A stretch of DNA of 57,778 bases from the IMG/VR virus record IMGVR_UViG_3300034143_000002. The stretch is one strand, 5' to 3'. The position numbers were made by a program, and so were the translations under genes. The number at the start of each line of letters is the position of its first letter. Positions within the stretch are counted from its first letter, which is position 1. The notes beneath the pieces are model-generated. The model saw only the letters and a list, made by a program, of their open reading frames with translations, made no database searches and had not been told where the DNA came from. The stretch comes from a virus. Shown one piece after another: positions 1-57,778 of this stretch.

Positions 1-127
1 GTGGCCGTCGAAGCATTGCCGCTCAAGGTGGCCGTGATCGTGCCCGCAGAGAAGTTGCCCGATGCGTCTCTGGCTACTATGGCGCTCGCCGTGTTGGCGC
101 TCGCTGCCGTCGTCTTACTGTTGGGCA
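1..127. repeat. Terminal direct repeat, copy 1 (identical to 57652-57778 and 56983-57109)
   Basis: Exact identity read directly; lies inside fibre coding repeats. Confidence 0.95.
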
Positions 128-1052
128 GAGTACCGGCCACCTCAGCGGTTGCCAGGTCAACAGCGTTTGAGGTCGAGCCAGAGCCGATCAGGTTGGTCGC
201 ATTCGTCGCGTTCGTTGCATTCGTCGCGTTGGTGGCCGTCGTCGCTGTCGTGGCGGTCGTCGCCGTCACAGCCGTCGTGGCGTTTGCTACCGTACCCGTC
301 ACCTTTGAGCCAGCGAGCGAAGTTATCCAAGCCGGATCAGCGTATGAGCCTGAGCTATAGAGACCGTTCGTCACGGTCGAAGCATTGCCGCTCAAGGTGG
401 CCGTGATCGTGCCTGCGCTGAAGTTGCCGGATGCATCGCGCGCCACTATCGCGCTCGCCGTGTTGGCGCTCGCCGCTGTGGTGTTTGCATTTGGCAGAAC
501 CCCATTGACTTCCCCCGTCGCCAGATCAACCGCGTCTGTGGTTGAACCGACCCCGATGAATATCGAGGCCGTGCCGGGGGTTGAGCCACCTGTACTGCCA
601 CCGGAAGAGACCGTGCCGACGTTATGCACCCTGATCGCAGCCCATGTCGTCGTGGCCGGTGAAGCAGGAACTTGGAATGATCCGAACACAGAGAACACAC
701 CGACGGGCCGACCTGTGCTGTCGAACAGGTATGCGCCAAGCTTGGCGGTCGGATTATCCGGTGAAGATTCCGTGGCGGGCACTGTGATAGCCGGGCACGA
801 TGCCTGTGTGCCTGTCACTGTGCAGGTGACTTTGCTATAGAACTTCGACGCTCGCACGTCGCTTGGGTTAGCAGCGAACACGGGCTTGCCGTCAGACCTC
901 ATAAAGTTGTTGAGCGGATATATCCTCAGCTCGAAAGTCGCTGAACTGCCCTGATAATCGCCGAAGGTCTGCGCGCCGATTGTGACCTCCTGCGCCGTCG
1001 CTGTAATGACAGAGGCCAACAGGAAGGCCAGTAGTAGAAGCACCCGTTTCAT
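1..1052 (-). CDS. Tail fibre, N-terminal part (open to window start; in frame with 53685..57778 if circular)
   Basis: Absent from ORF track (no stop in window). Manual minus-strand translation from ATG 1052 (13 nt below the stop of 1066..1752) is open to position 1. It reads MKRVLLLLAFLLASVITATAQE..., then VDLAT.EV.G.LPN..TTAASANTASAIVARDASGNFSAGTITATLSGNAS repeats as in the main fibre ORF. Confidence 0.7.
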   Translation of the reverse strand, partial: MKRVLLLLAFLLASVITATAQEVTIGAQTFGDYQGSSATFELRIYPLNNFMRSDGKPVFAANPSDVRASKFYSKVTCTVTGTQASCPAITVPATESSPDNPTAKLGAYLFDSTGRPVGVFSVFGSFQVPASPATTTWAAIRVHNVGTVSSGGSTGGSTPGTASIFIGVGSTTDAVDLATGEVNGVLPNANTTAASANTASAIVARDASGNFSAGTITATLSGNASTVTNGLYSSGSYADPAWITSLAGSKVTGTVANATTAVTATTATTATTATNATNATNATNATNLIGSGSTSNAVDLATAEVAGTLPNSKTTAASANTASAIVARDASGNFSAGTITATLSGNASTA

Positions 1053-1065
1053 CTTGTATCTCCTA

Positions 1066-1752
1066 TCAAATGTCGAGTATGTCGTAATGGTTGAAAGCAT
1101 AAGGGGAGCCTGTGCCTGTTGAGCCGCCTGTGCCCCCTGAAGCTGCGAAAGTAAAAGACTGGACTTCGGACTCCGCCCCATAGGTACCGCCAGAAGAGTG
1201 AGAGACGCGCACGTAGATCGTCTGCGCCGAAGTTTCCGTGTCGGAGCGATTGATGTTGATGACGCGCGGAAGCTGCACGCCCGTCTCCGTGTTATCTGTG
1301 ATCAACTCCGTCGCGCCGGTCATGAGCGCGTTGTCTGCCACGCGCACGCGCCGCTTCCTGGCAAAGGGCGTATAGCCGTCAATCGCCAGTTGAAGTGTGG
1401 TCTGCGTCGCAGCTCCCACCTGTGAGACCGTAGGGGCCGCTGTTTCGCGCTGGTAGAGCACAGTGAAGGAATAAGCATCCTCAAGGTTTGAGACATCCGG
1501 CACGCCATCGGCAGTGAAGTTGATGATCGAAAAGGTAATGTTCTGGTCTACGTCCGGGTTATAAGGAAAGGAGACAGTCTGGCCGGGCACGAAGACGCCG
1601 AAGAGTTGCGCCTGGCTGGGCGGTTGCGACGCGAAGCGCCACCAGACCTGACAATAAGCGACCGGGGCCGTGCCCGCCGGATAGAAGCGAGGCTCGGCAT
1701 AGGGGCGTGCTACGATATTCGCACCACCGGATGATTTAGCCAGTAAGTCCAT
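1066..1752 (-). CDS. Tail-associated hypothetical protein (228 aa)
   Basis: ORF track 1066..1782. ATG at 1752 overlaps the upstream stop (TAATG), so the start is trimmed. Sits between tip protein and fibre. Confidence 0.55.
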   Translation of the reverse strand: MDLLAKSSGGANIVARPYAEPRFYPAGTAPVAYCQVWWRFASQPPSQAQLFGVFVPGQTVSFPYNPDVDQNITFSIINFTADGVPDVSNLEDAYSFTVLYQRETAAPTVSQVGAATQTTLQLAIDGYTPFARKRRVRVADNALMTGATELITDNTETGVQLPRVININRSDTETSAQTIYVRVSHSSGGTYGAESEVQSFTFAASGGTGGSTGTGSPYAFNHYDILDI

Positions 1753-1994
1753 TACGTTGTGAGGGTCTCCGCGTAGCCGCACAGACCATCCGCGCGGTGA
1801 AAGCTGAAACGTATAAGCGTGCCGACGGCGACCGCTAGGCTGCCAGCAGCGACGTGCCCGTTGGCATCAGATGCGATATCGGCCAGCGCAGCCCCGTTGG
1901 TCACATCATAGACATGCACAGTCTCGCTCGGGAGCAGTGTCTCCGTTCCGTCGCGGTTATCAAGCTTCACATCGAAGGCGGCGTAGGTAGCCAT
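1752..1994 (-). CDS. Small tail-module protein (80 aa)
   Basis: Tightly packed between 1995..4148 and 1066..1752; no motif recognised. Confidence 0.5.
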   Translation of the reverse strand: MATYAAFDVKLDNRDGTETLLPSETVHVYDVTNGAALADIASDANGHVAAGSLAVAVGTLIRFSFHRADGLCGYAETLTT

Positions 1995-4148
1995 CTAAAT
2001 CGTCCTCACTAAATCAAACTCAATCTGATCCAGCCCCGGACGCACGCCACCAATCGGCGTAGTGCCTGGCCGCTCGCTGGGCCCGCCGCCGGGGTTGTCT
2101 TCAGCACCGCTGCCGGGCTGTGGCGGCGCTTGTGTCGAATCTTCCAACCGGTCGTAGTAATCCACCGGATAAGCCTGCGCTTCGATCACAACCTTCAGAT
2201 CGGACTGGCGCTGGAAGCTCATGATGCGGAAATACTCGAAGGGCTCATCTTCGATCTCATGTGATACGACCTTGATGACTTGATACTGGTGCAGTTCGAG
2301 AGCGTAGGCGTACCATGTGGTGAAAGTGACTCTCAGGTTGTTCTTCAGGCCGCCCTGATCGAACTCTCCAAGATCGAGGAGCAGATTACCGACACGTACA
2401 GCTTCGCCGAGATTAGTGATCCCCAGTGCAGAATATTTCTTCTCGATGACCCGTATCGAAGTATCCCCGAGGGCCTTCCCTGCTTTTAACTGCTGCGGTT
2501 GGTCGCTGAAGGTTAAAGGGCGCTCGACGTTGCCATGCGAGGCGTCCTCAAAGGTCAACACAATCTGGTTTGCTAATTCACCGTCGCTGATAGCTGATCG
2601 CTTGACGGAAGTAATCTCGGCGGTGCCCAGCTTTTCAAAGACGATGTTTCGATCAGGGCCGTAATCTGTGAAGACGGGGATGCTGTCGTCAATTACCTGG
2701 CGCTCGAGCGGCAGGACTCTCCACTTACCATGGTGCTCGAAAGGAAGCGTGAAGCGACCGAAGAGGCAGATGTCGTTGATCTGCTGCTGGGCCGTGCGCT
2801 CTGTCAACTCGGCCACAAAGGTTGAGCGAGTGCCGGTGAAATGGTTGCCGTTAGCGTCGTTGTAGCCGACCTGCTCACTGCACCAATTTGCCAGATAAAT
2901 GAAGTCGCTCATCACGAAACGAACCGGATCGAGCTTATGACCCCAGCGAGGCTCACGGATCACGTCAAGCAAACACCAAGCCCGGATGATCGTGTACTGC
3001 TCTGTGAAGGTGTCCTGATCCGTGTAGACGCGAATCTCATCCCGGCCTTCGACCGTGCATTCTCCGTTCAGGTTTCCGGGGCCATAGCCAGCGGGGTTGA
3101 CGGGGCCGTAGACCGCGAAGAAATGTGCCGTCCGGCTGTAGTTGCCGATGCCGGGAGAAAAGCCCGTCCTGCCCTGCCCTCGTTCGCCTCGTCGCACGTT
3201 GAGGTGCTCGAAGCCGATCAAAGCGCCGTTGACCTTGCAGCTCGTCACTGACTTGAGACGCCCTTCGCCGATCCTGAAGAGCACGCGCACGAAGCCCTGA
3301 TCAGGGTGATTAGTATTGAACTGAGGGGTATAAGCGAGCAGCTCCAGTTGACGCGCTACGCGCGGGCCATAATGCACGCGCAGGGCTTGCTTCAGATTAG
3401 TCTCATTGCCTTTGCTCGTAGCTAAAAGCGCCGGGCCTTTGGTCTGGTTGTTAATTAGAGATTCAATGACCGTATCGAATCCCAGGTAGAAAATGTCTGT
3501 GCCATGGCGAGCGACACACTCTGCGCGAGAGGTGGCAATCGTGGTGAAGGGCTGGCCACTGCCGTTGAGTTGACCCGTGACGCCGCCGAGATGGCGGTCA
3601 TACGGGCAATCATTCGCCAGGCATTGCTCCTGATCGGTCAGAAGCCCGCCGAAGATCACAGCATGGCATCCTGCAACGGCACGGCGACTCGGCAACGGCA
3701 GAAGAGCAGAGCGGAAGCCCGAAGCGGCGGTCGTCTTGAACATGCCGCCCCCGGCCCTCTGCGGCGTGCGCAAGTGTCCTGACCATTCCGATACAAGTAA
3801 ATCAACCTGCGGAAAGTAGTAAAAAACCTCAACCTTGCTGCCTTCACCATGCGCTCTAAAGAGCCGGGAAATTTCACGATCCCTGATCTCCGAAAAGGTA
3901 AGGGATATTTGCTCATCGGCAATGGAGCTGGTGCGATTGATCGGAAGGAAGTTGGAGCCGACCAGCCTGGCCTCAACCGTGAGGGTCAGCGCGGCATAGT
4001 CCGGCAGTTCATTGAGAGCCCTGGCCGCATAGTATTTCGTGCCGTCAGGCGCGGGCCAGTAGACAGCCACGATCTCCGAGACCTGCGGTCTCGCAATGGC
4101 TCGCAATGCCGCAAGCTTCGTCTGGTCAGTTGTGCTCTCGATACTCAT
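1995..4148 (-). CDS. Tail tip/hub protein (717 aa), N-terminal region lambda gpL-like
   Basis: 4-nt overlap with the gpM-like gene. N-terminal third has gpL-style layout with a Cys cluster (CHAVIFGG..CLANDCPY..C). Size and position fit a tip/central-fibre protein. Confidence 0.55.
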   Translation of the reverse strand: MSIESTTDQTKLAALRAIARPQVSEIVAVYWPAPDGTKYYAARALNELPDYAALTLTVEARLVGSNFLPINRTSSIADEQISLTFSEIRDREISRLFRAHGEGSKVEVFYYFPQVDLLVSEWSGHLRTPQRAGGGMFKTTAASGFRSALLPLPSRRAVAGCHAVIFGGLLTDQEQCLANDCPYDRHLGGVTGQLNGSGQPFTTIATSRAECVARHGTDIFYLGFDTVIESLINNQTKGPALLATSKGNETNLKQALRVHYGPRVARQLELLAYTPQFNTNHPDQGFVRVLFRIGEGRLKSVTSCKVNGALIGFEHLNVRRGERGQGRTGFSPGIGNYSRTAHFFAVYGPVNPAGYGPGNLNGECTVEGRDEIRVYTDQDTFTEQYTIIRAWCLLDVIREPRWGHKLDPVRFVMSDFIYLANWCSEQVGYNDANGNHFTGTRSTFVAELTERTAQQQINDICLFGRFTLPFEHHGKWRVLPLERQVIDDSIPVFTDYGPDRNIVFEKLGTAEITSVKRSAISDGELANQIVLTFEDASHGNVERPLTFSDQPQQLKAGKALGDTSIRVIEKKYSALGITNLGEAVRVGNLLLDLGEFDQGGLKNNLRVTFTTWYAYALELHQYQVIKVVSHEIEDEPFEYFRIMSFQRQSDLKVVIEAQAYPVDYYDRLEDSTQAPPQPGSGAEDNPGGGPSERPGTTPIGGVRPGLDQIEFDLVRTI

Positions 4149-4552
4149 ACGGCGCGTTCTCGCCTCTGCTGCAATGAAAGCCCGGTGGAGAACAGCTTGA
4201 TCATGAACATGTCAAAGCTGAGCGTGTGCTCTACGAACTTCGCCAGGTAATCCTGGTTATCTCGCGGGCACGTAATCCAGAAGCTGGAATTCCCTTCAGC
4301 TTTTCGTCTGACAAAGAAGTCCCAGAGATAATCAGCTCTGGATTCAATGGTGAAAGTGCCGCCCTGCGTAGAGCGATCGAGCACACCAGGCAGCACTTTG
4401 AATACAAGTTTCCATGCGCGCGTGCCTTCGCTCGACCCGACAAGCGCCGAATCTTCGTAGCCATCGCCGAAGCTGGCTTCGAGAATGTCGAAGCCGATCA
4501 CGCATGAAAGGCCGAAGGAACCGATGACCTCTAATCTCTCGTAATCCGGCAT
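4145..4552 (-). CDS. Minor tail protein, lambda gpM-like
   Basis: SFGDGYEDSA matches the RFGDGYSQRA signature of lambda gpM. Immediately follows the tape measure (1-nt overlap). Confidence 0.6.
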   Translation of the reverse strand: MPDYERLEVIGSFGLSCVIGFDILEASFGDGYEDSALVGSSEGTRAWKLVFKVLPGVLDRSTQGGTFTIESRADYLWDFFVRRKAEGNSSFWITCPRDNQDYLAKFVEHTLSFDMFMIKLFSTGLSLQQRRERAV

Positions 4553-7500
4553 CAGCTCATCCCCATGTTTCTACCCAGTTGACCGATGAAGCTGGCATCA
4601 CTGGTGCTTGTCGCGAGCACGGCTGCACCCACCGCGCCGGGATTCTCTTCCGCTCCTATCGCCAGGACTTGACCTGCCGGCATTGAGCTGATCCGTGCGA
4701 TTTGCTCAGCGAGCTGACCGAGCACTCCCATGATCGCGGTCACACCGATGCTCGAAGATCCGCCGCCATTGCTCGAAGATGAGCTTTGAGAGCCACTGCT
4801 CGCAGGAACATAGCCACCATCCAGGCGCTGCACCGGCGCGCGCGGAACAACTACAGCATCGCCGCTATTGAGCGCATCCATTGCGTCAACACCGACGCGC
4901 TCTGTGGCGTTTGAATTGAGAACGTATTCGCCGCCGTCAAGGACAGCATGAACCCAATCGCGCCCGCGACGCGCAGCATCAACAAATCCTCCCGATAGTC
5001 TTCGGACAAAATTATTTTCTTTGGACGCGGCATCGCCGTACTCTTTATTGAGGGTCAGCTTGCTGTTCTGGCCTGTGCTTTCGGCATAGGCTTGAATGAT
5101 TTCTTTCGAGGGCTCTAGCCTGATCGTTTCGAGCAAGTGTGCTTTCACCTTACCGCGCCCGAATGACTGCTCTCCGATAGCTTTTATTTCGGAGAGCGTT
5201 TTCATATCTTTCACATCAACGGCATACTCTCCCTTAATAGCTTCGCGCAGCTTTTTCTCAGTGCCATTGCGGAAGTGACGCCAGAGCAGAAGCCCGCCAA
5301 CGACAGCACCAACAGCTACAGCAGTCCACGGATTTGTTAGCAAGGGAGTGAGTGAGCTAAACATGCTGCCGCCACCAGCCGCAGCGCCGCCCGCGCCCGC
5401 TCCACCTGCTGCCGCTCCCGCTCCGCCGGCAGCAGCACCACCGCCGCCGAAGATCATGCTCATCATTCCAGCACTCGAGCCTGCCGTTGCAGCTCCAACG
5501 CCAGCGAAAGCATTTCCCGCCGCCGCCGCACCACCAGCAGCACCACCGCCGCCGAAGATCATATTCATCAAACCAGCGCTTGAACTTGAAGTGGCCGCTC
5601 CAACATTGGCAAAGGCGTTTCCACCCGCAGCCCCGCCTGCCATTGCCGGGGTTGCCGCGCCACCCCCACCGGAGTTGAAAAGGTTTTTGAAGCTGTTGAA
5701 AATGTTGCTAAGAGAGAAGCCGCCGCCCTTGCCGCCGCCGTGCCCTAACATCCGATCATTCCCTTCCTCATCCTCTGAGCGCGGGTTGAACAGCGATTGC
5801 AGATATTTACTAACCTTGCTCTTAATGAATTCTTTGACGATGTTAAGGAACAGGTCAGCGAAGCCCTTCTCAATTCGCTTGAGCATACCGATTACGCCGC
5901 CCTCGAATGAAGTCAGAGAGCTTCCTAAAATATCGCCTATGGAGTCGGAAACTTCTTTGACTTTCTCGCGGTATGCGACGAGCGGGCGCTGCATGATTTC
6001 AGCCATCTTGTTTTGATGGCCCACTTCTTCAAGCTGCATACGCTCTCTGAATAGTGCTTCTATTTCGGCTTTTTCTTGAGCCGTTTTACCTTGAAGATTT
6101 ACACTCCCCTGCGCCGCGAGAATATCTATCTGCGCTTGGCGGTTTCTTAGAATCTCACTCGCAACGTCCTGAGCTTGACGCTGTTGTTTTATGTAGGCGG
6201 GACTTGCGCCAAGCCGTTCTAGCTGGTCAATCTTCGCGTTTCCTATTGCAATCGAAAGATTGAGATTTTCCATCTCAATGCTGCGGAGTTGGTTCGCATG
6301 TTGGCGTGCGCTCTCAATATCCTTCTGCCGCCCGGCGGCGATGCGTCGGTCTGCTTCTTCCTGAGTCGCAACCTGCTTTTCGGTGATGCCCTTAATCTGG
6401 TCGTTGATTCGGCGGAATTCTTGGACGTTTACGTTCGCGGCATTTTCGATGCCTGCAATCATGTTTCCCGCCGCATCGTAAACCACGCCGACGGCTTCAA
6501 ATAAAGCCCGCTCTTCTGAGGTCAGCGCTTCAAGGCGGCGATTGAACGCCGCCGTCTGAATATCAAGAATTTTCTTCTCTAAACCCTCTTGCGTGATGAT
6601 GCGATTCTCTGCAATCGCGCGGTAGGTTTCGATTGATCGTTGATCTATACTTTCACCGATGGACAAAAGGCTCTCTTGGTGCGCGCGTAATGATTGAATC
6701 TCTGTCTTTGCCGCGTCATCATCAATCCTTTGGACGTTTCGGTTGTACTCACTGCGAGCCGCCGCCGCCTTCTCGGTCAATTCCTTAACCTGTAATTCCC
6801 TATCCCGGCCCTTTGAAAGCTTCTGCGCGGCGACAAGCTCAGCATCAACAGTCGCCAGCTTAGAATTGAGCAACGCCTGCTCCGCCTCCTTTGATTGGCG
6901 AACAAACTCATCAAGGTTGATAGATTGCTGGTCGTATGACCTCTTGGCTGCCTCTGCGGTTTCACGATAGACGCGCTCAGCAGTTTTCTGTTGAAGCTCC
7001 AAGCCCTTGATTGCGGCGCGCGTGGCGGCATCCTTTTCGGACGCGCCGCCCTTACCTCCCCCGCCGCCACCACCACCGAGCCCCGCTAGATTCACGTCCC
7101 GCACAGGCCCGCCGCCCCGCATGATCTGCTCTATCTCTTCTTTTGAAAGTTTATGACCGCCAGCGGCGCGCACGTCGCGCTCTAAGGGGTCTGCTCCTGC
7201 CGTGCGCGCAATCCAACTCCAAGCCTCTTTCGCGGTTTGTCCGGCGCGGTAAGCCCAATTAGCGATTGATTGCAGCTTGACAATCATCTCGCTTCCATTA
7301 TTGGAAACCGCCTGCAACTCAGACCTGAAAGTTGCTATGTCGCCAGTGGCTAGAGCGAAGCCCGCCGAAAGCAGATGAAGCACAGAACTTGCAAGGTAAG
7401 CGATGACAACCTGCAACTGAATGAAGGGCGCTATCAGAGTAACGATGCCGCCATACAAAACCTCGCCAGCCTTAACCACCGCGCCGATAGAATCAATAAC

Positions 7501-8883
7501 CCCTAACAAAGTTCGGTTTACAATGTCGCCTACTTCATCAACGCTTGAACCGCTGCGCTGTAACTCCGCCTCAAACCTGTTGATGTAAGCCAGCATCGTC
7601 GGCAGCATCTTCACTCCGATGTTGGCCGTAACGATTGAGAGCCTTGCTTCAAGCTCCGTCAGCTTGTCGCCAAAGGCATCGGCAGCCCGCGCGCCATCAT
7701 TCGACATAACGAGCCCCGCGTCCTTCATCCCCTTAATGAAAGCCGGAAGGTCGCCGCCCGTCTGCTTGATAAGCGCTAAAATATCCTTGCCGCCCTTGCC
7801 AAAAAGCTGCATGGCAAGGGTCGTTTGCGCGTAGCCTTCGGGCATCCGAGAGAGTACGCGGAAGGCGTCAACAAGCGCCGTCTCGTTGTCTTTGGTAGAG
7901 ATTGCAAGGCGGTCTAAGACGGCTATCTGCTTCTTGCCGCCCTGCTCCGCCTGCCCTAAAAACTTATCGAAATATCCGAGCCCTGTGGTAAGCCCTTCAA
8001 GGCTTCCGCCGCTCTGGTCGGCGGCCAATTTGAGAGCGCCCACAGTCTCCGCCGCGAAGTTGATCTTGCTTGAAGCGTCGTAGATTTCACCGCCGACCTT
8101 TGCGGAGTGCTGCGCGAGTTTGACAAAGCCAAGCCCTAAAGCCCCGACCATGAGCGTAAGGGTAGCGACAACGCCAAGCCCTACCCCCACAGGCCCGGCC
8201 CATGCTCCTATCACACCGCCGAAGCTTGTCGCTTCCGCCTTCGCTGCCGTGAGGCTCTTGGTAGTGCGGGCGATTGCGGTTTCAGCGCCCGAAGCCGCGC
8301 GCTCGGCTTGTGTAATCGCCTTCTGTGATTCACCAATTAAATTGTTTGAGTAGGTGCTAAGCCGCCGCGCCTCCTTCGCGCTCTGTGCTACCTCTTTTTC
8401 AAGTTGCGCCGGGCTGAGCCCTCGCATGTGCGACACAAGGGCGTCAACCTTTCGGGCTTCCTCTCTTTGCTTAAATTCCTCTGCCGTTAATCGCCTGATT
8501 TCTCTGGCCTGCTTTTGCTTCGTTGCGATGATTCGAGCCGATTCTTTGACAACGCTCTCCGCTTCGTGCTTTAAGCTTGCTGTAACAGAAGCGGTTGACT
8601 CCTTGACTTCTGCCGCCGCCCGCGCCGCAGACGCGCCAGAGCGCGCGTAGCTTCTATCAATCGTGATGGTAGCTTTGGCGACTTCATCCGACGCGCGAAC
8701 GGCGGCGCGCACCTGAGCGTCGGATATTCCCCCTAAGCTACCCGAACCACCAAGAGCCTTTCGGGCGCTTTTTTCCGAGTCGGCGTCTATCGCCGCGAAG
8801 GCGCTCCTGATGCGCTTCACCTCGGCTAACGGCTGCGAGCCGTCCGCTTTGATGGTTAAAGCTATGAATCTTTTTCCCGCCAT
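4552..8883 (-). CDS. Tape measure protein (1443 aa)
   Basis: Largest helical/coiled ORF in the tail module, with hydrophobic segments and a Gly/Ala-rich tandem duplication (NAFA.VGAAT..SSAG.M.MIFGGGGAA x2). Precedes the tip genes. Confidence 0.9.
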   Translation of the reverse strand: MAGKRFIALTIKADGSQPLAEVKRIRSAFAAIDADSEKSARKALGGSGSLGGISDAQVRAAVRASDEVAKATITIDRSYARSGASAARAAAEVKESTASVTASLKHEAESVVKESARIIATKQKQAREIRRLTAEEFKQREEARKVDALVSHMRGLSPAQLEKEVAQSAKEARRLSTYSNNLIGESQKAITQAERAASGAETAIARTTKSLTAAKAEATSFGGVIGAWAGPVGVGLGVVATLTLMVGALGLGFVKLAQHSAKVGGEIYDASSKINFAAETVGALKLAADQSGGSLEGLTTGLGYFDKFLGQAEQGGKKQIAVLDRLAISTKDNETALVDAFRVLSRMPEGYAQTTLAMQLFGKGGKDILALIKQTGGDLPAFIKGMKDAGLVMSNDGARAADAFGDKLTELEARLSIVTANIGVKMLPTMLAYINRFEAELQRSGSSVDEVGDIVNRTLLGVIDSIGAVVKAGEVLYGGIVTLIAPFIQLQVVIAYLASSVLHLLSAGFALATGDIATFRSELQAVSNNGSEMIVKLQSIANWAYRAGQTAKEAWSWIARTAGADPLERDVRAAGGHKLSKEEIEQIMRGGGPVRDVNLAGLGGGGGGGGKGGASEKDAATRAAIKGLELQQKTAERVYRETAEAAKRSYDQQSINLDEFVRQSKEAEQALLNSKLATVDAELVAAQKLSKGRDRELQVKELTEKAAAARSEYNRNVQRIDDDAAKTEIQSLRAHQESLLSIGESIDQRSIETYRAIAENRIITQEGLEKKILDIQTAAFNRRLEALTSEERALFEAVGVVYDAAGNMIAGIENAANVNVQEFRRINDQIKGITEKQVATQEEADRRIAAGRQKDIESARQHANQLRSIEMENLNLSIAIGNAKIDQLERLGASPAYIKQQRQAQDVASEILRNRQAQIDILAAQGSVNLQGKTAQEKAEIEALFRERMQLEEVGHQNKMAEIMQRPLVAYREKVKEVSDSIGDILGSSLTSFEGGVIGMLKRIEKGFADLFLNIVKEFIKSKVSKYLQSLFNPRSEDEEGNDRMLGHGGGKGGGFSLSNIFNSFKNLFNSGGGGAATPAMAGGAAGGNAFANVGAATSSSSAGLMNMIFGGGGAAGGAAAAGNAFAGVGAATAGSSAGMMSMIFGGGGAAAGGAGAAAGGAGAGGAAAGGGSMFSSLTPLLTNPWTAVAVGAVVGGLLLWRHFRNGTEKKLREAIKGEYAVDVKDMKTLSEIKAIGEQSFGRGKVKAHLLETIRLEPSKEIIQAYAESTGQNSKLTLNKEYGDAASKENNFVRRLSGGFVDAARRGRDWVHAVLDGGEYVLNSNATERVGVDAMDALNSGDAVVVPRAPVQRLDGGYVPASSGSQSSSSSNGGGSSSIGVTAIMGVLGQLAEQIARISSMPAGQVLAIGAEENPGAVGAAVLATSTSDASFIGQLGRNMGMS

Positions 8884-8920
8884 TTATGTTAGCCGCGCCC
8901 CGCCGATGAAAGACTAATCT

Positions 8921-9203
8921 GGAATGGGATTTAATTATTTGGAGGGGTTCCGCGTTGACGCACCCCGCCAGAATGAGCATAGAATAATCAAGGATTTAAT
9001 TACTTAGAGGGTGCAACGCCCCTGCCCAAATGAATTATATAGAGCCGAATCGCATACCTTTTTGGAGGGTGTTACGCCGCAACACCTACAGCCCCGAAAC
9101 GAGCATACACGTCTCAGGAATTTAATTTTTAGAGGGTGTGAGACATTGCCCTCACGCATCTAGGGTAGGGTGTTTTGGAGTCTAATTTTTGGAGGGTGTG
9201 AGT
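8921..9203. repeat. Five degenerate tandem units (58-67 bp period) carrying the ~26-nt module-boundary motif
   Basis: Cores ATTTAATT-N-TTNGAGGGTG at ~8927-8951, 8992-9016, 9059-9075 (partial), 9117-9143 and 9179-9203. GAGGG(T/G) anchors at 8942, 9007, 9065, 9132 and 9192. Confidence 0.8.
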
Positions 9204-9458
9204 ATGAAGAATAGAAAAACGATCATCGCAGGTATGTTCCTGCTTTTGCTGTTTGTAGTCGGATGGACTGGATACGGGCAGAAGGCGGCAAGGCAGCAAT
9301 GGGAATATAAAATGCTGTACTTGCCGGATGAATCAAGCGAAGAGGCGAGCCTGAAAACTTTGAACACACTAGGCGCGGAAGGGTGGGAGGTTATCGAGTT
9401 TCACCAAAGGGGAATTGACACCTTGAGCGGTCAATATCTTTTCAAACGATCAAAATAA
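9204..9458 (+). CDS. Membrane-anchored small protein, DUF4177-like (moron-like)
   Basis: GGAGG RBS plus ATG 9204. N-terminal TM/signal IIAGMFLLLLFVVGW. WEYKMLYL...LNTLGAEGWEVIEF...YLFKR resembles DUF4177. Own hairpin downstream. Confidence 0.55.
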   Translation: MKNRKTIIAGMFLLLLFVVGWTGYGQKAARQQWEYKMLYLPDESSEEASLKTLNTLGAEGWEVIEFHQRGIDTLSGQYLFKRSK

Positions 9459-9460
9459 AT

Positions 9461-9486
9461 AAGGGGCAAAGTTCCCTCTGCCCCTT
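9461..9486 (+). terminator. Stem-loop after DUF4177-like gene
   Basis: AAGGGGCA-N10-TGCCCCTT, 8-bp perfect stem 3 nt after the stop; no clear U tract. Confidence 0.45.
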
Positions 9487-9560
9487 CCCTGCCTCGCCTT
9501 GCCGTGCTAGCCAAGCCTTACCTCGCCTGACCAAGCCAAGCCTAACCTCGCCATGCCTTG
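9482..9560 (-). repeat. Pentanucleotide-periodic array a (CNNGG units on minus strand)
   Basis: Minus strand reads caagg catgg cgagg ttagg cttgg cttgg tcagg cgagg taagg cttgg | ctag | cacgg caagg cgagg caggg aaggg. 15/15 units end in GG. Confidence 0.9.
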
Positions 9561-9566
9561 TAAAGC

Positions 9567-9782
9567 TCAACGCTTTTTCTTGCTTGCATCTTCGGTGGGC
9601 CGTCCGCCGCGATCTGGTATGAACGCTTCAACCTCGCCCCTCTTCACGAAACGGCGTCCAGCAATATCAACCGTGCTTAGCTTTGTCTGCCTAATTAAGT
9701 GATTGATGGCTTGGCGCGTTACTCCGCGAAGCTGTGCGGCCTGAGCGACTGTGAGTAGTTCGTCGGGGTCAATCTTTACCAT
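9567..9782 (-). CDS. HTH DNA-binding protein (excisionase/MerR-type)
   Basis: LLTVAQAAQLRGVTRQAINHLIRQTKL...IAGRRFVKRGEVEAF. Divergent from the cassette promoter. Confidence 0.6.
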   Translation of the reverse strand: MVKIDPDELLTVAQAAQLRGVTRQAINHLIRQTKLSTVDIAGRRFVKRGEVEAFIPDRGGRPTEDASKKKR

Positions 9783-9839
9783 GCCTCAGAGTATACACAA
9801 CCACTTTCCGCTTGACAAGAAATAAAACTAACTTACCTC

Positions 9840-9868
9840 TTGACAAACGGAAAGGGGTTCTTTATAAT
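9840..9868 (+). promoter_or_regulatory. Consensus sigma70-type promoter
   Basis: TTGACA (9840-9845), 17-nt spacer, TATAAT (9863-9868). A second TTGACA lies at ~9812-9817. Confidence 0.6.
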
Positions 9869-9906
9869 CCTTTTGTCAGTTGGAAAACAGATAAGGAGCA
9901 AATCAG

Positions 9907-10053
9907 ATGAACAGCACAACCAACAAAACGATCATCACGATTTCAACGACGGACGCCAAGCGGGTCAACAAATACGCCATCAAAAAGAGGGTAGAGCGAG
10001 ACGCCTTCGGACGCGCTCAGGTTGCGGAGTACGTGAGGGGTATTCGCCTGTAG
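9907..10053 (+). CDS. Small RHH-like regulator candidate (48 aa, below ORF-track cutoff)
   Basis: AGGAG 8 nt before ATG 9907. MNSTTNKTIITISTTDAKRVNKYAIKKRVERDAFGRAQVAEYVRGIRL has a beta-strand-then-helices pattern. Stop TAG at 10051-10053. Confidence 0.4.
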   Translation: MNSTTNKTIITISTTDAKRVNKYAIKKRVERDAFGRAQVAEYVRGIRL

Positions 10054-10062
10054 AAGCGAAAC

Positions 10063-10097
10063 GGGACAGGCGAGCGTTTGGGCCGCTCGCCTGTCCC
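10063..10097 (+). terminator. Strong GC hairpin (attenuator/terminator candidate)
   Basis: GGGACAGGCGAGCG-TTTGGGC-CGCTCGCCTGTCCC, 14-bp perfect stem between the RHH-like ORF and 10131. Confidence 0.55.
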
Positions 10098-10130
10098 TTC
10101 ACACCATTTACCACTTGAGAGGGGAAAACG

Positions 10131-10508
10131 ATGCGACAAAAGTATAACACGAAAGCGTTGCCACCGCCGGAAAGTCGGCCAGTCAGCGAATTCATCAGAG
10201 AGCCCGTCAAGGAATGGTCAACGCTTCCCATCACAGAAGAACGGGCGCAGGAACTCGTTGACCTGCTCACCGATGACCTCAACGACCACACGACGGACGC
10301 CATCATTGAGTTAATAGCGGGCATCATGCCGCAAGCGAGCCCTGACGATGAAACCGAGAGTGACAGGTGGCAAAGATTCATCGCGGGCTCTGCGGCCATC
10401 CTTCACGCCTTCCGCCACTCGTCGCGCTGTCAAAACGCGCTTGGCGACCACATCATCCACTTGAAAATCGGTAAGATTAAAGAGAAGGAAAGCGAGGGCG
10501 AGCGATGA
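10131..10508 (+). CDS. Acidic hypothetical protein A (125 aa)
   Basis: Paralogous to the next ORF (I[TS]..[ER]A.EL...D..ND.....A.I.L..GIM). ATGA overlap with it. Confidence 0.6.
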   Translation: MRQKYNTKALPPPESRPVSEFIREPVKEWSTLPITEERAQELVDLLTDDLNDHTTDAIIELIAGIMPQASPDDETESDRWQRFIAGSAAILHAFRHSSRCQNALGDHIIHLKIGKIKEKESEGER

Positions 10509-10879
10509 AAGGAGACGAAGGGAAGCTTGACGCGCTCTGGCGTATGCAGCAGATAAGGGACAAAAACGACGACTATAAAGCCATTTCGAGGGATGAAGCC
10601 GCCGAACTCGCTGAAACCATCGTTGACTATGATAACGACGTGAGAGCCCACGCCCTTATCACGCTGCTTAACGGCATCATGTGCGTTGTATTTTCAGGGG
10701 AAGGCGGGCGCTCACTCGCGGAAGATTTGGTATGGTGCGCCACGCGCCGCGCCTACACGCTGTCGCTGCATTGTAATTACTCGCTTTCTGAATTCGCCAG
10801 CTTAGACCCTAAGAACGCACGCGACAAGCGCGTGCTGGAACACGAATACGACGAGGACGAAAAGAAGGAGCAACAATAA
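10505..10879 (+). CDS. Acidic hypothetical protein B (124 aa), paralog of A
   Basis: Shared motif with 10131..10508. TAATG overlap with the 207-aa gene. Confidence 0.6.
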   Translation: MKGDEGKLDALWRMQQIRDKNDDYKAISRDEAAELAETIVDYDNDVRAHALITLLNGIMCVVFSGEGGRSLAEDLVWCATRRAYTLSLHCNYSLSEFASLDPKNARDKRVLEHEYDEDEKKEQQ

Positions 10880-11502
10880 TGTCAAATATAGTCAAAGCAA
10901 AAGTCACGATCAAAGGCGTCCGCCCGCTCTTACTCCATCACTTCGGGCCTGACGCTCTACCGCTTGAGAAGCAGGAGAAAACAGGAGTCGCCGGAAACGA
11001 CCCCGAAGAATGGCGCAAGACCGCGCTCGTCACGAAAGACGGCCAACTCTACCTAGAGCCCACATACATCTTTGCCTCTATCAGAGACGGCGCGAAGTAC
11101 ACGAAGAAAGGTAAGGGCTCAATTCAATCCACAGTGGCGGCAACGCTTCAAGTCTTGGATAACGCTGTATTGATTGACCGCCACTTTCCCGGCTTCCCTA
11201 ATGGTCATGCTTTTGATCTGGCGACGGCAGAGCCGCCGCCGCGAGACAAGGACGCGCCTGTTTACTTGGACGTTCAATCTGTGAGGAATCCGACAACCAA
11301 AGGGCGCAACGTGCGCTACCGTGTCGGAGCGTCAGTGGGATGGTCTTGCTCGTTTACGATTCTCTTTGATAAGACCATCGTTGACCGAAACACCATGCAA
11401 ACGGTGCTAGGCGACGCGGGCGTGCTTGTCGGCGTCGCTGACGGGCGCTCAATCGGCTTCGGGCGCTTCACGGTTGAGAGTTTTGAAGAGATTAAGTCTT
11501 GA
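10879..11502 (+). CDS. Hypothetical 207-aa protein with RAMP-like features
   Basis: KVTIKGVRPLLLHHFG, LEPTYIFASIRDGAKY, and the C-terminal helix plus G-rich loop VLGDAGVLVGVADGRSIGFGRFTV resemble RAMP (Cas7/Csm3-type) motifs. Unverified. Confidence 0.6.
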   Translation: MSNIVKAKVTIKGVRPLLLHHFGPDALPLEKQEKTGVAGNDPEEWRKTALVTKDGQLYLEPTYIFASIRDGAKYTKKGKGSIQSTVAATLQVLDNAVLIDRHFPGFPNGHAFDLATAEPPPRDKDAPVYLDVQSVRNPTTKGRNVRYRVGASVGWSCSFTILFDKTIVDRNTMQTVLGDAGVLVGVADGRSIGFGRFTVESFEEIKS

Positions 11503-11507
11503 GTTTT

Positions 11508-11606
11508 CCCGGCACGGCAGGGCTTGGACGGGCAGGGCATGGGTTGACTTGGAATGGCCCGGCGAGGCTTGTCAGGGCTAGGTGAGGCATGGAAGGCAAG
11601 GCAAGG
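11508..11606 (+). repeat. Pentanucleotide-periodic array b (CNNGG units)
   Basis: cccgg cacgg caggg cttgg acggg caggg catgg gttga cttgg aatgg cccgg cgagg cttgt caggg ctagg tgagg catgg | aagg | caagg caagg. 15/17 in-phase units end in GG. Confidence 0.9.
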
Positions 11607-11611
11607 TTCTT

Positions 11612-11914
11612 ATGCCAAAAAAGAGACAGCCAATAGAAATCTGGCGAGAGACGCGGCGCAGGGTGTTAGAGCGCGACGGCTATAAATGCGTCCGGCCATC
11701 CTGCGGCGCGCCCCTCACGGAAAAGACCGCACACATTGACCACATCGAATCAGGTAAAAATGCGACCAACGAAATGAGCAACTTGCGCTCGCTATGTCGG
11801 CGCTGCCATGTGCTGCGCGCCGACCCCCGGCACAGAGGCATGATTGCTGGCGCTCTCAAGGCCGGAATAATCGGCCCTGACTGGCGCTCGCAAGTTTGGG
11901 ATGATGATTCTTGA
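11612..11914 (+). CDS. HNH endonuclease
   Basis: RRRVLERDGYKCV..C......HIDHI.....N...NLRSLCRRCH. ORF-track GTG 11582 lies inside array b, so ATG 11612 is preferred. Confidence 0.8.
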   Translation: MPKKRQPIEIWRETRRRVLERDGYKCVRPSCGAPLTEKTAHIDHIESGKNATNEMSNLRSLCRRCHVLRADPRHRGMIAGALKAGIIGPDWRSQVWDDDS

Positions 11915-11919
11915 TTTTA

Positions 11920-12019
11920 CCCGGCGGGGCGAGGCGAGGTCAGGCTGCGCGAGGGTTGGCTAGGTCAGGCGAGTCTCGGCGCGGCGAGGCCCGGCAAGTC
12001 TCGGCACGGCAAGGAGGGG
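11920..12019 (+). repeat. Pentanucleotide-periodic array c (20 in-phase CNNGG units)
   Basis: cccgg cgggg cgagg cgagg tcagg ctgcg cgagg gttgg ctagg tcagg cgagt ctcgg cgcgg cgagg cccgg caagt ctcgg cacgg caagg agggg. 17/20 end in GG. Confidence 0.9.
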
Positions 12020-12035
12020 CGGCTATGCCGCCCCT
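12015..12035. terminator. GC hairpin between convergent genes
   Basis: AGGGGCGGC-TAT-GCCGCCCCT, 9-bp stem between the HNH end and the end of 12038..12391. Confidence 0.5.
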
Positions 12036-12037
12036 AT

Positions 12038-12391
12038 TCAACCCGCCAACGCCGATGCCGCAAACATCTCGAATATGGCCGTTACTCTGGCCTCATGCGC
12101 TCTCCTGTAGGCGGCTTCTATCTTATCCCACAAAATAACCAACTCCCATTCTTCGCTCGTTAGCTCATTCAAATTCAGCGGCTTTCCTGAGTTGCGCTCG
12201 TCAATCAATCGTTGTATTCGATTGACGACAGCATCTTCAAGGTTTTCCTCTGCCTTTGCGGAGTACATTTTAGGGCAGACGGGGCAAAAGCCGTCCGCAC
12301 CAGCCTGATAGAACTCGCAAGCTTCCTGACCTGGGCACTGCTCGTCTTCGGATACCGGGTTGTGTAGCTTCTCGAGGCGGGCCGCTATCAA
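12038..12391 (-). CDS. Hypothetical protein (117 aa), tail-chaperone position
   Basis: Position only (after the major tail candidate, before the tape measure once the cassette is removed). Confidence 0.45.
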   Translation of the reverse strand: MIAARLEKLHNPVSEDEQCPGQEACEFYQAGADGFCPVCPKMYSAKAEENLEDAVVNRIQRLIDERNSGKPLNLNELTSEEWELVILWDKIEAAYRRAHEARVTAIFEMFAASALAG

Positions 12392-12405
12392 CTTCGAGAA
12401 GGGTT

Positions 12406-13158
12406 CTATTTTTTTTCCTGCAACTCCAGAGCACTCGACATGTACTGCTGGATTGCCGCAGCCTTATGGTGCTTGGGTACACGTCCCCTGTAACCAGTGG
12501 CCTTCTTCTCGTCGAAGACGCGGTCGTAGAGCTTGGCGAGACGTGCCATCTTCGGCGGAATCTGCGTGTCGCTCTTTCCGAGCTTGGTGCCCTGCACGAG
12601 CCAGACCGAAGACTGAATGGCCTTGTAATCAGAGCTTTCGTCCGCGCTCGGTTTCGGGTTGCGCGGGAAATGCTCCGTATCAATCTGCTCGCCGGAGAAT
12701 AGGCAGCGCACCGTGATCGAGGAAGGCTTGCGCTTTGCACCCCAAGGAATGTTAGTGAGCTTCTTGTTGCTGGTCGGCGCGATTGCTTCGCAGGCAAGCA
12801 GAGCCTCCTCGATGACGAACTGCTTTTCGTCAGGCTCAATATGATCTTGCCAGTCTGATGGCGGGTCCTCTCCGGGCTCTCCGTAACCTTCGACGCCCGT
12901 CGCAATCTCGTTGTAAAGCTCAATCGCCCCTTCGGTCGTCGCGCTCTTCGTTTCGACGGCGTTTTTAACTGCCGCCTGACCAAGCTTCACCTCGCGTCTC
13001 ATGTCATAGCCGATAACGGCTTCGTCAGAGCATGGCCCAACAATATGCACGACTTCGCCAAAGCCCTCATCGGATTCAAATTTCACGGGGATGCGCTGGA
13101 CGGCATCTGCGTCATAGAGCACCTGATTCTGCTCTGAGTTAACTTCATCCTGGTTCAT
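12406..13158 (-). CDS. Hypothetical protein (250 aa), tail-chaperone position
   Basis: ORF track 12406..13245. GAGGAG RBS 9 nt before the internal ATG 13158 (MNQDEVNSEQ). Confidence 0.5.
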   Translation of the reverse strand: MNQDEVNSEQNQVLYDADAVQRIPVKFESDEGFGEVVHIVGPCSDEAVIGYDMRREVKLGQAAVKNAVETKSATTEGAIELYNEIATGVEGYGEPGEDPPSDWQDHIEPDEKQFVIEEALLACEAIAPTSNKKLTNIPWGAKRKPSSITVRCLFSGEQIDTEHFPRNPKPSADESSDYKAIQSSVWLVQGTKLGKSDTQIPPKMARLAKLYDRVFDEKKATGYRGRVPKHHKAAAIQQYMSSALELQEKK

Positions 13159-13287
13159 CTGAGAGATCTCCTCAATACAAGAATTTGACCTGGCAAGTGC
13201 TTGGACCGGCGGGGACGTGCGAGCTGTTGGAGCCAGGTTCACCAATCGCGTCGCAGTACCGCCCCGCCGGATAGAAATAGTTCTTTG

Positions 13288-14379
13288 TTAGGTATAGCTC
13301 TGGACCGTGTTGACGAGCGTGGCGGTGACAGGATTGAGCCCCGTGCCGTCGTCGAAAGGCTTCATCTTGATCTGCTGCGTGACCAGACCATTTCCGCTCG
13401 ACAGCTCAACCGTTTCATACCGCACCTTCGGACAGTGGATGGTTAACTGGTGATAATAGGTCGCAGCTATAAGACCGCCCTTGAGTACCAGCGCCCAGTC
13501 AAGGGCTTTACGCGCCCTCAAAGCGGCCATTTCGTCTGATTGGCTCAAGAGGCGACTGACTTGGCTCGCCATCAACTGTCGTATGCCGAATAAACATTCG
13601 GCTCTGATCGCACCGCTCGTGCGATCCGCGGCGCTCTGGAACTTGTCAGCGCCCGGCATGTAGCCCTCTTCCTTGAGGTGGTTGTTGTTGATGCCGAATT
13701 CCCATGATCTGAAGCGCTTGGCGGTGCCGTAGTTGACGAGGTTAGCAAGCGTACCCGCATCGCTAATCTTGGCGGTCGCTTGGCTGTTGTACAGATAGTG
13801 CAGCCCACTCTGGCGCTGCGCGAGCGCCTGCGCGACTGAGAGTCCAGACGGTTCGACGACTTTCCCGGAGCCAATGAGTTGGAATGATGTATCCACCCGT
13901 TTGGCCCCATCACCCTTGAGCGAGAGGTTATCCACGACGTTTGAGGGCAACTGGCGGTTCAAAGCCGTACCGATTATTTCGATCAGGCTGGTTGTCGGAA
14001 GTTGTCGCGAGACAGTCGGGTCCTGCAAGGTGAAGACGTGCTGGTAGACGGTCGGCGCAGTGACCGAATTCGGCTGAGTCGTAACGACGGAACCGAATGC
14101 CAGCAGAAGAAGCCGCCCAATCATTTCGCTGGAGAGCGCGATGTTGTGCTGCGCCTCGGCGTCCCATCCTTCGAGGTACTCTTCGGTGGCGAATTCCGAG
14201 CCATGTGCGTCCTCGGCGTTATCCGAGGTCATCGGCTCGTACTTCGACATGTTCTTGTCAGTGACCTGAAGCTGCACGTAGTCGGTCGGATCAGTCGTAT
14301 CCGTCGGTGTGTCGTAATCAGCCTGCGGAACACCGCTGATTAAAATCTGTCTTTGCGATTCATGAACTGTTCCCATCAC
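13288..14379 (-). CDS. Major tail (tube) protein candidate (363 aa)
   Basis: First large ORF after the head-tail joining chain. No motif recognised; call by synteny. Confidence 0.4.
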   Translation of the reverse strand: MMGTVHESQRQILISGVPQADYDTPTDTTDPTDYVQLQVTDKNMSKYEPMTSDNAEDAHGSEFATEEYLEGWDAEAQHNIALSSEMIGRLLLLAFGSVVTTQPNSVTAPTVYQHVFTLQDPTVSRQLPTTSLIEIIGTALNRQLPSNVVDNLSLKGDGAKRVDTSFQLIGSGKVVEPSGLSVAQALAQRQSGLHYLYNSQATAKISDAGTLANLVNYGTAKRFRSWEFGINNNHLKEEGYMPGADKFQSAADRTSGAIRAECLFGIRQLMASQVSRLLSQSDEMAALRARKALDWALVLKGGLIAATYYHQLTIHCPKVRYETVELSSGNGLVTQQIKMKPFDDGTGLNPVTATLVNTVQSYT

Positions 14380-14419
14380 ATACTCCTTTTAACTCTGGCC
14401 TGCTATTCAATCTTGCGCG

Positions 14420-14725
14420 TTACTTCTTTTTGTTTGACTTCTTCACTGCCTGCGTGTCTGTGGCCGAAGACTCGTCCACCGCATCCGTGTTCGCGGACTT
14501 CTCGGGCTCTGCGGGGACGGCTTCTTTCTTTTCCACCGGAGGAGGAGGGAGAGCCGCCGGTGCAACCTCGAAGAGTCCCGTCCGCTCAAGCGTTGGCCAC
14601 TCTTCCTCCGCGACTTCGAAGGGCTGCTCGCTACGTACAAATGAGCGACGGAACTCGCCGGCACCGATGTGCGCGACGGGGGTAGTCTCTTCGGGCTTAA
14701 AACGAATCTTGATCGGGTTACTCAT
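14420..14725 (-). CDS. Hypothetical protein (101 aa)
   Basis: Last member of a chain of 4-nt overlapping genes (16812 down to 14420). Confidence 0.5.
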   Translation of the reverse strand: MSNPIKIRFKPEETTPVAHIGAGEFRRSFVRSEQPFEVAEEEWPTLERTGLFEVAPAALPPPPVEKKEAVPAEPEKSANTDAVDESSATDTQAVKKSNKKK

Positions 14726-15186
14726 AACTGTCCTTCCACTAGTTGGCCGGTCTGGTTGATAAAGAGAGGCAGATTGACGAGCGCATGCGGGTGATTATTT
14801 GCCGTTGTGTAATCGCTTATGATCCTTCCGGGCAGGCAGTCGAGCACCCGCTCTCCAAGCGAAGCGTCCTCGCAGACTATCAGCGCAATGGCTTTGGCGA
14901 TTGAAAGCGCATCCTCAAGGGCCGCGTCGAATGATGCCCCATCTTTTCTATCGCCAATCTTGACGAGAATGATGAAGATGAGCTTTGCGTCGAACTCTTC
15001 CATCTCCTCGCCGCCAGCGCTCGGAGCTAGGCTTGAGGTGCAAGGGCCTGTCTGTATAGTTCTGTTTTTCGTGATCGCATCGTAAGAGGTGGGAAGAACA
15101 TCGACGCCGTGCAGAGTCTCATCCTCTGCCGCCGCCTCGACGATCTCCTTCACGAAATCAAATCCGCTCTTTCTTACGGTCGTCAC
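14722..15186 (-). CDS. Head-tail joining / tail terminator-position protein (154 aa)
   Basis: 4-nt overlaps on both sides; synteny only. Confidence 0.45.
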   Translation of the reverse strand: MTTVRKSGFDFVKEIVEAAAEDETLHGVDVLPTSYDAITKNRTIQTGPCTSSLAPSAGGEEMEEFDAKLIFIILVKIGDRKDGASFDAALEDALSIAKAIALIVCEDASLGERVLDCLPGRIISDYTTANNHPHALVNLPLFINQTGQLVEGQL

Positions 15187-15752
15187 TCTGTCACCCCGCT
15201 TTGCGCGAGAGCGCTGCTCGCGATCATTTCAACTTCACCATCAAGCCGCTGCTCTGTTCTCTCGTCGTATGGATTCGGCTCCATCCCGTCAGAGCGCGGG
15301 CGAACGATAAACTTCTCTCCACCATCTGCGATGTAGGACTCCCCCGCTTCCACGTTACCCACGCCGATGAGAAGGAACTTGCTCTTCCTCGGCCTGATCA
15401 CTTCCCCCCGAGGCCCATGGACGCCCGTGCCGGTTGCAACTGCTTCGGCGATGTCGAAGCGTGTAGCCTTCAGTGCTACTTCCCTGGTCTTTCCGCTCGG
15501 CAGATGGACCTCACCTGAGCGAGCGGGTTTCTCCACCAGAGCCGAGGCGATGATGAGCCCTTTGAAACGCGCGCCGTCCCCATCTATCTCCGGCTTCTGG
15601 ATACCTTTGCCGACCCGGCCGGGAGCCTCATCCTTCATGATCTCGACGCCACGCTCTGTGACCTGCCTGTGAGCGTCCGCCATACCGCGCTTCAGATCAG
15701 GAATGAGCGCGTCCAGCTCTGTCATATCTGCTTTAATCGTGACAGCTGTCAT
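15183..15752 (-). CDS. Head-tail joining protein, HK97 gp10-like candidate
   Basis: N-terminus IKADMTELDALIPDLKRGMADAHRQVTERGVEIMKDEAP resembles the gp10 family; 4-nt overlaps. Confidence 0.45.
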   Translation of the reverse strand: MTAVTIKADMTELDALIPDLKRGMADAHRQVTERGVEIMKDEAPGRVGKGIQKPEIDGDGARFKGLIIASALVEKPARSGEVHLPSGKTREVALKATRFDIAEAVATGTGVHGPRGEVIRPRKSKFLLIGVGNVEAGESYIADGGEKFIVRPRSDGMEPNPYDERTEQRLDGEVEMIASSALAQSGVTE

Positions 15753-16144
15753 GAGACCGGTTTCAAAACTAATGTGTATGTGACGGCAACCTCGCCGTGG
15801 TATTGAGGCGTGACCCTCAAGATTGCATAATTCGTGTCGCCGTCGATCACTCGATCATCAATCGTCGGCATGAATTCCAGATCAATGGTGGCACATTTGA
15901 AAGTCCATTCCCGATGCGGAGCTCTCTCTTCATCAGCTTCTCTGAAGCCATCTGCCCCCGATTTAGGAAAAGGATATGTCTTATCCTTGAAGGTACCGCG
16001 TACAGGGACAACGCCATCTTCAGTCCCGTCGTTGTGTCCTTCCAGCCCGGATGTCGCGACGGCATTCCTCAGCAGCTTGATGGTGCGCCCGTAGCGCGCC
16101 ATGTGCCTCTTGGCCATCAACTGTTGTGCAGTGGGGGCGCTCAT
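15749..16144 (-). CDS. Head closure-position protein (131 aa)
   Basis: Synteny; 4-nt overlaps. Confidence 0.45.
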   Translation of the reverse strand: MSAPTAQQLMAKRHMARYGRTIKLLRNAVATSGLEGHNDGTEDGVVPVRGTFKDKTYPFPKSGADGFREADEERAPHREWTFKCATIDLEFMPTIDDRVIDGDTNYAILRVTPQYHGEVAVTYTLVLKPVS

Positions 16145-16812
16145 CCAATTGCGATCCGTTTGGAGTCAGCAAGTAGAAGCCTTGCCATCTGCGGCAGGTC
16201 TTCCGGCACCTCGCCCGCACCTTTGCCGCTTGGCGCACGTCTAATTTCCGTTGCGCCCTCAACCTTTTCCATCGTTAGACCCGGAGTGAGCATTGCCGCC
16301 GCCAAGGCGTCATTCGCCATCTTCGCCATGGTGAACCCGCACGCCACAACCACTTTCTGCGGGACACTGCTATAGCTCAGATATGTGACTTTGACCTGCG
16401 GTTCCATCACCCCTGCGAGCATTTCAAAAACCACTTCCTCGACGCCGGCTAAGGTGGCCAATTCCAGATAGTTCTCCTGGTTGTTGACGAGTACCTGCGA
16501 GACATTAAAGGAGAATTCCTGCCCGGGCCCTGTGATGAGTTGATAGCTCTGTAGCGTCATCACTGGCGGTTGGTTGACGGAGATTCGCCGCGTATGCGGG
16601 TTCCACTGATGAGTTTCAATGATCGGGGCGGGCGAGAATTCTCGCCCGCAATACGCGTCTATGGCGCGTGATGCCATTGCCGCGAGCGGCACAAGTTCTT
16701 CCGCCGTCTGACCTGCAATCGCCGTCTGCGCGCCGAAGAAAGCTGCGCGATCCAGAAAGGCTTGCGGGGCCATGTAGCAATGACCCAATACTGCGTCTGA
16801 GACTAAAGACAT
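16141..16812 (-). CDS. Head-tail adaptor-position protein (223 aa)
   Basis: Synteny after the capsid genes; 4-nt overlap downstream. Confidence 0.45.
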   Translation of the reverse strand: MSLVSDAVLGHCYMAPQAFLDRAAFFGAQTAIAGQTAEELVPLAAMASRAIDAYCGREFSPAPIIETHQWNPHTRRISVNQPPVMTLQSYQLITGPGQEFSFNVSQVLVNNQENYLELATLAGVEEVVFEMLAGVMEPQVKVTYLSYSSVPQKVVVACGFTMAKMANDALAAAMLTPGLTMEKVEGATEIRRAPSGKGAGEVPEDLPQMARLLLADSKRIAIG

Positions 16813-16828
16813 TGAATAGCCAAACCCT

Positions 16829-17668
16829 TTACATCGCGGTCGTTCTACTCACCTCGTTCCAATTCACGCCGTCGCTCACGAACGTCACCACAAAGACCTT
16901 GCCGCTCACTGTGTCGGTGGCAAGGGTTCCTGTCGTCTTAAAGTTCGTGCCAAAGGTGATCGTGTAGGAGGAAGTGCCGGAGGTAGTAACTACGAGCCTG
17001 ATGGTTCGTCCTCCCGTGCCGGTCATGGACGCCGCATTGATGGTGGCGCTCTGTGTCGGCGTATATGGAATGACATCCCCCGCACTCGAAACGGTCGAGA
17101 TATCAACCGGCGTCGTCGTCGCCAGAGCTGAAGTGACCGTGCTTTGCACGGTGGTCGTCGAAACGCTTCCGCCGGTAATCGTGTGCCCGGCGAGCGTAGA
17201 CGGAATATCTGCGTCCACGAGCGCGCGGAACGTAGGCGCAGCGGCTGATCCGGTCGTCGGCCCCGCCCACACTCGATTTGCCGATTGTGTAGCCAAGGTG
17301 ATAGCCAGCGTTCCGCTTGTCGTAATTGGCGAGCCTGCAAGCGAGAAGATATTCGGCAGTGTGGCCGCAACAGATGTGACCGTGCCGCCCGATGCCGCCA
17401 GCGTCCAAGTGTTGGCCGCAGAACAACGGTAGATTCCCGGAGCCTTGATGCCGTCTGTCACAGTCAGGTGAAAAACGTTCGGCCCAGCCGCACCCGTCGG
17501 GTTACAGGTTGAAGGCAGCTTCGGGCCAACCCTCACGATGGCCGAGCGCTGCGCGTCCGATGCGGACTGCGCCTCCACGTTGGGCCGCGAGTTGAAGGCA
17601 ATGACTACCGCCAGCGCCAAGAAAGTGAGCGCAAGCAATAACGTTGATATTTTCTTCATGATTCTCAT
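16829..17668 (-). CDS. Thr/Ser-rich fibre-like protein with N-terminal signal peptide (279 aa)
   Basis: MKKISTLLLALTFLALAVVIAFNSRPNVEA|QS. Also GSPITTSGTLAITLATQSANRVWAGPTTGSAAAPTFRALVDADIP, a fibre-repeat style motif. Confidence 0.6.
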   Translation of the reverse strand: MRIMKKISTLLLALTFLALAVVIAFNSRPNVEAQSASDAQRSAIVRVGPKLPSTCNPTGAAGPNVFHLTVTDGIKAPGIYRCSAANTWTLAASGGTVTSVAATLPNIFSLAGSPITTSGTLAITLATQSANRVWAGPTTGSAAAPTFRALVDADIPSTLAGHTITGGSVSTTTVQSTVTSALATTTPVDISTVSSAGDVIPYTPTQSATINAASMTGTGGRTIRLVVTTSGTSSYTITFGTNFKTTGTLATDTVSGKVFVVTFVSDGVNWNEVSRTTAM

Positions 17669-17708
17669 TTGTCCCTTCAGACAATTTCGACCGGGCTAAA
17701 CCCGTCTC

Positions 17709-18026
17709 TTACTCGATGACTTCAACCGCGTCGCCGAAGCTTGAGCGCAGTTGCTCTTCTGTCTCTTCGTCAACGGGTCTTGAGGTCACACAGTCATCAC
17801 CGAAGTGGGTGCGGCCAAAACCACCGCGCAGTCCCGTGACGCGAAAGCGCTTGCCGCTCTTCACATCCGCCGACGTGATCACCGCCTGCTTCGCTTCGAC
17901 AGTCACCGTGGCCGTCTCCGGCGCAGGGCTATCTTGTGCATCGGCCCGCGATTCCGGCGGACCGGGTAATTGATCGAGCGCCACTACGCCCTGTTTCGTC
18001 TTCAGTCCCATGAATTCCGTCTCCAC
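17709..18026 (-). CDS. Hypothetical protein (105 aa) downstream of capsid gene
   Basis: Position; possible head accessory protein. Confidence 0.45.
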   Translation of the reverse strand: METEFMGLKTKQGVVALDQLPGPPESRADAQDSPAPETATVTVEAKQAVITSADVKSGKRFRVTGLRGGFGRTHFGDDCVTSRPVDEETEEQLRSSFGDAVEVIE

Positions 18027-18086
18027 AAAAGGATTGATTGAAGGCCACGGCGGTCAATGAGCCATGGCCTTCAATCAAATAGCTGC

Positions 18087-19541
18087 CTATTCGCTGATCT
18101 GCGGCACGCGAATCTTGTGCTGGAAGTTCACGGTGTGAACGACCAGACCGTTCATCAGGAACGGCACGAAGACGCGCGAGAGCGTGTTGTTGTAGCCCGG
18201 AGGCAGTTCAAGGATGGTCGGACTGGGACTGATCAGCCACGCCATCGACATGCCCGTCAGGTCAACGACATCAATGTCCTCGACGGTCGTCGGGCCGGCG
18301 ATGTTGTAGTAGCCCATGCCGTTACCCTGCGCGTCGGCAGGCACGCCGATGATCTCGGACAGATACTTGCCGGACAGGCGCAGACCGCCTCCTGAAAGGT
18401 GGAGGTCAACACCACCTTCGGGACGACTGTTGGTTATCCGGTAGAAATCTTCCAACTCGGCATCAATCGCGCCCTCGACCGGCAGAGAGCAGAAGGCAAC
18501 GATGTTGCGTGCAGAACCGCCAGCGTTCCTGATCTTGCGCGCCGCCTTCTTGAGCAGCTCGCGATAGGTATCCCCCCCGGCCTTAGTGGTGCTCGTGCCT
18601 TCGCCCTTCAGTTGCGCACGCAGGCCGTCGAAGGCGTTGGCATCCGTCAGTCCCTCTTCATCGTTGAGCGTCTTCGCAGCCGTGCTCTTGTTGCCCTGAA
18701 GAATGAGGGTCTGGTTCTTCTTCGCGATGGAGGTCACTGCGCCCACGACTTCGAGGTTATTGCTCCCCGACAGGTCGAAGTTGACCATACCCGATTGCTC
18801 GACCGCCGCCGCCAGCTTCATGCCGATGCCGGTCGGCGAAACGATGATCGCGATAGGCGCACTGTCTGTGCCGAAGGTCGAATTGGAGAATGCGCCGGAG
18901 AAATCGCCCAGCGAGTTGGTCGTCTGCGCGCCGGGGATGGCCGTGCGCTTCGAGTAGGAGTGCGAGACGCCGTTGGAGCGGATGCGCTGGATGCGCTCGG
19001 CCACGGTGAACTCGCGCAGATAGATTTCCCAGAGCATCTGCTCAAGGTCGGTGCGAACCAGCGGGCCGCCGGAGCCGCCGCCCACGTCGAGGGTCTTGCG
19101 CACGGCCAGCGAGTCAGTGCCGAAAAGACCCTTGCCCGCCGCTTCGTAGAGCTTCAGGCCGCCGTGGTCATTCGTGACCGGTTGCGCGTCCTCAATCTCG
19201 CGGCCATCTTTCGCGAGCAGCACGCGGCACATCGTTTCCAGATCGTGATCCTGTACTACGTAATGACCACTCGCGTTCTTCGCTCTGATAAATGCGCGCG
19301 GGTCGTCCATGACACGGTCGGCGGACAGATGGCGGAACTCCTTGCGTTCGCGTGCCAACGTCTCAAAATTCTTCTGGAGCAGCGTCTTTGAAGCCTGCTG
19401 TATTTCCTCATCCGTCTTGCCGGTCGCGGCGGGCGGATTCGCCGGATTGGTGGCGGCCTGTGCGGCAGCGCCGCTGGCCAGTCTCTTTGTGATTGCCTCA
19501 AGACGCTCCAGCGTCGAGGGCTGTGTGTTCTCTTCTCCCAT
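18087..19541 (-). CDS. Major capsid protein (484 aa)
   Basis: Follows the protease/scaffold gene. Helical N-terminal region, then a capsid-sized body. Antisense 330-aa ORF judged a shadow. Confidence 0.8.
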   Translation of the reverse strand: MGEENTQPSTLERLEAITKRLASGAAAQAATNPANPPAATGKTDEEIQQASKTLLQKNFETLARERKEFRHLSADRVMDDPRAFIRAKNASGHYVVQDHDLETMCRVLLAKDGREIEDAQPVTNDHGGLKLYEAAGKGLFGTDSLAVRKTLDVGGGSGGPLVRTDLEQMLWEIYLREFTVAERIQRIRSNGVSHSYSKRTAIPGAQTTNSLGDFSGAFSNSTFGTDSAPIAIIVSPTGIGMKLAAAVEQSGMVNFDLSGSNNLEVVGAVTSIAKKNQTLILQGNKSTAAKTLNDEEGLTDANAFDGLRAQLKGEGTSTTKAGGDTYRELLKKAARKIRNAGGSARNIVAFCSLPVEGAIDAELEDFYRITNSRPEGGVDLHLSGGGLRLSGKYLSEIIGVPADAQGNGMGYYNIAGPTTVEDIDVVDLTGMSMAWLISPSPTILELPPGYNNTLSRVFVPFLMNGLVVHTVNFQHKIRVPQISE

Positions 19542-19601
19542 GATTAGCGTCAGTCTCCTTAAAAAGATTTTTCTGGTTTTCTGGTTTCAGTCTTCTCTCG
19601 G

Positions 19602-20990
19602 CTAGCCGACGCTAAGCGTGCCCGCGCGCGGCAGAGGCTGGAGGCTGTAATCCTCAAGCGCCTTCACGGCGACCTCGCTCGTAGCTTTTTCTAGCTCAAG
19701 CAATTCCGCAGCTTTCTCCGCCGCATCGAGCGCGGATGCGAGCTGCTGTGTCAATTCGGCCTTCTCTAACTCCAGAGCGGCCATCTTCGTTTCCAACTCG
19801 GCGGCTTTTGTTACGGCTTCGGCGCTCGCGGCGACTGACGCGCTCTTCATGGCTTCGTCGCCCTCGGCTTCCTTATGCGTGCATGCCGCACCGGCTTCGA
19901 CGAGGCAGTCGTGCGCCTTGTCGAGCAATCCCTGATCGGCACCGCTGTTGCGCGCTCCCGCCTTGTGCGAGAGCCCGATCACGCGCGAGACCGCGTCGTA
20001 GTAGTACCAATCGTCGTAGTAGGACGAAGTGCCCTTTTCGGCAGCTTCGGCAATCTCTTCCGCGATCCACGCCTTCATCGTCGCGGCGAACTCGTCCACG
20101 GACGTGTTGGCTTCCGTGACCAGCTCCGCCTGCGCTGCGGCATCCTTGCCGCGCGCCTCGCGACGGAGCCGCGAAACAACCGACGAAAGCGAATCAACGT
20201 ACATATAGAAGTTGTTCTGCTTGTCGTTGAGCACGTCGGCGAACATCGCCTTCGCGGCGCTCGCGCCCGGCTGTGCAGATTTGTTGTTTTCGGCACCCGT
20301 TATTTCCGCCATTACAGTCTCCTTAAAAGATTTTGCGGTCTGCACCCATGCCGTCTGATTGCAGGGAATGCCGACCATCGAGGATTCGATATAAAAGACT
20401 TTGGTGATCGTGCGACCGCCGTCCGCGCGCTTCTTCCATTCGAGAATGAGGACGGTGACGGAGACACCCAGCTTCAGCTTCGACTTCTGAAGCATGTTGG
20501 TGATCTGCACGGCGCGCGGGTTCTCGTCCGCACCCACCGGCGTGATCGAGAGATCAAGGCAGGAGAGCAGTTCATCCTGGCCCGCGATGGGGCTATATTC
20601 CTTGCGCCTGACGATCTCTGCACCGGCAACCTTCCCGTAGACATCCTCCGGCACGTCGTATTCATGATTGAGGAAGATCGTGGTGCCGACAGCTGCGGCC
20701 TTCATCTGCTCGATGGCTGAGAGGTCGAAGTCATCGCCGGATAGATCAATGGCGGTTGAGGAGGCTGTGACCGGAATCGTGCCGTCGGCGCTGGCGCTCT
20801 TAAACTTCGGAACATCGGTCGAGAAGAACTTGGCAACTGGATAACCGAGAGATTTCAGGAGCTTTCCGGCGCTCTTTTTCTGCGCCTTAGCCTCACGAAA
20901 AACGGCCTGCAAATCGAAGTCTTTGACCTCGAAATCAGGCGTCCAGCGAGGAATGGCCGTCGTGTGCTTATCTTCCGTCTCTTCGCTCAT
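19602..20990 (-). CDS. Prohead protease fused to scaffold-like coiled coil
   Basis: GTTIFLNHEYDVPEDVYGKV resembles the HK97-family protease motif. C-terminal AAELETKMAALELEKAELTQQLASALDAAEKAAELLELEK is coiled coil. Confidence 0.65.
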   Translation of the reverse strand: MSEETEDKHTTAIPRWTPDFEVKDFDLQAVFREAKAQKKSAGKLLKSLGYPVAKFFSTDVPKFKSASADGTIPVTASSTAIDLSGDDFDLSAIEQMKAAAVGTTIFLNHEYDVPEDVYGKVAGAEIVRRKEYSPIAGQDELLSCLDLSITPVGADENPRAVQITNMLQKSKLKLGVSVTVLILEWKKRADGGRTITKVFYIESSMVGIPCNQTAWVQTAKSFKETVMAEITGAENNKSAQPGASAAKAMFADVLNDKQNNFYMYVDSLSSVVSRLRREARGKDAAAQAELVTEANTSVDEFAATMKAWIAEEIAEAAEKGTSSYYDDWYYYDAVSRVIGLSHKAGARNSGADQGLLDKAHDCLVEAGAACTHKEAEGDEAMKSASVAASAEAVTKAAELETKMAALELEKAELTQQLASALDAAEKAAELLELEKATSEVAVKALEDYSLQPLPRAGTLSVG

Positions 20991-21021
20991 CCGGTTATCG
21001 GCGTGTCGTTTGTGTGACCAA

Positions 21022-21072
21022 AGGGCTCCCGAGCATAAGCACGCTCACGGGCGCTCGTTGTCCGGGAGCCCT
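21022..21072 (-). other. 10-bp-stem hairpin in the leader of the head operon
   Basis: AGGGCTCCCG (21022-21031) pairs with CGGGAGCCCT (21063-21072). Lies between the motif copy and the protease start (20990). Confidence 0.5.
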
Positions 21073-21110
21073 CTCCCTGCCCCATCGGAAGAAGAGACTA
21101 AACTGGAATG

Positions 21111-21139
21111 AAATTTAATTTTTGGGGGGTGTGAGTAAG
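21111..21139. promoter_or_regulatory. Module-boundary motif copy (upstream of head operon)
   Basis: AAATTTAATTTTTGGGGGGTGTGAGTAAG. Confidence 0.6.
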
Positions 21140-21192
21140 ACGCAGGAGTGAAAATTAATTTATAATCGTAATAATCAACTGCGGGAGGAAAA

Positions 21193-21402
21193 ATGCGAGT
21201 AGATATAGACGGTATAAGATACGTTCCTGAATCGCAGGATTCTGATGCTCAGGAGTTGAATGCTCTAAGACAGGAGCGCGAAGATGTTATGAAATTGCTT
21301 CGCAGGGTTTGTGAGGAGCATGGTGACAACAATTGGCCTGACGACCTGCATCTGTATGATGTTCTTGTGAAGCACCTCTTTATCCACTTGGATATAGAGT
21401 AG
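21193..21402 (+). CDS. Hypothetical protein (69 aa), opposite strand
   Basis: GGGAGG RBS before the ATG. Acidic small protein, convergent with 21413..21739. Confidence 0.45.
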   Translation: MRVDIDGIRYVPESQDSDAQELNALRQEREDVMKLLRRVCEEHGDNNWPDDLHLYDVLVKHLFIHLDIE

Positions 21403-21412
21403 TGACGTTCAA

Positions 21413-21739
21413 TTAATGAAGACCTCTAATCCTTCTTGGCCCGTCGGGATTACTCGGCGGCGAATTCTTTTTGAAACTGAAGTAAAGTATGACTGCGCTG
21501 TCAATCGAACTCCTGAATGTCAATACGAACCAACCTGCTTCCCTATAGCGGCGCATCATCTCACGTATCCCCGGATTGCTCAGATCAGCAGGGAGAATAT
21601 AGGGGACGCTATCTTCTGGCGTATAGTTGAGCTGAAGATGAAGATCAATCTCATCCTCAAGATCATCGAGGCGTGCCTCTTCGTCAGCAGAGACAGCCCT
21701 CTTCATTAATTCCAGAATTGTGCCGGGTGAAATAGCCAT
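21413..21739 (-). CDS. Hypothetical protein (108 aa)
   Basis: ORF track only. Confidence 0.45.
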   Translation of the reverse strand: MAISPGTILELMKRAVSADEEARLDDLEDEIDLHLQLNYTPEDSVPYILPADLSNPGIREMMRRYREAGWFVLTFRSSIDSAVILYFSFKKNSPPSNPDGPRRIRGLH

Positions 21740-21856
21740 CGCCTCCGTCTCAGTTAAAAACCGAAATATATACTGGCCTCATAGTTAATCATAGATTCAT
21801 ATGATTTTATGATTTCAATTTAATCACCTATCGAGCTGGCCCCCTCATAATCTTGA

Positions 21857-22024
21857 TTAATTGAGGCTAATGGACATCCAGAGACGTTCATCAACGATCT
21901 GCTCAACGCTCATTTCGCTTCGACAGTCGCCACAATCGCAGACATAGCCGGTTTTCCATGCAATCTCCTGCATCGCACCGCACACTCGGCAGTAGAGTTT
22001 AAGTCTCCGAAACCCGTTGCTCAT
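21857..22024 (-). CDS. Small zinc-ribbon protein (55 aa)
   Basis: ORF track 21857..22198 overlaps the portal gene. Internal ATG 22024 follows AAGGGAG. CRVCG...CDCGDC. Confidence 0.4.
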   Translation of the reverse strand: MSNGFRRLKLYCRVCGAMQEIAWKTGYVCDCGDCRSEMSVEQIVDERLWMSISLN

Positions 22025-23432
22025 CTCCCTTGTCTTTAGCGGATTCACCATTGCCATCATCTTTGCCGCTTCCATTATTCTGCACCTCCGGTTCACGCAG
22101 TTTATCACCATCGAAGTACTGTGCGTTGATGACTGAAAGAGGTATAGGCCCCGCAGAGGTAGGGACAAGTATCTCGTCTGCCGCAGGCATCTGCTCAATC
22201 GCGGGCAGCCCCGCTGCGCGACGTGCCTCGTTTGTGCTTAACCACGCACCGCTACCGGTTTGAATCTGCGTGACCTCTGCGGTCTGCTTCTCGTCACGAC
22301 GAGACATGATTGGGTACGAGAGCATAAGGTTATGCTCTTTGTACCTTCCGAACTTGCGCACGATCTTCGCATTCTCCAGATCGAGTATGCGCTTCAGAAG
22401 TGCGCCAGGCCCCTCCATCGAGTTCGCGAGCATGGCCTCCGTGTTGGCTCGCGAAGAGTCAACCATCTCACCGAGCATCGCCAGCGGCAGTTGGAAGATG
22501 GCCGCGACGAGGCGCTTAAAATAGAGCTGTTTATCGAGCAGCTTGATCTCGCGCTCGGTCGCATCGAAGCGCAGGAACTTCGGGTCTTTCAATCCCCCTG
22601 CGATGGCGAAGGCTTTACGTACCGCCTGGATCTCCTGGCGCATCGCGTCTACCTGCGGCTTGTTGACCCCCTCGCCAAGGTTCAGGAGCCCGCCGGGCGT
22701 GCGATCAATGACCTGCTGCAAGAGCACGTCATCACCTTCGAGAAGAGCGCGCACGGCCAAGTCTAAGGTCTCCACATGCGATAGTCCGAGGTCGTCATAC
22801 GACATCGGACGATTGACCAGTACCATGGCCATCTGGTCAGGCAGCCAGCGCTTGACCGTGCTGCCCGAGGCGTCCTTCATCTCAGCGTAGCGCGGCAGTG
22901 TCTGGTCAGTTCCGTCCCAGCCTTGCACTAAGGCGATCTTACCGGCGTCGAGCGGCCAGAGCTGGTAGGGTGTGCCGTTTCGACGGATGACCTTCTCAAT
23001 GGCTCCGTGCCCGATGACGAGATAGTCTTCGACGAACTTCTCTTTGATGACGCTGTAAGAATCCCCCGTCGTGTTCGGCTCATTGAGCAGCTCTTCGATC
23101 AAAGCTTCGACGCTCGTATTGACCGGCTTTTTTAAGTCGTATGGGACGATCTGCCAATCGGCCCGCGCGACCGTATCCCGGTAGATGTCGAGCGCCGCGC
23201 GGACGACCGGTGAGTATTGGGAATAATTACGAAGCCGTCTGACGCTGCGCTTCTTGAAGAGGCGCGCCGTCGTGTCTTTGCCAGTACTCACCAGCGCGAC
23301 CGCCCCTGACGAGGAGTCGAAGCCATCGCCGACGCTATGATCTCGAAGCGACTTATTGGCCCTTTCTCTAGCCGTCAGAGACGGGATACCTTGCGCTAAT
23401 GCGCTTTTTACAATCGAACTTAATCTACTCAT
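21999..23432 (-). CDS. Portal protein (477 aa)
   Basis: Size and position between terminase and protease; acidic C-terminus. Confidence 0.8.
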   Translation of the reverse strand: MSRLSSIVKSALAQGIPSLTARERANKSLRDHSVGDGFDSSSGAVALVSTGKDTTARLFKKRSVRRLRNYSQYSPVVRAALDIYRDTVARADWQIVPYDLKKPVNTSVEALIEELLNEPNTTGDSYSVIKEKFVEDYLVIGHGAIEKVIRRNGTPYQLWPLDAGKIALVQGWDGTDQTLPRYAEMKDASGSTVKRWLPDQMAMVLVNRPMSYDDLGLSHVETLDLAVRALLEGDDVLLQQVIDRTPGGLLNLGEGVNKPQVDAMRQEIQAVRKAFAIAGGLKDPKFLRFDATEREIKLLDKQLYFKRLVAAIFQLPLAMLGEMVDSSRANTEAMLANSMEGPGALLKRILDLENAKIVRKFGRYKEHNLMLSYPIMSRRDEKQTAEVTQIQTGSGAWLSTNEARRAAGLPAIEQMPAADEILVPTSAGPIPLSVINAQYFDGDKLREPEVQNNGSGKDDGNGESAKDKGDEQRVSET

Positions 23433-23677
23433 TTGTTACCCCGTCGCTCGAAGATCATCCTTGCCGGCAAGGTGGCGAAATAAATAAAGAGATGCCATAG
23501 CAGCAAGCTCATGCTGTAGGGCCATATCAGAATCGCCACTGCTATTTGACGGTCGGAGGGAGGCTCTGTCTGCCCCTCAAGGCGCGCACCCAGCGCGCAC
23601 AAGCAAGAACTGCCGATTCCTAAACATATATAGGCCGCTATGATGGCTGCGATTAAGATTGCCAATTTAAGCATCAT
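23429..23677 (-). CDS. Small membrane protein (82 aa, 2-3 TM)
   Basis: LAILIAAIIAAYICLGIG and VAILIWPYSMSLLLWHLFIYFATL; overlaps neighbours. Confidence 0.5.
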   Translation of the reverse strand: MMLKLAILIAAIIAAYICLGIGSSCLCALGARLEGQTEPPSDRQIAVAILIWPYSMSLLLWHLFIYFATLPARMIFERRGNK

Positions 23678-23940
23678 TAAAATCCTCGAAGATGGTCATT
23701 GATCATCCGATTGTGTATCCGCCTGAGATAGCTCCCGGTATTCTCGTCGGCGACTGCCCGCGAAAACTGCGCGAAGGTAATTTCAGACAGGGCTGCTGCG
23801 CTTCCTCTCAGCTCATCCTCGCCGCCGAGTTGCGCGACCATAAAGCCCGGAACCATATGGTCGCCGTCGGCAAAGCGCATCCTGACGGGCTGCTCGACCG
23901 CTGTGCTCAAGCTGAAATAGATTTCATTGGCTTCAGCCAT
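23677..23940 (-). CDS. Hypothetical protein (87 aa)
   Basis: ORF track; packed between neighbours. Confidence 0.45.
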   Translation of the reverse strand: MAEANEIYFSLSTAVEQPVRMRFADGDHMVPGFMVAQLGGEDELRGSAAALSEITFAQFSRAVADENTGSYLRRIHNRMINDHLRGF

Positions 23941-23944
23941 GTAT

Positions 23945-24205
23945 TTATGCCTCCGCTATGCGAACCCAACCCCTCTCGCGCATCGCCTCTTTATCCAGTC
24001 GCTCAAACACGCTCAAGGAATCATACGATGATGGCACACCGATAATTACTAGATCGGTGATCCCCTGCTCGCCAAAGTGCTCTTTGAGTTGCGCCGCCAC
24101 ATTCTCAAATTGAGAGAGAGGGAGGGTGAGGTGAATTATCAGCACGTCTCCGCTTTTGACAGAGATTGCTTCATTGATGATGACGTTTATTTTCTCTTCA
24201 GCCAT
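23945..24205 (-). CDS. Hypothetical protein (86 aa)
   Basis: 8-nt overlap with the terminase large subunit end. Confidence 0.45.
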   Translation of the reverse strand: MAEEKINVIINEAISVKSGDVLIIHLTLPLSQFENVAAQLKEHFGEQGITDLVIIGVPSSYDSLSVFERLDKEAMRERGWVRIAEA

Positions 24206-26009
24206 TTTTCTGCACCCTCGCCAGGATTGCCTTCATGCCAGTCTGCGACGGCGCGCTCACGCCGCTCGTGCTGCCGACCGTAATCACGACGTTGTTGAAA
24301 AGGAAGTCCGGCGAGATCGCCAGCACGAAGCCGTCGCCGTCGTCGGGGGAGCGATGTTTACGTTTTCTGAACCCCTCAACTTTAGGCTCTAAAATCTTGC
24401 AGTCCTTCCCGGATTTGTTGCGCCACTTGAATTCGCGCTCACAGAGATCTTCTTCCAGCGCCGGCGGCGGCGAGACCACCCTCAGAGTCTTCAGCGTCTC
24501 CGCTGCCTCCGCATACATTTCGGTGACGAGGTTGTAGAATTTATCGCTATAGGATGAGCCGCCGAAGTGAACTTCATAGACCTGATAATCCGGGAATGCC
24601 TCAATGAGCTCGTCGTCCGTTTTCAATCCGTCAATAACGCCACTGCCGTAGCCGGCGTCGACGCGGATGTGCAAGGAAGTGACTCCCTCCTCTTTGAGAG
24701 CGAGAGCGACTTTCCTGATCGCCGCGATGTAGTCCGGTGTCTCCTGTTGCAGTAAATCACACGCGCACCATGCCAGGTTATTCCAATTCACGTAGACTGT
24801 TCCCTTATCCGAGCCGAAACGCGCAGCGTCGACACCAATGCGCGCTCTCGTCCTATCTCCCTCGACATGTGGACGCTTGGTGGCCGCTTCGTAGCGCCCG
24901 ACAGGAATTAACGTCTTGTCCGAGCTGTTAGGCGGCGTGATGCCGAGCACGTCCGTCATGAAGCGCGAGTTCGGCAGAAAGATCGTGCCCGCCGGACAGG
25001 GCACGCCCGCAACAATCACGTCATACGGAAGCTCGAACGTGAAATCGTCCTCCGAATGCTCATTGACGATCTGACAATCCTTCTCAAGCTTCCTTTCAAC
25101 GAAGTCGCGCTTAACCGCTCCCGGGATGATCTCTTTGCCTGCAACCACGTTCGGGTGATAAAGCGTTGAAACACGGAATGATTGAACGTAGGAGCGCGCC
25201 TTGCACCGGTGGAACATCGAGGCGCGACTCTTCGGGTTGGCGAACATGAGGACGAGCGAGTTGCCGCCCGATGTCATCGTCTCGATGGAGTCGAAGACGG
25301 TATCGCCGACGCCGTCGGCCTCGTCAATCAGGAACAACTGAAAAGCTTCGTGCTTTCCCTTGGTGCGCTCCTCTCCCTTGCCCAGGCCCTCGCTCACGGT
25401 ACGGTGCGCGGCGAAATGCTTGGCCGTGATCTTAATCTCTTTTTCGAGGATGCGGCCTGGAAGTCCCTTGCCCTCGCGGTCGCCTCGTATCTCCGACCAC
25501 AGGCCGAAGCGCGCCTGGTCGCCGCCGGGAGCGAAAGTGAAGATCGCTGATGGGGTAAAGCAGTCTAGGAACCAATTCAAATCGCCGGACGCGGTTTTAG
25601 TTTTGCCAATACCGTTGCCTGATTCAACGCGAATCCAGTTTTTAATAATTTCGCCGGGCTTCCAACAGGTCAACTCCTCTTCCGATAATTCACCCTTTTC
25701 AAACTTATCCTTCTCTTCCTGCTGGCGCATGACGCGCGCGCACGCTTCAAGGATTTCGACTTGTCCCGGGTGATCGGCATCCATCCCTTTCCAGGGCGTC
25801 CAGCCCAGGAACTTCGGGATGTATTCGACAGGCTTGAATCTATATGGAAGGAAACGGTCGGTCTGCGCAGCGGGCCCGTAGAGACGCAACGCGGACTGTG
25901 CCGCCGCAGTTCTTTCCGGGCCGGGCGGCATCAGTGCTATGCGTTGCCTCACTGCATCCGGGCTAAGCATCAGAAGTAACAGGAGTAGGAAGCTCATCAC
26001 GAGAGACAC
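24198..26009 (-). CDS. terL: Terminase large subunit
   Basis: Walker A ESGNGIGKTKTAS, Walker B FQLFLIDEADGV, nuclease-sized C-terminal half. The true start may be the internal Met (MPPGPERT, ~25931). Confidence 0.9.
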   Translation of the reverse strand: MSLVMSFLLLLLLMLSPDAVRQRIALMPPGPERTAAAQSALRLYGPAAQTDRFLPYRFKPVEYIPKFLGWTPWKGMDADHPGQVEILEACARVMRQQEEKDKFEKGELSEEELTCWKPGEIIKNWIRVESGNGIGKTKTASGDLNWFLDCFTPSAIFTFAPGGDQARFGLWSEIRGDREGKGLPGRILEKEIKITAKHFAAHRTVSEGLGKGEERTKGKHEAFQLFLIDEADGVGDTVFDSIETMTSGGNSLVLMFANPKSRASMFHRCKARSYVQSFRVSTLYHPNVVAGKEIIPGAVKRDFVERKLEKDCQIVNEHSEDDFTFELPYDVIVAGVPCPAGTIFLPNSRFMTDVLGITPPNSSDKTLIPVGRYEAATKRPHVEGDRTRARIGVDAARFGSDKGTVYVNWNNLAWCACDLLQQETPDYIAAIRKVALALKEEGVTSLHIRVDAGYGSGVIDGLKTDDELIEAFPDYQVYEVHFGGSSYSDKFYNLVTEMYAEAAETLKTLRVVSPPPALEEDLCEREFKWRNKSGKDCKILEPKVEGFRKRKHRSPDDGDGFVLAISPDFLFNNVVITVGSTSGVSAPSQTGMKAILARVQKNG

Positions 26010-26484
26010 CCAATAACTTTGAAAGCAATTCTAAATCGTCGACTTTATGGTCAACTTTCTGGCGGCGCCCACCCGTCTCTTTCGCGAGGTCGTCAAGGAC
26101 GCCTCTGAAAGCCTGCACCTCCGGGGAGTTGAATACTTCAAACTCGACTTTCTTTTGGTTCTTACCCGTGCCGATGATCTTGACATCATCAACGTACAGC
26201 ATGTTTTCGCCGAGCAGTTCTTCTTCCATCTTTTCGGCGAGCATAGTGAGTGCTTCGACGCGGCGCTCTACCAAAGCAAATCCCCGTTTGAGCGCGCTCT
26301 GTTCCGACGCCTGCTCCAACTCCTCAATCTTTACTCCGAGTCGTTTGCGGTAGAAATCCACCTGCTGGCGAGAGACCTGGTAAGACGGACGGAACTTCTT
26401 CGCGGCTGCGTTGATCTCATCAGTGCGCATCCCTGCGGAGACTAATTCTTTCAGGTGCTCTTTTTGTTTTAGCCCGAGCCTCAT
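25963..26484 (-). CDS. Terminase small subunit candidate (173 aa)
   Basis: Directly upstream of terL. N-terminal HTH-like segment and coiled coil; synteny call. Confidence 0.5.
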   Translation of the reverse strand: MRLGLKQKEHLKELVSAGMRTDEINAAAKKFRPSYQVSRQQVDFYRKRLGVKIEELEQASEQSALKRGFALVERRVEALTMLAEKMEEELLGENMLYVDDVKIIGTGKNQKKVEFEVFNSPEVQAFRGVLDDLAKETGGRRQKVDHKVDDLELLSKLLGVSRDELPTPVTSDA

Positions 26485-27007
26485 GTTTGCGTACTTCCAG
26501 ATCGTTCTCTTTTAACTCTGCTTCCAGTTCAACGATCAGCTGCTGTATCATCCGGCGCTTCCGTTCGTCACCCTTCATCAGCTTATTGATGAAATTCTCC
26601 AGCCCCTCGTTCCAGACGCCATGTCTTTCGACAATGTCGTCAAAGTCCTCTTCGTCATGCCCGACTGTAATCAGGTCGTCTAACTCGTCCTCGTAGTCGC
26701 AGTGCTTCAGCTCGTGATCTACTAAAGCGACCTTCCACTTCAACGGGCGCAAATCCCACTTCGGTTTGGTAATCTCGATGCAGAAGAAAGATTCCGGCTC
26801 GCCCTCAGAGCCCGGTGTTGCGAGATGGGCCATGAGCCCCGTCACTTTGCGCGCCCGCCCGGCAAGCTCCCTTCCCATTTGCTTCGGCGGTTCACTCACG
26901 AAGACGTACTCGATGCGTGCGCCGGCGAGCTGCGGGTGAAACAAATCAATCAGCCTCTGAGCGATGTATCTGGCCTCGTGTGCGGGCCCATATTCTTTTC
27001 TGGGCAT
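26420..27007 (-). CDS. Putative phage metallopeptidase (HExxH)
   Basis: VALVDHELKHC (HELKH) followed by an acidic segment, in SprT/phage-metallopeptidase style. Confidence 0.55.
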   Translation of the reverse strand: MPRKEYGPAHEARYIAQRLIDLFHPQLAGARIEYVFVSEPPKQMGRELAGRARKVTGLMAHLATPGSEGEPESFFCIEITKPKWDLRPLKWKVALVDHELKHCDYEDELDDLITVGHDEEDFDDIVERHGVWNEGLENFINKLMKGDERKRRMIQQLIVELEAELKENDLEVRKHEARAKTKRAPERISLRRDAH

Positions 27008-27031
27008 CTTGATTCAAAGAGCGTTAAATTT

Positions 27032-27217
27032 TCACTGCTGATTGCTGACCAGTTCGACCTGTCCATGCGTGATAAAGAACTGTGCCCCGCAATCGTGAGG
27101 GCAAATGACAGAAGTGTCAGCCGACCAAGTGCCATCCTCGTGCTCCGTGATCTCGTGATCGTCGAGTGACATCGAACCGCCGCAACGTGGACAAGGGATC
27201 GTCTTCATTTCACCCAC
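27032..27217 (-). CDS. Small zinc-ribbon protein (61 aa)
   Basis: CPRCGG...CPHDCG. Confidence 0.5.
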   Translation of the reverse strand: MGEMKTIPCPRCGGSMSLDDHEITEHEDGTWSADTSVICPHDCGAQFFITHGQVELVSNQQ

Positions 27218-27272
27218 CCTCCATAACCGGAGTAGGAGATAACGATTAAGAAAATTTTAAATAACCAGCTTC

Positions 27273-27401
27273 TCACGACTTCTGCTCCCTCTGCGCCCGC
27301 TCCTTGTAGTAGTTATCGAGCAGTTTCCCGATAACTAAACTCAGGATGCCGATCAGAGCGACGATGACACTGGCTACACCGCTATCTAATTTCCTGCGCA
27401 T
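27273..27401 (-). CDS. Very small single-TM protein candidate (42 aa, below ORF-track cutoff)
   Basis: Manual translation: MRRKLDSGVASVIVALIGILSLVIGKLLDNYYKERAQREQKS. Overlaps the HD-GYP stop by 16 nt. Confidence 0.3.
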   Translation of the reverse strand: MRRKLDSGVASVIVALIGILSLVIGKLLDNYYKERAQREQKS

Positions 27402-28027
27402 TGAAGCTTCTCCTCTGGAATTCTGAAGAACGCTTGAACTACTCTTGGGTCGAACTGGCTCCCACTACAGCGCGTCAGCGCCGCGGCTGCCGCCTGATAG
27501 CCTAAACCTGCGCGATAGCATCGATCATTCGTAATGGCGTCATAAGCGTCGGCCACAGCCACGACGCGCGCTCCAAGGGTGATCCCTGCGCCTGCAAGGC
27601 CGCACGGGTACCCGTATCCGTCAAATCGCTCGTGATGCTGGCCGACGATATCAACGATATGGACTGGCATCTCCAGCTCGGCGAGGGCCGCTGTGCCCTC
27701 GATGACATGTGCTCGCATGTGCATGCGCTCGATGGCCGTTAATGCGGCTTCCTTCTTGAGCACAGAGTCTTTCGTGCAAATCTTGCCGATGTCGTGAAGC
27801 TGTGCGCCGTAATAGAGCGCGAGCAAAGCGCCCCGCTCAAGCTTCAACTCTCTGCCGATAAGCACAGAGACACGCGCGACCCTCACGGAGTGATCGCGCG
27901 TGCCTCTGTCTTTCAGTTTGAGAGCGACGAGCAGGGCAGCCGTTGCCGCTCGCAGTTCGTTAGCGTTCACGCCCTCTCTTCTGCTCCTGTAAAAGCTTGT
28001 CCCGAATCTTCTCGACGTTTTGATCAA
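27386..28027 (-). CDS. Stand-alone HD-GYP domain phosphodiesterase
   Basis: QLHDIGK plus HHERFDGYGYP motifs intact; no receiver or sensor domain. An alternative GTG start at 27970 (after GAGAGGG) would give an 11-nt overlap with the upstream gene. Confidence 0.85.
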   Translation of the reverse strand: MIKTSRRFGTSFYRSRREGVNANELRAATAALLVALKLKDRGTRDHSVRVARVSVLIGRELKLERGALLALYYGAQLHDIGKICTKDSVLKKEAALTAIERMHMRAHVIEGTAALAELEMPVHIVDIVGQHHERFDGYGYPCGLAGAGITLGARVVAVADAYDAITNDRCYRAGLGYQAAAAALTRCSGSQFDPRVVQAFFRIPEEKLQCAGN

Positions 28028-28253
28028 TGCGCTCGACCGTTTTCCATCGCTCTTCTAATAATTCGCGCGTGACAGTCTTTTCCTGTGCACGCTCGACCGC
28101 ATCAATCCTGTCAGAGGTTCGAGCCTGCGAAACCCAGACGGAGAGAGCTCCGCCGATGGTGGAGAGAATTAGTGCAGCTATGATTGTTCCCGCGATCTGC
28201 GAGAATGAGAGATGCCCTGATGCAGGCGTTCTGCCCTGTACCACCTCTGACAT
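27960..28253 (-). CDS. N-terminal TM plus coiled-coil protein (97 aa), i-spanin/holin-accessory-like
   Basis: IAGTIIAALILSTIGGALSVWV, then a charged helical tail. Confidence 0.5.
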   Translation of the reverse strand: MSEVVQGRTPASGHLSFSQIAGTIIAALILSTIGGALSVWVSQARTSDRIDAVERAQEKTVTRELLEERWKTVERIDQNVEKIRDKLLQEQKRGRER

Positions 28254-28262
28254 GCGCGCTCC

Positions 28263-28670
28263 TTACTGCTGCGGAAACGCCTGATTCAAAGCGTCGCGCA
28301 ACGGGACGAGGAAGCGGGCGAACTTCGGACGCCTGATCTTGTCTGCGACCAGCGCTGTCACGGTGGAGATGGCCTGATTGATGAGCAGGTCCTGCCAGCC
28401 GCTGAACACACTCGAAGATGCTGCCGCACTCAGGGCCTGCACGTTCGAACCGCCGGGAAGCGCCAGCGCCCAGTTCAGCAGATTGCCTGTCTTGACTTTG
28501 TCTTTCTGTCCCCAGAACAGGGAGTAAAGCGCCATCAGAGCGCCGATGAACTGGATGACGTAGGTGACGAAACCTTCCTGCTGCTCAGGAGTGATCTTGC
28601 CTTTTGTGGCGAGAAAGGTGCCGATGAGTCCGAGTGCCCAGCGAAGTGCGGATGCGATTTGTGGATTCAT
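28263..28670 (-). CDS. Holin-like membrane protein (135 aa)
   Basis: GGAGG 5 nt before ATG 28670. MNPQIASALRWALGLIGTFLATKG...VIQFIGALMALYSLFWGQKDK gives 2 TM segments. Confidence 0.5.
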   Translation of the reverse strand: MNPQIASALRWALGLIGTFLATKGKITPEQQEGFVTYVIQFIGALMALYSLFWGQKDKVKTGNLLNWALALPGGSNVQALSAAASSSVFSGWQDLLINQAISTVTALVADKIRRPKFARFLVPLRDALNQAFPQQ

Positions 28671-28820
28671 ATAGCCTCCGAATAAAAGATTTGGCAGGCG
28701 CAAGGGGCTTGAAGAGGCACACAGGACGACCTGAGTCCAAAATGTGATCGCCAACGCTTTGCGGTGCGGCAGCTCCATTCCGAGAGCGCCTGCTTGAGGC
28801 CAGAGACTAGACCAAAGAAG

Positions 28821-28846
28821 TAATTAATTTTTTGGGGGTGTGAGTA
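28821..28846. promoter_or_regulatory. Module-boundary motif copy
   Basis: TAATTAATTTTTTGGGGGTGTGAGTA, ending 1 nt before the stop of 28847..29377. Confidence 0.6.
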
Positions 28847-29377
28847 TTAGGGAAGAACCATCGAAGACGGAGATTTCTGCTCCGTCCAGCAGTAGACCAT
28901 CTCAAATGCCCCGCGTGAGATATCCGGCCTTTGTCGCCGGCGCTCATCGATCATCCGGGTCGTAAGCATGCCTGCAAGTATCGCCTCTACATCATGCTCG
29001 GGAAGCTTCGTCTCTTCACAGAGGTCTTCGAGCGTAAGGCAGCTATAAGCCTTGAATGCTTGTGTAATGGCTTCAAGGTCTCTGTCTACCGTGCGCGTCC
29101 CTCGATTGCGAACGCTGCCAATCGCTTCGTTCAGAATATCGGCATAACCCGGATGCTTGAGTGCCAGCGCGAGCAACTCTCGTCCGAGGTCGAGCGATTC
29201 CTGATGCTGATCATTATCTCCCGCCCGCTTCCTGCACGGCTTGCATTGATTCTGCCGGCCGTCCTTTTGTTTACGGTTCGCCTGAAAACTATCAAGCGAC
29301 TTCTCCTGCCCGCATTTCGAGCAGCGTTTGAGCGTAATATTTGACGGAAGCACTTCGAGGGATAGGGATTGCATCAT
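28847..29377 (-). CDS. Zinc-finger plus wHTH-like regulator candidate (176 aa)
   Basis: CSKCGQEKSLDSF.....DGRQNQCKPCRK, then a helical C-terminal domain. Confidence 0.5.
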   Translation of the reverse strand: MMQSLSLEVLPSNITLKRCSKCGQEKSLDSFQANRKQKDGRQNQCKPCRKRAGDNDQHQESLDLGRELLALALKHPGYADILNEAIGSVRNRGTRTVDRDLEAITQAFKAYSCLTLEDLCEETKLPEHDVEAILAGMLTTRMIDERRRQRPDISRGAFEMVYCWTEQKSPSSMVLP

Positions 29378-29422
29378 AAATCTATAGTGCCTGCTCCTGA
29401 TGAGGAGGTGCTGAATTGAGTC

Positions 29423-29959
29423 TTACGCGCGCCGCCGCGCCCGCCTGGCCTGTTCCCGCTCGTATTCCAGCCGGGCAGCTTCAGAGCGAATCTGCCTCAG
29501 CTTGACGATATATTGCTCGAAAGCACCACGTGGAAGGAGAGAAAGCTGTAATTTCAACTCCGTGGAGACATCCGTCTGATCCCGTGCGATCGTAATCAGC
29601 GCGCCACTCGCCTCCAGTTCCGGAAGACGCGCCTCCTGCGATGGTCGAAGCTTCCCGTCTCTGTCCTTACATTCAATCGCCCAGAACCGCCCCGTGACCG
29701 GCACAAGGGCCGAGATGTCTGGCCAGCCGTCGGGATAGCAGAGTTGGCGCGGACCTTTGACCGTCTGAAGGGTCATCGAGTCTGTAACCTCGGCGATCAC
29801 GTTCGAACGGAGTAGATATTTCAAGATCACAGAGCGGATTTTCGATTCCGGGACATCCAGCGCGCGCAGATCCGATGGAACAGCGCGAGTCCTTCGCCTG
29901 TCCTCCGGAAATAGCCCGCCGCTGAAAGTGCGCCCCGTCATCCCTTGCTGCTTATACAT
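29423..29959 (-). CDS. VRR-NUC domain nuclease
   Basis: DGWPDISALVPVTGRFWAIECKDRDGKLRPSQEARLPELEASGA (PD-(D/E)xK, VRR-NUC pattern). Confidence 0.8.
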   Translation of the reverse strand: MYKQQGMTGRTFSGGLFPEDRRRTRAVPSDLRALDVPESKIRSVILKYLLRSNVIAEVTDSMTLQTVKGPRQLCYPDGWPDISALVPVTGRFWAIECKDRDGKLRPSQEARLPELEASGALITIARDQTDVSTELKLQLSLLPRGAFEQYIVKLRQIRSEAARLEYEREQARRARRRA

Positions 29960-29968
29960 AAGCGGGGA

Positions 29969-29995
29969 GATTTATTTTTTGAGCCTGTGAGTAAG
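29969..29995. promoter_or_regulatory. Module-boundary motif copy (10 nt upstream of VRR-NUC start)
   Basis: GATTTATTTTTTGAGCCTGTGAGTAAG. Confidence 0.55.
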
Positions 29996-30142
29996 CAGGC
30001 CGGGGCATGCGAGGCGAACCTGACTTAACCAAAAGAAACAGAGCAAATAACAGGGTTAGGCGGGAAGTTCCATACCACTATAGGAATGGAGCATCAGAAC
30101 TCCTGCGATGCCAGCGTTCAATCAAGTATTGATGAGAATTCA

Positions 30143-30352
30143 TTAAAAGATTCTACGATCTCCTTCTGATATAGGGCGGAATGCGATATACCAGTCTAAA
30201 GAATTTGAACCGCTCTCATAAACACATGCCCCCTTGATTCGAGCAAAATCTATCCAGCGAGCAATTGTTGCTTCAATACTGTTGCACTTCCTTGGAGGAT
30301 CTTCGTCAAACTGCTCGCAGATAATCCTTATGGTTTCAACTGGATTGTCCAT
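30143..30352 (-). CDS. Hypothetical protein (69 aa)
   Basis: Internal Met of ORF 30143..30601 (MDNPVETIRI...). The upstream part of that ORF overlaps the better 30336..30608 ORF. Confidence 0.4.
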   Translation of the reverse strand: MDNPVETIRIICEQFDEDPPRKCNSIEATIARWIDFARIKGACVYESGSNSLDWYIAFRPISEGDRRIF

Positions 30353-30608
30353 TTTCAGAATCCGTAGAGATTTCTTCAATGTGAGATAAGATGAAGACAT
30401 CCCACCATTGCCGGCCACAGTTCTCGCACTCTGTACGCTGGCGCACCATCTTTTTGTCGCCATCATCAACCATCTCGAACTCGAACCTATGGGGCGGGAC
30501 AATTTCTTTGCCCCCGCAGTATGGGCACATCTGACCTTGTATGCGTGCGTAGCTCCGCTGGTCAATTTCAGTAATTTCACCGTCACCTGATGCCATCTCA
30601 TCCACCAT
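30336..30608 (-). CDS. Zinc-ribbon protein (90 aa)
   Basis: CPYCGG...CENCG. Confidence 0.5.
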   Translation of the reverse strand: MVDEMASGDGEITEIDQRSYARIQGQMCPYCGGKEIVPPHRFEFEMVDDGDKKMVRQRTECENCGRQWWDVFILSHIEEISTDSENGQSS

Positions 30609-30900
30609 ACATCGATTGATACTTCATATTTCTTGCCTCTTCGGGGTGCGCGTAAACAATCCCGTGAATCTCGTCGAGGATCACTTCACCCGGCTTGAAC
30701 ATTCGGTGATACTCCGTGCGCGTGCCGAACCTCTTGAGCCATTTCTTTTGCCAGCGGCGGCTACTTTTTCGCTTGTGCCGCTTGACCTGAACCTCTACGC
30801 GAGAGAGCGGCACTTCGATTATCTGAAGGCCACCCAAGGCTTGGGCAGGAAAGGGCTGGAAGCCTGGATTGTCAGCCATTACCATCCTCCGCAGCGTCAA
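30598..30900 (-). CDS. Hypothetical basic protein (100 aa)
   Basis: ORF track; overlaps the downstream gene by 11 nt. Confidence 0.45.
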   Translation of the reverse strand: MTLRRMVMADNPGFQPFPAQALGGLQIIEVPLSRVEVQVKRHKRKSSRRWQKKWLKRFGTRTEYHRMFKPGEVILDEIHGIVYAHPEEARNMKYQSMYGG

Positions 30901-31048
30901 ATTCCGTCAAAGTGGCGACTGGCTTCATCCGGTAGGAGTCCCTGCGATTTTGGCTCCGGTGAGAGGTGCATACGCCGGAAAAGCTTTCGCCTGCCGGCAA
31001 ATTGAGCCAGATGCTGGGATCCTACGAAATATGCTGGAAATGAATCGT

Positions 31049-31270
31049 TTAAGCAGCTTTTGATCTTCGCACTGTGTCAAGCTGCTCAAGGTGCTGCTTG
31101 ACCTTCTTGACGAACTCCAGCGTGCCCGGCGCGAATGCCTGGACAGTATTGCCGCGCTGCGAGTTGGCCGCTTGCCCGTCTTCGACATATTTGACCAGAT
31201 CGCGAACATCGCACTCGATTTCCAGCAGTTCTGAGAGTTCCGTCTCGATCAGTTGTGCTTTATGAGGCAT
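31049..31270 (-). CDS. Hypothetical protein (73 aa)
   Basis: ORF track; GGAGG-like sequence (aggagggatt) before the ATG. Confidence 0.45.
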   Translation of the reverse strand: MPHKAQLIETELSELLEIECDVRDLVKYVEDGQAANSQRGNTVQAFAPGTLEFVKKVKQHLEQLDTVRRSKAA

Positions 31271-31597
31271 AATCCCTCCTACGTCAGGTTAGGAAACATG
31301 AATTGACACGGGGAGTTGGTCTTGATTATTCTTCAAGACGTGAGGGGATTCTGAGGCGGCGCATGTGGCGTGCGCCGAGTGAAGGTTATCCGAACAATAC
31401 TGAGCGCGCTGTGGTGATGTAGCTACAGGGCGCTCATTGATTTTAGAATTACCATATACCACTCCCTTTTAGCCATCGAAGAGAGCCGCATCTTAGTATC
31501 TGCGTCGCAAAGCTGCGCGCCGTCGAGCTCGACGGTCGCGCCACGTGCGCCACCAATTTCTAAATGATGATAGCCAGTTGAACATGAAAGTCTTTTC

Positions 31598-32968
31598 TTA
31601 TGCTGCGCGCTCGTCCTCTTCCGCCACTGACCGCGGGGCTTGTTGAGATTCCCGTGCAGCGAGCAGCGCGGCTGAAGGATTTTGTTTATGATCAACCAGT
31701 ATCTTCTGGACTGTGGACATGGCCACCTCTCGATCACCCAGTGCATCGGCAAAACTATTCGTCAGGCTGGCCTCAGCCTGCGGGTAAAAACGCTTGAACA
31801 GACGCTCACATTGTTCGCGCGTGGCATGCTTGAATTCGATCTTCACATCCACACGCCCATCTCGGATCAGTCGACTATTTAGGCGGTCGAGATGATTCGT
31901 CGTCATAAAGACCATGCAGCCCTCCCGGGCCGTAATGCCATCGAGAGCCTGTAATAATCCTTGAAAGGTCACGCTGTGGTATGAATCCGCGGAGATAACC
32001 CGCTCACCGCTGACAGCAGCATCCACTTCTTCGATCAGGACTATGCTGCCTGGAGGTACGGCGATCAACAATTCATTGAGCCGCTCATCGGTCATCATCG
32101 TCCCGCCCACATTGAGAATATAGAGGGGGATATTGAACTCATGAGCGATGGCTTCGATGATCGAAGTCTTGCCCGAGCCCATGACGCCGTGCAGCAGATA
32201 GCCGCGCCGGTAAGGAATGCCGAGCGAGCCGTACCATTGGCGTGATTCAAGGAACTCCCGCACGTCCTCAGTCAGTTTCTCCAGGATAGAGCTGGGGAAG
32301 ACGAGGCTTGCGAAGGTGCGCCGGTTGATCTTTGCCAGCCGGACCCATTGGCCGTAGTTTGAACTGTATATCTCGCAGCGGCCCCGCGTGGCATCAATCG
32401 TGCATTGGCGCGCCGCCTCTAAAAGCTCGCGCATCCGCTCCTGGCGACGACCGAACATGCGGATATGAAAATATTCAATCACGGGCCCGCGCAGAGCTTC
32501 CTGAGTGGCCTCCATCGCATCCTTGCGTACTCGCCAGAGCCAGACTCGGCGGCCACGGAATCGGAAAATATGATGTCCGGGCGCTGGGGTGAAGAGGATG
32601 CGTGGGACAATGCGTTGCGTGGAATTGTGTGGCGTGTGTTGATTGAGCGCCCGTTCCTCGCTGTGCTTCATCTGGGCCGTGAGCGACCGACAGCGTAGGC
32701 TATAAGGATGCTTATCCAAAAACAGGGCGACACTGTCAAAGAGCGGATCGTTATTTATGATGTCAACTTGAATGATTATCTGGCGCTTGAGCCATGACCA
32801 AAACGCCCTCGGTGTGTTCCGACTCAAGGCGACGAGGCTGGTAGTGATGATGAGTAGAATGCCGCCTGAGACGATCTGGCTTTCAAGTGTCTGGCGGAGA
32901 TGCGCAATAAGTTGCTGCCACATTTCAAATTTCCTCGGAGGAGCTTGACCGCTCTCTAAATAAAGCAC
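31598..32968 (-). CDS. Membrane-anchored AAA+ ATPase, BCS1-like
   Basis: TM GGILLIITTSLVAL. YRRGYLLHGVMGSGKTS (Walker A), IVLIEEVDAA (Walker B), MVFMTTNHLDRLNSRLIRDGRVDVKIEF (sensor/Arg finger region). Start overlaps the helicase stop (TAGTG). Confidence 0.8.
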   Translation of the reverse strand: MLYLESGQAPPRKFEMWQQLIAHLRQTLESQIVSGGILLIITTSLVALSRNTPRAFWSWLKRQIIIQVDIINNDPLFDSVALFLDKHPYSLRCRSLTAQMKHSEERALNQHTPHNSTQRIVPRILFTPAPGHHIFRFRGRRVWLWRVRKDAMEATQEALRGPVIEYFHIRMFGRRQERMRELLEAARQCTIDATRGRCEIYSSNYGQWVRLAKINRRTFASLVFPSSILEKLTEDVREFLESRQWYGSLGIPYRRGYLLHGVMGSGKTSIIEAIAHEFNIPLYILNVGGTMMTDERLNELLIAVPPGSIVLIEEVDAAVSGERVISADSYHSVTFQGLLQALDGITAREGCMVFMTTNHLDRLNSRLIRDGRVDVKIEFKHATREQCERLFKRFYPQAEASLTNSFADALGDREVAMSTVQKILVDHKQNPSAALLAARESQQAPRSVAEEDERAA

Positions 32969-34464
32969 TACTGGTGAACATTAATCTTGAATCCCTTTTC
33001 TACTAACCCGTGAAGCCGCTTCCCGTATTGATCAAACTCTTCCCTGGTCATAATGATGTCGTGCTGGGTCGAAGCATCGGAGTGAAGGAGTCGGCCTGTC
33101 CGTTGCAACTCCTGCCTCCGGGAACCGAAGAGGAAATCGGCCTCGATGATGTGTTCCAGGTCATTGATCGAGACGCCTTCATCCATCACGCGCGAGGCGA
33201 CAAAGGCTTTGCTTGCGCGCGCCACGTCCATCCGCTTCGAAGTCCCCCCATGCACATGAGGGAGAGAAAACCGCTTGGCGATCTGCGTCCCGAAGTCAAT
33301 GGAATCGGCGAAGATGAGCGTTTTTCTACCCGGATGATAGAGGTCGCCGATTTTGATGAGCTTCGAGGCTAGTGAAGATACGATCCACACGTCCACCGTA
33401 TGAAAGTCTTTACCGAGGATGGCGATAAGAGATTTCCAGTCCTGGCCGATCGGATATCCCGTCAGCGCGATAATGTAATTGGTGCGCCCGTCTTCGCGGT
33501 AGGGCGAAGCAGAGAGGCCCATCCGGTATTTCGTCTTGAGGGTGGCGAGCTTGGAGAAAGTGGTCGCCGGCAGCCGGTGGCATTCGTCGAAGAGCACCAT
33601 CTGAAATTCACTCTTCCGCACTTTTTCGTAAGCGTTGTAGGTGACGACCTCGAGGTCTCCGCTACTTACCCTGTAGAGCAATTCGTTAAATAGACGCGGA
33701 GCATGCTCTTTTAGATAACCCTTCCACTGATCAACCAGCGTGCGCGTCGGCACGACGATCAATTTTCTCCCCTTAATCGAATCCAGTGCGGCCATCGCGA
33801 GAAAGGATTTCCCGGCACTGGTCATCCAGAAGATGCCGACGGCTCCTAGCCGCATGAACTCCTTGTAAGCGTCACCCTGGAATTCATATTTACCCTCGAA
33901 GTTGAATTTGACCTCGGGTGATCTCTTGTCGGCCTCGGCAACGGGGCGGGGTACAAAAGGGAGATAGCCATCTTCGATGAGCTGAGCGAGAAGCTGAAAC
34001 TCTTTTCCGCGAGTAATGACGCCGGAGTCAGAGCGCAGGCCGGAGAGATATGATTTGTAGTGCTCGGCGACAGGCTTGTCCTGGCGGTTAAAGAGGAGCT
34101 TGCCGTCCAGTACCTGAAGATCACCCGGAGGCTTTTCCAGCCCTGTCGCGGCTCTCAGGTCTTCGGGCACGTCTCCGAGCCAGAGCGTATAGCGGTTAAT
34201 GAGAAAGAGGTTGTAAGAGGCCGTCGCACGCTCAAGCCAGCCGACGGAGAAATCCACGAAGCGAGGCACGACGCAATACCACTCGTGGCCGCGCTTCGGA
34301 ACTAATACATAAGGCTCTTTGAGAAACGCTGTAAAGTCGGCCTCTTTAAGCTGAGGATAGTGTGCGGACGCCAGCGCCCGCGCGCGCATCCGGGCCAGGC
34401 GCAACTCTTCTTCAGCTTCATTCAGGAGCGATTGTGCGTAGGAGATTTTTTGGTAGAGTTCCAT
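32968..34464 (-). CDS. SF2 (DEAD/DEAH-like, XPB/Res-type) helicase
   Basis: WMTSAGKSFLA (motif I), VLFDECHRLPA (motif II DECH), LSASP, and C-terminal helicase motifs FGSRRQELQRTGR. Confidence 0.85.
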   Translation of the reverse strand: MELYQKISYAQSLLNEAEEELRLARMRARALASAHYPQLKEADFTAFLKEPYVLVPKRGHEWYCVVPRFVDFSVGWLERATASYNLFLINRYTLWLGDVPEDLRAATGLEKPPGDLQVLDGKLLFNRQDKPVAEHYKSYLSGLRSDSGVITRGKEFQLLAQLIEDGYLPFVPRPVAEADKRSPEVKFNFEGKYEFQGDAYKEFMRLGAVGIFWMTSAGKSFLAMAALDSIKGRKLIVVPTRTLVDQWKGYLKEHAPRLFNELLYRVSSGDLEVVTYNAYEKVRKSEFQMVLFDECHRLPATTFSKLATLKTKYRMGLSASPYREDGRTNYIIALTGYPIGQDWKSLIAILGKDFHTVDVWIVSSLASKLIKIGDLYHPGRKTLIFADSIDFGTQIAKRFSLPHVHGGTSKRMDVARASKAFVASRVMDEGVSINDLEHIIEADFLFGSRRQELQRTGRLLHSDASTQHDIIMTREEFDQYGKRLHGLVEKGFKINVHQ

Positions 34465-34493
34465 TTATCCTAAATTCATCTTTGATGAGACTG

Positions 34494-34949
34494 TCATAGA
34501 GTCAAAGAGAACATACCGTTTTCACGTCCCCTCGAAACCAACCCGCGCCGCTCCAGCGCGCTGATATGCTTTGCAATCGAAGCCTTTGAGCGGATGCCGA
34601 AATGGCGAGCAATCTGCATATATGTGGGTTGGTGCCCTTTCCTTTCAATGAAGCCTCTGATGTATTCGAGAATTTCTCTCTGTCGTTCGGTGCGAGGGAT
34701 GCCCTTTTTGACGAGATCATCTCCAGCTTCAACTTCAGTAGTTTCCGGTACCAATCTAAATAATGGACCCGGAAGTCGAAACGGCTGGTGACATTTCCGG
34801 CAGTAGACCTTCCCTTTCGGCCCGATGTACTTAACATCTTTAGGACTCCACCCCTGCGAGCCGGGATGATGCGGCGAGTGCTGAAGCGTCTCGCATCCGG
34901 GGCACGAGATCGTGACGATCAGGTCCTTAATCTCGAACTGAGCTTTCAT
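34494..34949 (-). CDS. Zinc-ribbon plus LexA-type wHTH DNA-binding protein (no peptidase domain)
   Basis: CPGC...CRKCH, then TERQREILEYIRGFIERKGHQPTYMQIARHFGIRSKASIAKHISALERRGLV. Confidence 0.7.
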   Translation of the reverse strand: MKAQFEIKDLIVTISCPGCETLQHSPHHPGSQGWSPKDVKYIGPKGKVYCRKCHQPFRLPGPLFRLVPETTEVEAGDDLVKKGIPRTERQREILEYIRGFIERKGHQPTYMQIARHFGIRSKASIAKHISALERRGLVSRGRENGMFSLTL

Positions 34950-35242
34950 TGCTTCTTCGCTGGCGGAGCAGCTCGCTTCTTGGAAGGTTTCCGTTTTATC
35001 CGCCGCCCGTCGGTTCTGTAGCCGCGCGCAACATCATCGCCGATGGCGATAGCTTCCTTGGCTTTCAGCCCTCGCTCACGTGCCGCCACGTATGCCCCAA
35101 TGGCTGCGGTCTCGACGGCTTCATCCCACATCCTGCTGCCGAGCCGTTCCAAGGCACGCTGGTCGCAAGGCACGCCGGAATTAACAGCATCAAATAGTTT
35201 CGCGCGATGTTTGCGCCACCAACTCTGAAACGCAATGCTCAA
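34946..35242 (-). CDS. Hypothetical protein (98 aa)
   Basis: 4-nt overlap with the downstream LexA-like gene. Confidence 0.45.
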   Translation of the reverse strand: MSIAFQSWWRKHRAKLFDAVNSGVPCDQRALERLGSRMWDEAVETAAIGAYVAARERGLKAKEAIAIGDDVARGYRTDGRRIKRKPSKKRAAPPAKKQ

Positions 35243-35258
35243 AATTATTCCCTCCCGA

Positions 35259-35501
35259 TCAACCCACTAGTTCAGGCCCACTATCCGCCGCGGCGAAAAC
35301 TTGTCGTCGGCCGACGCCTGATCTGAGTCTGACCATGCCCGCGATAAAGCGAGAGCATGGACCGTGTCCATAGCCCGAGTGCCTGACTCTCCAGCGCTTG
35401 ACCAGATCAGTACTGGACTGCCCGCTGGAGGTGAGAGTGACGGCGAGATGTGCGCCGCAGCGGCAGTACAACTCACGTTTTCTCTTTTGTTGTTGCTTCA
35501 A
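35259..35501 (-). CDS. Arg-rich hypothetical protein (80 aa), weak call
   Basis: TTG start overlapping the upstream stop (TTGA); low-complexity sequence. Confidence 0.3.
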   Translation of the reverse strand: MKQQQKRKRELYCRCGAHLAVTLTSSGQSSTDLVKRWRVRHSGYGHGPCSRFIAGMVRLRSGVGRRQVFAAADSGPELVG

Positions 35502-35869
35502 TTATTCTCCTTCGAAGGTGACACCCATTCGTGACGAGTGCGCATGCGTCGCCGAAACTCGACACGGCCTCGCAACATTCTGGTCTTGACGGGGCAATCA
35601 CAACTTGTCAGCACACGAGGTGCGGTCGTCGTGCTTATCACGCCCTTCGCCGGGTCTTTGAAAACCAGAGTGACCGTGTACTCTTCACGGGTGCAAACAA
35701 GCCCGTGTCCCCACTGCACCCTGCCCTCTGCGTCAAGATCGAGCACGAAGGCGATGCCGCTCTCGTCGCTGGCCTCGATACAGTCTTCCAGCAGCTCGCC
35801 GTCGAGATAGACTTCCCATTTCAATGACTCAGGCATACCCGCGTGTATGCGCATCCGATTCCCTTCCAT
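35498..35869 (-). CDS. Hypothetical protein (123 aa)
   Basis: ORF track; first gene downstream of the integrase. Confidence 0.45.
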   Translation of the reverse strand: MEGNRMRIHAGMPESLKWEVYLDGELLEDCIEASDESGIAFVLDLDAEGRVQWGHGLVCTREEYTVTLVFKDPAKGVISTTTAPRVLTSCDCPVKTRMLRGRVEFRRRMRTRHEWVSPSKENN

Positions 35870-35878
35870 CGTTTGAAC

Positions 35879-35939
35879 GGGGAGGCGGGAGCCCCTGTTG
35901 CCGGGCTTAGAACACCGGCGAGCCCGAGCCCGCCTCCCC
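35879..35939 (-). other. 61-nt compound hairpin downstream of integrase
   Basis: GGGGAGGCGGG (35879-35889) pairs with CCCGCCTCCCC (35929-35939), with an inner GCCGG/CCGGC stem; no U tract. Confidence 0.5.
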
Positions 35940-36032
35940 TTAGATTGATTTTACCGATAGGCAAGAATGCCCTTTTGTTTTGTAATAGGCGGGCTTCCTC
36001 CTTTTCTTTTTGTGTTGTTAGAGCAAAATCAA

Positions 36033-37127
36033 TTAGTTGATACGGCTCCTGAGCTGAGCCTTCCAACCCCCGCCGCGCTTGGTGCGCTTGCGACGCTTGG
36101 ATTTGCCACTGGGCGGGCGAAACGGCACTCGCATCTTTTTGGCTGCACGCTTGCGCGCGGCATCTCCGCCCGAGCGGATGTAGCCTTGCGTCGTCTGCAC
36201 GTAGACGTGGCCGAGAAAGTCCCGCACGAGCTCAATGTCTTTGCTCTCCTTATGAAGGTGTGTGGCGGCGCTGCGCCTCAGGTCGTGCGCGGAGAAGTGA
36301 GCACAGCCCGCTTCCTCACCACGGCGCTGCAAAGTTTTGTAGATGGCTGCGGCACTCAGCCCCCTCTCTGTGTGAATGCCACCGTGCCTGTCTACGGGAC
36401 ACAGCAATGGGCCGGGCTCGTTCCCTCTCAGACGAAGCCAGAGGTTGATGCACCGGCGCGCCCCCCCATCCAGGAAGTGAACCGTGCGATCCCGTTCGCC
36501 TTTGCCGTGAACTCTCAATTGATGCGAGCGGGGCGTCCAGTCCGAGAGGTGCAAACGAATACTCTCGCAGCACCGCAGGCCGCCACCGTAAAGGATGGCC
36601 AGAAGAGCCGCATCGCGCGCGCCGGCAGCGGTCGCGCTCGCGCGGTCACAGATGCGAAAGAGAGCACTGATCTCAGAGACGGAGAGTGCGCGTCCGGGCC
36701 TGACCAAGTGATTGCCTCTCACTCCTTTGACATCCCGGATTTCTTCCAGTTCCTGAACCGACATCTGGTTGAGACGCCAGGCGCGGCGCGCCACCTCTTT
36801 GAGAGCCGAAAGCGTCGAGTTGATAACGCTCGCAGCATACTCTTGGAGCAGGAGCCGGTTGCGCACGTGCTCGACGGCCGGAGCACGCAGCGCTCGCCAG
36901 TCGTAGTCCATGATGGTTGCCTGATCCTCGCCCACGAGGATGCGCGCGGCCCTCTCCAGGTTGACCCGTTGACCGCGCTTGCCGCCTTCGGCCAAGTAGT
37001 CGAGGTAGGCGTTGCAGGGGGCGAAAGGATGGTTCGAGGGAAGTCCCGCGGGGCTCGAATGGACGAGGTGCAGCACGCCCATCTGGGAATCTTTTTCGAG
37101 GGTGATGTGGCCTGTTTTAACGCTCAT
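36033..37127 (-). CDS. int: Tyrosine integrase/recombinase
   Basis: LRCCESIRL (Arg), HGKGERDRTV, FSAHDLRRSAATHL (HxxR), FLGHVYVQTTQGY (His..Tyr). Confidence 0.9.
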   Translation of the reverse strand: MSVKTGHITLEKDSQMGVLHLVHSSPAGLPSNHPFAPCNAYLDYLAEGGKRGQRVNLERAARILVGEDQATIMDYDWRALRAPAVEHVRNRLLLQEYAASVINSTLSALKEVARRAWRLNQMSVQELEEIRDVKGVRGNHLVRPGRALSVSEISALFRICDRASATAAGARDAALLAILYGGGLRCCESIRLHLSDWTPRSHQLRVHGKGERDRTVHFLDGGARRCINLWLRLRGNEPGPLLCPVDRHGGIHTERGLSAAAIYKTLQRRGEEAGCAHFSAHDLRRSAATHLHKESKDIELVRDFLGHVYVQTTQGYIRSGGDAARKRAAKKMRVPFRPPSGKSKRRKRTKRGGGWKAQLRSRIN

Positions 37128-37178
37128 CCATTTGCTCCGAATTTTTGCAGCCTCAAGCCCTGGATTTCAGCCCCATCT

Positions 37179-37206
37179 GACGAGTGACGAGTGACAAGTG
37201 ACAAGT
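37179..37206 (+). repeat. Four tandem heptamers GAC(G/A)AGT upstream of int
   Basis: GACGAGT GACGAGT GACAAGT GACAAGT, 52 nt upstream of the int start codon. Confidence 0.85.
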
Positions 37207-37271
37207 CGTTTCACACAATGAAAATCAGCCCGAAGCCGCCGGAGGGGGGCGCTTGCCCGCCCTTTTTGCGG

Positions 37272-37305
37272 CTAGGTAATGACAATGTGTTTTGTCATTA
37301 CCTAG
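37272..37305. other. 14-bp perfect inverted repeat (6-nt spacer) in int-proximal intergenic region
   Basis: CTAGGTAATGACAA-TGTGTT-TTGTCATTACCTAG. Confidence 0.85.
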
Positions 37306-37349
37306 AAAGGGTGCTGACAAGACGTTTTTTCAACACCCAAACGGAGGCT

Positions 37350-37904
37350 CTAAACCGGCCTCAAATGAGTAGGCGCCTCGCGCTCCGCCGGGCTTGCCGC
37401 CGCCACTTCGTGACTCGTCAACAGCCACCGCTTGAGTTGTCCTAGTTGATGAGCCAGACCGCCTGCACCCAACTCCACCGCACACCCTACAGGCTGCCAG
37501 CGCGTTACCGGCACTGCCTGCTTGTACGTTTGACCGCCGTAGACGAAGGCGCGCTCCGGCCTCCAGAGCTGGCAATGATGCTTGAGCTTTTGCACCCACT
37601 CGTCGCGCCTCGCTTCAGCTTGCGCCGGAGTCAACTTCTCGTCATGGCACTCGATCAGTGTGGCCCAGGGTATCGGGCCATACTTGGCCGAGACGATCAT
37701 CACATTCAAATAGGGTGCTGCAAGCGAGCTTCCTTCACGACCTCGATACACAGTACCCATCGCGTCGTAAGCCTCTTTCAGTTCGGCGACATACTTTCGC
37801 ACGACGCGAAATGCCGGGCCGTCAAATACCTTGAAAGCGGGTTGCTTTTCAGCGCACAGCACCTGCCGCTCCGCGCTGCTCATCACCAGGAGTCTTTGTA
37901 TCAT
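37350..37904 (-). CDS. Hypothetical protein (184 aa)
   Basis: GGGGGAGGGG RBS before the internal ATG 37904 of ORF 37350..38171. MIVSAKYGPIPWATLIECHDEKLT resembles DUF6884-type proteins (unverified). Confidence 0.45.
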   Translation of the reverse strand: MIQRLLVMSSAERQVLCAEKQPAFKVFDGPAFRVVRKYVAELKEAYDAMGTVYRGREGSSLAAPYLNVMIVSAKYGPIPWATLIECHDEKLTPAQAEARRDEWVQKLKHHCQLWRPERAFVYGGQTYKQAVPVTRWQPVGCAVELGAGGLAHQLGQLKRWLLTSHEVAAASPAEREAPTHLRPV

Positions 37905-38484
37905 TGCCCCTCCCCCGTAAAATCTCATCCACCTTTTTCTCTCCAACTCCGTGCCGTCGGTACAACTCTCTGATCGCTCGATCTTCCTCGTTAAATTTCT
38001 CAGAGAGTGCTTCAGGAGAATTAAGACGCGTCTGCTCCGACGGTGAAAATTCGAGCGTGAAGAGATTCTGATTCGTGACCGGAAAGATTTGAGCTTCAGG
38101 GTGTAGCTTCTCGCGGGCACTACTAAATCCCAAGTTGTTCTCAAAAGGAAAAATCTGCGGAATGCCATCACTCAAATGCAGACCATGGCGTCCGGCTATC
38201 TCGTCAATCTCCGAGCGGTCATCCGCCTGAAAGATCAGAATGCCCCACATACACTTCGCCCATAGAACGTGAATCATCTGCATGAGCGAATTCGCCGCCG
38301 TGTGCGGTCGATACAGCTCCCATTCGACCGTGGCGGCGAAAATGCGTGCGCCGGCTCTCATCGGAGAGATCAGCATCGCCACCGCCTGCAAGTCCTGGTC
38401 GCGCAGCTTCTCGGAAATTTCTTTAACCGTCGTATCGTAATATGGCCTGCCGTTGTGGGTCTCATAGAACTCTTTTATGTTCAC
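37849..38484 (-). CDS. Hypothetical protein (211 aa)
   Basis: ORF track; globular-looking composition, no motif recognised. Confidence 0.5.
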   Translation of the reverse strand: MNIKEFYETHNGRPYYDTTVKEISEKLRDQDLQAVAMLISPMRAGARIFAATVEWELYRPHTAANSLMQMIHVLWAKCMWGILIFQADDRSEIDEIAGRHGLHLSDGIPQIFPFENNLGFSSAREKLHPEAQIFPVTNQNLFTLEFSPSEQTRLNSPEALSEKFNEEDRAIRELYRRHGVGEKKVDEILRGRGNDTKTPGDEQRGAAGAVR

Positions 38485-38678
38485 GTGGGCTACCTCGAAA
38501 GCGAATATTTAATTCACAATCCTATTGTTGAGCGTCTTTCATGGAATACTCATTTTGAGTTGTCGGTAATCACTCCGTACGAATACAGAAGGAATGCCAC
38601 GATCACTGACGCGACTAACTCCCAACCGGGTCCCGTCTCATTCACCTCTACACCTCAACGCTGCTCATGCAAGGCTGT

Positions 38679-38948
38679 TCACTGTGGCTCTTCTCTCTTC
38701 CTTTGCAGGTCAAAAACTTCATGAGACGTACGAATCTTTCCGCGATAGTAATAGCGATCATCGTCGCCGTCGGTAACGAAGTCTTCGTCAATCTTAATGA
38801 TGCCGTCCAAGCGCGCTATCTCGACGAGTGAATGCAGCGACATGCCGATTGAGGTCGCATCTCCGCGACGGCGGGCAGTGCGCGCCAGCGATGCCAAGCG
38901 ATTGTCTGGAATCTCGAAGGTTTGAGGAACGTAAACTTTAACCTTCAT
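38679..38948 (-). CDS. Hypothetical protein (89 aa)
   Basis: Internal Met (MKVKVYVPQ) of ORF 38679..38978. Confidence 0.4.
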   Translation of the reverse strand: MKVKVYVPQTFEIPDNRLASLARTARRRGDATSIGMSLHSLVEIARLDGIIKIDEDFVTDGDDDRYYYRGKIRTSHEVFDLQRKREEPQ

Positions 38949-39014
38949 CAGAACCTCGCAGGAAACTTCGGTTTTCAAACCGAAGAGGAATGCGTAGCCA
39001 CTGCGTGCAGGCTT

Positions 39015-39200
39015 TCAACTTCGCGCCTCTTCGCGCCGTGCCATTCGCGCGAGCAAGCGCACGTAATCACCAAAAGGGTTGACATCCTTAGTGCGAAACA
39101 AATCAATGCTGCGCCGCCCTTGACGCAACCCCGTGTAGCAGGCATCACACACGTCGTACTCGTTCAGAACTTCTTCGCGCTTACATAGCGGACAATGCAT
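39015..39200 (-). CDS. Small zinc-finger protein (61 aa)
   Basis: CPLC...CDAC. Confidence 0.45.
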   Translation of the reverse strand: MHCPLCKREEVLNEYDVCDACYTGLRQGRRSIDLFRTKDVNPFGDYVRLLARMARREEARS

Positions 39201-39255
39201 TGCTCAACCTCCGATAATTTCTGTAGAAGCCCCTTCTTTGAAGTCGGGGAGCTAT

Positions 39256-40368
39256 TCACTGACAAAACTCCTTGAGCCTCGGATACCCGCTATGTTCGAC
39301 ACCATCGAGCCAGCGTCCCGCTTTCTTTTTGCCTGCGAGGACATACTCAATGCCGTGAAAAGTTTCGACCGGAACATTACGGCAGGAGGAACAGAAATCC
39401 TGCATGAGGCCCTCACGCTCTATCCAATTACAGCCACCCTCGCAAGGATTATTTTCAGTACAGCCGCAGGCGACGCACGCCGGGCCGTCATCACCTTCAG
39501 GCGGATCAGCCGAGCCGTCCAGTGGTTTCCACTCTCCCCACTGTTTATCGAAGAACTCCATTCCGAAGAGAGCGCAAAAATCGCGCACGCCGCGAGCCCA
39601 CTGGGGAGACATGGCTCGCGCGCGCCGCGGGCTTCGGAAATAACTCTCTCCACCAAGGAGCACACCCTGAATGCGTCGCGCATGAGGAGTATCCCAGTGC
39701 GCGGTGGGGCCGATTGTGTAGGGCCAGTTACGGATGACGGACAATTCAACAGGCGCGATCAGCGGCTCCAGCGATAGCAGCCGTACCTCGAAGGGACAAT
39801 CGAGAAGATGAGGGGCCCGCTTCTCCAGATACTTTTGATTACCCGCGCTCACGGCTACATGCACATGCCGGAACTTCTCGGCGAAAACTTTACTCGACCA
39901 ACCGCGTTCATTCCGGTAGAGCTTAACGAAGCGCGCCAGCTCATCGGCATGTTTGGTCAGGAACTGGTAGATGTGCATGTTCTGCGCGAGCATCTCGTCA
40001 AACACTCTGCTCCTCATCTCGTAAGTGATGAGAGGTATCCCCGCTCTCTTGATCGGCAGCATTAGGTCGCTCATTGATTCGACGAAGATATTTCGCGGAT
40101 GGCCGCGCCAGCGTCTGGGAAGGTCGAGGTTGACGAGCTCGAAACGGATGTGCTCAAGGTTAGCCGCGATGTAAGCCAGGCCGTTGCCGACCCATAGATT
40201 CATCCCTTCGGCGTAGCAACGCAGGCAATCATCTCCCGCCTTAATGCAGAAGTGCCCGCGACGCTCGGGCTCGACATCAGTTCGGAACGCAGCGAGCGGA
40301 TTCCAGGTCGCGCCCTCAGTGCCGGTGATCTGGTCGCGCGTCCACTCGATCGGGGTTCTAGCTCCCAT
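39256..40368 (-). CDS. Phage Gp37/Gp68 (DUF5131)-like protein with Cys-rich C-terminal extension
   Basis: TPIEWT....ATWNPL......CIKAGDDCLRCYAEG at the N-terminus. C-terminal ACVACGCTENNPCEGGCNW...CSSC. Confidence 0.65.
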   Translation of the reverse strand: MGARTPIEWTRDQITGTEGATWNPLAAFRTDVEPERRGHFCIKAGDDCLRCYAEGMNLWVGNGLAYIAANLEHIRFELVNLDLPRRWRGHPRNIFVESMSDLMLPIKRAGIPLITYEMRSRVFDEMLAQNMHIYQFLTKHADELARFVKLYRNERGWSSKVFAEKFRHVHVAVSAGNQKYLEKRAPHLLDCPFEVRLLSLEPLIAPVELSVIRNWPYTIGPTAHWDTPHARRIQGVLLGGESYFRSPRRARAMSPQWARGVRDFCALFGMEFFDKQWGEWKPLDGSADPPEGDDGPACVACGCTENNPCEGGCNWIEREGLMQDFCSSCRNVPVETFHGIEYVLAGKKKAGRWLDGVEHSGYPRLKEFCQ

Positions 40369-40392
40369 GATTGATATAGCGCCCCTCTCTTC

Positions 40393-40698
40393 TCAAGCTC
40401 GCGCTTCGACCCTCGAAGCACGAGGCCATTTTTCAAGTTCCGCAGTACGCGCCCGCTCGGCGCGAGAAGCGCAGCTATCCTCCAGTCGAATGCGAGCGCG
40501 CAGCATCACCTGGCGCGAACCCTTGATGATCTTTCGCTCCCCAACTTCATCTACATGCACGGCGATGGGCCGCACTCCGGGTCTACGTTGCGCGCCGTTG
40601 ATTTGAGTGTAGGATTCTCCGACGAGCACAACCTTCCGACCGCAGCCACCTTTTTCAGTGCGGCAGAAGTAGACATATTCTTTAGGGTGTTTCCGCAT
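40393..40698 (-). CDS. Hypothetical protein (101 aa)
   Basis: Internal Met (MRKHPKEY) of ORF 40393..40719. Confidence 0.4.
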   Translation of the reverse strand: MRKHPKEYVYFCRTEKGGCGRKVVLVGESYTQINGAQRRPGVRPIAVHVDEVGERKIIKGSRQVMLRARIRLEDSCASRAERARTAELEKWPRASRVEARA

Positions 40699-40719
40699 GG
40701 CTAAATTCCTTTCGTGCAC

Positions 40720-40935
40720 CTATTCGGGCTGGCGCACGCCTACCATTCGCTTGCGCTTTGGTTGCAAACCAAGTCGCTCGCGCAAGCCCGCGCAAGCGTT
40801 CAGTTCACGCTCCGGTATGCAGAGCGCGCACACCCACTTGCCGTCCGCGTCTCGCATGTGCAGGCGCTCCGATCCTTTGCTACACACTTCACATTTGAAC
40901 CGCTTGGACAATGCGTCCCCTCCTCTAATCATCAT
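40720..40935 (-). CDS. Small zinc-ribbon protein (71 aa)
   Basis: CEVC...CALC. Confidence 0.45.
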   Translation of the reverse strand: MMIRGGDALSKRFKCEVCSKGSERLHMRDADGKWVCALCIPERELNACAGLRERLGLQPKRKRMVGVRQPE

Positions 40936-40956
40936 TCGAAACGGTAATGATCTTGC

Positions 40957-41187
40957 TCATGCTTCCCCCCGCTCGCTCCTCGCTTGCCCGCGGCAGCCGC
41001 GGCATCTCTTTGGCGGATTCTTAAATCCCTTCTCTTTGAAGAACTGCTGCTCGCGCTCCGTCCAGATAAAATCAGATGTGCATTCGACGCAGCGAATAAA
41101 CTGGTCAGAAAATGGTTTCTTATTTTCCTCGCGCGCCTTTCGTCGGTGGCGGACATGATCGCTCAAGTGTTTATTCTTAGGCGCCAT
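40957..41187 (-). CDS. Zinc-ribbon protein (76 aa), zf-trcl-like
   Basis: FIRCVECTSDFIWTEREQQFFKEKGFKNPPKRCRGCR. Confidence 0.55.
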   Translation of the reverse strand: MAPKNKHLSDHVRHRRKAREENKKPFSDQFIRCVECTSDFIWTEREQQFFKEKGFKNPPKRCRGCRGQARSERGEA

Positions 41188-42097
41188 AGCTATCGCTCCA
41201 ACTCTTCGGCTCGCGGCCAGTGCGTTGGCCTATCTCATCCACACAATGCGTGCAGGGACGAGCGCCTTTACCCTGAACCACCTCCGATTTCGCTCCGAAG
41301 CATTTGGAACAGGGAGCATCAGTGAACTCGCGCTTCGGTGGCTTCGGACGTTTCATCTCCTCGATCTCGCCGTCAGCAGTTCCCTCCTGATGAAGTTTGC
41401 GAGCGAGCCCGCCAACGTTTTCGATCAACCTGCCCGACACAACCTTTCCTTGCTGCTTCCAGATTTGGACGAGAACAAATGCGTCGTCGAACGGGAATCT
41501 GGAAAAGACATTTTTTCCACAGCACCCACAGCACCGGTCCGCGCTAGCGGGCGCTGTGTCTGCCTCTGTGTGTGCCTCTGTCTCTGCTTCTGTCTCTGTC
41601 TCTGTGCTAGCAACTTGATAGCAAGTTGCTAGCACTTTGCTAGCATCGCCGGAAGCCGATGTCCCGACGGCACTTACACCTTGATCACCCCCCTGAGCAT
41701 CCCCAGCCGGTAGTGGAAGTTGCTCCCCAGGCCCAGGCTCCTGCAATCGAGGCTGCCAGGGCTCCAGAAACCCAAACCTGATCAGCGCCTCGAAGTCCAC
41801 CGGTTCCTGCGCACCGATTCGAGAGGCGACCCAGGTCGAGTCGAAGGGGATTTTGTTTTCAGTCTTTGACGCCAACCATGTGAGCGCCAACGCGTGAAAC
41901 TTCGTGGCGTCAGGCAACTGCTGGAACTCATAATCTTCAAGCTGCTCGCCATAGAGTTTCACCCAAGGAGGGTTGCGATCTTTGTAATGCTGGTACTTCC
42001 GCAGATCACGGATTTGTAAATACTTCGATTGAGTTTTCTGACGCGGTGTCTCGACCGGCGCCAGGTGTCTTTTCTGTTCTGCGGATTGATCAGACAA
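41177..42097 (-). CDS. Replisome-organizer-like protein (306 aa)
   Basis: NPPWVKLYGEQLEDYEFQQLPDATKFHALALTWLASKTENKIPFD resembles the phage replisome organizer N-terminal domain. Low-complexity TETEAETEAHTEAD linker; C-terminal CxxC pairs. Confidence 0.45.
   Translation of the reverse strand: MSDQSAEQKRHLAPVETPRQKTQSKYLQIRDLRKYQHYKDRNPPWVKLYGEQLEDYEFQQLPDATKFHALALTWLASKTENKIPFDSTWVASRIGAQEPVDFEALIRFGFLEPWQPRLQEPGPGEQLPLPAGDAQGGDQGVSAVGTSASGDASKVLATCYQVASTETETEAETEAHTEADTAPASADRCCGCCGKNVFSRFPFDDAFVLVQIWKQQGKVVSGRLIENVGGLARKLHQEGTADGEIEEMKRPKPPKREFTDAPCSKCFGAKSEVVQGKGARPCTHCVDEIGQRTGREPKSWSDSYGA
41551..41644. repeat. CTCTGT-type microrepeats plus GCTAGC palindromes inside 41177..42097
   Basis: ctgcctctgtgtgtgcctctgtctctgcttctgtctctgtctctgt, then GCTAGCAACTTG-ATAG-CAAGTTGCTAGC (41606-41633) and a third GCTAGC (41639-41644). 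Confidence 0.8.
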
Positions 42098-42370
42098 GCG
42101 CAGCTACCTTCCCTGGTTAATCGAGCATGATGAATGACCAGCTCCGTCGGTCAGGAGCGATCAAAAGCGGGAGACCAAATTCTTTACTGCGGTCAGGCGG
42201 ATGATCGCGCGCATGCGTGTGCTCGTCAGGAGAGTCGTGTGTTATTGCGGGAGTGCGTGGGGCCTGCACTGGGCTCCCTTGGGGTACGGCCCCTGATGAA
42301 TTTCTGTTGTCAGGGGCCGGGTTCGTTGCTATAGTGGACATGGACTCAGGTTCTCCATTTCAAAGGTAGT

Positions 42371-42415
42371 AGGCCACTCAGACGTTTTCGCAGGCGACGA
42401 GTGGCCTTTCGTTTT
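42371..42415 (+). terminator. Hairpin with T-rich tail (reads as a plus-strand terminator)
   Basis: AGGCCACTC-N19-GAGTGGCCT followed by TTCGTTTT. Confidence 0.45.
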
Positions 42416-42444
42416 ACAAGCGATTCAATAATTACGAATCATCG

Positions 42445-42690
42445 TCATTGACTCTCCACTTCACTGGTTTGCTTAATGAAAGAAAAGTAAGCGTCGCCAG
42501 CAGCGATTATGATTTCCGATTCAGTCTTGCCGCCTTCAATCGCTTCCAGGGCTGCACGCCTCGCGCGATAAAAGCCCGCCTCCTGATTCACCCGTTGCGT
42601 GACAGCTAGCAACGTGATCCGCTTCGCCTTGATGGTGAGAGCCGTGGCTCTTTCAACAGGGCTTTGATCACGTTTTGTTCCCATGGACAT
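42445..42690 (-). CDS. Hypothetical protein (81 aa)
   Basis: First ORF after the long untranslated region downstream of the Cro-like gene. Confidence 0.45.
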   Translation of the reverse strand: MSMGTKRDQSPVERATALTIKAKRITLLAVTQRVNQEAGFYRARRAALEAIEGGKTESEIIIAAGDAYFSFIKQTSEVESQ

Positions 42691-42858
42691 TTACATTTAC
42701 CCTGAATGAAAAAAACTTTCTGTCTTACGGAAGAAGGGGCCGAGCATTTGCTATCCACTCGCCCCATTGCCCCGATGCCGTCCTAAACCCGTAACCGGCG
42801 GGCCTCGCCGTCTTCACCCCTACGGGCACACTCGAAACAAAACTTCATAGCCCACATA

Positions 42859-42924
42859 GAGCGGGCGAGCACTCGTAACTCGCCCGCTCCGCGCGCGGCA
42901 GTCGTCGCCCCCAACGACTGCCGC
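42859..42924 (-). other. Two adjacent 11-bp-stem GC hairpins in a 324-nt untranslated region
   Basis: GAGCGGGCGAG-N9-CTCGCCCGCTC (42859-42889) and GCGGCAGTCGT-N8-ACGACTGCCGC (42895-42924). Coordinates read from sequence lines, +/-1. Confidence 0.7.
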
Positions 42925-43014
42925 AAACTTGAGGTTGAGATAAGTGAAACATTTGATTGACCGGTAATTTAGTGCTTTGGTAGTATCATCCCTGATAGTA
43001 TTACGCTTGCAAGG

Positions 43015-43233
43015 TCAGGAATTGGCAAGTGCCGTGATTTCCTGAATCTCAAGCACTTTCTCCTCGACCAATTCGCCGAGTCGTTTAGCGATTTTTCTTA
43101 ACAATCTCGGGTTAGGACGGAGTTGATTAAGCACTTGAGAGACAGCGCTCCGATCCTCTTCGAGGTCGCGAGCAATGGCCGTCGCGTTCGTTCCCAAAAT
43201 CGCCATCAATGCATTGGTTTCACTGACCGTCAT
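43015..43233 (-). CDS. Cro-like HTH regulator (72 aa)
   Basis: LGTNATAIARDLEEDRSAVSQVLN. Divergent from the CI-like gene and heads the long minus-strand transcription direction. Confidence 0.6.
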   Translation of the reverse strand: MTVSETNALMAILGTNATAIARDLEEDRSAVSQVLNQLRPNPRLLRKIAKRLGELVEEKVLEIQEITALANS

Positions 43234-43250
43234 GGTGTATTCTTCCTCAA

Positions 43251-43264
43251 GTAACAGGTGTTAC
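43251..43264. promoter_or_regulatory. Operator-like palindrome in CI/Cro intergenic region
   Basis: GTAACA-GG-TGTTAC, 18 nt from the Cro-like start codon. Confidence 0.45.
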
Positions 43265-43327
43265 AACTGCGATGGTAGCCATAATGTCGAAAACTGTCAA
43301 TCACTTTTTAGACGAAACGGGGAAACA

Positions 43328-43798
43328 GTGACTGTTGGAGAGCGCTTAATCGAAGCTTATAAAGAGTCGTTGGGCACGGAAGATAAGAAGATTATTGCGA
43401 AATATCTGGGCTTCGAGACGGACAAGGCTGTTTACAAAGTAATTAATGGCGAGCGGGAATTAAACTTCGATGCGCTTATAAAATTCAGGAATTCTACGAA
43501 ACGTTCCATAGATTGGCTGCTCACTGGTGAGGGCCCGGATATAACTTCAGCGGTCGAATCGGAGCAGGAGGCCCGCATCGATCTCGACGAAAGTGAGACC
43601 ATCTTCATTCAGGGCCTGGCAGAGGTTGAAGGGAAAGGATTTGATGAAGTAGTTCGCGAACTTGTGATTGAGGCACTCCGACAAAGAAGCTCCACTCTCT
43701 TTACAGACTACCGCCAACTCGATCCAGATCAACTCGAATCGTTACTTAAACAATTATTGAAAGTTAATCACAATGGGGGAGGAAGGAAAACTGCTTAA
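43328..43798 (+). CDS. CI-like repressor (HTH, phage CI/P2 C-type)
   Basis: In-frame GTG 43328 chosen, because the ORF-track start overlaps the Cro-like gene. VGERLIEAYKESLG..KIIAKYLGFETDKAVYKVINGERELNFDALIKFRNSTKRSIDWLLTGEG. Confidence 0.65.
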   Translation: MTVGERLIEAYKESLGTEDKKIIAKYLGFETDKAVYKVINGERELNFDALIKFRNSTKRSIDWLLTGEGPDITSAVESEQEARIDLDESETIFIQGLAEVEGKGFDEVVRELVIEALRQRSSTLFTDYRQLDPDQLESLLKQLLKVNHNGGGRKTA

Positions 43799-45171
43799 TC
43801 CGCCGAGCCCTTATCCTTTACATCGGACAGGAGGGTGACGGGATGAGGTCTCTTTTTCGTCACTGACTTCCTCATGATGATACTACGTTTACGAGGTTTG
43901 ACTTCCGTGCGTTTATTTAGCAAACCCGAATGTCTTCCATTATTAACCATAACCGAGAAAGCCTGCTGAGTTATACCAAGGCGCAGCGCTGTTGGCGTAG
44001 GCTTACCCTCGCAAGCAGTTAATGCTTCAACGATCAACTTTCGTTCAAAGAGTAAAACCTCTTCCTTGAACGGAAGGCCCGCTGGCACGTAGATCGCTTC
44101 GCTCAACTCCTCAAACATCTGAATAGCAATTTTAGATCGCTGCTCAAGCGTTACGTATTCTGCTGCTAATTGAAAAGCGTGCTTATACACCTCGAATGAT
44201 TCAGCGAAGCGTCGCAGCTTGGCTAGAGATTGAGCTTGTAACTGTAAAGACTCCACCGCCTCAACGAACTCCCCTGCATCTTCAAATTGTTCAGATGCAC
44301 TGCGCGCTAAAGCTTCGGCCTCAGAGTATTTTTGTTCTGCTAAATAGATGCGAGCCTGTGAATCATCAACATGGACGAGCGCACCTTCATCCTTTAATGC
44401 TGTGAATAATATTCTGGAGCGGGTTATGTGGGCATGCGCTTCGGTGAAATCCGAGGCTGTCATGCATAACAGTCCTAAATTGTTTTCCAACCGAGCTAGA
44501 TAGCGGGTGTGCCCGGCTTGTTCCAAATGTACCCGGCATAAGAGAAACTCATCGTAAGACTGTTTCAAATTTCCGGTGTTCTTCGCAACAAGACCGGCTT
44601 CATTATGAAGGGTCGCCTGAAGAGTATGGCTGCCGCTCGCTTCGACGAGCTGCTTTATCTCATTCAGGACGTTGAGTGCCTCACCATACCGCCCCTGTGA
44701 TCTCACAACCAAGGCAAGGTTTAGCTGTGCCCACAACCTGGTTCCGTTTGAAATCTCCTTAATGCGATCAATAGCGCATTTGAGACGTACCTCCGCTTCA
44801 GGTAATGAGCCCTGCCGCCAGTACATAATCCCGAGCGTGCTTTCTGCCTCGGCTGCATATTCCGGTTCATTGAGCTGGATATATCGATCAAAAGCTGCGG
44901 TAACAATATCCTTGGCTAATTCCTGAAGGTTGGCTTCTTTGCGTGCGCTGCCGATCCACCCAGTCAGAGAGCCTGCGCGTAATAAAACTTGCGCCGCCGA
45001 AACAGGATTCAGCTTCTCTATCCTGGGCCAGTGACCCGCGCCTTTCCAAAACTCCACGAGTTCCTCAACTGCTAAATCATATTCACCTGCCCGCTCTTGA
45101 TTCAGAGCTTTTTCACAGGCGTCTGTCGCTCGCTTGTCAATCGCATTTGAAGAAGGTGTTCTGACTGGCAT
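43795..45171 (-). CDS. TPR-repeat protein with C-terminal Fis-type HTH (458 aa)
   Basis: Repeated A..lG..y...G....A helices through ~350 aa. C-terminal ERKLIVEALTACEGKPTPTALRLGITQQAF. Confidence 0.7.
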   Translation of the reverse strand: MPVRTPSSNAIDKRATDACEKALNQERAGEYDLAVEELVEFWKGAGHWPRIEKLNPVSAAQVLLRAGSLTGWIGSARKEANLQELAKDIVTAAFDRYIQLNEPEYAAEAESTLGIMYWRQGSLPEAEVRLKCAIDRIKEISNGTRLWAQLNLALVVRSQGRYGEALNVLNEIKQLVEASGSHTLQATLHNEAGLVAKNTGNLKQSYDEFLLCRVHLEQAGHTRYLARLENNLGLLCMTASDFTEAHAHITRSRILFTALKDEGALVHVDDSQARIYLAEQKYSEAEALARSASEQFEDAGEFVEAVESLQLQAQSLAKLRRFAESFEVYKHAFQLAAEYVTLEQRSKIAIQMFEELSEAIYVPAGLPFKEEVLLFERKLIVEALTACEGKPTPTALRLGITQQAFSVMVNNGRHSGLLNKRTEVKPRKRSIIMRKSVTKKRPHPVTLLSDVKDKGSAD

Positions 45172-45301
45172 GAAGCTGCACCCTATACCTTTGATTTGAC
45201 TTAGGTAATGCGCCTTACAAGAAAACTTGTAGAGGCCGGTTTCTTAACCTATGATGAGGACGACAGTTCTTACTCCCACCATTCCGAAACCGGAGCCTTT
45301 T

Positions 45302-45496
45302 ATGAACAAAACAAAAAGAGCCGCTATAACTCTGGCGTTGTTGGTAATCATGGCCGTCTCTACACAGGCCGGTGATATGGGTATGCCAGGTGATGAGTCG
45401 CCGACGGAGCCAACAACAACGAGCGCGCCCTCGACAGACATCACGCTGATAGATTATCTGGGCATTATCATCAGCATCGCGACGAGCCAAATCTAA
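45302..45496 (+). CDS. Small secreted pre-peptide candidate (64 aa)
   Basis: GGAG 6 nt before ATG 45302. MNKTKRAAITLALLVIMAVSTQA|GDMGMPGDESPTEPTTTSAPSTDITLIDYLGIIISIATSQI. Divergent from the TPR gene. Confidence 0.45.
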   Translation: MNKTKRAAITLALLVIMAVSTQAGDMGMPGDESPTEPTTTSAPSTDITLIDYLGIIISIATSQI

Positions 45497-45753
45497 GGCT
45501 CAGCTTTCTATGATTCAACTGTGGTGGCCGCTAACTATGCTGGTTGGCGGCGCAGTTTAAGTGTGCCCGCCGTCGGGGGGCGGAAGATTGAGAAACTGAG
45601 GAAACGCTCGCATCTTAGCCACAGTTTCTGTGAAAAGGCAATAAGCAAAGATCTTTGCCTGATAACCTTAGACACCGGATTTTGCGATTCGGATACTAGC
45701 AAAGACAATACTATTACGCAAGATACTATCAGAGAAGCCATGCTATTTGTATA

Positions 45754-45999
45754 ATGCGAGGCATGGTCACGATTGATATTCCTGGGGCCGCTGAGAAGCG
45801 CGGGATTAAAAACTCGTATCAGTTGATGAAGGCCATCAACTCGGCAGGTGGGGCGCAAGTGGATGCGGCTACTGCCTCTCGCTGGTGGAAGTCCAAAAGC
45901 ATGACGATGATCAGCACGACCACCATTGATACGATCTGCCACTCCCTCAAATGCAAGCCAAGCGACTTCATCATCTACCAGGCAAACGTAAAAAAGTGA
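45754..45999 (+). CDS. XRE-family HTH regulator (HTH_26-like)
   Basis: SYQLMKAINSAGGAQVDAATASRWWKSK...ISTTTIDTICHSLKCKPSDFIIY. TATAAT overlaps ATG 45754, so a leaderless start at ATG 45763 is possible. Confidence 0.65.
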   Translation: MRGMVTIDIPGAAEKRGIKNSYQLMKAINSAGGAQVDAATASRWWKSKSMTMISTTTIDTICHSLKCKPSDFIIYQANVKK

Positions 46000-46290
46000 T
46001 TACCTCACGACTTCCCTTCTCTGTTCAATACGCTGCCAGATTTGCTCACGCATCATTCTATTTCTCGCCGCTCGCTGCTCTGCCCTCTTAGTACGGGCTG
46101 TGGCTTTGCGCTCGCTCGGGCTCGGGAGATGATGTGGATCATCAACAGGCAGTGCGTAGAATCCCTCTACCCCTGAATCTACACTTACTCTTTTTGCACC
46201 GTGGAGAAGTCCTCGGCATCTGCACCTGCACCTTGATTCTTTGGCGTTTTCACAGTTGACGATTTCAGCATGTGATAGGGTTCGTGGCAT
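46000..46290 (-). CDS. Hypothetical basic protein (96 aa)
   Basis: ORF track; divergent from the par operon. Confidence 0.4.
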   Translation of the reverse strand: MPRTLSHAEIVNCENAKESRCRCRCRGLLHGAKRVSVDSGVEGFYALPVDDPHHLPSPSERKATARTKRAEQRAARNRMMREQIWQRIEQRREVVR

Positions 46291-46331
46291 CTGTTCGGCT
46301 CCTTCGTGGCTTAATGATGAAAGGATATATA

Positions 46332-46441
46332 CACCCCTCTGTAAAGAATAGCAAGAGAAAATGTGCGTACCACTGTAAATATTTATTGCGTTGCTGATAG
46401 TTCTGTGCGATAGTGCCCTCCGTGTTGATTACAGAGGGGTG
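46332..46441. promoter_or_regulatory. 13-bp inverted repeats flanking the par-operon promoter region
   Basis: CACCCCTCTGTAA (46332-46344) and TTACAGAGGGGTG (46429-46441). An extra CTGTAAA lies between them. Confidence 0.6.
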
Positions 46442-46476
46442 CAGGTGAAAATGTCAGGACAAAAAGGACTCCAACC

Positions 46477-46680
46477 ATGACCGCGAGACAATTTGCTGCC
46501 GAGATGAACGTTAACTACAGAACAGCTCTCAACTGGCTCGACGCGGGGCTGGTGCCTGACGCTGAATACATTTCATCTCCGATTGGATCTTACTGGGAGA
46601 TTCCTGCAACAGCACTGAAGATGGAACGCCCGAAGCCTGGGCCAAAGAGGAAAATCAAACAACCGGAGGCTGCACAATGA
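46477..46680 (+). CDS. Small HTH protein (67 aa), first gene of par operon
   Basis: [31 protein letters not shown] overlap with parA. Confidence 0.55.
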
Positions 46681-47477
46681 AAGTGATCGCCATCGCTAAT
46701 CAAAAAGGAGGCGTCGGAAAAACCACAACGGCGGTCAACCTCGCTGCGGCTCTGCAATCACAGGGGCGAAAGGTGCTGGTGCTCGACCTTGATCCCCAGG
46801 CGACAGCCACACGCTTTCTTCTCGACCGCTATGGCACAGACGGGGAGACGGTTTACGACGTACTGATGCACGGCAAGCCTTTGTCAGAGGTTATTCTCAA
46901 GACTCCCGTCGGCATTCCCGTCGCTCCCAGCAACTTCAATCTGGCGTCCCTCGACCTTGACCTCAATAGCGCCTTAAACCGCGAGCACAGGCTGGCGGAT
47001 GCATTGGAAGAGGTCACAGGCTTCGACTATGCCCTGATTGATTGTCCGACCTTTCTGGGCTTCGCCAACATCAACGCATTCGCCGCCGCTCAGAGTGTGC
47101 TGATCCCCATAGAGTGCGCGCCGGAATCATGGGAAGCGGTTCCCTATCTGATGAATACCCTCAGAAAGATCATCGTCCAGCTCAAACATCCATTAACGAT
47201 CTTTGCGCTGCCGACTTTTCTTGAACGGACGAATATTGCACGGGATATCCACACGGAGATTTGTGCGCACTACGAGGCGTACACTCTTTCGCCGATCAAT
47301 AAGAACGTCCGTCTGAAAGAAGCGTTCAACGCGCGCAAGCCGATTATTCAATACGATCCGGCAGCATCAGGAACAATGGACTATCTCAGGGCTGCAAAGG
47401 AGATCATCAGTGGACACGAAACCGAAACGGAGATACGGCGCAATCAGGAAGGGCGAGGAAACAGCGGCAGGAACTAA
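46677..47477 (+). CDS. parA: ParA/Soj-type partition ATPase
   Basis: [25 protein letters not shown] (deviant Walker A), [15 protein letters not shown]. Confidence 0.9.
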
Positions 47478-48543
47478 CCAGGAAGTATTCGACAAGTTTT
47501 TCAAGAATGACGGCTCGGACACTTCCCTTCCCATGCAAACGCGCGTTGCCGCGGCTGAGCGGGAAAGTAGTACCACGGGTACTACCACCCCTACCCCTAC
47601 TACCACCCCTACCCCTTCGATACCGATTGCGCCAGTCAGAGATTTCACGCGTTTCGCTAATTCAATCGTGCGAGATGGAGTCACCGGCGGGCTCTTCACT
47701 GGTAAGAGCAAACAGGTTTATGACTTTCTATATTCGCAGACGCGTGGGTACATCACCCCCCGCCGATCAGTGCGCATTCCGATGGACCGCCTGCGCGTCG
47801 GCGCAGGGCTCGGATCAGACAAGTCGCTGCGTTCAATCCTCCAGCGGCTCAGTGCGGTCGGCTTGATAACCATTCGTGAGATCGGCGGCACGCAGGGCGG
47901 CAACGATTTTACAGTCTTCTTACCTGAAGAGATCGAGGGAGAGCAGGCGACCCCTGCTACCACGGGTACTACCACCGCTACCCCTACCACCACGGGTACT
48001 ACTTTCGACCACGGGTACCCCCCGCAGAAAGCAGTAGGGGTAGCGGTGGTGGATTCTACCAGTGGTAGCAGGGGTGCAAATATTGAAAGCGTTGAAGGTT
48101 CCGCGCCACCTAATACTTTCTTTAATACTACAGAAAGAAAGAATGATGATGATGACGCGACAGCGCTGGCCGGGTTGAATGAAGTGCTCAAACAAGTTGC
48201 AAAGGAGATTACTGGCAGGGAATTATCGCCGACGGAATCTGATCGCTGGCGAGAGCTTGGAGAGGTGCTGGCAGCCGAACTGAAGATCGCAGCCGGACGC
48301 ACCACGGTCTCTTCAGTCCCTTCTTTTCTGGCTGAGCATCTGCGCCGTCGTCTCTGGAAAGTGGACAAGCGGCAGGCGCGCGCAGAGGGCATGGAACTTC
48401 CCGACGAAGCTATGAAGACTGCACCCACAGTAGACGCCAAGCAGTGCCCGGATTGTGCAGGCTCAGGCTGGCATTACCCGGACGGAATGGAAAAGGGCGT
48501 CAAGAAATGTCGGCATGAAAACTTGAGCAGTGAAGGGAAGTGA
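47410..48543 (+). CDS. wHTH initiator/ParB-like protein (377 aa)
   Basis: AAGGAG 7 nt before GTG 47410. [55 protein letters not shown] is wHTH-like. Two Thr/Pro linkers; C-terminal CPDCAGSGW...C. Confidence 0.6.
47950..48075. repeat. Nested inverted repeats plus ACCACGGGTAC iteron-like copies inside 47410..48543
   Basis: Outer arms 47950-47961/48064-48075 (12 bp); inner arms 47971-47987/48034-48050 (17 bp). ACCACGGGTAC at 47959, 47989, 48008 and also 47572. Confidence 0.85.
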
Positions 48544-48689
48544 AAGAGCTGTAGTCTGCCGCGTCTGATAAAGTTCTTTTCACTGCTATGGGCTTTGCGA
48601 CATAAATGACAGGCGGGGAAAGATTCGGAAAGGGTAAACTCTCCTGAGCACTGAATGGTCAGCGGCTTCGAAATTTTTCACCTCAGGAG

Positions 48690-48908
48690 ATGATTATCAT
48701 GGCAACAGAGACCACATTTGATCAGGCGATTAATGATTTGGATATGGCAGCCGGAGAGGTTCTCAAACACCTTGCGGGTGGTGAATGGCCGGACGAGATG
48801 CCGGAAGATTTACCGCCTGCCGCGCAAAGCATGTGGAGGGCCTGCAAGCAAATCCAGATTGAAATGTCGACTGAAGACTTTCAGGAATACCAATCAGACA
48901 GGAGTTGA
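48690..48908 (+). CDS. Acidic hypothetical protein (69-72 aa)
   Basis: AGGAG precedes the start; ATG 48699 has the better spacing. Confidence 0.45.
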   Translation: MIIMATETTFDQAINDLDMAAGEVLKHLAGGEWPDEMPEDLPPAAQSMWRACKQIQIEMSTEDFQEYQSDRS

Positions 48909-49009
48909 GACGGTCGTGTCTAACCCTCCTTATCTGAAGCTCTCAAACTACCGCGTACAACTGCCACCTCAAATAAATTCGGGGGAGAACGGCGTGAAGA
49001 AGTGTTTCC

Positions 49010-49660
49010 ATGAATGATTACCTGTTTAGGATCGGAGAACCCGACGGCCTGCACCTCTATTTCAATGTGGCTGCCAATTCACGCAGCGAGGCAGTCCAGA
49101 TAGCCAATGAAGATATAGCTGAGGAGCGTGAGAGCTCACATCTCTATTTCAGCCTTCGTGTCCCGGATGCTGACCTGGTCATCAATACCGACTTTCGTGT
49201 TACAGAAGAGATGATCGTCGAAGAGGCGCCGGCTAATCGCGAGGTGTTATTCAGGGCTCACAAGTACCTCTCCGAGCAGGGCTATGAATACGGCGGCGAC
49301 GAGAGGGATCTATGGCATGACAGGGACCCCGACTTCACGAAAGCTATCTACACGGAGGACGGGGAGGGAATTTACGGGCTCTTCAAAGTGCATGCGTATT
49401 TCGAACATAACATCAATAATTACACCTTTCGGGTGGAAGCGATTTTGTACCCGGTAGGCGGGGCACGAATCGCCGAAGGGGAAGGGAAGCTGAGATACAC
49501 TGTCGACTTTCGCGACCGGCAGCTCTACACGACACTGGACGAGTTACCGTTGATACTTGGATTTTATGAAAGTAAGTTTGAACTCCTGATCAATGCACTA
49601 AGGCAGGCGGATCCTCTTGACGGTTTACCACTCGATTATTCAAGGCCGGATAATACTTAG
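49010..49660 (+). CDS. Hypothetical protein (216 aa)
   Basis: ORF track; no motif recognised. Confidence 0.5.
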   Translation: MNDYLFRIGEPDGLHLYFNVAANSRSEAVQIANEDIAEERESSHLYFSLRVPDADLVINTDFRVTEEMIVEEAPANREVLFRAHKYLSEQGYEYGGDERDLWHDRDPDFTKAIYTEDGEGIYGLFKVHAYFEHNINNYTFRVEAILYPVGGARIAEGEGKLRYTVDFRDRQLYTTLDELPLILGFYESKFELLINALRQADPLDGLPLDYSRPDNT

Positions 49661-50040
49661 GTCTGATTATCTGAAGCTCACTTTGACGCGCGCTTGCGCC
49701 TGATTTCTTTCTTCCCGAACAGCATTCCAGACATTTATTTTGACCCCTCTTTCTCTCCTCTTATTTCCACTTTTTGACCTGCACCTTTTTCTTCTTCAGA
49801 CATAATAAAGCTCCGGACTTCATCTCACTCACATAGCAGATTTCCCACTGGCTCTAACCTTATATCCATCCATAACAAGCAAAAATACTGACCCCAAAAT
49901 AGAAATAAAGCTGGCTGTAATTAGCTCGAATATCTGATGGCTCGGTGCTTTTCATACAGGTTTGTAGTTGGCAGGCTTCGTGATGCAAAAATATAAGCAT
50001 TGACGATCTGTAATAATATCTATACGCTTGAAATTGACTG

Positions 50041-50060
50041 AAGCGAGCAGGATTTCTGCT
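50041..50060 (-). promoter_or_regulatory. oriT nick-region candidate
   Basis: The minus strand reads AAATCCTGCTCGC (ATCCTG|C, as in the RP4-type nic core) at 50047-50053, within the small IR AGCAG-GATTT-CTGCT, ~60 nt upstream of mobC. A short match that could be chance. Confidence 0.3.
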
Positions 50061-50111
50061 TAGCGAAAAGTCACCCCGCTCAAACTCACAAAATCCAACA
50101 GGAGCAATTGC

Positions 50112-50468
50112 GTGGCTAAATATGGCCGCCCCCGTCTGCCCGAAAGCGAGCGCAGAGAAGCGGGAGCCCTTCACATCCGGCTCAACAAGGAAGAGCGACA
50201 GATCATCGAAGAGAAAGCGTCTTCTGCCGGCGTGACGCCCCACGAGTGGGCGCGCGCGGCGTCGCTGGAGCGCGACCCTCCGCCGCGCAAAATCATCCCC
50301 GAACTGAATCGCCAAGCTTGGCTGGAAATGGCCCGGCTGATGGCCACCTTGAACGGCGCGATCTGGCGCTTCCAGCCCGGTGGGGAAGAGTCCGTCAGGG
50401 AGGCCGTGGAGGCTGTCCGGCAGGAGTTGGCCGCGGTCAGAAATCAGCTGATCGGAGGCTCATCGTGA
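50112..50468 (+). CDS. MobC-like relaxosome accessory protein
   Basis: GTG start. GALHIRLNKEERQIIEEKASSAGVTPHEWARAASL (RHH-type MobC pattern). GTGA overlap with the relaxase. Confidence 0.65.
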   Translation: MAKYGRPRLPESERREAGALHIRLNKEERQIIEEKASSAGVTPHEWARAASLERDPPPRKIIPELNRQAWLEMARLMATLNGAIWRFQPGGEESVREAVEAVRQELAAVRNQLIGGSS

Positions 50469-51835
50469 TCGGCAAAATAACGGGGGGCGCGAGCTTCGCA
50501 GGCGCTCTGGAATACCTGACGAAGATCAAAGAGCCGAAGCTGCCTGAAGAGAAGGAACCGTACCGGCAGAAGCTCAAGGAGGCGAAGCTGTCGCCGGGCG
50601 AGCACGCGCCGCCTTTCGAGGCCGGAGAGCGCCACCGGGTGATCGGCGGCAACATGTCGGGGCTGACCAGGGAGGAGCTTCAGAAAGAGTTCGAGGCCAT
50701 CTGCGGCCAGCGGCCAGACATAGAGAAACCGGTTCATCACGTCTCTCTGAGCGCGGGCGAGAACGACCGCCTGAGCGTCGAGCAGTGGCAGGAGATTAGC
50801 GAACGATACATCCATGAGATGGGATTCAAGGATGCCCCATACGTCGTCATCCAGCACCGTGACGGGGCCCACGATCACGTCCATATCCTGACCTCGCGCG
50901 TGGATGTCAACGGCCATGTCGTCAGTGACTGGCAGAGCAAGCAGCGGGCGGAAAAGGTGCTGCGCGGCGTCGAGCGCGACTACGGGCTGGAGCAGACGAA
51001 GTCGAGCACGGAAGTCGAGCGCGCGGCCCCGAAGCGCGGCGAGATTGAAGTCTTCAACCGGACACGCGAGCTATCGGCCAGGATGGAAATGCAGAGCCAT
51101 GTCGACCTTGCCCTGCAAGATAATCCTTCCGCCACGGCGTTCATCGAGCGCTTGCAGAATTCCGGCATCGAGGTCGTCCCTTACGTGCAGGACTCCGGCC
51201 TCATGACCGGTATCAGCTTTCGGAAAGGGAAGGAGCTGATGAAAGGTTCCGACCTCGGGCGCGGCTTCTCCTGGCCTGCGCTTCAACGGCGCGGGCTGGA
51301 CTACCAGCCGGAGCGGGATCGCCCGGCGGTCGAAGCCGCCAGGGAACGCTCGGCGCTCGAGGAGCACGCGCAGCCAACTGGCCCGTCCACTGTGGAGCGA
51401 AACTTCGGCGACGCGGTGAGAGATATAGGTGAGCGGACAGGGCAATACCTGATCGATCAGGCCAACCCGTTGAGACCTCTCGAAAATCAGGTGAGAGCCA
51501 TAGAGGTGACGGGCCGTGCCCTCGTCGACGGCGTGACGGCTCTCAGGGACACGCTCTCCAGACAGTCTGACCCGGCGCAGCCTCAGAGGGCGGCAGGGCC
51601 TGAGCCTGACGGTCGAGACTCGATCCAACGATTGCAGCAGACCACTGGGCTGGAGACGGCCAGAGATGGCCAGGGCGCGCTCGAACACCTCAACGAGATC
51701 GCCGGGCCGCAGCGCCCGGACTCCGCTGAGCCCTCTCTCGAAGACTCACTGACCCGGACACCCGGCATGACCCCTTCACAGGAGATTGCAAACGAGGAAC
51801 ACACCATCGAACAGGCAATCGAATTTATACTCTAA
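50465..51835 (+). CDS. Mobilization relaxase (MobA/VirD2 family)
   Basis: GGAGG 6 nt before GTG 50465. VIGKITGGASFAGALEYL N-terminus. HHVSLS, and the His triad HRDGAHDHVHIL. Confidence 0.85.
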   Translation: MIGKITGGASFAGALEYLTKIKEPKLPEEKEPYRQKLKEAKLSPGEHAPPFEAGERHRVIGGNMSGLTREELQKEFEAICGQRPDIEKPVHHVSLSAGENDRLSVEQWQEISERYIHEMGFKDAPYVVIQHRDGAHDHVHILTSRVDVNGHVVSDWQSKQRAEKVLRGVERDYGLEQTKSSTEVERAAPKRGEIEVFNRTRELSARMEMQSHVDLALQDNPSATAFIERLQNSGIEVVPYVQDSGLMTGISFRKGKELMKGSDLGRGFSWPALQRRGLDYQPERDRPAVEAARERSALEEHAQPTGPSTVERNFGDAVRDIGERTGQYLIDQANPLRPLENQVRAIEVTGRALVDGVTALRDTLSRQSDPAQPQRAAGPEPDGRDSIQRLQQTTGLETARDGQGALEHLNEIAGPQRPDSAEPSLEDSLTRTPGMTPSQEIANEEHTIEQAIEFIL

Positions 51836-51846
51836 AGGAATTATCA

Positions 51847-52845
51847 ATGAGCAGTAACCTTCAATTTTTTTCAGATATCAAAACCCAGCTCTCCGAGCTC
51901 ACGAAACAGGTCGCAGCAGTGCAGACACAGCTGTCGGCCAAACAGAATGGCTCTCTCAGCACAGAGGCTATCGGCGCGCTCCTTGCACGTGAAGGACAAA
52001 TCACGAGGGAAGATTTCGCGGGCAAGCTGGCCGCACTGATCACTCCCTACATTGAGCAGGTCGTCCGGCGCATCGCGGATATGGATTCGAAGCAGACCGA
52101 GCTGGAGGCTTTCTTCAAACAACATGAAGTGGCCGTGCGCTCTACCACGAGCGAGCTGGATGCGGCTTTCGTCAAGATGCGAAAGGAAACTGCCAAAGAC
52201 TGGAAGGCCCAGCGCGAGCAGGTGCAGGCAGACTTGGGACATCTTGACGAGTTCGTGAAGTGGCTCCTGCCGCAACTGGAGAAGAACGCGAAAGACAACG
52301 TATTGGCGGTCGCCAAATGCACGAGCGCAGTCGCAGCCTGTGAGGCACTCTTAGTCAAGATCACGAAACCGGTAGAGCAGAGCATCCAGCACCTGGACAG
52401 GATTTACACTCAGGGCGAGACCGTCATTAACGAGGCTGCGGAGCGGCTTCGCAAGACGTACGCGCGCCTGCGCGAGCCCATCTTGTGGCGAGTCACCTAC
52501 ACTTTGGCCGCCATGTTTCTGATGCTCGTTTTAATGAGCGGCTTTATCTTCTGGCGCACACGGGCGGCGATCAATACCAACTGGCAGGAAATGACCGAGC
52601 ATAGCGAACAGCAGAAGCAGGAGATGAAGGGCTTGCTGGAGCAGAGCCTCAAGGAGGCCAGGGAGTCTCAGATTGATGGCGAAATCAAAGTTAAAATGTG
52701 GGATAGCATGCTCAAGAGTTTATCGCCGCAGCAGCAGGAGGAAGTGATCAGGAAATACCGGGAGCTGGTCAGTATTGCCGAACGGAAGCGGATTGACGAT
52801 CAGATGGGCGCGAGCTACGAGCAGATGAATCGGAAAAAGAAGTAA
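51847..52845 (+). CDS. Coiled-coil membrane protein (332 aa)
   Basis: Long heptad-like helices with a central TM YTLAAMFLMLVLMSGFIFW; directly downstream of the relaxase. Confidence 0.55.
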   Translation: MSSNLQFFSDIKTQLSELTKQVAAVQTQLSAKQNGSLSTEAIGALLAREGQITREDFAGKLAALITPYIEQVVRRIADMDSKQTELEAFFKQHEVAVRSTTSELDAAFVKMRKETAKDWKAQREQVQADLGHLDEFVKWLLPQLEKNAKDNVLAVAKCTSAVAACEALLVKITKPVEQSIQHLDRIYTQGETVINEAAERLRKTYARLREPILWRVTYTLAAMFLMLVLMSGFIFWRTRAAINTNWQEMTEHSEQQKQEMKGLLEQSLKEARESQIDGEIKVKMWDSMLKSLSPQQQEEVIRKYRELVSIAERKRIDDQMGASYEQMNRKKK

Positions 52846-52856
52846 GTGTCGTATGA

Positions 52857-52888
52857 AGAATTATCAAATTACGTAATTTGATAATTCT
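52857..52888. other. 32-bp perfect AT-rich palindrome
   Basis: AGAATTATCAAATTAC|GTAATTTGATAATTCT, 11 nt after the stop of 51847..52845. Confidence 0.9.
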
Positions 52889-53050
52889 GTGTTGCTTACT
52901 TGTAGAAATACTTGAGCGTTTGTGTTTCCCCATCAAACATAACTGTTATTATCGGACGCAAATAGTTGACAGCAAAAGACTTAGAGGAATCCTTACTTAC
53001 TTACACGAGTGGGCAGATTCATTATGCACGCCTATCTGCTTGGTAACGTC

Positions 53051-53491
53051 CTACTTAACCACGCAGTCCTTCAGCTCGACATTTAGACTTTTTCCATCCA
53101 CAGTCCCCTGCACTGTGGCAGAGCCGCCTTTTCTCAATCGAGCGACCGCACTCTTCTGTGAGTCATCAACAAAGCATTGGACGCTGACGATAGACATCTC
53201 CTTGCCCTTGAGCGTGACAGAGGTTGAGCCCAGCACGGTATCAATTGATTCAACTGTGCCGGTAACAAGCACGACCTTACCGTTATATCTGTCATCGGCG
53301 GCAACCTCGTTCTCGTCATAAGCGGTGGCCAGCGCCAGAGCCGTGACTGTGATTGGAGAGGCTGATGGCGACGGGCTGCTGGATGAGCCGGAACTGCCCT
53401 GCTTATTCTCTGGCAGCTTACAGCCGAGGACGAGAGCAAGCCAGATGATCAAAATAAGAGAGAGGTTGTGAAGTGGAGATTTGTGGGTCAT
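53051..53491 (-). CDS. Lipoprotein with OB-fold (tRNA_anti-like) domain
   Basis: Lipobox LALVLGC and an S-rich linker. YDENEVAADDRYNGKVVLVTGTVESI...VTLKG...VQCFV...LRKGGSATVQGTVDG...VELKDCVV matches the tRNA_anti-like pattern. Confidence 0.7.
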   Translation of the reverse strand: MTHKSPLHNLSLILIIWLALVLGCKLPENKQGSSGSSSSPSPSASPITVTALALATAYDENEVAADDRYNGKVVLVTGTVESIDTVLGSTSVTLKGKEMSIVSVQCFVDDSQKSAVARLRKGGSATVQGTVDGKSLNVELKDCVVK

Positions 53492-53626
53492 GGACGTTCC
53501 TTTGGAGTCAGGTTTTCCAAGAGCAATCCGAGCATACAGCTATTTAGGCCGATCTTAAAGCTCACGGAATTACTCAAGTACTGAGAAAGCCCCGCATTCC
53601 CTGCCCCCAGTTTACATTGCGTACAC

Positions 53627-53676
53627 CAGATAGAATTCCGCCCATGAGCTTGTTTCATTGGGCGGAATTCTATCTG
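53627..53676 (-). terminator. 18-bp perfect stem-loop just downstream of the fibre gene
   Basis: CAGATAGAATTCCGCCCA-N14-TGGGCGGAATTCTATCTG, 9 nt after the fibre stop; no U tract. Confidence 0.55.
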
Positions 53677-53684
53677 GGTGATAA

Positions 53685-56600
53685 TTAATTGGTCTTGTAA
53701 ACTGCGTTGATGTTGATAGTTGATGTGTTGGTGAAGGCAGCGTCCGTTAATGCAGTCGCCGTACCATTGTTATTGGCGTAGAGGTTGACTGTAGTCGTAG
53801 CAGAGGGCGTTGTCTGCCCGAACGTCGTGCCTGTGTAAGACGCGCCGTAGATGACCACCTCGACCGGTTGGAAGCGATTCGACGAAGAAGTCGCCGCAAC
53901 CGGCAGTCCGGTCAAAGTGGCCGTCCCTGTTGATGAGCCTTTGTTAGACAGCAGCATGTAGGCATCAACGTAAACAAGGTCGCCAACACGCGTGTACTTG
54001 CATACCTGTGCAGTGTAAGTCAGCCCCGTGCTTGCGCCGCCGAACTTGAGCGAGATCGTGCATGATCCTTCATCATAGTTCGCGAGCGATGTTCCCCCAA
54101 AGTTTATCGAGGTGGCTGCGGCGGCTCCGAGGGTTGGAGTTACCAGAGTTGCGTTGTTTGCACGGACGAACCCGCCGCCATCGCCCGTCTCGTCACTGAC
54201 CACGCCCGCAAGTTGTGCGCTGGTAGTCGCAGCAAACTGCCCCAGTGTGCCGCTCGTCGCGCCGTAAGTGGTCGTATCAACAGAGAGCGTGCCGTCACTG
54301 CCTGAAGTCTTCACAAATCCATTGCTCGTCAGGTTCGAGAGCTTCGCTATATTCTGCGTCGTGTTGACAGTGACCGTATTGGTCGAGCGTGTCAGCCCCG
54401 TCGAGAATGTTAACGGGACTTCGTAAGCGCTCGATGCCGTGTAGGCCGCGCTGCCGAGCGTACCGCCTGCTCCGACGTTCAAGGTCGAACCGTCCGTCCC
54501 CGCGATAGTCAGGGTGTTATTGACCGTGAACGTCTTGGCACTTGTCAGGTTGAATGTGCCCGTCGTTGTCGTGACCGTCAGGCCGTTGTAGGTCTTTCCG
54601 GTCAGAGCGGAAGTGATGCGGCCGTCGGCCAGAGTGCCGCTCGAAATGTTGCTCGCATTCGTCGTATCAACATTGGCGACGTTGCCTAACCCGACATCGC
54701 CTTTGACTATCCCGGTCGGCGTGGTGATGTTTGGCGAGTTGCCGAATACTACTGAACCGGTTCCGGTCTCATCAGAGATGGCTCCGGCAAGGCCCGAGCT
54801 ATCCGTCACGCTGGAGACAACGCCGGTTGTCGTCGTAACCTTCATTAAGCCGGTGGAGAGGGTTGATAGGGCCTGCTCTCCTGAGAGCGTGGCATCCGGG
54901 ACTTGAGTAATATATGTGGCATCCGTAGGCGCTCCACTTCCACCGCACGTCGTACCGGCATCAACAAAATTTCCATCAGCGTCTGTTTTTACACAGTTGT
55001 CGGGGGTCAGAGTGCCCGTCGTCGTCGCGATCTTCGTAGAATTACCGGAGATGGAATCAAGGGTAGAACCATCCAACACGAGGGAGGGAGTAACAACCGA
55101 CGTGCCGAAGTAGCCGGTGCGAGGACGATTGGCCGAACTTTGCCCGATGTCAACCGCATCGTCATCCGACGCTCCAAAATAGTCGTCAGTAACTATCCAA
55201 CGATTCAGGCCGCTGGTGCGAAAATAAAGAGACCCGCCGACGTTCGCCGTCCCGATTGCGATGTCTCTGGTCGTTCCAGAGCCCGCCGCGCGCGCCATAA
55301 TTTCGTAAGGTGTGCCATCACCAAAGGCATTGATGTCGAGCGTTTCAAAGTTGTCCGCATCATAGTACCGTCCATAGACGTGAACATTATTCCCGAGGAG
55401 TGTGCCGGGCCGCATATCCCAACTACGGTCGAAGCTGCCAATGGGAATCCCACCCACTCCGAAATATATGCCTGAGTTTGAAAGGTAGGACGCAGATGTA
55501 GCGGTGGTTGCTTGAATAGCGCCGGAGCCAACAACTCTGAGGACGCCGGAGCTTGTCACCTCAATGCCGTTGCCGCCGCTCGCCGTTGCTTTGAACGGGT
55601 TGATGGCCGAGCTTGAATTAGCTACGGCGGAAATCATGTAGCCCGTTCCCGTATTGTTATTTGTGTCCCGGACAGCAAACAAATCAGCTGACGCGCCCGT
55701 TGCCCCGCCCCATGTCATAGTGATTTTGTTCGCGCCCATCGAAGGTAGAAAATCGCTTGTCGGGTTCGCGAGCTGATCCAGTCGGACGGAGGCGTAAGTC
55801 TGCGCGCCGGTCAGGAAAGTATTCGCCGAGGCCGTTCCACTTCCGAGTCGTGCGGTCGCAATCGTTCCACTGCCGATTGCGGCAGCATCGAGCGAGCCGC
55901 CGCCTGCGGCGTTCTGGTGATTGTGGGTTGCATTGACGAAGCTGGCGATAGTCGGGGTGATGATGGTTGGGGTGTCGTTCCCCATGAGCAGCCCTGTACC
56001 TGTCTCGTTTGTGATCGAAGCCAGAAAGTTCGCGCTCGTATCAGAGAGACCATAACCTGAGAAAGTTGTTGGGTTAGTTCCCGCCGTCACTCTGCCTTGT
56101 GCGTCGGTCGTTACGCTTCGATAGGTGCCAGCCGTGCCGGTGTTCTTGAGCGTCGTCGCTAGCGCGCCGCCCGCAGTCGTGATGTCACCGGTGAGTGCTG
56201 GAAACCTTGCAGCCAGAAGCAGACTACCAGCGTCGAGGCCCGCATAGCCGCTCGCCGCATTCTTGTTTGCCGTATTTTCGTAAGTGGTCGTATCAACAGA
56301 GAGCGTGCCGTCACTGCCTGAAGTCTTCACAAATCCATTGCTCGTCAGGTTCGAGAGCTTCGCTATATTCTGCGTCGTGTTGACAGTGACCGTATTGGTC
56401 GAGCGTGTCAGCCCCGTCGAGAATGTCAGCGGGACTTCGTAATCACTTCCCCCCGACGCCGAAGAAAAGCCGCCACTGCCATTGCCTTTTAAGATCGAGG
56501 TGCCTGAAGTCGCCGGTGCGTAGTCTGTGCCCGATACGGCAGCAGTAAAGGCGGAGGTGCCGTTGCCTTTGAGGAGACCGGTCAGTGTGGCCGCGCCAGA

Positions 56601-57778
56601 GCCGCCTTGAGGAACAGGAAGGATGCCAGCGACTTCTGCTGTTGCCAGATCAACAGCGTTCGAGGTCGAGCCTGAGCCGATTACGTTCGTCGCATTCGTC
56701 GCATTGGTTGCGTTCGTCGCCGTTGTTGCGCTTGTGGCCGTTGTGGCCGTCGAGGCATTGCCGCTCAATGTAGCCGTGATCGTCCCGGCTGAGAAGTTGC
56801 CCGATGCGTCGCGCGCGACAATGGCGCTCGCGGTGTTGGCGCTCGCCGCTGTTGTATGCGTGTTCGCCAGCACGCCATTGACTTCTGCTGTTGCTAGGTC
56901 TACAGCACCTGTCAGGGAACCAGAACCTATTACATTTGCCGCGTTCGTCGCGTTCGTCGCCGTTGTTGCGCTGGTGGCCGTTGTGGCCGTCGAAGCATTG
57001 CCGCTCAAGGTGGCCGTGATCGTGCCCGCAGAGAAGTTGCCCGATGCGTCTCTGGCTACTATGGCGCTCGCCGTGTTGGCGCTCGCTGCCGTCGTCTTAC
57101 TGTTGGGCAATATCCCATTGACTTCGGCGGTCGCTAAATCCACAGCCCCTGTCAGAGAGCCAGAACCGACTAAATTAGTGGCATTGGGCGCTGTACTACT
57201 AAAGGAGAGCGTTGACACGTTAGAGACCGGCGCGGAGGCCGTCATCATCTGCCCTTCTGTCGGCTGGATATTCGGAAGAAGGTAGACCGTGGAAGTCGTG
57301 ACAGAGGGAGGGGCTGATAGCCCTACATAGTTTGAGCCGCCGCCGCTTGTGTCCTGAATGAACCTTATCTGAGCGGCTGAGCCACTATTGCCGAGAACAA
57401 AATTCCCGCCCGAATACTGAAAGAGGGATTCGGCAATAGTGGTTGAGCCCGCCCCACCTGTGAAGTATGGGAAGCGATTCGTCAGGATCGTCGTCGTGAC
57501 GGTCGCCTTGCTGTTCAGCTGAGTTTGAGCATTTGAAGAGAGCCCGGCGATATTCAGAAAGTCTGTTGCGCTGGGAGTGGATTCGCCTTTGTAAGCGTTG
57601 GCGCTCGTAGCTGTAGTCGCGTTCGTCGCCGTTGTTGCGCTGGTGGCCGTTGTGGCCGTCGAAGCATTGCCGCTCAAGGTGGCCGTGATCGTGCCCGCAG
57701 AGAAGTTGCCCGATGCGTCTCTGGCTACTATGGCGCTCGCCGTGTTGGCGCTCGCTGCCGTCGTCTTACTGTTGGGCA
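53685..57778 (-). CDS. Tail fibre, main part (open to window end; ORF-track TTG 57677 is not the real start)
   Basis: 1330+ aa, Thr/Ser/Gly/Ala-rich. Repeats GSGSLTGAVDLATAEVNG.L.N..TTAASANTASAIVARDASGNFSAGTITATLSGNASTATTATSATTATNAT x3 and EVPLTFSTGLTRSTNTVTVNTTQNIAKLSNLTSNGFVKTSGSDGTLSVDTTTY x2. Confidence 0.8.
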   Translation of the reverse strand, partial: PNSKTTAASANTASAIVARDASGNFSAGTITATLSGNASTATTATSATTATNATTATSANAYKGESTPSATDFLNIAGLSSNAQTQLNSKATVTTTILTNRFPYFTGGAGSTTIAESLFQYSGGNFVLGNSGSAAQIRFIQDTSGGGSNYVGLSAPPSVTTSTVYLLPNIQPTEGQMMTASAPVSNVSTLSFSSTAPNATNLVGSGSLTGAVDLATAEVNGILPNSKTTAASANTASAIVARDASGNFSAGTITATLSGNASTATTATSATTATNATNAANVIGSGSLTGAVDLATAEVNGVLANTHTTAASANTASAIVARDASGNFSAGTITATLSGNASTATTATSATTATNATNATNATNVIGSGSTSNAVDLATAEVAGILPVPQGGSGAATLTGLLKGNGTSAFTAAVSGTDYAPATSGTSILKGNGSGGFSSASGGSDYEVPLTFSTGLTRSTNTVTVNTTQNIAKLSNLTSNGFVKTSGSDGTLSVDTTTYENTANKNAASGYAGLDAGSLLLAARFPALTGDITTAGGALATTLKNTGTAGTYRSVTTDAQGRVTAGTNPTTFSGYGLSDTSANFLASITNETGTGLLMGNDTPTIITPTIASFVNATHNHQNAAGGGSLDAAAIGSGTIATARLGSGTASANTFLTGAQTYASVRLDQLANPTSDFLPSMGANKITMTWGGATGASADLFAVRDTNNNTGTGYMISAVANSSSAINPFKATASGGNGIEVTSSGVLRVVGSGAIQATTATSASYLSNSGIYFGVGGIPIGSFDRSWDMRPGTLLGNNVHVYGRYYDADNFETLDINAFGDGTPYEIMARAAGSGTTRDIAIGTANVGGSLYFRTSGLNRWIVTDDYFGASDDDAVDIGQSSANRPRTGYFGTSVVTPSLVLDGSTLDSISGNSTKIATTTGTLTPDNCVKTDADGNFVDAGTTCGGSGAPTDATYITQVPDATLSGEQALSTLSTGLMKVTTTTGVVSSVTDSSGLAGAISDETGTGSVVFGNSPNITTPTGIVKGDVGLGNVANVDTTNASNISSGTLADGRITSALTGKTYNGLTVTTTTGTFNLTSAKTFTVNNTLTIAGTDGSTLNVGAGGTLGSAAYTASSAYEVPLTFSTGLTRSTNTVTVNTTQNIAKLSNLTSNGFVKTSGSDGTLSVDTTTYGATSGTLGQFAATTSAQLAGVVSDETGDGGGFVRANNATLVTPTLGAAAATSINFGGTSLANYDEGSCTISLKFGGASTGLTYTAQVCKYTRVGDLVYVDAYMLLSNKGSSTGTATLTGLPVAATSSSNRFQPVEVVIYGASYTGTTFGQTTPSATTTVNLYANNNGTATALTDAAFTNTSTININAVYKTN
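54263..54426. repeat. 164-bp direct repeat, copy 1 (2 mismatches to 56279-56442)
   Basis: Read directly; encodes the EVPLTFSTGL...VDTTTY module. Confidence 0.9.
56279..56442. repeat. 164-bp direct repeat, copy 2
   Basis: Read directly. Confidence 0.9.
56947..57109. repeat. Internal copy of the terminal repeat (163 nt identical to 57616-57778)
   Basis: Read directly. Diverges from the copy at 1-127 only after position 57109/127. Confidence 0.9.
57652..57778. repeat. Terminal direct repeat, copy 2
   Basis: Identical to 1-127. Confidence 0.95.

Follow-up and report, generated by a model that had tools for sequence, protein, structure and literature searches.

The repressor region of the phage

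The window, that is the whole 57,778-nt (57.8-kb) stretch of DNA analysed, is the complete, circularly assembled genome of a tailed phage with identical ends of 127 nt, and carries terminase, portal, head and tape measure genes together with an integrase gene. It is a temperate phage of soil Acidobacteria; the receptor of another temperate element described below, L088, was also found on a 109.6-kb Pyrinomonadaceae MAG contig, which indicates the host. The initial annotation had read traits of the sequence as pointing to a diderm host, and the Acidobacteriota are indeed diderm.

A CI-type repressor gene (43328-43798, plus strand; GTG start, 156 aa) encodes an XRE-type HTH and a non-peptidase C-terminal domain. 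Divergent from it lies a small Cro-like HTH gene (43015-43233, minus strand), the other arm of the immunity switch, with a promoter-like site, TTGACA-17-TACCAT, on the minus strand at 43300-43272. The CI gene is convergent with, and overlaps by 4 nt, a gene for a TPR protein (43795-45171, minus strand), which confirms the adjacency of the two genes noted earlier. Divergent from the TPR gene, with its start 130 nt from the TPR start codon, is a small gene of 64 codons (45302-45496, plus strand; ATG at 45302, stop at 45494-45496) preceded by a GGAG ribosome-binding site (45292-45295) 6 nt 5' of the ATG. The initial description of this small gene, namely its orientation, spacing, ribosome-binding site and start, was thus accurate.

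On the same strand, 257 nt downstream of the small gene, follows a gene for an 81-aa HTH_26 (Cro/C1-type) protein (45754-45999, plus strand), which is syntenic in a second phage, L142. Between the two genes only a weak terminator-like hairpin (45484-45501) was found, and the gap displayed no nucleotide conservation between the window and L142; the HTH_26 gene might be an output reached by read-through from the small-gene promoter. None of the genes neighbouring this region had a PADLOC match, which indicates that no known defence system is located there.

A cytoplasmic TPR protein with a C-terminal HTH

The TPR gene encodes a 458-aa protein consisting of a TPR superhelix (residues ~8-356, nt 44104-45150) and a Fis/NtrC-type HTH (residues ~368-420, nt 43912-44070), and ending in a basic tail; the protein is cytoplasmic and has no TM segment. 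The superhelix was matched by Pfam TPR_12 (E=4.5e-14) and by further TPR models, while the match to HTH_8 was weak (residues 375-401, E=0.012, 15.8 bits, under the Pfam cut-off of 22). However, the HTH of the window protein aligns column-for-column with those of homologues that score 27-32 bits against the same cut-off, and the profile of the receptor family also matches the HTH of FleQ and ZraR. The HTH is thus real despite its sub-threshold score. A central sigma54-interaction AAA+ domain was absent from the protein in the Pfam search.

An AlphaFold2 model (pLDDT 87.5) shows ~8-9 TPR repeats wound into a superhelix, with a small helical DNA-binding domain C-terminal to it, so that Pfam, the homologue alignment and the model agree with the earlier description of a 458-aa TPR protein ending in a Fis-type HTH. 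The best fold matches are generic peptide-binding TPR proteins, LGN/Pins (TM 0.70-0.78) and also kinesin light chain, the TPRs of which hold extended peptides in their groove. A Rap protein (Rap pLS20) appeared at rank 43 by fold (Foldseek TM 0.38/0.46, rmsd 10.9), and no RRNPP chain was present among the 54 PDB sequence matches obtained with a profile search. Searches of PHROGs and Pfam gave no AimR-like match, and tblastn of the receptor against 50,697 GenBank phage records gave no match.

The small gene encodes an exported peptide of a large family

The leader of the small gene product is a canonical Sec signal peptide (codons 1-23, 45302-45370), which begins with MNKTKR, continues with a hydrophobic core and ends at a cleavage site between STQA and GD. 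The exported part of 41 residues (45371-45493) is rich in Pro and Thr, with a mature N-terminus of GDMGMPG and a hydrophobic C-terminal tail, DYLGIIISIATSQI. This bears out the Sec leader and ~41-residue product proposed at the outset, and the same design was found throughout the family. Searches of Pfam, NCBIfam, PHROG and PADLOC gave no match for the peptide, and gene callers predict the gene in all copies.

A profile of the peptide family was run on a 1.31-Mb six-frame translation, in which the window peptide scores 47 bits. A homologue of the peptide gene was found in 76 of 80 receptor loci of Pyrinomonadaceae/Blastocatellia genomes, exactly one per locus, and in 75 of these loci it is divergent and located ~90-200 nt upstream of the receptor gene; the exception, L026, has the peptide gene on the receptor's strand, ~1 kb upstream. 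The same profile had no match in 46 unrelated viral loci. When searched from the peptide side, a divergent TPR-HTH_8 gene was present 120-160 nt away in each of three look-ups. Conserved pairing in relatives had been set beforehand as the test of the association, and it held both in these loci and in further phage elements, confirming that the receptor and peptide genes form a conserved cassette, far from chance. No third gene was common to the receptor loci, and neither a transporter nor a processing protease was linked to the cassette, so that the unit consists of two genes. Synteny beyond the pair was lineage-specific only, with a DNA ligase gene and a DsbA-like gene in ~27 orthologous loci.

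The peptide profile was matched over its full length by ~2,171 cluster representatives, none of which is named or carries a Pfam domain. The peptides have Ala at position 23 (68/75) and Gly at position 24 (65/75), followed by [DE][IM]xTP[GP]; between the two ends, length and sequence vary greatly and the N-terminal motif recurs as 2-4 internal repeats (SGDMGTG occurs four times in the L023 peptide), and the final residue is aromatic in 55/75. Across the family the exported part measures 35-65 residues and its ends are conserved. The hydrophobic C-terminus, for which the initial annotation had offered a membrane anchor as the alternative, is no chance anchor; the tail of the window peptide is the divergent counterpart of the most conserved element of the family, an amphipathic C-terminal tail, ...ALNLLQSVLSLF. 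In a mirror-tree/partial Mantel analysis the peptide C-terminus was correlated with the TPR part of the receptor (r=0.49), but this was equalled by the signal-peptide control (r=0.54), and the correlation thus shows linkage only.

A putative palindromic operator within the predicted peptide promoter

A putative operator, the perfect 6-4-6 palindrome TACAAGAAAACTTGTA (TACAAG-AAAA-CTTGTA, 45216-45231), is located between the two divergent genes, and no second copy is present in the 57.8-kb phage genome. The right half of this 16-bp palindrome forms the -35 element of a predicted sigma70-type promoter of the peptide gene (45227-45255, plus strand), with TTGTAG at 45227-45232, a 17-nt spacer and TATGAT at 45250-45255. 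The predicted promoter is fairly strong by itself, and the palindrome also lies within the leader region of the receptor gene.

Other cassettes have homologous palindromes in the corresponding position and share the promoter geometry, as TTGCAA-17-TATTAT in host cassettes, likewise in L142, and as TTTACA-17-TATCAT in L088, the last found independently by a scanner. Of 74 intergenic regions, 21 contain CAAG-N4-CTTG, where 0.17 would be expected; the site has a fixed position, with TAnnnT 18-21 nt downstream. In contrast, sigma54 -24/-12 elements (TGG-N9-TGC) were essentially absent from 75 intergenic regions, those of sigma54-type receptors included. The half-site covaries with the recognition helix of the receptor, THQGLAFIL being paired with GCAAG, [ST]HQRL with GCAAA, TKQNLxYKL with GTAAAG (L088 and L141) and xQQ with ACAAG (window and L142). 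This covariation makes it very probable that the receptor controls the peptide gene through the palindrome.

We therefore propose the TPR-HTH_8 receptor/exported-peptide cassette as a new Pyrinomonadaceae family, defined by receptor homology, a divergent peptide gene of the family and a palindromic operator that forms the -35 element of the peptide promoter, all of which are present in the window.

Chromosomal paralogues and phage copies

The receptor family is overwhelmingly chromosomal, with at least 554 genomic matches, and identities within it are 31-40% over more than 350 residues. Pyrinomonadaceae genomes carry several cassette paralogues with different output domains, in which the TPR is the constant part. 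Its partner is HTH_8 by itself, a sigma54-AAA+ module together with HTH_8, or HTH_8 together with a receiver domain. In the ~755-aa paralogues, which have the full sigma54-AAA+ module, the TPR occupies the N-terminal regulatory/sensory position of enhancer-binding proteins. The idea that the cassette was a phage invention was thus rejected, the phage version being a compact derivative of a large chromosomal Pyrinomonadaceae family. The initial annotation had suggested a new type of phage communication module; a novel receptor/propeptide unit is indeed present, while a phage-specific origin is contradicted by the chromosomal family and communication is a proposal.

Five temperate elements carry the cassette next to the repressor gene in CI position, namely the window, L088, L141, L142 and L136, which otherwise differ (integrase/ParA type, Mu-like in the case of L141, and others), so that its place beside the lysogeny switch, as originally pointed out, is a kept feature. 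The window CI is 52%, 31% and 33% identical to the CI beside the cassettes of L088, L141 and L142, respectively, and the CI genes of L141 and L142 carry Pfam Phage_CI_repr; the L136 gene at this position has no homology to the window CI. L142 has the exact gene order of the window, including the 4-nt CI overlap and the downstream HTH_26 gene. Each phage copy retains a peptide gene of its own, with a C-terminal tail that differs from the host consensus. Further phage copies were sought by pattern-based scans: with A3, the scan of viral sequences recovered L088 alone once more, and that of metagenomes gave no match; a viral scan with the replication protein likewise gave no match.

Relation to known peptide-signalling systems

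The layout had been likened to that of arbitrium and RRNPP systems. The likeness of logic stood up, while homology to AimR or RRNPP receptors did not, and membership of those families was rejected on the C-terminal Fis/NtrC HTH, the lack of an RRNPP sequence match and the rank of Rap among the fold matches. As in the RRNPP(A) systems (Rap/Phr, Rgg/SHP, NprR/NprX, PlcR/PapR and PrgX), a cytoplasmic TPR-type receptor is encoded beside a small exported pro-peptide, and the receptor is predicted to control transcription at or near the peptide gene. The divergent gene pair and the hydrophobic C-terminal tail resemble Rgg/SHP, with its hydrophobic C-terminal pheromone. RRNPP systems likewise occur as several paralogues per genome, are carried by phages and plasmids, and include tandemly duplicated propeptides (PMC9765709, PMC10075063, PMC11343458). 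However, the TPR of the cassette receptor is N-terminal and not C-terminal as in RRNPP(A) receptors, its HTH is a Fis/NtrC HTH_8 at the C-terminus where theirs is of XRE type and N-terminal (Rap has a 3-helix effector domain at the N-terminus instead), its paralogues bear sigma54-AAA+ or receiver domains, and the exported part of the peptide is longer, at 35-65 residues with conserved ends. All RRNPP systems described so far come from Bacillota or from mobile elements of that phylum (PMC10075063, PMC9765709), whereas the host of the cassette is a diderm acidobacterium.

In SPbeta-like and other Bacillus phages, arbitrium (AimR-AimP-AimX) similarly places a phage TPR receptor and a secreted peptide in the lysogeny-control region, with one palindromic site in the phage for the receptor, as predicted here, and a small downstream gene or transcript as output, for which the HTH_26 gene is the candidate in the window and L142. 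In contrast to arbitrium, the receptor is no AimR homologue, the genes are divergent and not tandem, and the cassette comes from a chromosomal family of its diderm host; the HTH_26 gene would be a candidate equivalent of aimX.

The C-terminal HTH_8, which putatively recognises palindromic boxes, is shared with NtrC-family enhancer-binding proteins and TyrR-type regulators, and the ~755-aa sister paralogues combine the full sigma54-AAA+ module with a TPR in the N-terminal sensory position. Unlike that family, the window receptor lacks the AAA+ domain and its target promoter looks sigma70-type, without a -24/-12 element. We know of no description of an NtrC-family protein in which a TPR sensory domain is coupled to a cognate exported peptide, and literature searches for Acidobacteria with RRNPP, and for TPR enhancer-binding proteins, returned nothing relevant.

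A proposed peptide-sensing loop

As the palindrome is both the -35 element of the peptide promoter and part of the sensor leader, the cytoplasmic TPR-HTH sensor, presumably as a dimer, would bind TACAAG-N4-CTTGTA and set transcription of the peptide gene and probably of its own gene. Its sign could be repression, by occlusion of a fairly good -35 element, or class II-type activation. The peptide gene would give rise to a Sec-exported 64-aa precursor, from which cleavage of the signal peptide and probably further proteolysis would release a fragment that returns to the cytoplasm. The fragment might be the mature N-terminal motif G-[DE]-[IM]-x-T-P-G, of which many homologues contain tandem copies, or else the amphipathic tail conserved at the C-terminus. 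Bound in the TPR groove, the fragment would alter DNA binding and close an autoregulatory loop that reports density or kin. Temperate phages of Pyrinomonadaceae would have taken up the compact version of the cassette and kept it attached to the CI repressor gene, where, by analogy with AimR/AimP in Bacillus phages, it would most likely make the lysogeny/maintenance decision depend on information about the population.

The data show the pairing of the genes, the export signal, the layout of operator and promoter, the covariation of operator and helix, and the linkage to CI; that the peptide is the ligand and is taken up again, which sign the regulation has, and that the cassette bears on lysis-lysogeny are what we infer from this arrangement. 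A self-contained receptor/pro-peptide regulatory cassette with a peptide-sensing autoregulatory loop, tied to CI in phages, is the reading we prefer, although tentatively and at somewhat less than an even chance. Counting against the peptide as ligand, the host is diderm, and a signal would therefore have to pass the outer membrane on the way out and again on the way in, or else act from the periplasm. Moreover, given the single operator in the phage, no direct route to the lytic or lysogenic genes is visible, the exceptions being read-through into the HTH_26 gene past the weak hairpin and convergent transcription with CI.

As a receptor/propeptide module the cassette is real and novel, and it is plausibly a convergent analogue of arbitrium. 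We consider unlikely the broader version of this idea, a hitherto overlooked convergent system of peptide communication in a diderm phylum, in which Pyrinomonadaceae would harbour thousands of private TPR-HTH_8 cassettes for quorum or kin sensing, and the CI-linked copies of their phages would count infections or lysogens in an arbitrium-like manner with non-homologous parts, outside Bacillota.

Descriptions of peptide signalling via cytoplasmic TPR receptors, and of peptide communication between phages, are so far confined to Bacillota and the mobile elements that these carry (PMC10075063, PMC9765709, PMC11945551). If the cassette signals as proposed, peptide quorum sensing would extend to the Acidobacteria, a phylum that ranks among the most abundant in soil and is one of the least understood there, the principle of a receptor with its pro-peptide would have originated more than once, and a concrete, testable system would be at hand for the lysis-lysogeny decisions of soil phages. 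To our knowledge, Gram-negative phages only tap small-molecule signals of their hosts.

Alternative roles of the cassette

The small exported protein might itself be the output, a periplasmic or membrane-associated factor whose amphipathic C-terminal helix binds the membrane, with a role such as envelope remodelling, superinfection exclusion or lysogenic conversion, while the TPR-HTH protein is a local regulator that senses an unrelated cytoplasmic cue or partner. The region beside CI is a classical site of lysogenic-conversion 'moron' genes, and the position of the cassette fits this well. At chromosomal loci the promoter drives the small gene alone, as a monocistronic unit convergent with the DNA ligase gene. 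The C-terminal tail of the peptide is both hydrophobic and amphipathic, the cassette has no linked genes for import or maturation, and the covariation test did not single out the functional parts of the peptide. However, a regulator of 450-770 aa for each protein of ~60 residues, in several paralogues per genome, would be unusual for a structural factor and is typical of signalling cassettes, and the TPR holds the sensory position in the sigma54 forms. Moreover, the exported part carries a short motif in tandem copies that begin exactly at the signal-peptidase site; an anchor protein would hardly be expected to show this, and such repeats are known from pheromone precursors (PMC11343458). The central part of the peptide is highly variable in both length and sequence. 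We therefore regard a role as envelope effector as doubtful. Even if the peptide were output only, a large unannotated family of small proteins (~2,170 clusters) with dedicated regulators and an operator code would have been defined.

Rap-Phr of Bacillus prophages manipulates host physiology in the lysogen, and the phage cassette could similarly listen to, or jam, the paralogous peptide circuits of the host instead of counting phages. Such a role is consistent with the overwhelmingly chromosomal distribution of the family, with phage receptors whose identity to one another (31-35%) does not exceed that to host receptors (36-40%), with the single operator in the phage, and with the recurrence of the window operator core, ACAAGAAAACTTG, at a sigma54-type cassette of another element (L087/L136). 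Yet the constant place beside a repressor gene in five otherwise differing elements points to a role in the immunity module, and the retention of an own peptide by each phage, with tails unlike the host consensus, suggests private channels; we consider interference with host circuits improbable.

That the small ORF is a chance reading frame next to an ordinary stand-alone TPR regulator has in its favour a length of only 64 aa, the lack of database matches and an overlap with short ORFs in other frames, but this is vanishingly improbable and is refuted by the locus-wide profile matches and the ~2,171 full-length cluster representatives, the same three-part design being found in 76/80 receptor loci and four other phage elements, with all copies predicted by gene callers and with a ribosome-binding site and promoter present.

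The receptor and the peptide gene form a conserved cassette of host origin

Every relative of the window receptor (31-40% identity) came from Acidobacteriota, mainly from metagenome-assembled genomes of Pyrinomonadaceae/Blastocatellia, and a genome scan returned at least 554 hits to the family, several per genome. Three architectures were found: TPR + HTH_8 (about 500 aa), TPR + sigma54-AAA+ + HTH_8 (about 755 aa), and TPR + HTH_8 followed by a C-terminal receiver domain (about 630-645 aa). A divergent 71-aa gene of the same design as the window peptide gene already lay beside the first receptor relative examined, and in a heuristic scan about 72 of the 80 receptor genes had, upstream and divergent, an ORF of 58-92 aa with a signal peptide; the two starts were usually 90-200 nt apart. 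A peptide profile, built from 35 of the matched peptides so that the other matches are independent, was then applied in six frames to 1.31 Mb of retrieved DNA and found exactly one ORF in 76/80 receptor loci and none in 46 unrelated viral loci. Look-ups from the peptide side on long contigs revealed a divergent TPR-HTH_8-REC gene in 3/3 cases. The pairing of the two genes in relatives, put forward as a check in the initial annotation, was thus borne out from both directions, and the cassette is conserved and of host origin. No third gene common to the receptor loci was found.

An exhaustive HMMER search recovered 2,171 peptide-family cluster representatives (599 at E<=1e-10), all about 70-100 aa and matched over their full length. 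Members with a source name were all 'hypothetical' or mis-named, and none carried a Pfam domain.

One orthologue group of ~500-aa receptors (host loci L004, L009, L013, L020, L028 and about 20 more) showed conserved, ordinary synteny in the order ATP-dependent DNA ligase, peptide gene, receptor, a 460-aa SurA_N/thioredoxin/DsbA-like protein and ABC1/UbiB kinase. The receiver class (sequence P0022; host loci with ~620-650-aa receptors such as L008, L010 and L019) carries REC at the extreme C-terminus, after HTH_8 (residues 513-620 of 633), a domain order unusual among response regulators. About 2.5 kb from one host cassette, a tandem array on the minus strand (L138, 6208-7255) encodes at least four Cys-rich secreted proteins of ~78 aa (MKKLILAIALLVTASNLAVGVVYA...), a small-protein family different from the cassette peptides, which could be bacteriocin-like or a regulated output.

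The window receptor is a TPR protein with a C-terminal HTH

The receptor gene (43795-45171, minus strand) encodes a 458-aa product in which Pfam detected TPR_12 (E=4.5e-14) and further TPR models and, below threshold, a Fis-type HTH_8 match (E=0.012; residues 375-401). When the protein was aligned with 23 homologues, the E376...A383-L384...L398-G399 segment proved invariant or nearly so; HTH_8 in the homologues reaches 27-32 bits, above the cut-off of 22, and among PDB entries the receptor-family profile hits the HTH of FleQ and ZraR. These comparisons show the predicted HTH to be genuine. An AlphaFold2 model (pLDDT 87.5) comprised an all-helical TPR superhelix (residues ~8-356), a second, small helical domain at 368-420 and a basic tail that is disordered, so that Pfam, alignment and model all agree with the original description of a TPR protein ending in a Fis-type HTH. 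No hydrophobic segment was present in the receptor (maximum 19-residue Kyte-Doolittle mean 0.91), which marks it as cytoplasmic.

The peptide family has a uniform design

The peptide gene starts at ATG 45302, 130 nt from the receptor start and on the opposite strand, behind a GGAG at 45292-45295. The encoded 64-aa precursor opens with a basic n-region (MNKTKR) and a hydrophobic core of 13 residues; cleavage at STQA|GD would leave an exported part of 41 residues that is Pro/Thr-rich and hydrophobic at its C-terminal end. A longer, 81-aa reading was rejected, since its ATG at 45251 falls within the -10 of the predicted promoter (45250-45255).

Across 75 cassettes the design was uniform. Residues 1-23 form a Sec signal peptide ending in A-F-A, with Ala23 in 68/75, and the mature peptide begins with G24 (65/75) followed by [DE]-[IM]-x-T-P-[GP]. 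The middle is rich in Pro, Thr and acidic residues and hypervariable in length, the N-terminal motif often being repeated two to four times, as in SGDMGTG x4 (locus L023), GDIGSPG x3 (locus L061) and GETQTPPC x2 (several loci). Pheromone propeptides in which a short unit is tandemly repeated within an exported precursor are known (PMC11343458). At the C-terminal end, ~12 residues make up an amphipathic tail that is conserved (...ALNLLQSVLSLF or ...EALAALLSVY), with Leu at -4 in 56/75 and a terminal aromatic residue in 55/75. In the window peptide the signal peptide and a GDMGMPG start are retained, and the tail is divergent (DYLGIIISIATSQI). Paralogous peptides of the same genome differ in both motif and tail.

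A predicted operator overlaps the peptide promoter

Cassettes of the TPR-HTH_8 and sigma54 types carry a 16-bp palindrome, TGCAAG-N4-CTTGCA or a variant, at a distance of about 25 nt from the start codon of the receptor. The palindrome half nearer the promoter can be read as a -35 (TTGCAA), with a TATNAT box 17 nt beyond; the peptide gene, preceded by a GGAG site, begins about 80-110 nt downstream. CAAG-N4-CTTG occurred in 21/74 intergenic regions against 0.17 expected from shuffles; receiver-type cassettes carry other, less uniform intergenic repeats. The predicted operator of the window, TACAAG-AAAA-CTTGTA at 45216-45231, is the only copy in that genome, and its predicted promoter consists of TTGTAG (45227-45232), a 17-nt spacer and TATGAT (45250-45255). 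In phage L088 a promoter scanner independently found TTTACA-17-TATCAT at the predicted place.

The half-site changed with the recognition helix: THQGLAFIL was paired with GCAAG (about 22 cassettes), [ST]HQRLxSML with GCAAA, TKQNLxYKL with GTAAAG (phages L088 and L141) and xQQ with ACAAG (the window and phage L142). By comparison of helices, half-sites and operator-promoter geometry across cassettes, it is well supported that the receptor binds the palindrome and controls the peptide promoter, and it probably also controls its own leader. The -35 and -10 are fairly good, so that repression by occlusion would be no less likely than class II activation. No sigma54-type promoter was found in the cassette intergenic regions.

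The cassette travels with phage immunity modules

The window is a tailed-phage genome (terminase, portal, major head protein, tape measure, integrase), present in three other public assemblies. Its first and last 127 nt are identical (1-127 and 57652-57778), which makes it a circularly assembled genome of about 57.65 kb; nt 1-100 recur at 56983, a repeat about 670 nt apart in or near a 1330-aa ORF (53685-57677). ParA, a NikA-like protein, a MobA/VirD2 relaxase and a tyrosine integrase (46677-47477, 50246-51835, 36033-37127), taken together with the tailed-phage genes, suggest a phage-plasmid or mobilisable-prophage lifestyle.

The CI-type repressor gene (GTG 43328 to 43798) is convergent with the receptor gene, overlapping it by 4 nt, and divergent from a Cro-like HTH gene (43015-43233). 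The repressor has no S24 peptidase domain and shares its C-terminal domain with the CI of L088, L141 and L142; a LexA DNA-binding domain occurs in a separate protein (34494-34949).

In four further temperate elements the cassette directly adjoins a repressor gene. L088 is an IMG/VR contig whose receptor is found again on a 109.6-kb Pyrinomonadaceae MAG contig, and is therefore a prophage with a Pyrinomonadaceae host; a CI 52% identical to that of the window is followed by the peptide gene and a 414-aa receptor (35% identical). L141 is Mu-like (rve transposase, AAA_22 protein) and has the order Phage_CI_repr, peptide gene, 437-aa receptor. L142 reproduces the window order exactly (HTH_26, peptide, 428-aa receptor, Phage_CI_repr with a 4-nt overlap), with receptors just 31% identical. 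In L136/L087 a sigma54-type receptor and peptide lie between a CI-position gene and the integrase. All four CI-linked compact receptors (414-458 aa) are missing a ~60-residue linker of the host receptors. The cassette, found in both orientations with respect to CI, thus accompanies a CI-type immunity module across phages that otherwise differ.

An ankyrin-repeat protein is encoded directly downstream of the receptor gene in L141 (797-2419 and 8323-8913), and a small zf_Tbcl (PF13451) zinc-finger protein sits beside replication genes both in the window (40957-41187) and in the unrelated element L136 (3800-3982).

Likely function and relation to known systems

The TPR domain is what all architectures of the receptor family have in common, and in the sigma54 forms it occupies the sensory position; it resembles the TPRs of LGN/Pins (TM 0.70-0.78) and kinesin light chain, whose groove takes up extended peptides, and the exported peptide gene is the sole constant genetic partner of the receptor. 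For these reasons the most economical reading is that receptor and peptide would form an autoregulatory peptide-sensing loop, with a logic as in RRNPP systems, and that the phage cassettes would provide an arbitrium-like input into lysogeny control. No direct target was visible among the lytic or lysogenic genes of the window phage; possible outputs are read-through into the HTH_26 gene (45754-45999, plus strand) or transcription convergent with CI.

In the main rival reading, a dedicated regulator would govern a peptide that acts as an envelope effector or moron. The diderm host envelope is a weak point of the peptide-sensing reading, and no transporter or protease linked to the cassette was found in the receptor loci. 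Covariation with the receptor TPR was r=0.49 for the peptide C-terminus, no higher than the r=0.54 of the signal-peptide control, and thus points to linkage alone. A second reading accepts the signalling as real but has the phage copy manipulating host circuits.

The cassette would follow RRNPP/arbitrium systems in working logic but is not a member of them: the receptor HTH is of another type and at another position, neither sequence nor fold shows specific similarity, and the host lies outside Bacillota. Reviews describe peptide receptor systems and arbitrium from Bacillota and Bacillus phages only. NtrC-family regulators are related through HTH_8 and the AAA+-bearing paralogues, although the window receptor itself has no AAA+ domain. 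No description of the cassette was found among the papers searched, and we rate it as a receptor/pro-peptide module whose parts are not homologous to those of RRNPP/arbitrium systems, from a phylum new to such modules and from its phages.

Follow-up and report, generated by a model that had tools for sequence, protein, structure and literature searches.

Relaxases of the PF03432 family, with an N-terminal tyrosine and a histidine motif, are encoded by the IncP plasmids RP4 and R751 and, as VirD2, by the Ti plasmid. The relaxase gene of RP4-type systems directly follows a small DNA-binding accessory gene, and the operon is read away from oriT. The nick core of the MOBP systems, ATCCTG, has been defined experimentally together with a 5′-proximal inverted repeat, and its extended consensus is (C/T)ATCCTG(C/T); RP4/R751 and the Ti border repeats have the core ATCCTG|C with the inverted repeat immediately 5′ on the nicked strand (PMC3772185). 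A NikA-like ribbon-helix-helix (RHH) protein paired with a relaxase is found in R64 (NikA/NikB) and in small MobC-relaxase mobilizable plasmids of Proteobacteria and Cyanobacteria.

Horizontal transfer by phages and that by conjugative or mobilizable elements are usually regarded as exclusive routes, and genome surveys take relaxases as hallmarks of plasmids. In phage-plasmids (P-Ps) a relaxase or oriT is rare according to surveys and often artefactual (PMC10123127, PMC10879196). The reported cases, two P1-like P-Ps and six large E. coli P-Ps, are either ~175-kb suspected cointegrates or artefacts, or lineages losing phage genes on gaining mob/oriT (PMC10879196, PMC10123127). Conjugation-like movement has been reported for Phi1207.3, a "conjugative prophage" of Streptococcus pyogenes, in a paper that describes neither relaxase nor oriT (PMC4260502).

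Here we analyze a locus in a stretch of viral DNA of 57,778 nt (IMG/VR record IMGVR_UViG_3300034143_000002), the whole of which is called the window below. A preliminary description, which regarded relaxases as unusual in phages and P-Ps in agreement with the surveys (PMC10123127, PMC10879196), had placed a mobilization module (MobC, relaxase and possible oriT) at 49661-51835 of a tailed-phage genome. Domains, motifs, oriT conservation, the virion module and the circular replicon all support such a module; its genes are present, and it extends beyond the proposed end to 52920 with a third conserved gene. We favor the view, at a probability of roughly 0.6, that it is an intact MOBP-like mobilization cassette gained by a temperate phage or phage-plasmid of Pyrinomonadaceae-type Acidobacteria through recombination with the host plasmid/IME pool.

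The locus shares with RP4/R751 and Ti VirD2 the relaxase family, the N-terminal tyrosine, the His motif, the order accessory gene-relaxase gene read away from oriT, and the ATCCTG|C core with an inverted repeat immediately 5′ on the nicked strand. It differs from these systems in that the profile match of its relaxase is weak (TraI_MobP_relax 77 bits, cut-off 250), an A stands directly 5′ of the core, the base of the hairpin lies just 4-5 nt from the predicted nick, TraK/TraH, a coupling protein (T4CP) and a type IV secretion system (T4SS) are missing, and there is an extra gene, g3, for which we know of no counterpart. The NikA-like RHH and relaxase pair recalls R64 and the small MobC plasmids, but identity is low, the C-terminal half of the relaxase and g3 are not common to them, and their hosts are Proteobacteria and Cyanobacteria whereas the probable host here is one of the Acidobacteria and the replicon is a phage. 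The best plasmid matches in PLSDB are 32-42% identical over the N-terminal 300 residues, with neighbors annotated "relaxosome protein MobC", and a Plesiomonas plasmid has a loosely similar motif upstream of MobC.

The same p72-like gene, oriT, mobC, relaxase and g3 are found in Pyrinomonadaceae plasmid- or IME-like elements (L003, L004/L070, L067, L068, L072/L073 and others); most of their relaxases are 53-61% identical in protein sequence, and those of L072/L073 about 85%. The window and these contigs further have ParA, TPR-protein and 67-aa genes in common. The contigs lack virion genes and carry cargo of a plasmid or island kind (toxin-antitoxin, TIR/NACHT, IS elements), whereas the window is a tailed phage. 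With the P-Ps that have mob/oriT the window shares the combination of phage genes, partition genes and conjugation-related determinants; it is instead compact (57.65 kb), has an apparently complete virion module and an integrase, and comes from an uncultured phylum. It has no sequence relationship to Phi1207.3.

Extent and parts of the mobilization cassette

The window and L072/L073 are 84.6% identical across 3178 bp, and the phage flanks are not common to both (Table 1). L072/L073 are plasmid- or IME-like contigs from the same assembly and a sister assembly. A repeat search at the cassette flanks found no direct repeats and no att-like sites. This gives no support to insertion driven by an integrase or transposase and makes it more likely that the cassette came by homologous or illegitimate recombination with a plasmid.

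Table 1 Features of the mobilization cassette and its surroundings in the window
Feature	Position	Strand	Basis or remark
Whole mobilization cassette	49762..52920	+	Bounds from blastn homology to the non-phage element L072/L073
NikA-like RHH relaxosome accessory gene (mobC), 118 aa	50112..50468	+	PF21983; homologs named "MobC" by PGAP
Relaxase, 456 aa, MobA/VirD2 (PF03432) superfamily	50465..51835	+	Pfam, alignment A1, AF2/Foldseek
Third module gene g3, 332 aa, no known family	51847..52845	+	Synteny, conserved hydrophobic segment, dN/dS
Candidate oriT core	50040..50072	-	Conservation, covariation, covariance model, MOBP nick consensus
Putative mob operon promoter	50000..50028	+	Boxes conserved with L072
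Perfect 16+16 palindrome closing the cassette (terminator or binding site)	52857..52888	.	Repeat search; conserved in L072
Small acidic protein p72	48690..48908	+	Homolog adjoins oriT upstream in L072
Acidic 216-aa protein p216	49010..49660	+	Phage copy only; between p72 and oriT
ParA partition ATPase (context, outside the cassette)	46677..47477	+	PF13614, E=9e-45; phrog_164, E=1e-53
Tyrosine integrase	36033..37127	-	Integrase of the preliminary description, confirmed

Two acidic proteins are encoded upstream of the non-coding region. The p72 protein (D+E 15 vs K+R 4) is 67% identical (74.6% at the nucleotide level) to the product of the gene directly upstream of the L072 oriT; its gene accompanies the cassette in non-phage elements and is predicted to belong to the leading region. 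The p216 gene (D+E 42 vs K+R 21; no match in family profile searches) is missing from L072, where the p72 homolog abuts the oriT region, and on transfer would enter a recipient ahead of all other genes.

At the other end of the cassette, g3 gave no Pfam or NCBIfam match above cut-off. A coiled-coil region at its N-terminus is followed by a single transmembrane segment (about residues 211-238) and a C-terminal coiled coil. Its homologs (25-78% identity) follow the relaxase gene in many loci, and the hydrophobic segment keeps the same position in five of them.

The mob operon promoter is a putative one. A TTGACG box (50000-50005) is followed by TATACG (15-nt spacer) or TACGCT (17-nt spacer); the TTGAC and TATAC boxes are both kept between the window and L072, and a (T)TGAC box is seen 5′ of the oriT element in many homologous loci. 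A generic promoter/terminator scan did not flag this promoter and was uninformative.

Relaxase, accessory protein and candidate oriT

The first gene of the operon has a GTG start preceded by an AGGAG ribosome-binding site (50100-50104), and its product matches PF21983 (E=3.3e-9; 37.2 bits, cut-off 27) and falls below the NCBIfam MobA and MbpA equivalog cut-offs. Its homologs (53-85% identity) always lie immediately 5′ of the relaxase gene, and this synteny holds in at least 30 loci. The mobC stop codon and the relaxase GTG start overlap as GTGA, by which the two genes are translationally coupled.

The relaxase matches PF03432 with E=1e-28 (100.6 bits, cut-off 24.6). Tyr17 (codon 50513-50515) lies within the IGKITGG...EYL segment (GALEYL) and is the probable catalytic tyrosine: it is conserved in at least 90% of the 30-sequence family alignment A1, and the sequences that do not have it are N-terminally truncated. 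The His motif HRDGAHDHVHIL occupies residues 131-142 and is of the HxDx..HxH metal-binding type (H131-R-D-G-A-H-D137-H138-V-H140, with H131-H140 at 50855-50884); H131, D137, H138 and H140 are invariant in A1. The preliminary description, which had named a MobC-like gene coupled to a relaxase with the IGKITGG...YL segment and a His triad (here H131/H138/H140), and for which the catalytic tyrosine was a point to be checked, was thus right on these genes.

A search of PDB sequences with the relaxase gave no matches, and a fold search was used for that reason. The AF2 model has a pLDDT mostly of 73-97 across residues 51-300, with a dip to 58 at 181-190, and the top PDB matches in Foldseek were MobA (2NS6, probability 1.00) and NES (4HT4, 0.99), with modest TM-scores of 0.41-0.44. 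The relaxase domain is accordingly modeled, at this level of similarity, as a predicted HUH relaxase fold closest to MobA (R1162) and NES; the C-terminal half of the protein is disordered, with a conserved tail at its end. The relaxase scores below the curated cut-off of each named NCBIfam relaxase family (TraI_MobP_relax, Bacteroid_MobB, MbpB), the values being 126 bits (cut-off 400), 77 bits (TraI_MobP_relax, 250) and 36 bits (400), and on these scores the protein appears to belong to an unnamed clade.

The cassette genes carried by the phage are under purifying selection. Compared with the L072 copy, dN/dS is 0.19 for the relaxase and 0.29 for g3 at dS ~0.4, in a pairwise comparison that does not separate the phage branch from the L072 branch. 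The cassette is full length in the phage, and a premature stop interrupts the nearest non-phage copy.

The AT-rich non-coding region of about 450 bp noted earlier spans 451 nt (49661-50111), with 41.7% GC vs 55.2% in the whole window. Its minus strand reads AAATCCTGCTCGC, with ATCCTGC at 50053-50047, 59 nt 5′ of mobC, much as had been described (~60 nt upstream, complementary strand). The caution voiced there that a 7-nt match could be chance was justified: the window holds six copies of ATCCTGC vs 9.75 expected, so the heptamer alone is at chance level. The candidate nick site rises above chance because the 33-nt element around it (50040-50072) is conserved at the same place upstream of the homologous gene pair in ~30 otherwise unalignable loci. 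The element was aligned upstream of mobC in 23 loci, and AATCCTG|C (50054-50047, minus strand) occupies the same relative place in 20 of the 27 homologous upstream regions.

On the minus strand the oriT core can be written 5′-GACTTTTCGCTAAGCAGAAATCCTG|CTCGCTTC-3′, a hairpin followed by AATCCTG|CTCGCT, and the nick is predicted between 50048 and 50047. The ATCCTG|C core agrees with the MOBP nick consensus, while the base 5′ of it is A throughout this family, which departs from the extended form (C/T)ATCCTG(C/T). The strand and orientation of the nick motif relative to the relaxase operon, with the repeat on the relaxase side, we take to be those of an RP4-type oriT.

The hairpin arms of the family (50063-50070 and 50052-50059) adjoin the nick motif. 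For the 8-bp stem, 92.4% of cells are paired vs 31-55% in slid controls, compensatory changes occur in four of the eight pairs, and the observed score was reached in none of 500 shuffles. The window copy of the hairpin is imperfect (5/7 pairs, two adjacent mismatches), a variant common to the non-phage loci L072 and L013. The small inverted repeat in which the nick motif had been placed does exist, as a 5-bp repeat (AGCAG at 50046-50050, CTGCT at 50056-60) that flanks the motif; it is subclade-specific and was rejected as the conserved hairpin, the family-conserved repeat being the adjacent one at 50052-50070.

A covariance model of the element gave a single strong match in the window (46.8 bits), matched held-out loci directly upstream of mobC, and had no match in 14 related-phage loci. 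The 46-nt oriT core region is 100% identical to that of L072, and the surrounding non-coding DNA is about 80-85% identical.

The phage replicon and the distribution of the cassette

The replicon closes into a circle of about 57.65 kb through a 127-nt end overlap, and circular closure gives a 1688-codon fiber ORF across the junction. Phage genes were recognized for TerL (phrog_2, 1.5e-18), portal (PF04860, 6.6e-20), MCP (phrog_617, 8e-6, a weak match), TMP (phrog_2276, 1.4e-12), tail fiber J (phrog_31), holin, a phage metallopeptidase and HNH. The complete virion module announced in the preliminary description is confirmed for TerL, portal, an MCP-like protein, TMP, fibers and holin; TerS, tail tube and endolysin were not identified in the window. 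Judged by these genes, the replicon is taken to be a real temperate tailed phage (Caudoviricetes), complete-looking. It probably infects soil Acidobacteria.

The ParA and integrase genes named earlier were both found. As to whether the replicon could be a phage-plasmid, its ParA is conserved across the phage lineage, and it also encodes a tyrosine integrase. The "initiator-like" protein (47410-48543) had no family match, and no recognized plasmid initiator was found in the window; replication-type genes outside the cassette comprise a helicase, a phrog_26426 replication protein and an AAA ATPase. A Pfam scan of 47 window ORFs, which include nearly all the non-overlapping ones of at least 100 aa, found neither a T4CP nor a VirB4-type ATPase/T4SS, so the element would be at most mobilizable and its transfer would need a helper.

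The cassette was found in one phage genome only. Three to five related IMG/VR phages with TerL or ParA 75-86% identical have no mob cassette, including three contigs with ParA 83-86% identical; the cassette may therefore be a transient acquisition. The survey of related contigs proposed earlier found the module in Pyrinomonadaceae non-phage loci and not in related IMG/VR phages. Neither the relaxase alone nor the family alignment detected relatives in scans of IMG/VR, so the cassette was not shown in catalogued viral contigs by this route. In the GenBank phage collection the relaxase had 12 weak matches (at most 36% identity), 11 of them on unannotated 4-25 kb fecal "Bacteriophage sp." contigs, which are perhaps plasmids, and one on a Salmonella contig.

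The closest relaxase, P0002, comes from a JGI contig of 1.99 Mb and was represented by P0122, its ENA cluster-mate. In L074 a T4CP is encoded 9.4 kb from a related relaxase, which indicates that conjugative machinery exists in this gene pool. The same mob family is baseplate-adjacent in L074 and also occurs on L076 (Ga0467034_0000941), a phage-tail-containing contig unrelated to the window phage, which hints that the phage association of this family may recur in Acidobacteria. An exact-pattern scan of IMG/VR for an extension of L076 gave no match; nor did a protein search with its tape-measure fragment, which did not return the query itself either.

A possible transfer route and competing readings

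If the cassette is functional, the mob operon would be transcribed from the promoter just 5′ of oriT, and the NikA-like RHH protein would bind the inverted repeat 50052-50070. The relaxase, with a metal held by H131/H138/H140, would cut the minus strand at ATCCTG|C (50048/50047) via Tyr17 and stay attached to the 5′ end. The membrane-anchored coiled-coil g3 may help to deliver the relaxosome to the membrane or the coupling protein, and T4CP and T4SS would have to come from a co-resident conjugative element, because the window encodes neither. The minus strand would enter the recipient 5′ to 3′, with p216/p72 and the ParA module first and the mob genes last. The relaxase would then reclose the circle, and the whole 57.65-kb genome could be maintained (ParA), integrated (integrase) or enter the lytic cycle. 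A stronger claim, that selection keeps an infectious tailed phage conjugatively mobilizable and so makes it a dual-route element, is possible and we put it forward only tentatively.

Clearly less probable than our preferred reading is that the cassette is a genuine mob module that recombined into the accessory region, gives the phage no route of transfer and is eventually lost; there could be no compatible helper, or transfer could be lethal or irrelevant. The related phages without the cassette speak for this, as does the rarity of relaxase/oriT in phage-plasmids (PMC10123127, PMC10879196). The phage is also only ~2 kb larger than two related contigs of 55.6-55.8 kb, which would put the cassette at the margin of packaging tolerance. 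Against an inert passenger, the three genes and oriT are intact despite ~15% nucleotide divergence from the nearest copy, and both the dN/dS values of 0.19-0.29 and the nonsense codon in the non-phage copy point the same way.

It is improbable that the 33-nt element is mainly an operator of the RHH protein or a hairpin in the 5′-UTR of the mob mRNA, with the true oriT elsewhere or absent. Autoregulation is common among RHH relaxosome proteins, the position of the element between the putative -10 box and the mobC start makes its transcription probable, and a palindromic hairpin would form in either strand. Yet the most conserved unpaired part of the element, the ATCCTGCTCGCT stretch, agrees with the MOBP nick core and does so on the strand expected for it, and the element has no Rfam match. 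In known systems oriT overlaps the mob promoter or operator, so the operator and nick-site roles are not exclusive.

We consider it very improbable that the phage has co-opted the HUH relaxase and its origin for itself, for example to make rolling-circle concatemers for packaging. HUH endonucleases do start rolling-circle replication in phages such as P2 and phiX174, and the cassette adjoins the partition region, but its architecture and sequence are those of many non-phage loci, the phage has separate replication-type genes, and related phages manage without it.

A false joining of plasmid/IME DNA into the phage contig, suggested by the coexistence of the related element L073 in the same assembly and by the purely metagenomic data, is just as unlikely: the junctions are identical in two contigs that seem to come from different assemblers, to judge by their k141_ names and 127-nt end overlap; an insertion of this type requires two false joins; the longest exact match between phage contig and coexisting element is 84 nt, below either k; the allele in the phage is a distinct one, 84.6% identical and with the phage-specific p216 insertion; the mob genes have a GC3 of 0.75-0.77, near the 0.68-0.73 of the structural genes; and repeats are absent from the flanks. 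The step in G+C content at 50.1-51.8 kb was rejected as a sign of a foreign insert or chimera, since the mob genes exceed the G+C of their surroundings by 3-12 points in all loci compared and the step is a family-wide property.

On our preferred reading, that of an intact cassette recruited from the plasmid/IME pool, a previously unnamed family of relaxases with a candidate oriT is defined for Acidobacteria, a phylum whose conjugation biology is, to our knowledge, almost unknown. A concrete 33-nt candidate substrate (oligonucleotide GACTTTTCGCTAAGCAGAAATCCTGCTCGCTTC) opens this relaxase-oriT pair to direct biochemistry. If the phage is indeed mobilizable, virion, integration/partition and conjugative routes would be combined in one element, and classifiers of phages and plasmids would be complicated. 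A dual-route phage could enter cells without its receptor via a broad-host-range T4SS and become established through ParA or the integrase, or start a lytic cycle by zygotic induction; its effective host range would then be widened past receptor specificity.

The phage replicon and its mobC-relaxase operon

Judged from its gene content, the replicon is a phage. The virion module, integrase and ParA reported in the preliminary description were all identified by family searches, which also gave further virion and lysis genes (holin, phage metallopeptidase, HNH) and placed ParA among the lysogeny genes together with the integrase. The contig ends share 127 nt and close into a circle of 57,651 bp, in which the fibre ORF runs unbroken over the junction for 1688 codons; the 127-mer recurs at 56983-57109, with a 669-nt period and repeated 'SGNASTATTATSATTATNAT' blocks, so the assembled number of fibre-gene repeats is uncertain. 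This fibre-like gene (53685-57778 plus 1 to about 1100, minus strand) has a signal-peptide-like N-terminus. Among deposited phages TerL has distant relatives only (identity at most 26.5%), and in IMG/VR there are relatives with TerL of 75-79% identity and 48-56 kb contigs with ParA of 83-86% identity, one of the latter also carrying a tail J homologue; the cassette was found on none of these TerL- or ParA-matched contigs. Genes for a BCS1-like AAA ATPase (BCS1_N, AAA and lid), a ResIII/XPB-like helicase and a LexA-DNA-binding-domain protein adjoin at 31598-34949 (minus strand), a trio unusual for a phage early region; a related phage, L054, has a BCS1-like homologue of 43% identity.

Features of the phage replicon and its mobilization cassette
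Feature	Position	Size or composition	Remarks
Tail fibre J-like protein	1995-4148		family searches
Tape measure	4552-8883		family searches
Capsid-like protein	19602-20990		weak match
Portal	21999-23432		family searches
Large terminase	24198-26009		family searches
Tyrosine integrase	36033-37127		family searches
Non-coding region	49661-50111	451 nt	G+C 41.7% vs 55.2% in whole window
mobC-like ORF	50112-50468	118 codons	GTG start; AGGAG seven bases 5′ of start
Relaxase ORF	50465-51835	456 codons	GTG start
g3 ORF	51847-52845	332 aa	follows relaxase
Perfect palindrome	52857-52888	32 nt (16+16)	just past g3 stop, closing the gene block; conserved in L072
Perfect inverted repeat	53626-53677	19 nt	between tRNA_anti-like lipoprotein gene and fibre gene

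The AT-rich non-coding region noticed earlier was confirmed, as was the translational coupling of mobC to the relaxase gene, whose stop and start codons overlap as GTGA. The proposed identities of the products also stand: MobC matches the Pfam NikA-like family PF21983 above the cut-off (E=3.3e-9) and its neighbour carries the MobA/VirD2 relaxase domain PF03432 (E=1e-28), with the described peptides IGKITGG...EYL, including Tyr17, and HRDGAHDHVHIL (residues 131-142). In an alignment of 30 relaxases H131, D137, H138 and H140 are invariant and Y17 is kept wherever the N-terminus is present, and the predicted catalytic tyrosine is present. Most of residues 51-300 are confident in the AlphaFold model, for which the two top-ranked PDB structures are the MobA (R1162, 2NS6) and NES (4HT4) relaxase domains. 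No cut-off of a named NCBIfam relaxase family was reached (Bacteroid_MobB 126/400, TraI_MobP 77/250) and the best plasmid matches, relaxases with adjoining genes annotated 'MobC', are 32-42% identical; the protein is therefore placed in the PF03432 (MOBP/MOBQ-like) superfamily, outside all named families, as a real and intact member of an uncharacterised clade. The named ones among its 227 relatives in the database search come exclusively from Pyrinomonadaceae MAGs, to which the close relatives (49-57% identity) in a genome scan are also confined, the other matches of that scan (36-51%) being from Bdellovibrio-like and Oligoflexales MAGs.

The predicted oriT element

At 59-65 nt before mobC the minus strand reads AAATCCTGCTCGC, containing a 7-nt nick-site match that, as the first reading had warned, could be due to chance: ATCCTGC occurs six times in the window (9.75 expected) and is meaningless alone. 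Related contigs were surveyed for the module, mobC-relaxase pairs being collected from 27 independent loci and their upstream DNA compared. In all 27 one shared element precedes mobC by 50-115 nt, in otherwise unalignable flanking DNA, with the nicked (minus) strand consensus TTTTCGC-TAT-GCGGAAAT-CCTG-CTCGCT. The stem adjoining the conserved ATCCTGCTCGCT block covaries across loci (for example ATTTTCGC/GCGAAAAT, ATTTCCGC/GCGGAAAT, ATTTTCGT/ACGAAAAT and GTTTCCGC/GCGGAAAC): 92.4% of cells are paired, as against 31-55% with a slid partner, double changes affect four of eight pairs, and none of 500 shuffles equalled the observed score. The window has a single strong match to a covariance model of the element, at 50040-50072 on the minus strand (46.8 bits). 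In loci outside the training set the model hits directly upstream of mobC (L067 47 bits, L003 36, L068 35, L044 29), and it gives no hits in 14 related-phage loci; L072, a non-phage plasmid/IME-like contig, also scores 46.8 bits, its element being identical to the training sequence from the window. The window and L072, its nearest relative, agree at 100% over 46 nt around the element and at about 80-85% in the surrounding non-coding DNA.

The window stem has two adjacent mismatches, a variant common to the non-phage loci L072 and L013 and thus not phage-specific decay; in its subclade an alternative hairpin can put ATCCTG in the loop. Upstream of MobC in a Plesiomonas plasmid (NZ_CP027855, L002 2490-2530; relaxase 40% identical) lies AGCAAGCCATGTTTTCGC, loosely like the acidobacterial element, AGCGAGCAGTGTTTTCGC in L024, a resemblance by which the nick-region family may extend beyond Acidobacteria.

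The cassette and its gene pool

DNA homology to L072 and its companion L073 (84.6% identity, 3178 bp) sets the cassette limits at 49762-52920. The extent first described, 49661-51835, holds for mobC and the relaxase and is too short for the cassette, which includes g3. Many loci have a g3 homologue after the relaxase gene, and every one tested has a single hydrophobic segment (about residues 211-250) between coiled-coil-like sequences; protein-family searches gave no match for g3. The palindrome past g3 and the 19-nt repeat are likely terminators or binding sites. A possible surface or exclusion lipoprotein is encoded between cassette and fibre gene (53051-53491, minus strand), a tRNA_anti-like OB-fold protein (PF12869) with the lipoprotein signal …LVLGC. 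Further homology to L072/L073 at 48559-48951 (398 bp, 74.6% identity) spans the small gene p72 (48690-48908); the p216 gene (49010-49660, 216 aa), between p72 and oriT, is missing from L072. Both products are strongly acidic (D+E/K+R 15/4 in p72, 42/21 in p216) and had no protein-family match; their genes lie on the side predicted to lead transfer from oriT, with the transferred strand as their template, a placement typical for anti-restriction or leading-region genes.

L072 and L073 are 30-42 kb contigs from the phage contig's own ENA assembly and a sister assembly, ordered as a 67-aa gene, ParA, a 388-aa gene, a TIR-nSTAND-WD40 giant, a p72-like gene, mobC, relaxase and g3, with integrase and DUF3854 further on and no virion genes. 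A JGI cluster-mate of their relaxase is on a contig of 1.99 Mb, suggestive of a mobilizable element that has integrated, and other family loci have plasmid-like settings with ParA, toxin-antitoxin pairs, IS elements and defence-like genes. Since the phage TPR protein, 67-aa gene and 377-aa gene after ParA have homologues on plasmid/IME-like contigs, the phage swaps genes with this pool. In L074 (1-21224; ENA ERZ25039586 contig_17167, 135 kb) a relaxase homologue that is truncated at its N-terminus and has no mobC stands beside P2-type baseplate/tail-like genes (Tail_P2_I), with IS elements around; a T4CP (TrwB_AAD_bind, TraG-D_C) 9.4 kb downstream could represent the type of conjugative helper that occurs in the pool. 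L076 (1-12567; JGI 3300044703 Ga0467034_0000941, 40 kb) carries this mob cassette too, separated by 8.4 kb of DNA with Abi_alpha and further cargo from a PhageMin_Tail gene of 1475 aa; this tape measure is non-homologous to that of the window, and L076 may be an independent phage-mob association.

Proposed helper-dependent mobilization

The best reading of the cassette is a functional, helper-dependent mobilization unit. We put at about 0.85-0.9 the probability that both the mob cassette and the phage genome around it are genuine; that it truly mobilizes the phage is somewhat better than an even bet. The RHH protein would bind the inverted repeat, Tyr17 would nick at ATCCTG|C, and the relaxosome would be recruited to a foreign T4CP, perhaps helped by the membrane protein g3; the minus strand would be transferred, the acidic p216/p72 genes and par region first.

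The cassette might instead be an inert, recently captured passenger. Against this, pairwise dN/dS between window and L072 is 0.24 for mobC, 0.19 for the relaxase and 0.29 for g3 (dS about 0.4). The nearest non-phage relaxase, that of L072 (10001-11365), stops prematurely at codon 415, as does that of L073, with 41 further conserved codons in frame, suggesting a very recent nonsense mutation or programmed truncation; unlike L072, the phage relaxase retains this conserved C-terminal tail. A second rival takes the conserved element for an operator or 5′-UTR feature. The strand and core of the element speak against it. In RP4 the mob genes enter the recipient last; the inverted repeat of the element sits toward the relaxase operon, on the expected strand, so that here too they would transfer last. 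The experimentally defined MOBP nick region is ATCCTG, cleaved before the next C/T, with an inverted repeat immediately 5′ (PMC3772185); the window core agrees in hexamer and repeat and differs from RP4-type/MOBP oriTs in the base 5′ of the hexamer, an A. Thirdly, the cassette could be co-opted for phage replication; family searches gave repressor-like and LexA-DBD proteins, a helicase, an AAA ATPase and a replication protein on the replicon. No T4CP, T4SS or tRNA gene was found in the window. Misjoining of mob DNA into the phage contig is unlikely: an ENA contig (k141_..., 54.4 kb), which its name and the 127-nt overlap suggest came from a different assembler, equals the window throughout a compared 13.9 kb, both junctions included (the reads may be shared), the phage contig and the coexisting mob element have no exact match longer than 84 nt, below either k, the phage cassette is a separate allele with its own p216 insertion, and mob genes are G+C-richer than their surroundings in 9/9 loci tested, with GC3 near that of the phage structural genes.

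The preliminary view that relaxases are unusual in phages and phage-plasmids agrees with the surveys. Of 222 E. coli phage-plasmids in the study of Ares-Arroyo et al., only 6 had conjugation-related elements; these were suspected cointegrates or artefacts of about 175 kb, whereas the window is compact. The same authors state that phage-plasmids yielded no oriTs (PMC10123127). Pfeifer and Rocha report P1-like phage-plasmids to be without mob or oriT, two excepted, such determinants being frequent in plasmids descended from phage-plasmids after phage-gene loss (PMC10879196). Conjugation-related domains are merely sporadic in phage-plasmids according to a 2025 preprint, and Phi1207.3 has been named a conjugative prophage, but neither a relaxase nor an oriT is described. 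The principle of a phage with a mob cassette is not new; this example is unusually clean, with a complete cassette that shows signs of purifying selection and an oriT supported by comparative genomics, in a compact genome whose virion module appears complete and in a phylum previously unstudied in these respects.
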